Source: Octopus bimaculoides (lineage: Eukaryota). From it: a DNA stretch of 42,721 bases. Shown piece by piece: positions 1 through 42,721 of the stretch. Where the stretch lies: contig NC_069000.1 in NCBI RefSeq assembly GCF_001194135.2, forward strand, positions 34,097,584 to 34,140,304, read 5' to 3'. The notes beneath the pieces are model-generated. The model did no database searches and had not been told where the DNA came from. It saw only the letters and a list, made by a program, of their open reading frames with translations. Within the stretch, counting starts at the first letter, position 1, and every line of letters begins with the position of its first letter. Both the position numbers and the translations under genes were made by a program.

Positions 1-1700
1 GGCTGCTTAGAAAAGAATCACTGTATAAGCTTAGTGGTGTCTACCATGAGACATGATGATCTGGACTTCTGGAACAGCTTCATCTATCGAAGAGATTGAC
101 TCATCATCACCAATTATTGAGATTGAAAGAAGAGGTTAGTTTTGCTTTTGAGATATTTTCTGTTGCAGATAAGGATCACATCTGCAGACAACCAACTTGT
201 GATAACTATGTGATAGAAGATTCATGATGAATTGGAGGAAGCTAGTGCTGACCAGTAGAATATCTAATGAAATCTGTTTGCACTTGTGATGGAATGCAAC
301 TAATTGTTACCAAAGTTATTACTGTCCTGACGTGATCATCTACAAATGTCAACAAGACTGGTAAATTAGGAGGAAAGAAGTGGTTTCTTTTGCTTTGTTT
401 TCAGACATTTTCATATTTAATGAGTTGGACAAGGAACTAGTGATGATTATGATGGATTATCAGGAAGCTGATGCCAACTTATTGAACATCTGGAGATTGA
501 TGGTGACTGGCAACTGTGGAACATGAAGACTAGTGGCAAGTGTTGTAGAACATCTCATGGAAGCTGGTTGAAATATCTAATGAAAGCTGCTTACAAGAGA
601 ACCTCAACATAGCACAGTGATGTCTATTGTGAAACATGATGGTTGAGGATTTATGAACTTCTGAGACAGCTTTATATATTGAAGAGAATGTGGTTCATCA
701 TTGCTCAATTGTGAGACTGAAAGAAGAGGTGAGCTTTTCTTCCATAGATAAGGATAACATCTGTAATTAACAACCAGCTGGTGAGAATTCCCTAATGGAA
801 TATTTGTGACAAATTGATAACTATATGGTAGAGTCTGCTTGAGGATAATTGTCTGGTAGGATGTACTACAGTAGTTGATGCTTACTGATAGAACAGTCTA
901 CTGGAAACTAACAAAAAGGGGACAGACCATGTAATGAAAGTTGGTGGACATCTGCAAATGTTGACTGGTTGACTTTGGAAGAAAGAAGTGGTTTGTTTTG
1001 CTTAATTTCAGGCTTTTTGGAATCTAACAAGTCAGACAAACTTGTGACAACTTTGGAGCTTCTAGTGGAGATTTGAATCTGTGGTGAACTGCAATGGAAC
1101 ATCTAATGGAAATTGGTGGCAACTGTCTAACAGAAAATGGTAGAGACTCTGGAGAAGTTGATGGTGATTTGAACATCTGAGACAACTTAGTATATTGCAG
1201 AGACTAGCTTATCATTGCTGACTTGCGACACTGAAAGAAGAGGTGAGTTTTTCTTTTCAGATGTTTTCTTTTGCAGATAAGAATAACATCTGGAATTGAC
1301 AGCCAATTGGTGAAAACTGCTTGGAGTTTCTTTGTGGAAAATTGTCTGATGGATAACACAGTGGAAGATGGTGCTTACTAATAGAACATTTATGTACTGG
1401 AAAAATGGTAGAAAGGCTGTTGGCAGTTTTCATAGAATACAAATTTAGATTCCTGCTTATATACAACTGCAAATGTTAACAGGACTGGTGACTTGGGAAG
1501 AAAAATGTGGTTTGATTGCCTTGATTTTCAGGCTTTATCGTCCTTGTGACTGGTGAAACAAGAAACTGGAGGCAACTGTGGAATATCTAATGAAGACTGG
1601 TGCCAACTATGATGGAATATTTGAAGGAGATTGGTGGCAACTGTTACGGTACGTCTGATGGAGGTTGGTGGCAACTATGATGGTACATCTGATGGAGGCT

Positions 1701-2358
1701 GGCGGCAACTGTGATGGAACATCTTACGAAGAATGGTGGCAACTTTGGTGGAACATCTTACAAAGAATGGTAGCAACTGTGATGGAACATCTTATGAAGA
1801 ATGGTGGCAACCGTGATGGAACATCTTACAAAGAATGGTAGCAACTGTGATGGAACATCTTATGAAGAATGGTGGCAACTGTGATGGAACATCGTACAAA
1901 GAATGGTGGCAACTGTGATGGAACATCTTACGAAGAATGGTGGCAACTTTGGTGGAACATCTTACGAAGAATGATGGCAACTGTGATGGAACATCTTACG
2001 AAGAATGGTGGCAACCGTGATGGAACATCTTATAAAGAATGGTAGCAACTGTGATGGAACATCTTATGAAGAATGGTGGCAACTGTGATGGAACATCGTA
2101 CAAAGAATGGTGGCAACTGTGATGGAACATCTTACAAAGAATGGTGGCAACTGTGATGGAACATCGTACAAAGAATGGTGGCAACTGTGATGGAACATCG
2201 TACAAAGAATGGTGGCAACTGTGATGGAACATCGTACAAAGAATGGTGGCAACCGTGATGGAACATCTTACAAAGAATGGTGGCAACCGTGATGGAACAT
2301 CTTACGAAGAATGGTGTCAACTGATTATGGAACATCTTACGAAGACTGGTGGCAACTG
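1701..2358. repeat. 34-bp minisatellite (GGTGGCAACTGTGATGGAACATCTTACGAAGAAT), ~19 copies
   Basis: GAACATCTTA occurs at 1751 and 1785 (period 34); units are near-identical. Confidence 0.95.
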
Positions 2359-3552
2359 AAAAAATATCTAGGGACAAGTCACTTTATCTTTACAGGTATT
2401 TACTTTGCAGATGAGGATAACATTCAAATGTTGAGAGGAGTGGTAACTTTGGAGGGAAGAGTTGGCTCATTTTGCTTCATTTCAGAACATTTGTTTACTG
2501 GAAATTGGTAAAAAGGGTGACGACAATTTTCATGGAATGCAAGTTTAGATTACAACCAAAGTTATGATGGACCTACTTTTAAATATCTATGAATTTAACA
2601 GGACTGGTGACTTGGAAAGGAAGAAGTGTTTTGATTTCCTTGATTTTCAGGCTTTTTTAGTACGTGTAAATTGGTGAGACAAACTGCGGACAGACATTTG
2701 TGATGAAAGATCTGATGGAGGCGGGTGGCATCTGTGAATGAATATCCAAAGAAGAATTCCTGGAATTAGGATGGTGCACCTGATGGAGGCTGATGAGAAC
2801 TGGTGACAACTGCAATGGAACATCTAATGGAGGATAGTGGCAATTACAGTGGAACATCTGGAGATTGGCATATGTGATAGAGCGTATGACAATTGATGGC
2901 AAGCGAGATGGAATTTGTAGCAACTCTGATTGGACATCTGTTTGCTGATAACAACAGGGAGGAACTTCTAATGGTGACTAGTGGCAACTGTGATCAAACA
3001 ATAGACAGACTAGTGACAATTGTGATGGAACATCTACTGGAAACTGGTGGTGACTGGGGTGGAATATCTAATGGAGAATGATTGCAACTGTGGAACATCG
3101 GACAGCTGTAATGGAACATGTGAATAGTGATGTTGGCAAGCTCATGATGGAAGTGGAGGTACGCTTTGTTTTTGATTTCAGGTTTATCTTGTCTAGGCAG
3201 TGGATGGATGATACATAAAACAAGTCTCCAAGTACAACAGTGAAGTCTACTATGAAATTTGATGGCTGGTGGTGACTTGAACAGCTGAGACAACTTCATA
3301 TATTGCAGAGACTGTGGGTGAGTTTTTCTTTTGCAGATAATTTGGTGGAATCTCTGTGACGAAAATAGTCTGATGGATAATGCAGTGGAAGATGGTGCCT
3401 ACTAATAGAACTTTTAAACATCTGCAAATGTTTGCAAAACTGGTGTCTTGGGAAGAAAAAGTGGTTTGATTTCCTTTATTTTCAGGCGTTTTTGTATGTC
3501 TAATTGGAGAAATAAGAAACTGGAGGCAACTGTGGAACATCTAATGAAGACT

Positions 3553-3734
3553 GGTGCCAACTGTGATGGAGCATCTTACGAAGAATGGTGGCAACTGTGA
3601 TGGAACATCTTACGAAGAATGGTGGCAACTTGATGGAACATCTTACAAAGAATGGTGGCAACTGTTGATGGAACATCTTACGAAGAATGGTGTCAACTGA
3701 TGATGGAACATCTTACGAAGAATGGTGGCAACTG
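3553..3734. repeat. Second block of the same 34-bp minisatellite, ~5 copies
   Basis: Same unit and same downstream flank (AAAAAATATCTAGRGACAAGTCACTTTATC) as 1701-2358. Confidence 0.9.
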
Positions 3735-4745
3735 AAAAAATATCTAGAGACAAGTCACTTTATCTTTACAGGTATTTACTTTGCAGATGAGGATAACATT
3801 CAAATGTTGACAGGAGTGGTAACTTTGGAGGAAAGAGTTGGCTCATTTTGCTTTATTTCAAGCTTTTTATTATCTAATGAATTAGACAAGAAACTGGTGG
3901 CAACTGTGTATATAATTCTGATTGGAATTTAGCAGCTGTGGTGAAACATCTAATGGAGATTGGCAACTGTGATGTAACATCAGATGGAGACAGGTGACAA
4001 CTGTAATTGAACAATGGATGGAGAGGTGGGTGACCAGACATCTGATGAAAGCTGGTGGCAGTTAGAATGGAATGCAACTCATTGTTGTTATGATGGATCT
4101 GGCAATTGTGGTGGAACTTCTGATTTAGATTTGCAACTGTGGTGTAACATCTGTAGATTGACAACTGGGATGGACCATCCGATGGAGATATGGCAAGTAT
4201 CAGGCTATCTGGTGACTGGTGTCAACTATGATGGAACATGATGAAAGCTGGTGAAAACTGGTAGAAGATTTAATAGAAGCTGCTTACAAAAGAATCTCAG
4301 TATAGCATAGTGATGATTGTTGTGAAATGTGATGGTGATAATTTGAACTTCTGAGATAGATTTATATATTGAAAAAGACTGGCTGATCATTACCAAATTG
4401 TGAAACTGAAAGAGGTGAGTATCTCCAGGTATTTTATTTTGCAGATGAGAGGACACTGGTGACAACTGTATAATGGAAGAATTGTGACATTGATGGTGGC
4501 TATATGGTGGAGGTTTGGCAAAAAAAGTGACAGAACACTGAATGAAAGCTGCTGGCCATTCTGATGGAATGCAGTTCTTACCACAGTTATGATTGTCCTG
4601 CCCTACAAATGTTCACAGGGACTGATGACTTAAAAGGAAAGAAGTGGTATGTTTTGCTTCATTTTCAGGCTTTATTTATATTTGTAATGAAAACTGGTGG
4701 CAACTGGATCATCTGGAGGCTGGTGTAAAATCTCATGGAGGTCAG

Positions 4746-5856
4746 TGGCAACTGTGATGAAACATCTTGTGGAGACTGCTGGCGACTGTGATGGAACATC
4801 TCGTAGAGACTGCTGGCGACTGATGGAACGTCTTGTGGAGACTGCTGGTGACTGATGGAACATCTCGTGGAGACTGCTGGCGACTGTGATGGAATATCTC
4901 ATGAAGACTGCTGGTGACTGATGGAACATCTTGTGGAGACTGCTGGTGACTGATGGAACACCTTGTGGAGACTGCTGGCGACTGTGATGGAACATCTCGT
5001 AGAGACTGCTGGCGACTNNNNNNNNNNNNNNNNNNNNNNNNNNNNNNNNNNNNNNNNNNNNNNNNNNNNNNNNNNNNNNNNNNNNNNNNNNNNNNNNNNN
5101 NNNNNNNNNNNNNNNNNNNNNNNNNNNNNNNNNNNNNNNNNNNNNNNNNNNNNNNNNNNNNNNNNNNNNNNNNNNNNNNNNNNNNNNNNNNNNNNNNNNN
5201 NNNNNNNNNNNNNNNNNNNNNNNNNNNNNNNNNNNNNNNNNNNNNNNNNNNNNNNNNNNNNNNNNNNNNNNNNNNNNNNNNNNNNNNNNNNNNNNNNNNN
5301 NNNNNNNNNNNNNNNNNNNNNNNNNNNNNNNNNNNNNNNNNNNNNNNNNNNNNNNNNNNNNNNNNNNNNNCTGGCGACTGATGGAACATCTTGTGGAGAC
5401 TGCTGGCGACTGATGACACATCTCGTGGAGACTGCTGGCGACTGATGGAACATCTTGTGGAGACTGCTGGCGACTGATGGAACATCTTGTGGAGACTGCT
5501 GGCGACTGATGACACATCTCGTGGAGACTGCTGGCAACTGATGGAACATCTTGTGGAGACTGCTGGCGACTGATGACACATCTCGTGGAGACTGATGGAA
5601 CATCTTGTGGAGATTGCTGGCGACTGATGGAACATCTTGTGAAGACTGCTGGCGACTGATGGAACATCTCGTGGAGACTGATGGAACATCTTGTGGAGAC
5701 TGCTGGCGACTGATGGAACATCTTGTGGAGACTGCTGGCGACTGTGATGGAACATCTCGTGGAGACTGCTGGTGACTGATGGAACATCTTGTGGAGACTG
5801 CTGGCGACTGTGTTGGAACATTTCGTCGAGATTGTTGGCGACTGTGATGAACATCT
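4746..5856. repeat. 32-bp minisatellite (GGAGACTGCTGGCGACTGATGGAACATCTTGT) with 34- and 22-bp variants; spans an N gap
   Basis: TGCTGGCG occurs at 5401, 5433 and 5465. Gap at 5018-5370. Confidence 0.95.
5018..5370. other. Assembly gap (353 N) inside a VNTR
   Basis: Run of N. Confidence 1.
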
Positions 5857-8020
5857 AATGATGCTGGTGGCAGATCTAGAATGCCTAATTAAAGCTGCAA
5901 ACAAAAGAATCTTCACATAGCACACTGACGTCTGTTGTGAAACGTGATCACTGCTGATGATTTGAACATCTGACACAGCTTTATATTTTGGTACGACTGG
6001 CATGTTATTGCTGATTTGTGTGACTGAAAGAAGAGTTCTTTTTAGGTACTTTACTTTGCATATGAGAATGATAAGTGTGGTGAAACTTCTACTGGTAACT
6101 AGTGGCATCTGTTATGGAATGTCTACAGGAGACAGGTGGCAACCTTTATGGAAAATTTGAAAACTGGTGGAAACAAAATGATGGAACATCTGGTTACTGA
6201 TGCCAAATGTGGTGGCACGTGATGGAGACTGATAACTGTGGTAGAACATCTAATAGGAGGTGATGACAGCACTGAAATGACTAGTGAAATTTGCTTACAA
6301 AAGCAAAGCATAATGATGATTATTGTGAAACATGAAGATCTGTGAACATTTGAAACAGCTTTATATATTGAAGAGACTGGCTCATCATTAGCTATTTGTG
6401 AGGTGGAAAGAAGTGATTTTCTTTTCAGGTATTTTCTTTTGCAGATGGGGATGACATCTGCAATTGACAATCAACAGGTGACAACTGTTGGATGGAAGAT
6501 ATTGTGACAAATTGGTGGAGGCTAGTGCTGACTAACAGAACATCTAATAAAAGCTGTTGGCAGTTAAGATGGAATGCAACTAATTCTTACCAAAGTTATG
6601 ATTGCCCTGACATGAACATCTACAAGTGTTACCAAGACTGGTGACTTAGGAGGAAAGAAATGGTGCATGTTGATTCATTTTCAGGCTTTTGTATTTACAT
6701 CTGTAATGTGTCCAACATGAAACTGGTGACACCTGTGGTGTATCATCTGGAAGCCGGTGGCAACTGCGACGCAACTTCTGATGGAATCTGGTGGCAACTG
6801 CGATGGAACATATGGAGACTGATGTCAGTTTTGATAGAACACATAAGGAAGGCTGATGACATCTCTGAAATGCCTAATGAACTTTAGTGGAGCATCTGGA
6901 GACTGGTGAAAGCTGTCATGAAACATTTGGCTGGTGGAAATTGTGATAGAGCATCTAATGGAGACTGGTGCATTTCTTTTTTCAGATAGCTTCTTTTGCA
7001 GTTAAAAGTGACATCTATTTGATGACTGGTCTTAGCTAATAGAAAATTATCTACTGGAAATGGTAAAATGGATGTCAGGACATCTAATGGAAGTTTTATG
7101 CAACTACAATGGAATGCATCTAATGATTATGATGGACCTGCCTTAAACATCTACAAATATCAACAGGATTGATAACATTAGATGAAAGAAGTGACTCATT
7201 CTGTTTCATTTTCAGGCTTTTTGATAACCTAATGAATCAGATATGGGTGGCAACTGAGAGAACCTCTGGAGAATGGTGACTACTGTGATGGAACACATAC
7301 CAAAGACTGGTTGAAAGTGTGGTAGAACCTGATGAAAGCTGCTAACAAAATCTCCACAAAGCACAGTGATGACTATTGATGATTTGGACATTTGGAAGAG
7401 ATTCATTTATCAAGTCATTGCCAATTTATGTAAGTGAAAGAAGAGGAATTCTTTTCAGATATTTTCTTTTGCACATGTGTATGTCATCTGTGATGGAACT
7501 TCTATTGGGGACTGGTGGCAGCTGTCCTGGAACAAAATGAAGACTTGTGACAACTGGTAGAACATTCAATGGAAGCTGGTGGCATCCCTGGAATGTTAAA
7601 TGAAAGTTGTGAAGGAACATCTGGAAACTGGTGGCAGCTGTGATGGAACATCTAATGAGAACTGGCAAGTCTTTCTTTTAGGTTTTTCTTTCGCAGATAA
7701 GGATGTGATCGACAATTGACTGGTGATGTCTGTGTGATGGAACATTTCTGAGAAGTTGGTGATAACTATTTGGTAGAATCTCCTTGTTAATTTTCTGATG
7801 GAATATACGATGGAAACTGCTGCTGATGAACTGAACATTGACTGGAAATTGGTAAAATGGGTGACAGGACATCTAAAGAAAGCTGTTGGCAATTGTGATA
7901 GAATGTGACAAATTGAACCTGTTGTAAACATCTACAAACATCCAAAGGACTGGTAACTTCAGAAGAAAGACAAGGCTCATTTTGCTTCATTTTCAGGCAT
8001 TTTTATATCTAAAAGAAACT

Positions 8021-8239
8021 AGTGGCAACTGTGTGGATCATCTGGAGACTGGTGGCAACTGCGATGGAACGTCTGGAGACTGGTGGCAACTGCGATGGAA
8101 CGTCCGGTGGCAACTATGATGGAACGTCCGGTGGCAACTATGATGGAACGTCTGGTGGCAACTATGATGGAATGTCTGGAGACTGGTGGCAACTGTGATG
8201 GAACGTTTGGGGACTGGTGGCAACAGCATTGGAACATCT
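8021..8239. repeat. 31/24-bp minisatellite (GGAGACTGGTGGCAACTGCGATGGAACGTCT / CCGGTGGCAACTATGATGGAACGT)
   Basis: GGAGACT at 8044 and 8075 (period 31); CCGGTGG at 8104 and 8128 (period 24). Confidence 0.9.
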
Positions 8240-8466
8240 AATGGAGACTGGTGAGTCTTTCTTTAAAGTATTTTCCTTTGCAGATGACGATGACATCTAT
8301 AATAGACAACCAACTGGTGATAGATGTGTGATGGAACATTTGGACACTGGTGGTGTATCTGGAGGCTGGCAACTGCGATGCAGCATCTGAAGATTGAATG
8401 CAACAGTGATGGAACATATGGCAACTGTGATGGTTCATCGGGAGACTGGTGGAACATCTGGACACT

Positions 8467-8710
8467 GATGGTGGTAGTGGTGGAACATCTGGTGACAGTG
8501 ATGAAACATCTGATGACTGATGGTGGCAGTGATGGAACATCTGATGACTGATGGTGGCAGTGATGGAACATCTGATGACTGATGGTGGCAGNNNNNNNNN
8601 NAGTGATGGAACATCTGATGACTGATGGTGGCAGTGATGGAACATCTGATGACTGATGGTGGCAGTGATGGAACATCTGATGACTGATGACAAAAGTGAT
8701 TGAACATCTG
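8467..8710. repeat. 31-bp minisatellite (GATGGTGGCAGTGATGGAACATCTGATGACT), with a 10-N gap at 8592-8601
   Basis: TGGTGGCAG at 8521 and 8552. Confidence 0.9.
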
Positions 8711-11700
8711 GAGATTAGCAAGCTCTTTTTAAGTATTTTCTCTTCTTGCTGAGGATGATATTTACCATTGACTATTAACTGATGGCAACTTTGTGATGGA
8801 ACATTTAATGAAAGCTTGTTGCAATTGTAATTGAATGCAACTGATGATTATTATGAAAGTTATGATGACTCTGTCTTTAGACATCCACAGTTGTTGACTG
8901 ACTGCTGAGCTGGGAGACATGAAGTTGTTTGTTTTGCTTCATTTTTAGGCTCTTCGATATCTAATGAGTCTGTCCATAAGTGCAATGGAAACTAATAACA
9001 GTTGTAGTAGGTCATCTGGTATAGAGTTGGTGGCAACTGGCAGGACAGTTAATAGAAACTGATGACCTAGCAACAGTGGCTGGACATCTGATGAAAGTTG
9101 ATTGCAAATGTGATGACCATGTAATGGAAACTGGCTTGGGAGATTGAAAGAAGTGAAATTTGTTTTTAGATGTTTTTTTATTGCAGATACAAAAGTTCTG
9201 ATTCAGTGACTGTGTATCTGGTACCAGGTGGTTATTGTACTGTATAAATCATAAACTGCTGGACTATTCATTCAAGAGAGGAAGAGAAAAGTGGAATTCT
9301 AATAGTGACATAATTGAAGAAACTGACATTCACATGGAACATTTTTGAACGGAAAATGGTGAGTTTTTGGTGAAATATCTGGCTACTGATGACAATATGA
9401 TGAAGCAATCTACAGGAAGCTGGTCTAACATATCTGAAAAGAAAGTGTAATGGCTCTGTTGTAGAACATTGATGACAATTGTGTTACATGGTAAATAATG
9501 AATGCTTGTGAAGGACATGGAATCGTAGCTAGTGACAAATGCAACAGGCTATCTAATGGAAGTGATGACTTTGTGGAACATTAAATGGAAACTTGTGTTA
9601 AATATCCTAGAACAGCTTAAAGTTGTAATTGACTGTGAGGAAGAAGTGGAAGTATGATTTGCTTCAGTTTCAGGTTATTGGTAGCTGATCAATCACTGGC
9701 ATTCGCATATTAGTGAAAGTGAACGTGCATGCAACTGTAAAGGAACTGCTAATGACTGATTAGATGTCCAAAGGAAGCTGATGACAGCCGTGGAAAATCT
9801 GGAAGAAGTGGGTTTTTCTTTTGCAGATATCCTGTCATTGTGTGGAAATTGTGTTTCTGGTGCCAGATGTTTAACAACGGTTGTCAACTGCTGAACTATA
9901 CATGTGAGAGGAAGAGAAAGAATTGATTGTGAATATATGAGGTTGACATCTGTAATTGACAAAACTGGTGAAAAGTGGGGTAGAATATTTATTACAAGTT
10001 GGTGATGAATGTGGTGGTATATCTAATGGAAGCCATCGAAACTGATGGAGCATATCTGAAAGGAAAGTGGCAACAGCTGTGATGTACATCTCTGAGGACA
10101 GTTTGTGTAACACAATAAATGATGGAGTATGGAATGAAAGTTGGTGACAGCTATGGCAGATTATCTGATGAAAGCTAATGAGAACTCTACTAGAATGTGC
10201 AATTGAAGCTGGTGACAACTGAGATGGAATGTCTGTTGTAAGCTGGTGATTAATTTGACAGAATATCTAATGGAAGCAACTGTGATAGGCCATCCAGTGG
10301 AACCTTGTGAAATCTCAGAGCATTACAGAAAACGTGGCGAGTGTCGTGGAATATCTTAAAGTTGTGTCTAACAGACTGGCCTGTGCAATAAACGGATGTG
10401 GAGGTATTATTTGCTTCACTTTCAGGTTGTTGACATCTGATCAATCATGGGGACCCTCTTATTAACAAAAGTGAATGTGCAGATGCATGTCAGAGAACTG
10501 GTGATGACTGATGGAACATCCAAGGGAAGCTGATGTAGTCTTATGAACAACTGTGATGGAGCATCTAATAGAAACTAGCAAGTGTCATGGAATATCTTAA
10601 AGCGATGTCTGACAGACTGGCCTATGATACAAAAAGTGGAGGTATGTTTTGCTTCATTTACAGATTATCTGATCAATTGCTGGTATCCACCTATTTACCA
10701 GAAGTGAATGTGCGTGTGTGACTGACAAGAATCTATTGACAACTACACTACAACATGCAAAGGAAGCAAATGACATGTCATTGACAACAGTGGGACATTT
10801 AATGGAATCTGGTGACCTGAGAGACAAGAAGTGGAGTTTTTTTTGTTTCAATTTCAGGATTATTGTAATGCGACCATTTGGCAGTCAACTGATATTTAAA
10901 ACAAAAGAATTTCCTTATAGCAGAGTGATGTCTAATGTCCAACATCATATATGGTGGCTGGTGATCTGAACATTTGAGACAACCTTTTGCATTGAAGAGA
11001 CTGGCACATCATTGCTTATTTGTGAGATTGAAAGAGGTGGTGAGATTTTCTTTTCAGCTAGTTTCTGTTGCAGTTATCCTGTCATTGAGTGGTACTCACA
11101 TGTCTAGTACCAGGTGTTTGGTGTGTAACAGCAAAGATTGGCAACTGCTGAACCATGAACATGGAGGGGAAATAAAATTGTGACAGATGGTGAAAGTGAA
11201 TATGTTGACATCCATAATTAATGAAGCTGGTGACAACTTTGTGAAGGAAGATCTGGTTACTGATGATAATGTGAAGGAGCTGGAATGTCTTATTATATGC
11301 TGGTGACGAAAGTGGTAGTATATTCAATGGAAGCTGGTGACAGTTGTATGGTGGAAAATCTAAGGACGACCTGTGATGCAATAAATTAATGGATGCTGTT
11401 GAACATGAAATGGAAGCTGGTGGCAATTGTGATTGAATATGATGAAAGGTATTTACTAACTTCATGAAGGACCTCTTTGGCACCTAAAGTTGTGGCTGAG
11501 TATTGACCTGTGAAAGAAAAGAAGTCGAGGTTTGTTTTGCTTAATTTTCAGGCTATTGGCATCAAAATGTGTTGATTGTGAAAGTGACTATAAAGGTGAT
11601 GTCAATAATTGACAAAACTGGTGGCAACTTTGTGATGAAGCAGTGTAATAGAATCTGGTACTGACTGAGATGACTGAAACATCTGATGGAAGCTAATAAG

Positions 11701-14098
11701 AACTGTTGGAATGTCTAGTGGAAGCTGGCAACTGACAGACCGTTTAGCAGAAGCAATTGGAGGTATATTTTTGCTTCATTTTCAGAATATCTACACATTA
11801 AAGAAAGTGAATGTGGAATTGGAGATAACTGATGAAACATCCAAAGGAAGCTGAGTATCTAATTTTGACACATTTCAACAGAATGGAATATGTGCAACTA
11901 AAGAGTAATACCAGTTTTATAATGGTCCTATTACTGATGGAGACTAGTGATGACTGTGCCATCTAAGGCTGTGACTGTGTGATGACCTGTGAAACAAAAG
12001 TGGAGGCTTGTTTTGCTTCATTTTCAGGCTATTTGTATCAGATCATTAGCAGCTACATATTAACAACAGTGACTGGAAATAATTAACTGTGATGGAACAT
12101 CCAAATGAAACTGATGATGAGAACAAAGCATCTAACGACTGTGATGCACCAAATGGAAAATGGTAACAATTGTGGTGAAATATGTGCATCTGAAGATGAA
12201 TACCAACCTTATGATGGCCCTGCATTGAGGTATCTACATTTGTAGCTTGTTGATGATGACCTGAGAGACAAGAAGTGGAGATATATTCTGTTTCATTTTC
12301 AGGTTTATTGTCATTTGAATAATGCTTGGCAGTCAATTGTTGAGATGTAACACAAGAGAATTTCCACATAGCACTGATGTCTAGTGTCCAATATATGTGA
12401 TAGCTGGTGATGATTTGAACTTCTGGAGGCAGATTTGTGTATTGAAGAGAGTGTGACCTGTCATTGCTGATTTGTGAAACTGGAAGAAGAGGTGGGTTTT
12501 TCATGTGCAACTATAGATAAGTATGGAATATGGAGCAGAGAAATTGTGACTGCATGAAGACTATGGAAGTATAGAGCAGAACCTGATGATAGCCCTGTGA
12601 CTGAGTGGTGACTTGTGAAGCAAAAAGAAGTGGAGGCTTGTTTTACTTTATTTTCAGGCTATTGGTATCTACATATTAACAAAATTGAATGTGTATGTAA
12701 CTAACAAGAAACTTGTGGAAACTGTGACAGAACATGAAAGAAGTTGGTGGCAATTGTGGACCATCTTATGGAAGCTGGTGAAAACTGATGAAAATAACAC
12801 TACCCTGAGGTATCTAAGATTGTTGCTTACCATTGTGACTTGAGGGACAAGAAGTGGAGGTAGATTTTGTTTGATTTTCTTTATGTGACTGATCTTTGCC
12901 AATCAGGTCGTAATATGTAAAACAGTATTTCTACATACAATGGCAATGTCTAATGATTGCTTTGAATATCTGAAAGATTTATGTATTGAAGAGACTGTAG
13001 CACATCAGTGCTTATTTGTAAGCTTGAAAGAAGAGGTGAGTTTTTTTTTTCTTTTCAGATATTTTCTTTTGCAGATACCATGTCTTGGTGTGGGGACTTG
13101 TGTATCTGGTACCAGGTGTTTACTGTGTAACAACAATGATTATCAACTATTGGACTTCAGATGTGAGAGAGGAAAAGAAAAATCCATGGATTGTGAAAGA
13201 GAATATATGAGGATATCTACAATTGACACAGCTGGTGAGAACTATGTGGTGGAACATTGTTGACAAGAAACTGGTGGCAAGCGTCTTCATGAAACATCTC
13301 AAGATTGACGGCTGTGTTGTGAAATACCTACTGGAAACTGGGGACAAACTAGTGGAGCAGCTGATTGAAGTTGGTGAGAACTGTAATTGTGCATAAAATC
13401 AAGACAACTATCGTGCTGCAAACAGAAGCTGATGACAACTAGTGGTGGCAACTATGATGGAATATTTAATAGAAGCTAGTGATGAATATGACAAAAAAAT
13501 ATTTAATGGAAACTGGTGACATTCATTTCCAATTTCATTAGTATCTTATCTTGCATAGGCAAGGCCAATATAAGAGACAGTAAAATGGAGACAAAGACAT
13601 TCAGTGTTCAGCACATGATGTACTATCTTTCACTTACTGCTTTTTCCACTACAACACATTGTGATTACATCGTAGATCAGAAGCAGCTTTTGTTTGATTG
13701 ATTTTCAGTTATATAGGAATCTCAAAGATAATTTTAATAGTCAACTGGCGTTATGTACAATAACAGCATATATGCATTTAGCAATTGTAAAATGAAGCTT
13801 GTACATGTCTGATTGCAAGCTAGTGACAGATCATCTTCAGGAAATTTGTGAGTTATAAATCATAAATGGAAATTGATGATGGAGCATACACTATAGAAAT
13901 TGATAACATGACAAAACATTTAATGAAAGCTTGTGTCAATTAAGTGGTAGAACATTAGTGGAAATTAATAGCATCTGCTTGATGAAACATCTATAAATTG
14001 ATTGGTAATTATATGTTGGAACAACCTTTACAAAACACTGGTGACAACTTCAATAGAGAATATGTAAGTGAAGACTTATGAAATGTTCCAGAGAGAAA

Positions 14099-14152
14099 GC
14101 AGATGGAAGATATCATGAGGAATATGTCAGCCTCATGATATCTTCCACCTGC
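14099..14152. other. Near-perfect hairpin: 22-bp stem, 10-nt loop (pre-miRNA-sized; function unknown)
   Basis: Arms GCAGATGGAAGATATCATGAGG (14099-14120) and CCTCATGATATCTTCCACCTGC (14131-14152) pair at 21/22 positions. The mismatch is A:C on + and a G.U wobble on -. Confidence 0.9.
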
Positions 14153-15176
14153 AACTTGCTACAGTGGGAAGCAGCATTAAGCAGTAAACTGAGGTCATTA
14201 GAAAACAATTGTGATGAATTGTTGGTATGATGAATCCTGTAATCTATTGATTAGTGCCAACTTCATGGGATACTTTTCTACTGTTGTTACCTCTGTTTAA
14301 ATATGTAATTATGAAATTGTCATCAAATCAATTACAGATACTTTGACCCAATTTGTTGATGTTACAAAGTGGAACAGTCTCTTGATAGTCAAGTTATGGT
14401 GATACCAAAAAGACAATTGCAGAATAGTGCAAACATCTATGACTCAATGTTACAATACAACAGAGCAGAGAATATGTGACTGAGATATGGTACCAAAAAC
14501 AGGAAGGAGCAAATCTATAATTGATAAATGCTGATGACAATTAATAATAGGTCAGAAAGATATAAACAAAAACCAGCAACAGATACTGTAAAAACTAGAT
14601 GGGAGCTTTTTGTGACTTAAGATATGGTGTAAAACGGAAGATGAAGTAGAGCATCTGAAATGAGGACAATCCCAATCCAGTCATAAGTTTGAGCAAAGCA
14701 ACTACAATTTAGATGTGTTTTAAACGGATTTGATGAAAATCTGTGACTAAGATGGTGATAACAGCAACATGGTTAAGGAGAGCATCTGATTGACATGATG
14801 ACAAATTAGCAATGGAGAGATACTATGTGATTATTAATCAAGTAACAACCACCAGATCTTCAAATGTCATCCTGTCTCTGTTGAATAATGTTTTGACTAA
14901 AATGCTTTCAAGTTACAGTGTGAACAAGCTACATGAAGCATCTGTGACTGGATATGATGACAAAATTCATAAGGTTGATTGAAGTAATGAAGACATTGGC
15001 AAACAATGAACCTTGATATGTGATGATGAAGTGGAAAGAAGCATCTGTGAAACATTTCGACATTACTTGGTTGGTGTAATGGTGAGAATAGCAACTTAGA
15101 CTGAAATAAGGTCACAAGAAGATGGGGAATCTGACAATATTTTGAGGAGGATTACAATAGCTAGTGACTTAGAGTA

Positions 15177-15775
15177 CTTGGTTGTCACACATGAAATGTC
15201 ACATTTTTAATTACATATTTCAATCATTTAAAAACTCAACTATGTATACCCTTGCATTTCATCTTACCACCATTGCACTCTAAAAAGTTAATGGTTACTG
15301 TATGGTGGTCTGCAAAGGTGATTATTCATTTTTACAACAAGGAAAAATGGTAACAGCAACATTGTATTGTCAGGAGATTGATTGTATGCATGAGAATTTG
15401 GAAAAAAGCAACCCAGACTTGTGAATAGAGATGGCCCAATCTTGCTCTCTAACAATGCATGTCTTCACACTTCTCAAGCTATAATCCAAAAGTTGCAAAG
15501 CCTGAACTAAGATTTTGCAACATCCTCTCTATTCCCTAGATATTTCTCCTACTGATTATTGTTTAAGCATTTTGATCTTTTCATGTGCAATAAAACATTC
15601 ATACATAGAGAAGAGGTAATAGGAGCATTCGGACAGCTTATCACAGCAAAAAATGAAATTTTTTTATTTGAAGGTATGAACATGGATCATACTTTGATTA
15701 AATAAATCAGTTCTCTAACACTTCTGAAGCATTTTATTGTTACCTTTCAAATACATTTCATGTGTGACAACCTAA
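15177..15775 (+). mobile_element. Internally deleted mariner (Tc1/mariner) element with both TIRs
   Basis: 23-bp TIRs at 15177-15199 and 15753-15775 (21/23 match), each flanked by TA. The decayed C-terminal transposase reads KKLMVTVWWS (~15282), RLVNRDGPILLSNNA (~15416) and QHPLYSLDISPTDY (~15518), resembling mariner KKVMxxVWW, HDNA and HPPYSPDLAPSDY. It has stops and frameshifts and lacks the N-terminal half. Confidence 0.88.
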
Positions 15776-16679
15776 TACAACATTTGTGATTGGACATAGT
15801 GACAATGGGTCAAGAAATAGGAGACACTACATATTCATCCACCAACTAGAAATAGTTAAATCTTCCTGGGAATGATATGTACAGAAAAGATGAAGTTGAG
15901 AATCCATAATTGAGGTTCTGTGACTTGACATGATGTCAATAGGAACACAATGCGTCTGAGGAGGAGAGTAACTGTGACTGACATGTGACAACTGGTACAT
16001 GGGAAAGAATAACTGTGACTGGCATATGGAGACTACAGGGACATGGAGCAAATCAACTGTGACTTGGATTTGGTGACAACAGGAACATGAAGCAAAGGCA
16101 TATGAGAGGGCAACAGAAACATGGAGAAGAGCAATTGTGACGTAGAAGTGTTGACAACAGGAGCAAGCAGAAGAGCAACTGTGATGAGAATCTAGGGACA
16201 ACTTCAAGATGGAGTGGAGCAACTATAACTGGAGTGTGATGACATCGGGGAGATAGAAGTGAAGAACTGTGATAGCATTGACAGAGGGGCATGGAAAAGA
16301 ACACTCATATCTGGTGTGTGATGACAACTGGTACATCAGGAAAAGCAACTGTCAAGAGAATTTGACTGCATGAACATGAAGCAGAGCAAATGTGACACTG
16401 CTGTGCTGACAACAGAAAGGTGGATGAGAGCAACTATCAGAGGTAGTGACAACAGGAGGATGCAGAAGATAAAGTGCAGTCAAGATGTGGTAGTGGCAAT
16501 TGGAATTTGGAGCAGAGCAACTTCAATTGAAGTGTGGAGGCAGCAGGAAGATGGAATTCATTAACTGAGACTAGAATATAGTGATATGAAGAAAAGTGAG
16601 TGCAACTGTAGCTGAGGACTGATGATGATAGAAAGTGACTAATGCATGTGGTGACAAGAGTGTGTGATAAATGCACCAT

Positions 16680-18080
16680 GGAGCAGAGCAACTATGACTT
16701 CGACTTGGTGGGNNNNNNNNNNNNNNNNNNNNNNNNNNNNNNNNNNNNNNNNNNNNNNNNNNNNNNNNNNNNNNNNNNNNNNNNNNNNNNNNNNNNNNNN
16801 NNNNNNNNNNNNGGAATGTGGTAACAACAACAAACGGAACAGAGCAACTGTGACTGGGATTTTGTGACAGCAAGAACATGAAACAGTGCAACTGTGACTG
16901 GAATGTGGTAACAACAGCAAGACGGACCAGAGCAACTGTGACTGGGATTTGGTGACAGCAAGAACATGCAGCAGACCAACTGTGACTGGGATTTGATGAC
17001 AGCAAGAACATGAAGCAAAGCAACTGTAACTTGGATTTGGTGACTGCAAGAACATGGAAGAGAGCNNNNNNNNNNGCAAGAACATGGAAGAGAGCTACTA
17101 TTACTTAGATTTGGTGACAGCAAGAACATGCAGCAGACCAACTGTGACTGGAATGTGGTAACAACAGCAAGACAGAACAGAGCAACTGTGACAGCAGGAA
17201 CATGAAGCAGAGCTACTATTACTTAGATTTGGTGACAGCAAGAACATGCAGCAGAGCGACTGTGACTGGAATGTGGTAACAGCAGCAAGATGGAACAGAG
17301 CAACTGTGACTGCGATTTGGTGACAGCGGGAACATGAAGCAGAGCAACTGTGACTGGAATGTGGTAAGAACACCAAGATGGAATAGAGCAGCTGTGACTG
17401 GGATTTGATGGCAACAAGAACATGGAGCAGAGCTACTATTACTTAGATTTGGTGACAGCAAAAACATGAAACAAAGCTACTATTACTTAGATTTGATGAC
17501 AGCAAGAACATGAAGCAGAGCAACTGTGACTGGGATTTGATGATATCAGGAACATGAAGCAGAGAAACTGACTGGAATGTGGTAACAGCAAGATGGAACA
17601 GAGCAACTGTGACTGGAATGTGATAACAACAGAAAGATGGAACAAAGTAACTGTGAGTGGGGTTTGATGACAGCAAGATCATAGAGCAGAGCTACTATTA
17701 CTTAGATTTGGTGACATCAGGAACATGAAGCAAAGATACTATTACTTAGCTTTGGTGACATCAGGAACATCAAGCAGAGCAACTGTGATTGGAATGTGGT
17801 AACAACAGCAAGATGGAACAGAGCAACTGTGACTGGGATTTGGTGACAGCGGGAACATGAAGCAGAGCAATTGTGACTGGGATTTGATGGCAGCAAGAAC
17901 ATGGAGCAGAGCTACTATTACTTAGATTTGGTGACAGCAGGAACATGAAGCAGAACAACTGTGACTGGGATTTGATGACAGCAAGAACATGAAGCAGAGC
18001 AACTGTGACTAGGATTTGATAACAGACATATGGAGCAGAACAAGTATGACTGCGATTTGATGACAGCAGGAACATGGAGC
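16680..18080. repeat. Young 44-bp minisatellite within array B, three unit subtypes, ~30 units; N gaps at 16713-16812 and 17066-17075
   Basis: GAGC unit start at 17298, 17342, 17386 and 17430. Subtypes: ..TGTGACTGGAATGTGGTAAC.., ..TGTGACTGGGATTTGGTGAC.., ..CTACTATTACTTAGATTTGG.. Confidence 0.93.
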
Positions 18081-21000
18081 ACAGAAACTGTAACCAGAAT
18101 GTGGTGACATCTACAAGTTCTAGCAGAGCAACTTTCTGGGTTTTGATGACAAGAAGCTGGTGACAACATCAAGGTGGAGCAGAGCAACTATGGCTTAGGT
18201 GGCAATAGGTGTGTGAAGTAGAGCAACTGCAGCCAGAATTTTGTGATGACAGCAAGTTAGAGCAGAGCAAAGCAACTGTGACTGGGGTTTGGTGACAGCA
18301 GGAACATGGAGCAGAGCAACTGCGACCAGAATGTGGCGTCAACAAAGTAGAACAGGAACATGGAGCAGAACAATTATGACTGGAATCTGTAAACTACGGA
18401 GCATGGAGCAGAACTGCTGTGAAGTCAGTTTGGTGACAAGAAGAGTGATTGTGACTGATGCAGAAAAGGGGCGGCAGTTTGGTGACAAGAAGGGTGATTG
18501 TGACTGATGCAGAAAAGGGGCGGCTGTGGTATAGAGGTGTTGACAGTAGGAACAAAAGTAAGAGCAAGTGTAACAGAATGTGGTGGCAACAGTAAGGTAG
18601 AGCAGAGCAACTTCAACTGGAGTCTGGTGACAGTAGGAAGAATAAAATGAGCAACTGTGATAGCATTGACAGAGAAGTGACTAGGATTTATTGACAACAA
18701 GAGCATGAAGCAAAGCAAATGTCACTGGGTTGTGGTGGCAATAGGAATATGGATGAGCTTTGAGTTCAGGTGACACTACAGAAGGAAGATGAAGTGGAAC
18801 AGTCGTCAGGTGATGATGACTAGATGGAGTATAGCAACTTGACTGAGAATTGGTTTCAACAAGAATGTGGAGCAGAACAACTGTGATATGTGATGGCAAC
18901 AAGGACATTGAGAAGAGCAACTGTGAGTAGAATGTGTTGATAACAGCAAGGTGGAGTAGAGCACTTATGACTAGACTGTGGAACATGGAGCAGAGTAACA
19001 GTGACTGGAGTGACATAACAACAGGAATGTGCAGCAAGGGACAGCAGGAAGATGGATGAGCAACTGTGACTGGCATGTAATGATATGAAGATACGTAAGT
19101 GCAACTCTACTTGAGAACTGATGATGATAAAGAGTAACTGCATGTGGTAATGACCACACCATGGAGCAGGGCAACAATGGCTAGGATCTGGTGAAAAGAG
19201 AAACATGGAGCAGAGCAACTGTGATGGATGTGTTGACAAAAATATGGAGAAGGGAAACTGTGACATAAAGGTGTTGACAACAGGAACAAACAGAAGAGCA
19301 ACTATGACTAGAATGTGGTGACAATTGCAAAATGATGAATGGGACATGGAGCAGATCAATTTCAACTGGAGTGTAGTTACAGCAAGGGGAGGGAGCAAAG
19401 CAACTGTGAATTGAGGTGTCATGACCACAATTTGACATAGAACAGCAGTGACAGCAGAGCAACAATGACGTTTGTGACGGCAACTGGAAGATTTAAAGAG
19501 TAACTGAATGACATGTGACAACTGGTATATGGTGAAGACCAACTGGAATATGCAGACATGGAGCAGCTGTGACATAAAAGTGCTGACAACAGGAAGAAAC
19601 AAAAGAGCAACTATGACCAGAATGTAATGAAAATAGCAAGATGGAGTGGAGCATCTTTGACTGGAATGTGGTGATGAATGGAACATGGAGCAGAGCAACT
19701 TTAACTGGTGTATGATGGGAGCAGGAAGATGGAAATGAATGTTTGGCAAGAAAAGTATTTGAGAAGAGCAACTGTGGGCTATGGTCATCAAAGCAGCATG
19801 GAAGAAAGCAAGTGTGAGTTAAAGTGCAGGAAGATGGCAGAAAATGAAGTGGCAACGAGAACATGAAGCAGAGCAATGGTGACTTGGATTTGGTGACAAC
19901 AGGAAGATGAAGAAGAGCAACTGTGATGGATGTGTTGGCAACAAGAACAAGGAAGAGCTGCTGTGACATGAATGTGTTGACATCAGGAACAAACAGAAGA
20001 GCGGCTGCGACTGGAATGTGGTGACAGCAGGAAGATAAAAGTGAGCAACTATGAATTGTGGTGGGGTGACCACAAGATGACATAAAAAGTGGTGACAGCA
20101 TGGCAACAGAAAGATTGAAGTAGAGCAACTGTAGGATGTAGTGATCAGAAAAGAGCCATTGCATCTGGCATATGGTGACAATGAGTACATGGAAGAGAGC
20201 AGCTATACCATGAATGGAATATGGAAACTGCAGGAACATGAACAAAGCAAGTGTAACTTGGATTTGGTAACAGGAAGATGAAGAGCAGCTGACAGGTGTG
20301 TTGGCAATAAGAACGTGAAGAGCAGCTGTGAGATCGAGGTGTTGAGAACATGAACAGACAGAGAAGCAGCTGTGACTTGAATGTGATGAAAACAAGATGG
20401 AATGGAGCAGAGCAATTTTAACAGGAAATTGGTGACGACAAAAAGATTGGAGCAGAGCAACTGTGGGATATGGTGATCAGAGCATCATAGGAGAGAGCAA
20501 CAATAAAAGGAATGTGACAACAGGAAGATGGATGATAGCAAGTGTTGGTTGAGTTGCTGAGACTGCAGGAAGATGAAGCAGAGGAACTGTGATGTATGTG
20601 ATGGCAACAAGATTTGGAGAACAGCTGTAAATGGTACATGGGAGAGAGTGACCATGACTGGAATGTGGAAAATACAGAAACATGGAGCAGAACAATCTTT
20701 ACTGGAATATGGAGGCTGCAGGAACATGAAGCTGAGCAAATGTGACTTGGATTTGGTGACAACAGGAAAATAAAAAAAAAGCAACTGTGACTGGCATGAG
20801 GTGACAACTGGTACATGAGAGAGAGACCAACTGACTGGAATATGGAAACTACAAGAACATGGAGCAGGGCACCTGTGATGGCAACAGGAACATTGAAAAG
20901 AGTAGCTATGACTAGAGTATGGTGAGGTGACAACAGCAAGATGGAGTGGAACATAAAGCAGAGCAACTTTAACTGGAGTGTAGTGACAGCAGGAAGAGGG

Positions 21001-23837
21001 ACATGAAAAACTGACTGACCAAGGGGACATGAAACGTGGAGCAGAGCAACAATGTCAGGAATATGGAAACTGCAGGAACGTGGTGCAAAGTAACTTTTAC
21101 TGGAATATGGAGGCTACTGGAACATAAAGCAGAGCAAATGTGACTTGGATTTGGTGTCAAAAGGAAGAAGGAGAGCAACTGTGATGGATGTGTTGGCAAG
21201 AGGAACATAGAGGTGTTGACAACAGGAATAAACTGAAGAGCAAAAGTGAGCAGAATGTTAGGGTGGAACATGGAGCAGAGCAACTTGAACTGGTGTTGAC
21301 GGCAGGAAGAGGGAGGTGATCGGCTGGGAATTGCGATGTCGTGACCACAATATGACATGGAACAGTGGTAACAGAAGCACAACAGTAACATCTATGATGA
21401 CGAAGGTTTGAAGAACAACTTGTACATGTGAGAAAGCAACTGACAGGAACATGGAGCAGAACATTTGAGGCCAGAATGTGATGAAAACAGCTAGATGCAA
21501 TAGAGCAACTATGACAGGAATGTGATGATAGCAGAATAATGGAACTGAGAGCAACCTCGATGTATGTGATGGCAGCAAAAAGATTGGAGTGGAGCAGCTG
21601 TGAGTTGAGATGCTGAGACTGCAGGAAAGTGAAGCAGAGCAGCTGTCAGAGGTGGCGGCAGCAATGGGAAGATTGAGAAAATAAGGTGTAATCAAGAGGA
21701 TGTGGCTACATAAACATGGAGCAGAACAACTGACTGAGATTTGGTGGCAGCAGTGACATAGAATGGAATGCCTAAACTGAAATGTGACAAGAGGGTGAAG
21801 CAGAGCAACTGTGACTGGCATGTGGTAACAACTGGTACATGGAAGAGAGCAACCATGACTGAAATATGGAAACTGCAAGAACATAAAGTAGAGCTTGACA
21901 TAAATATTTACTGGAATATGGTGGCTACAAGAACATGGAGAAGAGCAACTGTTAGCAGAATGTGGTGACAATAGCAAGATAGTGAGCAACTGAGTGGAAC
22001 ATCCTACAGAGCAGGAAGAAGGCAGTTAGAAACTGAATTGTGGTGTTGTGAGCTCAAGATGACAGAACTGGTAAAATAGAGGTGGTGGCAGCAGAGCAAC
22101 TGTTACATGTGGTGGCAACAGGAAGATTTGAAGAAGAACTGTGACTGGAATGTGGTGACAAGGAAAACGTGTGGTAACAAGAAGATTAGAGTGGACTAGT
22201 TGTGGTGATCAGAGCAGCATGGAAGAGAATGATTTAGTCTAGAACATGGTAGAGAGCAACTGAGAGTTGAGGTGCTGGGAGGTGAAGCAAGGCAGCAGAG
22301 AGAGAGGTGGTAAAACAGGAAGATGGAGAAAATGAAGTGTAAATCAAGATTTGGTGGTAGCAGAACGACTGTGACTGGTATGTGGTGGCAATTGGTATAT
22401 AGGGAGAGCAACTATGACTGGAACATGGAAACATGGTGCAGAGCAACTGTGACAACAGGAACATTGAGCTGAGTGAGTGTGACTTGGATTTGGTGATACT
22501 AGAACATGAGGAAAAGCAACTGTGATGGCAACAGGAACAGAGAAGAGCAGCTCTGACTAAGGTGTGTCGATAATATGAACAGACAGAATAGTAACTGACT
22601 AGAATGTGGTGACATGTGGACCATGAAGTAGGGTAGCTTTAACTAGAGAGTGGTGACAGCAGGAAGACAGTAACTGTGATGTATGTGGTGGCAACAGGAA
22701 AATTTGGGGAACAGCTGTAAGATGTGGTGATCAGAGCAGCATGGAAGATTTGAAGAATTGTGACTGGCATGAGGTGACAACTGATACATAGGAGAGAGCA
22801 ACTATGACTGGAATATGGAAACTACAAGAACATGGAACAGGGCAACAGGGACATTGGAAAGAGTAGCTGTGACATAGAAGTGTTCACAACAGGAGCAAAC
22901 AGAAGAGCAACTATGACTAGAACATGGTAACAACAGCAAGATGGAGTGTAGCAACTATGAGTGGAACATCAAGCAGAGCAACTGTAAAGCATGTAATGGC
23001 AACAGGAAGATTTGGAGAACAACTGTGACTAGGACGTGATCAGAAGAGCATGGAAGAGAGTGACTGTGGTTGGCATGTGGTGACAACTGGTACATGGAGA
23101 GAGAGTGACTGTGGTTGGAATATGGAGACTGCGGGAACATGGAGCAGAAGAATGTTTACTGAAGTGTCGTGACATTGAGAAGACGGAAATGGGACAACTG
23201 TACCTCAGAACTGGTGGTGGTAAAGAGTGACTGATGCTTGTGGTAACAAGAATGTAGAGCACAAAAAGCAGGTGACAACAGGATGATAGAGTCAAGTAAC
23301 CATGATTCATATATCTTGGCAAAGAGTAGATGGATGGAAATTGAAAGTAGAATAATAAATTTGGTACATTGTTTGATTTTAATGAAGTTTAAGTTTTAAG
23401 TAATGAAGAAAAATAAAATGTATAATTTTTTCAAGTAAACTGTATTTTTTGCATCACACTTTTGTTGTAAGTTATATATGAAAAAATGTAATATATTAAG
23501 TAATTTCAAAATTTAAGAATTCAATGGAAAATAGGCCCAATAAATCAAAGATAATTACATTATTGTCATTTTATGTCAGCTTTTCCATACTGGTATAGAT
23601 CAGGTTGTCACAGTTTGTTAGTTTTTAATTCCAAGTTATAGCCTACAGTTGAATACTTTAGTGACTTTTACTTAGGATAGGTGATACTCCATAACAGGTA
23701 ATTGTAGCAATGTTTAATAATTCTCTTTGTATTGTATCAGCTAATGGTTACATTATCTAAATGAGTATTTTACTTCAGTGGCATGTTTAATATTGATTTT
23801 CCAAGTAATATTCTAAAGAAACATTTAAAATTTCTAA

Positions 23838-23925
23838 CTGTATATTTTACTTGTAATTTTTTTTTTTTAATATATGAAGAATAAAGTTTTACTTGCAACA
23901 TTTTTGTTTTTATTTCATTTCTTCT
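23838..23925 (+). terminator. Candidate Pol II cleavage/polyadenylation site
   Basis: AATAAA at 23880-23885, upstream TGTA elements (~23839, ~23852) and a T/GT-rich downstream tract (23901-23920). AT-rich DNA makes chance matches common. Confidence 0.4.
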
Positions 23926-25449
23926 AAAGCTGTTTCCCTTTCGTCAGCGTCATTTCCTATTTTATCTACACCTCAACATGAATAGAAAAACTAATGTACT
24001 TCTAGGGTTTTTTTTTTTTTTTTTTTTTATGTTTTGCTTTCACTAAGTGTAGTAATAAAAATCAGTATCTGTGGGTTTTCTCATTACAAATTAATCGTTA
24101 GAAATCAATCTTAAGAAATACAAGAAAACCTAAATTCAATTAGTCTGTCTCATATTAACCACTCTTTGTTGATCATATGAGTATTGCAGTGACAAAATCC
24201 ACTGTAAAGAGCCAATAGCCTGTCATACTTTTGCATTTCAATTTTTATTTTCTGGTGTTAATACTGAAGCTGTAAAGAAATCTGATCAGCACTTACGCCT
24301 TTGTCTACTTTTGCCCGTCCAATCATGATAGTGTTTTCCAATGTTAAAGTAAAATTAGTGCTAAGTGGAAAACTATCCAAGAATGTATCACTTCCTGGGT
24401 CATTGTAAATGCTAAGCTATCACAAAGATATGGGTATTGTGGAAGCTTGTGTGTTGATAGTGAAATGTTTTAGGACTTTAAAATACATGCCATTTGTAAA
24501 CTAAATAAGGCTGGTAAAAGAGATGTTGGCAGCTAATGAAGCTACTTGAAAATTAGTTACATATTCAATGACTTGATTTTAAAATAAAATTTTTCTTTTT
24601 TGGGTTTCATTTCACTGGCACTACCTAATTCCCACAGTACTGAATTAGCAGAACCTTATAGTAAATATGAATATGAGGTACCGAAAATATATAAACTTCT
24701 ATTTTAAGTAATGAGAATTTAACATTGGAAACTATCTCCCTGTACTTTGTTACCTTGTACCACTTAAAAGCCATTGTTACCCCGAACTCTTATCAAAAGA
24801 ATAGCTACTTTTGGGTATGTGGTGTGAAAGAGCTGGTGAGCAGAAAAGCGTCACAAGCCAACAACAGTAGAGATCCTCAAATTAACAATAGCAGAGATTA
24901 ACATTACAGACTACAAGGATTATTTATACACTCCAACACAAAAAGTTGACCGAAAGCAAAACACATCAGTATACATAAGTTCCTCAAATTCCGAAGTTTT
25001 GCTGTGCAACGAGATCGAGATGAGTCTGTTGAACACTACCTTTTTTTTCTTTTCTGGGAACAGAAATAAATACAAAAAAAAAAAAAAATAGACCACTCTA
25101 GTTCAATGAGGAAACAGAAAGCCTCTTGATCAGCCATTACCTCAAAAATATCAAGATCAACAATATATGAATACCGTTAACCTAACTCAATAACCATCCC
25201 TCATCGATTTCACTTGTAAATAAAAAAAAGTTCATAAGCTTCAGGGGTGAGGAGACCAAAACTACATAGGGTGGAATTTTTTGAGAAAATCAACAGGCCA
25301 CAACTGAAAAAGTTTTGAGAACAAAAACAATCTAAGAAAAATATTCGTAGGTAATATAGAAATGTTCCAGGATAGAGCTCACAAGAACATTTTTGGAGGA
25401 TCCTTTCAAGAAACTCCTGTCCACTGAGGAGATCAGCAAGTCCTTCAAG

Positions 25450-27200
25450 GCAAAAGTGAATGACGTCTCTTACTTTACGTTTTTGGGGCCAAGAAATGTA
25501 CATAGAAGTTGTCAGTGACATCAATATTTCCAGAAGGTGCGTGCTCTCGCTCATCTTCGATTATGAGTTTATGCATCGCATATCGTCCCAGATAGAGAAG
25601 TAGGGTTGCAGTATCATTTTGCAAAGGTTTGGATCTCGTAGTACGGGCGATAAATCGATGTGAACAGTAATGAAAACAATACCTTCAGACTAGTGGTCAT
25701 CAGTGTCTCAACCGGGCAAAGCAATGATATATCTAGAAGCTTTTTGGGGAATGTCCCACACTTAAGTACTAGGGGAAATTGATTTGATACCTTAATCGAA
25801 TGTCGGGATTATGCAAGACTTGCCGATAGGAGGAAAGGGTAAAAACGGAAAACCTGCAATTTCTACAAGTCAGTAGTGTTTGAAACCAAAGTTTTAAGAT
25901 TTTGATTAACGTACTAGACAAGATCGGTGCTAGAAATTGGTAGCGTTGGAAAAGTAAAGACCTGTGTGATTTCAGGAAAAACTTATCTACAACAGCTTCC
26001 ACTTTAGGCGATACTTTGTAGAGTTGGGAGATAATAAATACGGTTTTAGTATTGCTCTGATAAATTTGAACCAACTGATAGAGTCGGCCATCGTTACTAT
26101 GTGGTTGTCTTCAAACTGGCCAATTTCAGTCTCGTTTTCAGTTGTTGGATCTTGGTTGTCAGACTAAACTGTTAGCTATCATAACTGTTTTGAACCAGAT
26201 GCTCAACACATTGATAATATTCTCTGTAATTCCTTCTGTATGTAATTATTCTTGAACCACTGCCGCAGAAACTGTAGGATTTGAGGGGCATTTCGTCTGA
26301 ACTGAAGTGCTGGGCAACGTTACTGTAATTGTGTAGGGCACTGCGAATGTCGAGGTTATCAGAGCCATAGGGGATCGAAAAGGTGACTGGAGAAAAGATT
26401 AATCTAGGCAAGTCAGTAAGCTTGTAACACTACACCTGGAGAGGCAAGTTCACTGCTTTAGAGGATCTAGTCTGGGTCAGACTTCCAGGTGGATAGGAAC
26501 TAGGAGCAGGTTACGAACACGGCGACAGCCTCATCCAGAAATAGGCTGAGGTAAAGCTGTCCTTGAAAGGTCATGCAGAGATGGTGAATACATGCATCGA
26601 TTTCATTATATATTTTCGTCGTGCCCTACCCCAGTTTTCCCCCTGACCAAATGAGAGAGTCTGTCCTTTCTTTTCTTGTGGAAGAAGTGCATTCCACTGG
26701 CTAGGCGGTCTATTAAAGGTGATATCCAACACCCTCTTCAATATGGTGGGGTTGTGGAGACTGCAGAAGTTCCTGGAGTGGGTATAGTGCGTGGTTATAG
26801 TCGTCCTTTGATAGGGACGTTTTTACACAGTTCGTCTTCTGGTCGGAGTTACAGTTCTGATTTAAACAAAGACCAAGCTTGGGTGTCTGATATCCGAAAC
26901 GTAGTTAGATGCTCACTGCTCTTTAGTAGTTGGCAATGCGACCGGCACGATTTCCACACTTGCATTCTATAATGGGTAAGTAATGAGAAAGAGCGGTTGG
27001 TCTGTTCATGAAATCTATCTGCTCAGCAATGGATAGCATCCAGAATCCCTGGCCTAGTAGTGCTACAGGGAATGGGCGCAGTGACAGTTCTAGATAGATT
27101 CAATAAATAAGGATGTGCCATCAGCTGAGCTTGTCCGAGATGTGCGTAGAGTATCCGAGTGTTATATGTTCATATTTATGGGTATGCGTAGGTGTACGTA
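25450..27200 (+). mobile_element. Decayed L1-clade (Tx1-like) LINE ORF2: partial APE endonuclease, RT and C-terminal zinc finger; internally deleted; possible ORF1 remnant upstream to ~24750
   Basis: Frameshifted + frames give VAVSFCKGLDLVVRAI and TFRLVVIS (APE, ~25606-25704); LINLNQ..DRVGHRY (~26057-26097), LLYVIILEPL (~26233), GNVTVIV (degenerate YADDVTV, ~26313) and KINLGKS (~26395) for RT; then KLSLKGHAEMVN (~26554), SLA**CYR (~27046) and CPRC (27132). Matched to recalled Tx1 motifs. Confidence 0.82.
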
Positions 27201-27524
27201 TATATGAATACATCTCCACTATTAGTACTATTTTGTAAAGCACATCTAGTAAACAATATGAACTGTGAATAAAGCGAATACGCACAGTGTGTACGACTCC
27301 GCTATACATATACAGTTTGTAAACATGCCAAGTAAATAAATCATAATAACGCCTTCAATGAGTTGTTTGTTGTCCCAACACGAATCAAAAGAATACATAA
27401 CACCGAGTATTGTTGAGTCGAAGATTTTTGTCGAACGATTGTTGTTGCATATAAGACTGATCCAGTTATCGGTCGTATCTATAGAGAAGGTTCCTGTACC
27501 ACCTTCAACTTGAGAATACCATTA

Positions 27525-27695
27525 TTATTTGCGGTATTTCGTACGTCGCTACGTTCAAATTCCGCCGAGGTCAACTTTACCTTTCATCCTTTCGGGGTTG
27601 ATAAATTAAGTACCAGTTACGTACTGGGGTCGATCTAATCGACTAACCCCGTCCCCCAAAATTTCAGGCCTTCTGCCTGTAGTAGAAAGGATTAT
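27525..27695 (+). mobile_element. tRNA-derived SINE, family 1 (GTCGACTTTGCCTTTCATCC..GGGGTCGATAAA domain), 5' truncated
   Basis: B-box GTTCAAATTCC followed by the family central domain; paralogous to other copies in this window. Confidence 0.85.
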
Positions 27696-27704
27696 TATTA
27701 GTTC

Positions 27705-27850
27705 TTTAGCTCAAATCCGGCCGAAGACAACTTTATATTTCGTTCCTCAGGTGTCGGTAAAATAAAGTCCCAATCTGAGTCTGATGTAAATGACCAACCC
27801 TGCCCCCTATTAAATGGCTGATCCTGTACCTAAATCAGACAGTTATTATT
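27705..27850 (+). mobile_element. SINE family 1, diverged fragment
   Basis: GCTCAAATCCGGCCGAAGACAACTTT..GGTGTCGGTAAAATAA aligns to the family body. Confidence 0.6.
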
Positions 27851-27939
27851 CAAAATATCGTCAGCCGCTCAAAACTCTCTGAGAGTCGGGCATTGCATTG
27901 GCGGAAATTCCAATATTGCAATATGTACAGAGGGAGGAA

Positions 27940-28160
27940 GGCGTTGAGCTGGCAGAATCGTTACCGCACCAAGAAAAAATGCTTAGCGGTGTTTCTTCCA
28001 ACTTCACGTTCTGCGTTCAAACGCTGCCATAGTCGACTTTGTCTTTCATCTTTTCGGGGTTGATAAAATAAGTACCAGCTGAACACTGGAGTCGATGTTA
28101 TCGACTTGCCCCTCCCGTACAATTGCTGGCCTTGTGCCAAAATTTGAAAGCAATATATAT
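27940..28160 (+). mobile_element. SINE family 1, near full length
   Basis: A-box-like GAGCTGGCAGAATCG, B-box-like GTTCAAA, and the GTCGACTTTGTCTTTCATC domain. Confidence 0.88.
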
Positions 28161-28940
28161 GTAGAGGACTAACAGTAAATAAGAGCGACGATGTCCTCGG
28201 GAAAACCCTTGGTGTTAATGAAGACAAATTAACTGATCTGTTCAGGAGGACTTTCAGATTAGAGACTAATATAAATAACTTCCAGAAATCCTTAGCCTGA
28301 CAATGTTGTCGAGGGACACAACCGGTTCGAGACAAGCTCCACAGGAAGTGTCCAAGATGCGCAGAAAACCGTTCTACATGCATTTTTACTCTTTCCGGGC
28401 ATTACTGACTTGTGGAGTAATATCGAACCTATGCTGTCGCATTTACGATGGATCTGGCTATCGCCTGAAGCTACCAAGAAAATCTCTCCGCCACCTTTCT
28501 TTAATTGCGAAGAGAAGGCAGTTCTCATTTGGTGATTATAGCAAAGGAGATTATATAGTGGACGCAATTGAAACGACTGAGGTGAGACACATTTTCTCTG
28601 TGTTCTACTTGGAGGAGAAGACGAGGCTCGTGTTGCCCTCAAGTTAATTTGTTGGAGAGTTTGTGAGAGTGGCAAATGACTCGAGTAATTGAGACTGCTC
28701 ATATTATGTGCCTATATACAGGGAATGACAGCTAGGAAAGGCAACTTACTCCTTGTAGTCAGAATAATCGAGAGTCTGTAGTTCTTTGATTAACCTTTGA
28801 TGGTGAACCTCCTTTGTTTACTCTCATTTTCACTCCTTTTTTTCTCTCTCACTTGTATGATTTAATGTAAATCCCAGCGCTTTTTCTTTGTAATAGTCTG
28901 TCCATGAGATCTACTCATTCGTCGACCTTATGGTAAATAC
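28160..28940 (+). mobile_element. Second L1/Tx1-like LINE, 3' fragment (zinc-finger region plus 3' UTR)
   Basis: + frames give RGLTVNKSDDVLGKTLGVNEDKL..NNFQKSLA*QCCRG..VRDKLHRKCPRC (CPRC at 28349), then KTVLHAFLLFPGITDLW; stops and frameshifts present. Confidence 0.85.
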
Positions 28941-28961
28941 AAGGTACCATCACTATTATCA

Positions 28962-29444
28962 CACTGTGCAACAAAATTTTCATTTGTTTTTGTTTGTTTT
29001 TGTCTTTGGTTAATAAGTGCTATTTCCTATTTGCTTCTATCTAGAAATCAAAGGAAATGATTACTATTCACTTCAAACTTTGGCTTTTGTGATCTGGACA
29101 TCAATGTTTTGAAACTGACCTATTTTCCATTACATTTCAAACAAATTCAGCGCTGAATTGCTGAAGCAAAAATATCGCTGTAGCAAATATTCTGCTCAAT
29201 ACTATAGATTTGCTCGTCAGTTAGAGCATGTCCCTTAGTGGCTGGCAATATGCGTATCTCTGATCATGAGCAGGAGTTGTAGGGGAGCATCATAACCATG
29301 TGTTGAGAGGGATTCTTTGGGGTTTGAATAAACGTGACAAAAACAAAGTTTGAAGGAAATATTAACCATTTTTCATACTTTCTAGGGTTAAGCAAATAGG
29401 AAATAACAGTTGCTATTCAAGAACAAAAGTCATGTTACACAGTG
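28962..29444. mobile_element. MITE-like element with ~110-130 bp imperfect terminal inverted repeats
   Basis: Ends CACTGTG (28962) and CACAGTG (29438-29444). Perfect 16-bp inverted match TATTTCCTATTTGCTT (29021-29036) / AAGCAAATAGGAAATA (29390-29405) within a longer imperfect match. TA-rich flanks. Confidence 0.65.
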
Positions 29445-29450
29445 TTATTA

Positions 29451-29652
29451 AGGCGACGAGCTGGCAAAATCGTTATCACGCCGAGCAAAATGCTTAGCGG
29501 CATTTCGTCTGTCTTTACGTTCTGAGGTTGACTCCGCCTTTCATCTTTTCAGGGTCGATAAAACGAGTACCAGTCGAACACTGGGGTCGATATAATCGAC
29601 TATCCCACTCCCGCTAAATTTCAAGCCGCATACCTATAGTGGAAAGGATTGT
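29451..29652 (+). mobile_element. SINE family 1 with a deletion through the B-box
   Basis: Head AGGCGACGAGCTGGCAAAATCG; TTCTGAG is joined directly to GTTGACTCCGCCTTTCATC. Confidence 0.85.
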
Positions 29653-29653
29653 C

Positions 29654-29848
29654 AAGGCAGCCAACCGGTTGAATTGTTAGCCCGTCGGACAAACGTCTTA
29701 GTAGCATTTCTTCTGGCTTCGTGTTCTGAGTTCAAATTCCGCCGTAGTCGACTTTGCCTTTCATCTTTTCGGAATGCGATAAAAAAGTACCTATTTAGCA
29801 CTGGAGTCAATGTAATCGACTAGCCCTTTCTAACAAATGTCAGGCCCA
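29654..29848 (+). mobile_element. SINE family 1, tandem to the previous copy
   Basis: GAGTTCAAATTCCGCCGTAGTCGACTTTGCCTTTCATC. Confidence 0.85.
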
Positions 29849-29969
29849 AAGAAACAAAGATTGCAGCCAACTTATAGACTCAATCACACAAAACATCAAT
29901 AATAACAGTAACACAATATTGACACTATTTCGCTGTGCATCGATTCGTCCATTCCTGTAATATCTGCCC

Positions 29970-30016
29970 ATGGAGCTACAAAGGGTTTCTCATGATTTCT
30001 TCAGACGATTTCTACA
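29970..30016 (+). CDS. Candidate first coding exon of CTU2 (MELQRVSHDFFRRFL, phase 2)
   Basis: gcccATGG start with an in-frame TAA just upstream and a GTAAGT donor at 30017. Phase 2 matches the exon at 34667. I recognise no similarity to CTU2 N-termini, so this rests on geometry only. Confidence 0.35.
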
Positions 30017-30122
30017 GTAAGTTGTCTTTTCTTTTTATGAGAAGATTGCTTGCTCGTAGCTCAACTAACTTCTTGACATGCTCATTTGAATGGCATTAAC
30101 CAGGCGACTATAAGCCAATTTT

Positions 30123-30147
30123 GAGAGAGAGAGAGAGAGAGAGAGAG
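30123..30147. repeat. (GA)n microsatellite
   Basis: Direct reading. Confidence 0.95.
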
Positions 30148-30159
30148 GGTGGGGAGAGA

Positions 30160-30313
30160 AAAGATTCGATCTCAATACTTAACTAGTACTTTATTTAATC
30201 GCCTGCAGAGATAAAAGGCAAAGTAGAGTTCTGTAGGATTTGAATTCAGAATGCAAAGAGCCGGAACATGTATCGCAAAACATATTTATTCGACGCCTTA
30301 ACGACTCTGCCAG
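30160..30313 (-). mobile_element. SINE family 1, diverged
   Basis: GATAAAAGGCAAAGTAGAG..GGATTTGAATTCAGAA is the reverse complement of the family body and B-box. Confidence 0.75.
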
Positions 30314-30587
30314 TCGATGACGAACGGTTCTACAACCAGTTTAACAGAAAAACTGCACAAGAATACAAGTATATCTGCAATCTTAATCGTTTATGTAAAA
30401 GGGAAGATCTAAAACCAAAGAATGAAAAAATGCATAGTTATTTGTTGTTAAGCTTCAGGTCAGTTCCTGATCAAGCAAATCTCTTTATAATCAACTTGTT
30501 CTAGTCATCATCTTTGCCTTCCAGTCTCTATGGGGTTGATGAAGTAGAGTTCTTGTTAATAGCCCAGTTTAGATAAAATATCCTTGG

Positions 30588-30803
30588 TAATAATGATTTC
30601 AAATTTTGGCACAAGACCAGCAAGTTCGGGGAAGGGGTAAGTCGATTACAACGACTCCAGTGCTTAACTGGTACTTTTTTTATCGTCCCCGAAAGGATGA
30701 AAGGCAAAGTCGACCCTGTCGGAATTTGACCACAGAACGTAAAGATGGACGAAATGCCGCTAAGCATTTTACCCGGTGTGCTAACGACTCTACCAGCTCG
30801 CCG
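30588..30803 (-). mobile_element. SINE family 1, near full length
   Basis: GGATGAAAGGCAAAGTCGAC..GGAATTTGA..CTACCAGCTCGCC. Confidence 0.9.
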
Positions 30804-31007
30804 CTCTCTTAAAAATTGGGCACGCCATTTCAGGGAAAATCAAACCCACAGACAAATTTTAGAAGCGTCAAATGCTTCTCAATTTCCACCAAAATAACGT
30901 ACTAATGTCTTTGATAATAATGGCAAAAAAATTCCATCTCTTTCAGACAATGTAATGTAATTCAGTATCACATTCTCTAATGCATTATTCCATTAAAAAA
31001 AACAAAC

Positions 31008-31596
31008 NNNNNNNNNNNNNNNNNNNNNNNNNNNNNNNNNNNNNNNNNNNNNNNNNNNNNNNNNNNNNNNNNNNNNNNNNNNNNNNNNNNNNNNNNNNNN
31101 NNNNNNNNNNNNNNNNNNNNNNNNNNNNNNNNNNNNNNNNNNNNNNNNNNNNNNNNNNNNNNNNNNNNNNNNNNNNNNNNNNNNNNNNNNNNNNNNNNNN
31201 NNNNNNNNNNNNNNNNNNNNNNNNNNNNNNNNNNNNNNNNNNNNNNNNNNNNNNNNNNNNNNNNNNNNNNNNNNNNNNNNNNNNNNNNNNNNNNNNNNNN
31301 NNNNNNNNNNNNNNNNNNNNNNNNNNNNNNNNNNNNNNNNNNNNNNNNNNNNNNNNNNNNNNNNNNNNNNNNNNNNNNNNNNNNNNNNNNNNNNNNNNNN
31401 NNNNNNNNNNNNNNNNNNNNNNNNNNNNNNNNNNNNNNNNNNNNNNNNNNNNNNNNNNNNNNNNNNNNNNNNNNNNNNNNNNNNNNNNNNNNNNNNNNNN
31501 NNNNNNNNNNNNNNNNNNNNNNNNNNNNNNNNNNNNNNNNNNNNNNNNNNNNNNNNNNNNNNNNNNNNNNNNNNNNNNNNNNNNNNNNNNNNNNNN
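31008..31596. other. Assembly gap (589 N)
   Basis: Run of N; could conceal CTU2 exon 1. Confidence 1.
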
Positions 31597-32021
31597 TTAA
31601 CTGAGTATATGTTCCGTAACACACCATGTGTTCCGATTGTCCAACTTATCCTCTCTCCACCGCTTCGGAAAGAAATTTTCCCCATAAATTTCTTTATAAT
31701 AGTAATCTATGCCGTTTGAAAATTATTTACATAAAATTTCACTAAAAGATATCCATTTTCATGAAAGTTATGAGGGAAAAAATTGGATCGTGTAAATTTT
31801 CCGAAAGTCCTCTCCCCACCATCCCGGTTCGTTTGCACAAATTTTGGTTTTCAGATTCGTTTATTAAGCATTTTTTTAACACCTGTTACCCCTTTTTTTT
31901 GTTTTGTTTTGGTGGCCAGGTGTTAAACTAGATATTAACCGATATTCTCACTTTGGTTTGCAGAAATGGGAATTGTCATGTTCGGTGTGTGGCATGAACT
32001 GACTTCTCCGGTATCTTTTCT

Positions 32022-32425
32022 CTTGTTTACGTGTTTCAGTCAGACTGCGGCTATACTGGGGCACCGAAGAAATCTTTTAGCCGAACGAATGAATCGACCC
32101 TAATACTTATATTTTAAAAGCCTGGTACTTATTGTATCGGTTTTTTTTGTCGAACCGCTAAGTTACAGGGAGATAAACACATCAACACCAATTGTCAATT
32201 GGTATAGGAGGGGGTGGGGGCAAACACACACACACATACACATATACATACACACGTACATACATACACGATGGGTTTCTTTTGGTTTCTGCCTCCAAAC
32301 CCCTCCCTAGGCTTTGGTCAGCACGAGGCTATAGTAGAAGACATCCAAGGTACCATGCAGTGGGACTGAACCCGGAATCGTGTGCTTGGGAAGCAAGCTT
32401 CTTACCACACACTCATGCCTGCACC
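32022..32425 (-). mobile_element. tRNA-derived SINE, family 2 (tRNA head, body, internal CA/TA microsatellite, tail)
   Basis: GGGACTGAACCCGG..GCTTCTTACCACAC is the reverse complement of a B-box/A-box head; paralogous to 39835-40217. Confidence 0.88.
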
Positions 32426-33069
32426 TATGCTTACCTTTTATTCAAGACTAATCGCTATTTACTCCACTAAGAGAAGTTGAAAGTAGTTCTAACGTTTCAA
32501 GTTTGTTTGCTTCATATGCAGAAAAATCGAGGTTTTCTGTTGCTGTTTCTCCTCCAACAGATTTTTATTTTACTCTGTCACAACTTTAATGCAAATTTTG
32601 TCGAATGAATGAGTGAAATTTTCACTTCCTCACTGGGGAATATAGAACTTGGGTGAAACTGATTGCTTGTGCAGATTTCAATGGAAATAGTAGCGAAAGA
32701 GGTAACTGGATCTCAATTCATAGACTGAATTCAGTAATACTTGAAGTTCTCACTTGTATTTATTAAGTTGTTCTTTTAACCCCAAGTTAATAATAATCAA
32801 TAGATGCAAGAACATTTCAGCCGTGACCATCCTGTGTTTTTCCTATATGTTAGGAATCCAGGGCCGTATTATGCATTTTATTTATTTTTTTTCATTTACG
32901 GTAATAGGCTATGGTTTAAAGGAGATTATGGCTGATATTTTAAATTAAGTTCATATTTCGTTAATTACTAAACAATTTCAGTTAGTTTTCCTGGATTATT
33001 CACAAATAGAAAAGGTACTAATTCAAAGTTAGACCAGATATGTATTGAATATACATATATAAAGAAACA

Positions 33070-33265
33070 CAAGGTCTGCACTTTTGGGGAAGAAGCCAAA
33101 TTGATTATATTGACCCCAATGCTCAACTAGTACTTATTTTATCAACCCCAGAAGGATGAAAGGCAAAGTTGATTTTGGCAGAATTTGAACTCAGAACATA
33201 AAGATAAACAAAATGTCACTTAGCATTTTGCTTGTCATGCTAACAGTTCTGCCAGCTTGCCACCT
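33070..33265 (-). mobile_element. SINE family 1
   Basis: GAAGGATGAAAGGCAAAGTTGA..GAATTTGAACTCAGAAC..CTGCCAGCTTGCC. Confidence 0.85.
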
Positions 33266-33397
33266 AACTGCATTTCTGATGTTGAGAGTATCTAACTTGA
33301 TGGAGAACAAATATCCATATTCCATGACATCCATATATCATGGAATTTGGATGCTGGAGATGATGGTTTTGTAAAGCACTGATTTCCAGTTTTCTCA

Positions 33398-33400
<3 letters not shown>

Positions 33401-33436
<36 letters not shown>
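33401..33436. repeat. (AT)18 microsatellite
   Basis: Direct reading. Confidence 0.95.
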
Positions 33437-33439
<3 letters not shown>

Positions 33440-33790
33440 CGGGTGGCACATGAGATGCACCATTTTGAGCGTGGCCGTTGCCAGTACCGCCTGACTGGCT
33501 CCTGTAGGATTTTCGAGCGAGATCGTTGCCAGTGCCCCTGGACTGGCTTGTGCGGGTGGCACATAAAAGACACCATTTCGAGCGTGGCCGTTTTCGTGCG
33601 GGTGACACGTAAAAGCACCCACTACACTCTCTGAGTGGTTGGCGTTAGGAAGGGCATCCAGCTGTAGAAACTCTGCCAAATCAGACTGGAGCCTGGTGTT
33701 GCCATCCGGTTTCACCAGTCCTCAGTCAAATCGTCCAACCCATGCTAGCATGGAAAGCGGACGTTAAACGATGATGATGATGATGATGAC
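33437..33790 (+). mobile_element. Retroposon 3' end with (GAT)n tail (RTE-like LINE/SINE tail, family 4)
   Basis: ..GGCGTTAGGAAGGGCATCC..GAAAGCGGACGTTAAAC(GAT)n; paralogous to 39100-39297 and 42432-42721. The RTE assignment is from recall. Confidence 0.75.
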
Positions 33791-33824
33791 ATATATATTC
33801 TTCACTGCAAAAAATATGCACACA

Positions 33825-33940
33825 CACACAAATTCCATTCACAAGGTACGTACAACCCAGTGCTATAGTAGAAGGTATTGTGTAGTAAGATCAACTTGAA
33901 ACTATGTGATTGCAAAAATAGGTTTCTTAACTGCACAGGT
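33825..33940 (-). mobile_element. SINE family 2 head fragment, diverged
   Basis: AATTCCATTCACAAGG..GCTATAGTAGAAG aligns to 32270-32425. Confidence 0.55.
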
Positions 33941-34019
33941 ATGACTGTACTCCTGATTTACTCCTAATTTTCTCTTCCAGTCATCAGATATACTATTTAG
34001 ACCTTGTTAATGACCTTAG

Positions 34020-34285
34020 AGTGAAGGCATGTGGCTGAGTGATTAGGGGAGTTGCACTCACAACAAAAATGATCATGATTTCAATTTCCAGACTGTGTGG
34101 TACATTGTGTTCTGGAACAAAACACTTCACTTCACATTGCTCCCATCCACTTACATGTAAATGAGTAACCCTGCAACGGACTGGTGTTCCATTCAGGGGA
34201 AATATTGTGATTTCAAATGCATAAATACCATAGAAACTATGTAACTGGCCCTATGAGTCCTAAGACTTGAGACAGTGCTTACTAT
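34020..34285 (+). mobile_element. tRNA-derived CORE-type SINE, family 3, diverged
   Basis: GGCATGTGGCTGAGTG head and ACACTTCACTTCACATTGCTCC..AAATGAGTA body; similar to 40600-40882. Confidence 0.65.
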
Positions 34286-34364
34286 TGCTATAATAACCTT
34301 ATAACATGTTTGGAGTTTTAACTCTTGTTTTTCAACATGACTTTCTTTTTCAAGTGCAACATGT

Positions 34365-34580
34365 AATATTGGTTTCAAATTTTGGCATCAGGCCTGTAAA
34401 TTTTAGGAGATGGGGTAAGTTAATTACATTGGCCCCAGTACTCAGCTGGTTCTTATTTTATTGACATTGAAAGGATGAATAGTAAAATCAGCCTTGGCAG
34501 GATTTGAACTTAGAACATAAAGACACACAAAATGCTGCTAAGCATTTTGCCCTATGTGCTAATGATTCTACCAGCTCACA
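34365..34580 (-). mobile_element. SINE family 1
   Basis: GAAAGGATGAA..GGATTTGAACTTAGAAC..CTACCAGCTCAC. Confidence 0.82.
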
Positions 34581-34666
34581 ATCTTTACAAAATGTAATAT
34601 TGCTATTTGTAGAAATAATGTAGTCTCCATTATTTACTAAATCATCTTCTCTTTTCTGTCTTACAG

Positions 34667-34741
34667 TTCTGTCAGACTTTGTGTAAAATGTCAAGAAAAT
34701 GAAGCTAAATTTGTTATACGCCAAAATGACCCATTTTGCAG
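34667..34741 (+). CDS. CTU2: CTU2 exon (75 nt; CVKC..FCR), phase 2 to 2
   Basis: ttacag| ... |gtaaac. Confidence 0.93.
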
Positions 34742-37700
34742 GTAAACAACTGTTCATATTTATCTACCTATCTCTTTCGTATACTTGCTTATCTCATTCT
34801 TTTATTTCTGACATCTAATTTAATGATGAAACAATTTTTGCTGTCATCTCTAATTCTATAATATCCCAACTATGTCTGTCTATTTATTGTCCCCTTTCAG
34901 AGATTGTTTCCTTACCCACGTGACACACAAGTTCCGATCAAACATTGGTAAATCTAAACTCATCAGAGACAGAGATCAAGTCCTCCTCGCATATTCTGGT
35001 GGACCTTCATCATCAGCGTTACTCCACCTTGTAAAAGATGTAAGGTTGTTTCTATCTTACAACTCAATATAAACAACACTGTTTCTACAGACACATTTAC
35101 TTATAAATTTTAATTTTTCTGCTACCTTACAATTTATTTAAAAAAAAAATTTTTTTTTTTTACTCTAACAGTCTGGATCTAAAACTTGCCTCAGAACATC
35201 AGCCTTGTTAAATATTGGCTTAAGTTACTCAGTAGTTTGATATTATGTGTCTAAATGCTATTCTTGGTGTAAATTAGATAATGTTATTTTCATTAACTGG
35301 TTTGACTGTCATTCAATAATCCAGCTAGTTAGCTAATGCTGATTTTCTACAGCCTAGCATGTTGTAGCTAATACTATTGTCACCAAACAATTCACAATTA
35401 CCTGCTAACCTTCTGCTTGTACATCTAATGATTTCACCCATACAGCAGTATTCTGCTAATGTTACAGAAGTAACATATTTTTCTCCCTTAGCTATTTAGA
35501 ATAATTTTCTTTAAATAAGAAAGTATCTTCCTAGTAAAATTTGTTTCTTTTTCTCACCTTTCTGCCTCATATTACAAGATTAGTTCCTTACATTGACCTC
35601 TGACATTTAACCATTTTTCGTATTTTTTTTAAGGGACTGGAATTGAGCAAATTCAAGAAACTTCGGTTTATTCCAGAAATCGTTTATATTGATGGTAAGT
35701 TAGAAGTCTAAATTTGTGCCCATCATACATATCTTGTCTCTGTATACAACATTGATGTGACAAGATAAGTTTATCATAGTCATCTTGTCTCTGTATTTGA
35801 CAGAGATGTACAAAGATCAGTTTATCGTCGATACCTTGCCTCTATAAGTGATAAGATTAGTTAGCTATTGGTATCTCTTTTCTCTGTTAGCATAACTTAG
35901 CTATGAGTTTTTATACAAAAATGCTATCCTATCTTATGACAGAATGAGACGATTGGATGCACTGATAATTTGGCATGGCTGACTGGACATTCAGCCTGTT
36001 TTGGTGGCAGTACTTGTTGGTGCTGGAGGCAAACATGCACGCACATGCTGAAATATACACAAATAGATAGGAGAAGAAACATTACAATTTGCTAATTGAG
36101 CATGATTGACATACACATGTTTCCTCTCTTCAGACACATAAACAAGGAGAGAGTCAGAAAGAGAGAGAGAGAAGCTTTAAAATATTTGATGTCAAATAAG
36201 TCAACATTGACTCTGTGACACCAAAATGGCTGTGCCAAAATGCCTCACATCCTTTTTATGATATATTTAGGCTACTGGTTACTGTTGAATATGTATGTTT
36301 GTATTGTACAGAGAATGAGACCAACTACATCAATGCATAATACATATTAATTCATGATATCTTAGTGTCATAAAAATACAATTGTAAACTTATCCACTTT
36401 CTGTGCTGTCATGAGTTGGATGTTTCTTCAAAATCTGAGTCAATTCTTATCAGGGACTATGATGATATATTACCATGTGAATGCGTATAACATGGTAATT
36501 GGCTTTAAATAGTTATCTTGCCCTTTGTTTAAGAATGTCAGTCTATCAAAAATTTTGCTTATACCTAAGATGGCATGCTAACATACCCATGGTGCATATT
36601 TACAAGATTTCAGTATCTTGGGCAGGACAATAACACAGCAATAGTGTGGCTACACACAGTAGCAGCACTTTGTCCAGTTAATTAGCATCTTACTGAGCTT
36701 AGATTGTCGTAACTTTCAGTTATCATCTCCGTCACTTCTAGAACAAGTTGTCTTTAAGGTTGTTTATAACTCCAGTTCCTCAAGAGTTAAGCAGATATGA
36801 GATGAACTTCTCTCTGAATAAGGTACCACTAAATTGTAGGTGGTATTTCCAAAAAATCTTTATTAATATTTTTCAATGGCTTTGTTAGAGGAAGAAGGTC
36901 AGTGCCTATAGCCTATGATTGGTGGGAAGAAGTTATCATCACACTGGAGACCTGACTTTAACATAACAAAACGATCTTCACTAAAGACATTGATTGATTG
37001 GGTAGTGTTGTCAAATCTGGTGATGGATTAAGTCTATTATGTACAAAACAGGAATGGTCCCTCCAGTGGGTTTCCACACAGGTTCAGTTTACCAAATTTC
37101 ACTCACCAGGCTTTGGGTAATCCAAAGGTAGAGTAGAAAACAGTAGTCCAATGTATTGTGCTGTGGGATTGAACCAAAATTGCATAGTTGCAAAGTAAAT
37201 GTCTTAAGCAGACAACCATAGCTGCACTTTATTTGTTATTTATATGCTACAGTTAGGTGAAATAAATCCCTGAATCAACTGACCTGTCCAGAGAGAGATG
37301 GAAATATTTCTCTATAAAACCCTGACCCATTATGTGGTGGTTTGAATATCTTATCCCTTGACATTTTTATATACTGAACTTATAATATCCATAGAGCTAT
37401 TGATGACTTACAGTAGGATCTATATCCAAATGAGAAACCTAACATCAAGGCAGTGGACTGAGGAAATCCTTAGAGTGATAGACTAACTACCTTAGTTATG
37501 ATCCTTTATGTTCAGAATTCAGATTCAACCAAGATCAACTTTGTTCTTTCATCCTTCTGGAGTCAATGAAATAGAAGCATTGGAGTCCAAGGTTTGATGT
37601 AATTGACTGTAGGCTGAAATATGTTAGCTAAACATGGTGACTTGGCTGACTATTCATTGATGGACTGTTGTCAAACTATTCCAATTAAAAGAACACCATA

Positions 37701-40700
37701 GCTGAAAGAATGTCTATTGACATGTTAACTGCAAAAAAGACACCCCTCCTTCTTTTCTGACTTAGCAATTTTTGATTAGCATGAGGAAAATAGCAACAAC
37801 TAATTGAAGTATTGTGTTCTTTGAAATGTTACAGTTATTTTTTTAATATTGAAAAATGCTGGAATTTGTTTACAGAAGGAGCAGTTCTTGGTCAGAGTTG
37901 GGTACAACGACAAGAGATTCTGATTCAGATTAAAGAATTCTGCGAACGGATAGGAATGCCATATTACATAACATCTTTAGAACAGGTATTTCCCAATATT
38001 TACTTCTCATTTCAATATATTCTGACTACATGGTTTAGTCAATGAAAATGTGGGTTTGATGTAGTGGCTAAAGTGGCTGTGACATTGAGATAGTGGACTG
38101 CTGGCCTCAAGATCATGAGTTCAGTTCTTACTTTCAGTCAATATACTATTATTATTTAGCAGATCTCTGATCAATGATATCCTAGCCATAACATCCCTTC
38201 TTTTTTAGGCTTATGTAGGTTTACAATTGTTAATATGTTTGTACTTATTTAAGTAAATTCAACTGCTGTTTCTTGCTGATCAAACAATCACTAAACCAAC
38301 TGGCCACATACATTACTCAATTAACTGACACAATATAAAAATGGGATGGTCATTGTTGGAACACCTTTGATCATATATCTCACTGATCAGGATTGAAAAA
38401 TGACAATTTAGAAAACTTTTTAAATCACATTTAGTGCTAGTAACAACAAGAACAACAACAGCAAGTCCTTGGCTTCAATTGTTGATTCAAATTATTGTTC
38501 TTTCAGCTTGTTTGCCTTAAACAAACCCATAACATTGAAGGTTATTTACTGAAGGAATCTAATGATTAACATTTCCAATCTCCTTCATTGCAGCCTTACT
38601 CTGTGATATTTTGTCTTTGGAGTTTTGACTTGCAGTGCAAGGCCTCCATGTTTTAAGGATGGGAAACTTTGATGTTATTTTGAACATGTTGTATAAGTAT
38701 ACTCACAGGTTGGAGTGATCAAACTTTATTGTGTGATGTAAGTTATATATTTGTGTGTGTGTATGCATATATATACACACATTTATATATGTGTATATGC
38801 ACGCACACAGACATTTAATTTTTACTTCAAGCTAAATTATTCCTTTTTCTTCAGGTTTTCTGTTCACCAGAAAATTCTAAGAATAAGCTGAAGCTTTATA
38901 AAAATGGTCAGGGAGAACTCTTACAAGACACTGAATTAGAAGAGAAATTAGTAAATCTTATAAGGAACACTAAAAGTTCTACTTTTAAGGAACAACTTAT
39001 AAGACATTTACGGTAAGTCACCTTATTCTTCATGTCAAGTTCATAGTTGCTAACTATTAACTTTCTGCTTTTGTAAAGAAAATGCACATTACATATTATT
39101 CATTATTATCATTTAACGTTCATTTTCCATGCTGGCATGAGTAGGACGGTTTGACCAGAGTTGGTATCATTAGGGGCCACACCAGGGTCCATTGTCTGTT
39201 CTGACATGGTTTTTTTAATGTTTGGATGCTCTTCTTAACACCAACCACTCCACAGAGTGTACTGGGTGTATTTTATGTGGCACCAGCACCAGTATCAGTT
39301 CTGTTGTGGTGGATGGGTCTTCTTGACTACAGTGGTGCATCAGATATCTTGGTCCTTAGTCATTTCCTTTACAAGGCTCAGTGTCTTGAGATTGACCCAT
39401 CATATGTAAGGAGGGGTTGATTGGCTTTTGTGTGCATGTGTTAAGCAGAGTTGAGAAATTAGGTTGGTATCAAAAGTAGAAGACAATTTCTGCAGAAGAG
39501 ACATCTACACTGGTATAGTGAATTAAACATTATTGGATCATGTATACTGGGTGAAAAAGTACTATAGTTTGGTAGTTAGAAGTTACCTGAGTTGAGGAAG
39601 TGGTTGGGTGAAATCTAAGAATGTTGGACTTCAGGTAAAAGAAGATAGGGTTGAAATCGAACCTATTAAGAAGATGCAATATTGTTTGCACATGCAATGT
39701 TTATATTAAAATGATAATGATCTTGATAACGAAGGTGATGGCAGTGATAATGATGATGACTCTTCTTACATCTGTTTACCAAATTAGCTAGTGTTGCATA
39801 CTTTTCTTTTGAATTTGAATTCTTTTACTTGTTTCAATCATTGGACTGCGGCCATGCTGGAGCACTTCCTCGAAAGGTGTTAGTTGACCAAATTAACACC
39901 AGTACTTTTTTTTTAGGTTTGGTATTTATTCTGTTAATCTCTTTTGTCAAGCCTGAAGTAATGTAACTGAAGCAACACCAGCTGTCAAGCAGTTGGGAAG
40001 GGACAAACAGAGAGAGAGAGAAAGAAAGACACATACACACATGTATACATGTGAAAGGCTTCCACACAATTTCCTTCTACAAAATTCATTCACAAGGCAT
40101 TAGTCAATCTGGGGCTGTAGTAGAAGTCTCTTGCCCAAAGTGCCACACAGCGGGACTGAACCCAAGACCACATGGTTAGGTAACAAGCTTCTTACCACAC
40201 AGCTACACCTGTGCCTATGAAGTTGTGTAAATACTTGTTTTAGATGAGATTAGGTTATCTGATTGAGATAATAAAATACATCTTTCTGTTCTTTGTTTCC
40301 TTTATATATTTTAATCTGAAGAAGAGAATTAGGAGCATCAGACACAGCTATTTTAAAGGTGTTCCTTGACTGGAAGACAGATAAAAATGGGTAAATTTAC
40401 TATGGTTGAGAGTGAGTTTCAATAATTTAAGGCTGGGAGAGAACAGAAGAAGTAGAAAGTGAATTACAGAAGATTGTAGTTCAGGTGCTAAATTTGTGAA
40501 AAGTGTTTAGTTGTGGATGCAGCAGGATAGATTAAAGCAGAGGTGGGTGTATCTAGTATATTTTGGTGCTAGTATTGGTGGTGGTATATAGTCAGCAGTG
40601 TGAAGGTGTGTGGCTTTAGTGGTTAGGGAATTTGGTTCATGACAGTGGGTTCGATATCCCGCAGTATGTTGTGTCCTCAAGTGCAAGACACTTTATTTCA

Positions 40701-42280
40701 TGTTGTTCCAGTCTATTCCACTCAGCTGACAGAAATGAGTTGTACATGTATTGCAAAGGGCCAGCCTTGTCACATTCTGTATCTCACAGAATCTCCCTGA
40801 GAACTACACCAAGTTTATATGTGAACAGGCTGTTCCATTGATTGGATCAACTGGAACTCTTGTTGTAATCAATGGAGTGTCATTTATAGTCAGTAGTAAA
40901 AGCGATAGAGAACAATATGGCTTGATGGTGGAGCAGTGTTTTAGAAAATGACTGAGAGTTTAGATGGCCTCTTTCTATAATTGTCCTCAGAGAATTGCTA
41001 AAAGAAATGAATAAAATTAGGATTTTATTAATTGAATAGTAACTTAACCTCTGAAGGCAGGAATCACTGGATTAAAATGTTGCCTTAAATGATACAACAT
41101 TGTACATTGTATATAATGAAATTATTATATACAGTGCTCAGGTGCACTACAACTTGTCAAAAGTGCGTATAAAGCATATGCAGTAATGTACAAATGTCTG
41201 GAAAGTGAGCAGTGTATGAGTCAGATACATGCTTGCGTGTGTATGGAGGGGAGAAAATCAGGTGTAGTGTTGTTGGTGAATCTCAGGAAATATGGAAGTT
41301 TTGAAGGATGCAGTGCTCCGACAACTAACAACTGATGCTGGCAGTTTGTTCCATACTTCAGCAACTCTTAGCAAGAAAAAGTGTTTCCGAAAGTCATGGG
41401 AGCTGTGCTGTTTTCTGACTTTGTTAACATGTCCACGGGTGTTAGACAGGTGGAGTTTGAAAAGGTGCTCAGAGTTATTGTTAGTAAGATGGTTAATGAT
41501 TTTATGGGCAGCTGCCAGACATCAGAGTTTCAATGTATCCATACCCAGGGAAGTAAGGCATTCAGAATATGGCAAATGCCTGATGGAGGGTATTCTCTTG
41601 GCCGCACGTCGCTGAACGGTTTCCAGATGATTAATATCCTGGGCAAGATAGGTGTTCCAGACTTCAGACACAAATTCCAGGTGAGACCACACCATAGCTA
41701 TAGATAGCCGGAGAGCGGCTCACAAAGGACTTGGTAAGTGATGCCAAGACACCCTCACCCTTCTTGGCAATTTTAGCAAAATCGTTCTCGACAATAATGT
41801 CCAGGTCACATTCACAAGAAGACTTTTTGAGATTAGTGTTGTGGAGGGAGTAAGTAGACACTGGGTTTTTCCTCCCAAAATGCATGGTGGTACATTTGTC
41901 CACAGCCAGCTTGAGTTGCCAGTCCATGATCCATAGGGGTATTTAGTCACTGAAATTTACCTTAATTTAACTGTAAAATCATTTTATCATTGATTGGTTG
42001 GTTAACCCTTTTCTTTTCTGTGAATTCACGTACATGAGTTACTTGGCTATATTTCTTATGGAGGAAATAATGATATAGAATTTATTTCCTATATTTTACT
42101 TCATGAATGTTTATTATTATTATTATTATTATTTTTCTCTCCAGTAATGACTTGTTAGTCAGAATTGCTAGGCTGACTGGAAACAGAATGATAATGGTAG
42201 GAACTGGTGAAAACCGTCTTGCTATTCTGATGTTAGCTGACATAGCTCAAGGAAGAGGTGCTCATATTTCCCTCAATGTG
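34667..42280 (+). CDS. CTU2: Cytoplasmic tRNA 2-thiolation protein 2, partial: join(34667..34741,34901..35039,35634..35694,37876..37985,38855..39012,42145..42280)
   Basis: Six GT-AG exons with compatible phases give SVRLCVKCQENEAKFVIRQNDPFCRDCFLTHVTHKFRSNIGKSKLIRDRDQVLLAYSGGPSSSALLHLVKDGLELSKFKKLRFIPEIVYIDEGAVLGQSW..LIRHLRNDLLVRIARLTGNRMIMVGTGENRLAILMLADIAQGRGAHISLNV. CVKC/FCRDC, the degenerate PP-loop SGGPSS and RLA..GRG are CTU2 hallmarks. Confidence 0.95.
34901..35039 (+). CDS. CTU2: CTU2 exon (139 nt; DCF..AYSGGPSSSALL..KD), phase 2 to 0
   Basis: ctttcag| ... |gtaagg. Confidence 0.96.
35634..35694 (+). CDS. CTU2: CTU2 exon (61 nt; GLELSKFKKLRFIPEIVYID), phase 0 to 1
   Basis: tttttaag| ... 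|gtaagt. Confidence 0.92.
35731..35885. repeat. Small intronic 51-bp tandem repeat (~3 diverged units)
   Basis: ATCTTGTCTC at 35731 and 35782; ACCTTGCCTC at 35833. Confidence 0.65.
37068..37225 (-). mobile_element. SINE family 2 head fragment, diverged
   Basis: ACCAAATTTCACTCACCAGGCTTTGG..GTGGGATTGAACC. Confidence 0.6.
37447..37610 (+). mobile_element. SINE family 1, strongly diverged
   Basis: GATCAACTTTGTTCTTTCATCCTTCTGGAGTCAATGAAA. Confidence 0.6.
37876..37985 (+). CDS. CTU2: CTU2 exon (110 nt; EGAVLGQSW..SLEQ), phase 1 to 0
   Basis: tttacag| ... |gtattt. Confidence 0.92.
38855..39012 (+). CDS. CTU2: CTU2 exon (158 nt; VFCSP..KEQLIRHLR), phase 0 to 2
   Basis: ttcttcag| ... |gtaagt. Confidence 0.9.
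39100..39297 (-). mobile_element. Family 4 (RTE-like) retroposon tail
   Basis: CATTTAACGTTCATTTTCCATGCTGGCATG..CTTCTTAACACCAACCACT is the reverse complement of 33620-33790. Confidence 0.75.
39835..40217 (-). mobile_element. SINE family 2, near full length
   Basis: TCATTGGACTGCGGCCATGCTGG .. GGGACTGAACCC..GCTTCTTACCACACAGC. Confidence 0.85.
40600..40882 (+). mobile_element. tRNA-derived CORE-type SINE, family 3
   Basis: GTGGCTTTAGTGGTTAGG (A-box), GGGTTCGATATCCC (B-box), CORE-like GTGTCC..GCAAGACACTTT. Confidence 0.75.
41110..41935 (-). mobile_element. 5'-truncated CR1/L2-group LINE (C-terminus of RT ORF plus 3' UTR)
   Basis: Minus strand reads DWQLKLAVDKCTTMHFGRKNP..CECDLDIIVEND..AKKGEGVLASL.., typical of CR1 WQxxFNxxKCxxMHxG; frameshifted. 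Confidence 0.88.
42145..42280 (+). CDS. CTU2: CTU2 exon (136 nt; NDLLVRIAR..GRGAHISLNV), phase 2 to 0; the gene continues beyond the window
   Basis: ctctccag| ... |gtgagt. Confidence 0.94.
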
Positions 42281-42431
42281 GTGAGTTTTCTTACTTTATC
42301 TCTATCAAATCTTACTTAGATATGTACTTAGAAGCAGGAGATGCGATGTTATATTGAGAAGAAATCCTGGTGGTCTGTATTCTGCAGTGCTCTGCTAACA
42401 TAATAATTTCAAATTAGTAAACTGTGACAAT

Positions 42432-42721
42432 GTCATCATCATCATCATCATTGTCGTTGTCATCAGTTAATGTCTGTTTTCTGTGCTGGCATAGGTTGGA
42501 TGGTTTGACAGGAGCTAGTAAGGCCAGGGGCTACACCAGGCTCCATTGTCTGTTCTGGTATGGTTTCCATGGCTGTATGCCTTTCCTAACACCAACCACT
42601 ATACAAAATATACTGGGTGCTTTTTATGTGGCACCAGCACCAGTGCTTTTTATGTGGCACCAGCACCAGTGCTTTTTATGTGGCACCAGCACCAGTGCTT
42701 TTTATGTGGCACCAGCACCAG
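42432..42721 (-). mobile_element. Family 4 (RTE-like) tail with (CAT)n and an internal 26-bp tandem expansion; runs off the window
   Basis: Paralogous to 39100-39297. GTGCTTTTTATGTGGCACCAGCACCA at 42617, 42643, 42669 and 42695. Confidence 0.8.

What the first reader, a model, noticed from the sequence alone, without database searches (positions are those of the whole stretch)
383..13074. About 40 micro-intron-shaped GT...AG cassettes (22, 18 and 16 nt) embedded in a purine-rich satellite
SEEN: pyrimidine islands on + read as a 5' splice site fused directly to a 3' splice site. Type 1 has ~22 copies of 21-23 nt, consensus G|GTATGTTTTGCTTCATTTTCAG|G (383-404, 1510-1531, 3464-3485, 4647-4668, 6663-6684, 8927-8948, 9652-9673, 10404-10425, 10642-10663, 11530-11551, 12006-12027, 12636-12657). 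Type 2 has ~18 copies of GAG|GTGAGTTTTTCTTTTCAG (18 nt) followed by RTATTTTCTTTTGCAG (16 nt) (135-168, 1243-1276, 6968-7001, 11040-11073, 13036-13074). They match splice consensus as well as the real CTU2 sites here and by eye are the best-kept part of each unit. Flanking segments have stops in all frames. KNOWN: introns this short are rare in most animals but normal in ciliates, nucleomorphs and dicyemids, the renal parasites of octopuses. INFERENCE, options: a spliced repeat lncRNA with ultra-short introns; a U1/U2AF-binding scaffold or telescripting array; an amplified fossil of a short-intron (e.g. dicyemid) gene; or chance capture in one ancestral unit, then tandem amplification. Equal length is expected by descent alone.
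Basis: partly seen in the sequence, partly recalled or inferred. Interest (0 to 1): 0.8.

Follow-up and report, generated by a model that had tools for sequence, protein, structure and literature searches.

The report
Splice-like islands in a tandem repeat
About forty short T-rich islands that look like an intron's two ends fused together are real and are the best-kept part of a long, decayed tandem repeat, but they descend from one ancestral copy, only their acceptor-like half is conserved, and nothing supports their removal as 16-23-base introns.

Summary
The cassettes exist: 22 (perhaps 23) M1 loci and 20 M2 loci, all on the + strand, between 135 and 13708. They sit in a one-orientation, C-poor hierarchical tandem repeat: a 31-34-nt monomer organised into 0.5-2-kb units. 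That repeat tiles window 1 to about 13.5 kb and then fades by about 14.1 kb.

M1 and the first half of M2 are paralogues of one module (GAAAGAAG block, T-rich tract, CAG). The second half of M2 is a 15-16-nt tandem duplication. The roughly 40 copies are therefore one sequence multiplied by descent.

The cassettes are the three best-conserved windows of the unit. The signal lies in the pyrimidine tract plus CAG and in the upstream purine block, which take about half the substitutions of the flanks. The donor end is not conserved: 8 of 22 M1 copies lack GT and only 6 have GT with a +3 purine.

Removing the cassettes opens no reading frame. The host gene nearby has kb-sized introns. Animals that do have introns under 30 nt show reduced signals without pyrimidine tracts.

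Verdict: an ordinary but intricate repeat array carrying acceptor-like modules, not micro-introns. A role as splicing-factor binding or conventional splice sites on a + strand RNA remains possible and untested.

The parts
1..14100 (+). Hierarchical tandem repeat array; it runs off the left edge of the window. 0.5-2-kb units built on a 31-34-nt monomer (CTGGTGGCAACTGTGATGGAACATCT...). G 26%, C 14%.
   Evidence: A 489-state unit HMM gives contiguous hits from 28 to 13522 plus one weak outlier at 13934-14075, all +. Monomer-like matches cover 42% of 1-13600, 143 on + and 0 on -. Composition.
383..404 (+). M1 copy, GT..AG, 22 nt (GTTTCT donor)
991..1011 (+). M1 copy, GT..AG, 21 nt
1510..1531 (+). 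M1 copy, GT..AG, 22 nt
2464..2485 (+). M1 copy, no GT (GGCTCA..), AG kept
2628..2650 (+). M1 copy, GT..AG, 23 nt
3464..3485 (+). M1 copy, GT..AG, 22 nt
3841..3862 (+). M1 copy, no GT (GCTCA..), ends CAAG
4647..4668 (+).
6663..6684 (+). M1 copy, GTGCAT..CAG, 22 nt
7194..7215 (+). M1 copy, no GT (ACTCA..), AG kept
7975..7996 (+). M1 copy, no GT (GCTCA..), AG kept
8927..8948 (+). M1 copy, GT..TAG, 22 nt
9652..9673 (+). M1 copy (right-zone subfamily), GTATGA..CAG
10404..10425 (+). M1 copy, GTATTA..CAG
10642..10663 (+). M1 copy, GTATGT..CAG
10836..10857 (+). M1 copy, GTTTTT..CAG
11530..11551 (+). M1 copy, GTTTGT..CAG
11763..11785 (+). M1 copy, GTATAT..CAG, 23 nt
12006..12027 (+). M1 copy, GC..AG (no GT)
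12281..12302 (+). M1 copy, AT..AG (no GT)
12636..12657 (+). M1 copy, GC..AG (no GT)
12864..12885 (+). M1 copy, decayed: neither GT nor AG
13687..13708 (+). Possible 23rd, decayed M1 copy (CTTTTGTTTGATTGATTTTCAG)
135..168 (+). M2 double (18+16), GTTAGT..GAG / AT..CAG
729..747 (+). M2 single, GTGAGC..TAG, 19 nt
1243..1276 (+). M2 double (18+16), GAG|GTGAGT..CAG / AT..CAG
2378..2410 (+). M2 double (18+15), GTCACT..CAG|GTATTT..CAG
3318..3336 (+). M2 single, GTGAGT..CAG, 19 nt
3754..3786 (+). M2 double (18+15), GTCACT..CAG|GTATTT..CAG
4415..4444 (+). M2 double (14+16), GTGAGT..CAG|GTATTT..CAG
6035..6061 (+). M2 double, decayed (GTTCTT..TAG|GTACTT..CAT; no final AG)
6413..6444 (+). M2 double (16+16), GTGATT..CAG|GTATTT..CAG
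6968..7001 (+). M2 double (18+16), GTGCAT..CAG / AT..CAG
7446..7474 (+). M2 double, no GT and no final AG (GAATTC..CAG / AT..CAC)
7665..7696 (+). M2 double (17+15), GCAAGT..TAG|GTTTTT..CAG
8251..8283 (+). M2 double (18+15), GTGAGT..AAG / TA..CAG
8722..8753 (+). M2, decayed (GCTCTTTTTAAG / TATTTTCTCTTCTTGCTGAG)
9153..9186 (+). M2 double (17+17), GTGAAA..TAG / AT..CAG
9808..9826 (+). M2 single, GTGGGT..CAG, 19 nt
11040..11073 (+). M2 double (18+16), GTGAGA..CAG / CT..CAG
12492..12516 (+). M2 single, GTGGGT..TAG, 25 nt
13036..13074 (+). M2 double (23+16), GAG|GTGAGT(T10)..CAG / AT..CAG
13516..13558 (+). M2, decayed outermost copy (26+17)
1579..2358 (+). Run of the 34-nt monomer (22.9 copies), between an M1 and the next M2
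3533..3734 (+). Run of the 34/35-nt monomer (about 6 copies)
4755..5844 (+). Run of the 32-nt monomer, interrupted by the assembly gap 5018-5370. Same repeat phase on both edges; copy number unknown.
8018..8253 (+). Run of 24/31-nt monomers
8469..8710 (+). Run of the 31-nt monomer, interrupted by the 10-N gap 8592-8601. Register is kept after removing the N and a 2-nt overlap.
16000..23300 (+). Neighbouring, related 44-nt purine-rich repeat array. It shares GCAACTGTGA and GGAACAT with the monomer but has no pyrimidine islands.

Best explanation
Window 1 to about 14.1 kb is an old tandem repeat in a single orientation. A G-rich, C-poor 31-34-nt monomer is organised into higher-order units of about 0.5-2 kb. 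Each unit carries copies of one module: a purine block (GAAAGAAG), a few bases that often read GT, a T-rich tract, and CAG.

M1, M2a and M2b are paralogues of that one module, and M2b is a 15-16-nt tandem duplicate of M2a's 3' part. The roughly 42 cassettes are therefore a single ancestral sequence multiplied by unit amplification (shown). They are not introns (inferred). The donor-like end decays like any flank, a 16-23-nt span is far below what an ordinary animal spliceosome can bridge, and removing them yields no ORF.

The pyrimidine tract plus CAG and the purine block decay about half as fast as the rest of the unit (shown). I read that most likely as mild constraint on an acceptor-type or pyrimidine-tract protein-binding module in a + strand transcript. 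It could also be a by-product of these being the only non-monomer landmarks, and so the only parts always aligned to their true counterparts. Both readings are inferences.

If the sites are used at all, they would pair conventionally over hundreds of bases. The M2 donor to the next M1 acceptor is typically 248-332 nt. They would not pair within a cassette.
For: - Array structure and single orientation.
- Paralogy: M1 and M2a align 25/32 including the purine block, and M2b is a 15-nt-period duplicate.
- Census: AG in 21/22 M1 copies, GT in 14/22, GT with +3 purine in 6/22. The M2 second unit starts with GT in 6/16.
- Conservation: cassette windows rank 1-3 of all windows in the unit.
- Tree-aware substitution counts: M1 tract+CAG 1.18 against 2.22 steps per column in flanks (P 0.002); M2 first tract+CAG 1.08 against 2.14 (P 0.004); M1 GTTTGT 2.67 and M2 GTGAGT 1.67, neither different from flanks.
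- Units found by flank-only queries are each followed by a cassette: 9 of 9 for M1, and 10 of 10 for M2 if the hit at 3279-3314 is counted, where an internal deletion puts the projected window past the cassette at 3318.
- No ORF before or after cassette removal.
- The host's CTU2-like exons are separated by 2.8 and 4.2 kb, with ordinary splice sites.
- Literature: animal introns under 30 nt are known only in myxobolids and Dicyema, with reduced signals and little or no pyrimidine tract (PMC13644364). The minimal productive donor-branchpoint distance is about 46-50 nt in human constructs (PMC11291888).
- Distance from the M2 donor to the next M1 acceptor.
Against: - Pure neutral descent does not predict the about 2-fold slower change of the tract+CAG and purine block.
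- It also does not predict that all three pyrimidine islands are the top three conserved windows, nor the absence of indels in a slippage-prone T-rich tract.
- No transcript data, no orthologous array from another species and no genome-wide census of the unit could be obtained.
- 30 of 42 loci still have an outer GT...AG, so sequence alone cannot exclude use of a subset.
Confidence: 0.7

Rival explanations
1. Multivalent splicing-factor scaffold or decoy. The array is transcribed from the + strand as a nuclear repeat RNA. Its about 40 acceptor-like pyrimidine tracts would bind U2AF/PTB/ELAV-type proteins. The about 9 good GTG(A/G)G-type donors would bind U1. The purine blocks and 165 UGGAA pentamers would bind SR-type proteins. 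All would do so without productive splicing.
For: The modules are the best-conserved parts of the unit and evolve about 2-fold more slowly than the flanks. Orientation is strictly single strand. TGGAA occurs 165 times on + and 3 times on -. The three island types share only T-rich tract plus CAG, not an exact word, as expected for tract binders. Known analogues exist: PNCTR (PMC6224606) and HSATIII (bioRxiv 10.1101/681056).
Against: There is no evidence of transcription. Substitutions inside the tracts are not significantly biased towards staying pyrimidine (48% against 39%, P 0.13). No RNA structure signal and no Rfam family. Most such arrays are inert.
Confidence: 0.2
2. Repeat-exon long non-coding RNA spliced conventionally. 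The M2 donor (GAG|GTGAGT) is joined to the next M1 acceptor (TTTTCAG|G) across about 250-330 nt. The monomer-rich segments between M1 and M2 are then exons, and each cassette is just two neighbouring splice sites lying back to back.
For: M2-to-next-M1 spans are 248-332 nt in 8 of 15 cases. The expanded monomer runs lie mostly in the M1-to-M2 segment. A purine-rich, enhancer-like block is conserved just upstream of the M2 donor.
Against: Only 9 of 20 M2 loci keep a GTG(A/G)G-type donor. The 27-nt AG-free zone before the M1 CAG contains no good branch site, read from the sequence. No transcript evidence.
Confidence: 0.1
3. True micro-introns: a subset of cassettes is excised as 16-39-nt GT-AG introns from a + strand RNA.
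For: 30 of 42 loci keep an outer GT...AG. Lengths are tightly clustered: 21-23 nt for M1 and 33-34 nt for most M2 doubles.
Against: The M1 GT evolves like the flanks and is missing in 8/22 copies; 8 of the 14 GT copies have T at +3. Equal length follows from descent. No ORF is restored. Nearby genuine introns are kb-sized. Known animal micro-introns have reduced signals and no pyrimidine tract, and occur genome-wide in two parasitic lineages only (PMC13644364). The donor-branchpoint space constraint is about 46-50 nt (PMC11291888).
Confidence: 0.02
4. Amplified fossil of a short-intron gene, for example a horizontally acquired dicyemid gene.
For: Only the short GT...AG shape.
Against: Stops in all + frames, with or without the cassettes. 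The flanks are built from the same 31-34-nt monomer as the rest of the array. Dicyema introns lack the long pyrimidine tract that makes up these cassettes (PMC13644364). No protein homologue was found for array ORFs.
Confidence: 0.01
5. Coding repeat on the minus strand. The long stop-free frames on - would encode a repetitive S/C/H/P-rich protein, and the cassettes would be coding.
For: The minus strand has many ORFs of 70-150 aa, longer across gaps. Stop-triplet density is 0.037 on - against 0.069 on +.
Against: All three minus frames are open together. Monomer periods of 31, 32 and 34 nt are not multiples of 3, and cassettes are crossed in different frames in different units. This is the expected by-product of a C-poor + strand. 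No protein homologue was found.
Confidence: 0.02
6. DNA-level element. The island, on either strand, would be a binding site for a chromatin or transcription factor, or a preferred breakpoint for unequal exchange that keeps getting homogenised.
For: Conserved short core with no indels.
Against: The three island types differ in exact sequence and share only T-richness plus CAG, which is unlike a sequence-specific DNA site.
Confidence: 0.05

Closest known systems
Minisatellite / higher-order (macrosatellite-like) tandem arrays with a G-rich strand
   Same: Head-to-tail copies in one orientation. A 31-34-nt monomer with strong G>C strand asymmetry. Variable monomer runs nested in larger units. 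Chi-like GCTGGTGG words occur 6 times on + and never on -. The resemblance to classical minisatellite cores rests on my own knowledge.
   Different: Each higher-order unit carries two to several pyrimidine islands with splice-acceptor shape, and these decay more slowly than the monomers.
PNCTR, a short-tandem-repeat-enriched lncRNA that recruits many PTBP1 molecules (PMC6224606)
   Same: Many copies of a short pyrimidine-rich protein-recognition motif spread along a repeat-derived sequence. This is the way the array would work if transcribed.
   Different: Transcription, protein binding and nuclear localisation are unknown here. The motif here is a T-rich tract plus CAG embedded in G-rich repeats, not (Y)CUCUCU-type short tandem repeats.
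HSATIII satellite RNA of nuclear stress bodies, (GGAAU)n, which sequesters SR proteins (bioRxiv 10.1101/681056)
   Same: Purine-rich tandem repeat. UGGAA-type pentamers are very frequent on one strand (165 against 3).
   Different: HSATIII is a simple 5-nt satellite. Here UGGAA is one word inside a 31-34-nt monomer. No evidence of expression or stress induction.
Ultra-short spliceosomal introns of myxobolid cnidarians, Dicyema japonicum and ciliates (PMC13644364; PMC6736024)
   Same: Length class (median 22-27 nt in myxobolids) and GT...AG ends in about 70% of the cassettes.
   Different: Those introns interrupt ORFs genome-wide, and have reduced signals (GTa...AG) with little or no pyrimidine tract. 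These cassettes are non-coding, pyrimidine-tract-rich and have a decaying donor end. They sit beside a gene with kb-sized introns.
Recursive splice sites (ratchet points): juxtaposed 3' and 5' splice sites (own knowledge, not tested)
   Same: Six M2 loci read (Y)nYAG|GT at the junction of the two half-units, five of them YAG|GTA (2395/2396, 3771/3772, 4428/4429, 6045/6046, 6428/6429) and one TAG|GTT (7681/7682).
   Different: Only a minority of copies do so. The consensus at that junction is CAG|AT (A in 43% of copies). No long host intron is known.

Membership tests
Spliceosomal ultra-short intron | GT at the 5' end, kept by selection | tested here: not met
   M1: GT in 14/22, with +3 purine in 6/22. 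GT columns take 2.5 steps per column against 2.22 in flanks. M2: the first GT is present in 17/20 and slow (0.5 steps per column), but the hexamer is not different from flanks. The second half-unit has GT in 6/16.
Spliceosomal ultra-short intron | AG at the 3' end | tested here: met
   M1 21/22. M2 terminal AG in 18/20.
Spliceosomal ultra-short intron | Interrupts a reading frame or mature RNA that is restored by its removal | tested here: not met
   The longest + strand stop-free run is 124 aa before and 111 aa after removal of the GT...AG cassettes (a few M2 intervals used in that run were a few bases off; exact coordinates are), and the stop-triplet density of the unspliced + strand is 0.069.
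Spliceosomal ultra-short intron | Occurs in a lineage whose introns are generally tiny and whose splice signals are reduced | tested here: not met
   Neighbouring CTU2-like exons are separated by 2841 and 4157 nt, with ordinary sites. The cassettes have full pyrimidine tracts, unlike the reduced signals reported in PMC13644364.
Spliceosomal ultra-short intron | Exon-exon junctions seen in RNA | not testable with these tools
   No transcript collection for this organism was reachable. Protein and metagenome look-ups returned nothing related.
Tandem repeat array (minisatellite within higher-order units) | Head-to-tail copies of a unit in one orientation | tested here: met
   TRF arrays of period 31-34 nt. 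63 unit-HMM hits, all +. 143 monomer hits, all +.
Tandem repeat array (minisatellite within higher-order units) | Higher-order periodicity with shared landmarks in register | tested here: met
   M2 and M1 mostly alternate through about 9.2 kb and then fall into irregular clusters, with typical spacings of 230-330 nt.
Multivalent RBP-recruiting repeat RNA (PNCTR / HSATIII type) | The locus is transcribed | not testable with these tools
   No RNA data available.
Multivalent RBP-recruiting repeat RNA (PNCTR / HSATIII type) | High density of one short protein-recognition motif, kept better than the spacers | tested here: inconclusive
   About 42 tract+CAG modules in 13.6 kb evolve about 2-fold more slowly than flanks. 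There is no significant bias towards keeping pyrimidines, and the copies are not independent.
Functional conventional 3' splice site | Pyrimidine tract followed by YAG | tested here: met
   Consensus TTTTGCTTCATTTTCAG|G and TTTTCTTTTGCAG|A.
Functional conventional 3' splice site | Usable branch site upstream, with no intervening AG | tested here: inconclusive
   Read from the consensus. The AG-free zone before the M1 CAG is about 27 nt, and its only A lies 8 nt from the AG (TTCAT). Better GUGAC/CUAAU-type sites lie 40 nt or more upstream, behind several AGs.

The most novel reading that the evidence does not exclude
A subset of the cassettes (those keeping GT with a +3 purine and AG, such as 4647-4668, 10642-10663, 1243-1276 and 13036-13074) is really excised as 16-39-nt introns from a + strand repeat RNA. 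This would be in an animal whose ordinary introns are kb-sized, which would imply an unknown way of recognising introns far below the accepted size limit. A less extreme but still new reading is listed among the rivals at about 0.2: the array is an invertebrate counterpart of PNCTR/HSATIII that titrates splicing factors.
Probability: 0.02. Interest if true: 0.9.

Novelty: new member of a known kind. Interest (0 to 1): 0.25.

Why it matters
As it stands, this is a caution. Where a G-rich purine stretch meets a T-rich stretch, the junctions read GT and YAG by construction, and tandem amplification then produces dozens of equal-length 'introns'.

What remains interesting is that the acceptor-like half, together with a purine block, is the slowest-evolving part of a repeat of at least 13.5 kb. 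It is strictly co-oriented with a second related array and with the downstream CTU2-like gene.

If the locus is transcribed, it would be a ready-made candidate for a repeat RNA with about 40 splicing-factor landing pads in an invertebrate. That is cheaply testable with existing RNA-seq.

Tried and rejected
1. External relatives. A minus-strand array ORF and two CTU2-like exon queries found nothing in the protein collection. A metagenome scan with the monomer core gave 0 hits. A scan with the M1 core gave 5 single hits whose flanks are unrelated to the unit, so they are chance matches. No cross-species test was therefore possible, and the host taxon could not be verified.
2. Rfam at gathering thresholds: no family in the whole window.
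3. Hairpin idea (purine block pairing with the tract): folding energies are no better than shuffles, z from +0.5 to -1.0. Rejected.
4. Coding readings on either strand: rejected.
5. Pyrimidine-retention test for a tract-binding constraint: not significant.
6. Complementary-substitution asymmetry as a footprint of transcription. A>G exceeds T>C 1.32-fold, but the same bias is expected from misaligned columns in a G-rich, C-poor sequence. Uninformative.
7. Literature searches for an octopus or cephalopod satellite or minisatellite of this kind found nothing relevant.
8. Pfam on single ORFs of 23-42 kb found nothing. Concatenated CTU2-like exons gave only a weak PP-loop hit, E 0.005, below the cut-off.

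Full report
**What is there**

Window 1 to about 14.1 kb is a tandem repeat lying entirely in one orientation. Tandem Repeats Finder reports runs of a 31-34-nt monomer at 1579-2358, 3533-3734, 4755-5844, 8018-8253 and 8469-8710 (consensus such as TGGAACATCTTACGAAGAATGGTGGCAACTGTGA).

I built a 489-position profile by iterating nhmmer from window 1100-1600. It gives 63 hits that tile 28-13522 almost without gaps, plus one weak outlier at 13934-14075. All hits are on the + strand. Monomer-like matches cover 42% of 1-13600, with 143 hits on + and none on -.

Composition is A 31%, T 29%, G 26%, C 14%. That is 56.6% purine, so 'C-poor' describes it better than 'purine-rich'. Copies are old: long self-alignments are 70-80% identical, and flank distances between units are about 0.37.

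**Assembly gaps, tested first**

- Gap 5018-5370 lies inside the 32-nt monomer run. The last 9 nt before it and the first 9 nt after it are both CTGGCGACT.
- Gap 8592-8601 lies inside the 31-nt run. The spacing of the motif GATGGAACATCT across it is 43 instead of 31, which equals the 10 N plus a 2-nt overlap.
- In both cases only the number of monomers is unknown. No cassette is near a gap edge.

**Census of the cassettes**

- M1: 22 loci, plus a decayed candidate at 13687-13708.
- M2: 20 loci, 16 with the double structure and 4 single.
- The M1 core TTTTGCTTCATTTTCAGG with up to 3 mismatches occurs 17 times in 388-12658, against 0.07 expected for the whole window. The M2 15-mer occurs 30 times against 6.1 expected.

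The intron shape is much less uniform than the finding suggests.

- In M1, AG is present in 21/22 copies, a GT lies 21-23 nt upstream in 14/22, and that GT is followed by a +3 purine in only 6/22.
- The majority donor reads G|GTTTGT, not GTATGT.
- Eight M1 copies begin GC, GG, AC or AT.
- In M2 the outer GT...AG is intact in 16/20. Five loci have an exact GTGAGT, and nine fit GTG(A/G)G (GTGAGT, GTGAGC, GTGAGA or GTGGGT).
- The '16-nt intron' begins with GT in only 6/16 doubles.

**One module, multiplied**

The M1 consensus with its upstream block aligns to M2a at 25 of 32 positions. The shared sequence is GAAAGAAG-N-GGT..GTTT...TTTTCAG. M2b is a tandem duplicate of the 3' part of M2a, with period 15 (TRF at 1249-1278 and 13047-13077). 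Four loci still have the single form (729, 3318, 9808, 12492).

The about 42 cassettes are therefore one ancestral sequence carried along by unit amplification.

**Is the cassette conserved beyond the flanks?**

Yes, but only part of it.

- In the profile alignment the three best 17-nt windows of the whole unit are TTTGCTTCATTTTCAGG (0.91), TATTTTCTTTTGCAGAT (0.87) and AAAGAAGAGGTGAGTTT (0.84). The background mean is 0.72 and the best other window reaches 0.84.
- This is not a base-composition effect. Consensus-T columns score 0.87 inside the cassettes and 0.76 outside, and A, C and G also score higher inside.
- The copies are related, so I also counted substitutions by parsimony on neighbour-joining trees built from the flanks:

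| Segment | Steps per column | Comparison with flanks |
|---|---|---|
| M1 flanks | 2.22 | reference |
| M1 tract+CAG | 1.18 | P about 0.002 |
| M1 GTTTGT | 2.67 | not different |
| M1 GT alone | 2.50 | not different |
| M2 flanks | 2.14 | reference |
| M2 first tract+CAG | 1.08 | P about 0.004 |
| M2 GTGAGT | 1.67 | not significant |
| M2 second tract | 1.75 | not significant |

- The purine block just upstream of the M2 donor is about as slow as the tracts, read from the per-column string.
- Queries made from flanks only, with cassette and purine block excluded, found 9 M1 units and 10 M2 units, each followed by a cassette. For the M2 hit at 3279-3314 an internal deletion makes the projected window overshoot; its cassette starts at 3318.

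Caveats:
- The cassettes were flagged partly because they looked conserved.
- The copies are few and not independent.
- The flanks are made of monomers that can be exchanged or aligned out of register, which inflates their apparent divergence.

**Why they are not micro-introns**

1. The donor end decays like neutral sequence (above).
2. The + strand is dense in stop triplets (0.069 against 0.047 expected at random). Its longest stop-free run is 124 aa before and 111 aa after the GT...AG cassettes are removed.
3. The CTU2-like exons on the same strand (34902-35039, 37881-37991, 42149-42280) are separated by 2.8 and 4.2 kb, with ordinary sites: cag|A, gtaagg, gtattt, gtgagt. The CTU2 assignment rests on my memory of the human protein plus a weak PP-loop Pfam hit.
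4. In animals, introns under 30 nt are documented only in myxobolid cnidarians and Dicyema japonicum. There they occur genome-wide, with signals reduced to GTa...AG and a missing or very short pyrimidine tract (PMC13644364; mean Dicyema intron 38 bp, PMC6736024). The cassettes here are the opposite, being mostly pyrimidine tract.
5. In human constructs, splicing fails when the donor-branchpoint distance falls below about 46-50 nt (PMC11291888).

The same points, together with the monomer-built flanks, argue against a fossil dicyemid gene.

**What the modules could do**

Sequence alone cannot show function. No RNA structure stands out, and no Rfam family matches.

If the + strand is transcribed, the modules have the shape of conventional sites. 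M1 and M2b are acceptors. M2a is a donor preceded by a purine-rich block. The M2 donor to the next M1 acceptor spans 248-332 nt in 8 of 15 cases, an ordinary intron size, and most expanded monomer runs lie in the M1-to-M2 segment.

Alternatively they could bind tract-recognising proteins without splicing, as in PNCTR (PMC6224606). The UGGAA-rich monomers (165 on + against 3 on -) recall HSATIII (bioRxiv 10.1101/681056). I put the chance of any such RNA-level role at roughly 0.3, and of true micro-intron excision at about 0.02.

**Minus strand**

Long open frames on the minus strand are a by-product of the C-poor + strand. All three frames are open together, and the monomer periods are not multiples of three. 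Cassettes are crossed in different frames in different units, and no homologue exists in the protein collection.

**Limits**

No relative of the array, no transcript and no annotation of the source genome could be reached. The decisive tests (RNA mapping, orthologous arrays, genome-wide census) remain to be done.

**Verdict**

The intron reading is not supported. The thing is a new example of a known kind, a hierarchical tandem repeat, with a mildly intriguing conserved acceptor-like module.

Noticed in passing
window 16000-23300: A second array of a 44-nt unit (GTGACAGCAGGAACATGAAGCAGAGCAACTGTGACTGGGATTTG). It is 66.6% purine, has the same strand bias, and shares GCAACTGTGA and GGAACAT with the 31-34-nt monomer, but has no pyrimidine island. 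It contains gaps at 16713-16812 and 17066-17075. Minus-strand ORFs of up to 311 aa here are open in all three frames together, which is a composition effect.
   Followed up: partly
window about 15260-15420: A frameshifted fragment of a mariner-type transposase lies between the two arrays. Pfam PF01359 Transposase_1 matches in two frames, E 1e-4 and 4e-3, both below the curated cut-off. It suggests the region is old enough to have taken a transposon insertion.
   Followed up: partly
window 1-13600, + strand: The pentamer TGGAA occurs 165 times on + and 3 times on -. By my own estimate from base composition, about 24 would be expected. Chi-like GCTGGTGG occurs 6 times on + and 0 on -. UGGAA/GGAAU repeats bind SR-type proteins in human satellite III RNA.
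   Followed up: no
window 2395/2396, 3771/3772, 4428/4429, 6045/6046, 6428/6429, 7681/7682: In six M2 loci the junction of the two half-units reads (Y)nYAG|GT, five of them YAG|GTA and one (7681/7682) TAG|GTT. This is the order of signals seen at recursive splice sites (acceptor directly followed by donor). The consensus at that junction is CAG|AT.
   Followed up: no
window 34902-35039, 37881-37991, 42149-42280 (+): Three exons resembling CTU2 (SGGPSS PP-loop motif...LADIAQGRGA...), with canonical splice sites and introns of 2841 and 4157 nt. The array lies about 12-35 kb upstream on the same strand. Only a weak Pfam PP-loop hit was obtained.
   Followed up: partly
window 42617-42721 and about 38900-39000: A perfect 26-nt tandem repeat (GTGCTTTTTATGTGGCACCAGCACCA, 4 copies) runs to the right edge of the window. 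A similar sequence, translating as ...FYVAPAPV..., also occurs near 39 kb, so both may belong to one dispersed element.
   Followed up: no
window about 28000-28400 (-), 30600-30770 (-), 33100-33200 (+), 34300 (+): Several copies of a short dispersed element whose translation reads ...PRKDERQSR...N(L/A)..ER... in various frames. It looks like a SINE, and it resembles octopus SINEs as far as I remember them. Not tested.
   Followed up: no
window 41250-41990 (-): ORF fragments that look like the carboxy-terminal part of a retroelement reverse transcriptase (e.g. MDWQLKLAVDKCTTMHFGRKNP...). Pfam found nothing at E 0.01 or below.
   Followed up: partly
window 31008-31596: A further assembly gap (589 N) in the intergenic stretch between the arrays and the CTU2-like exons.
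   Followed up: no
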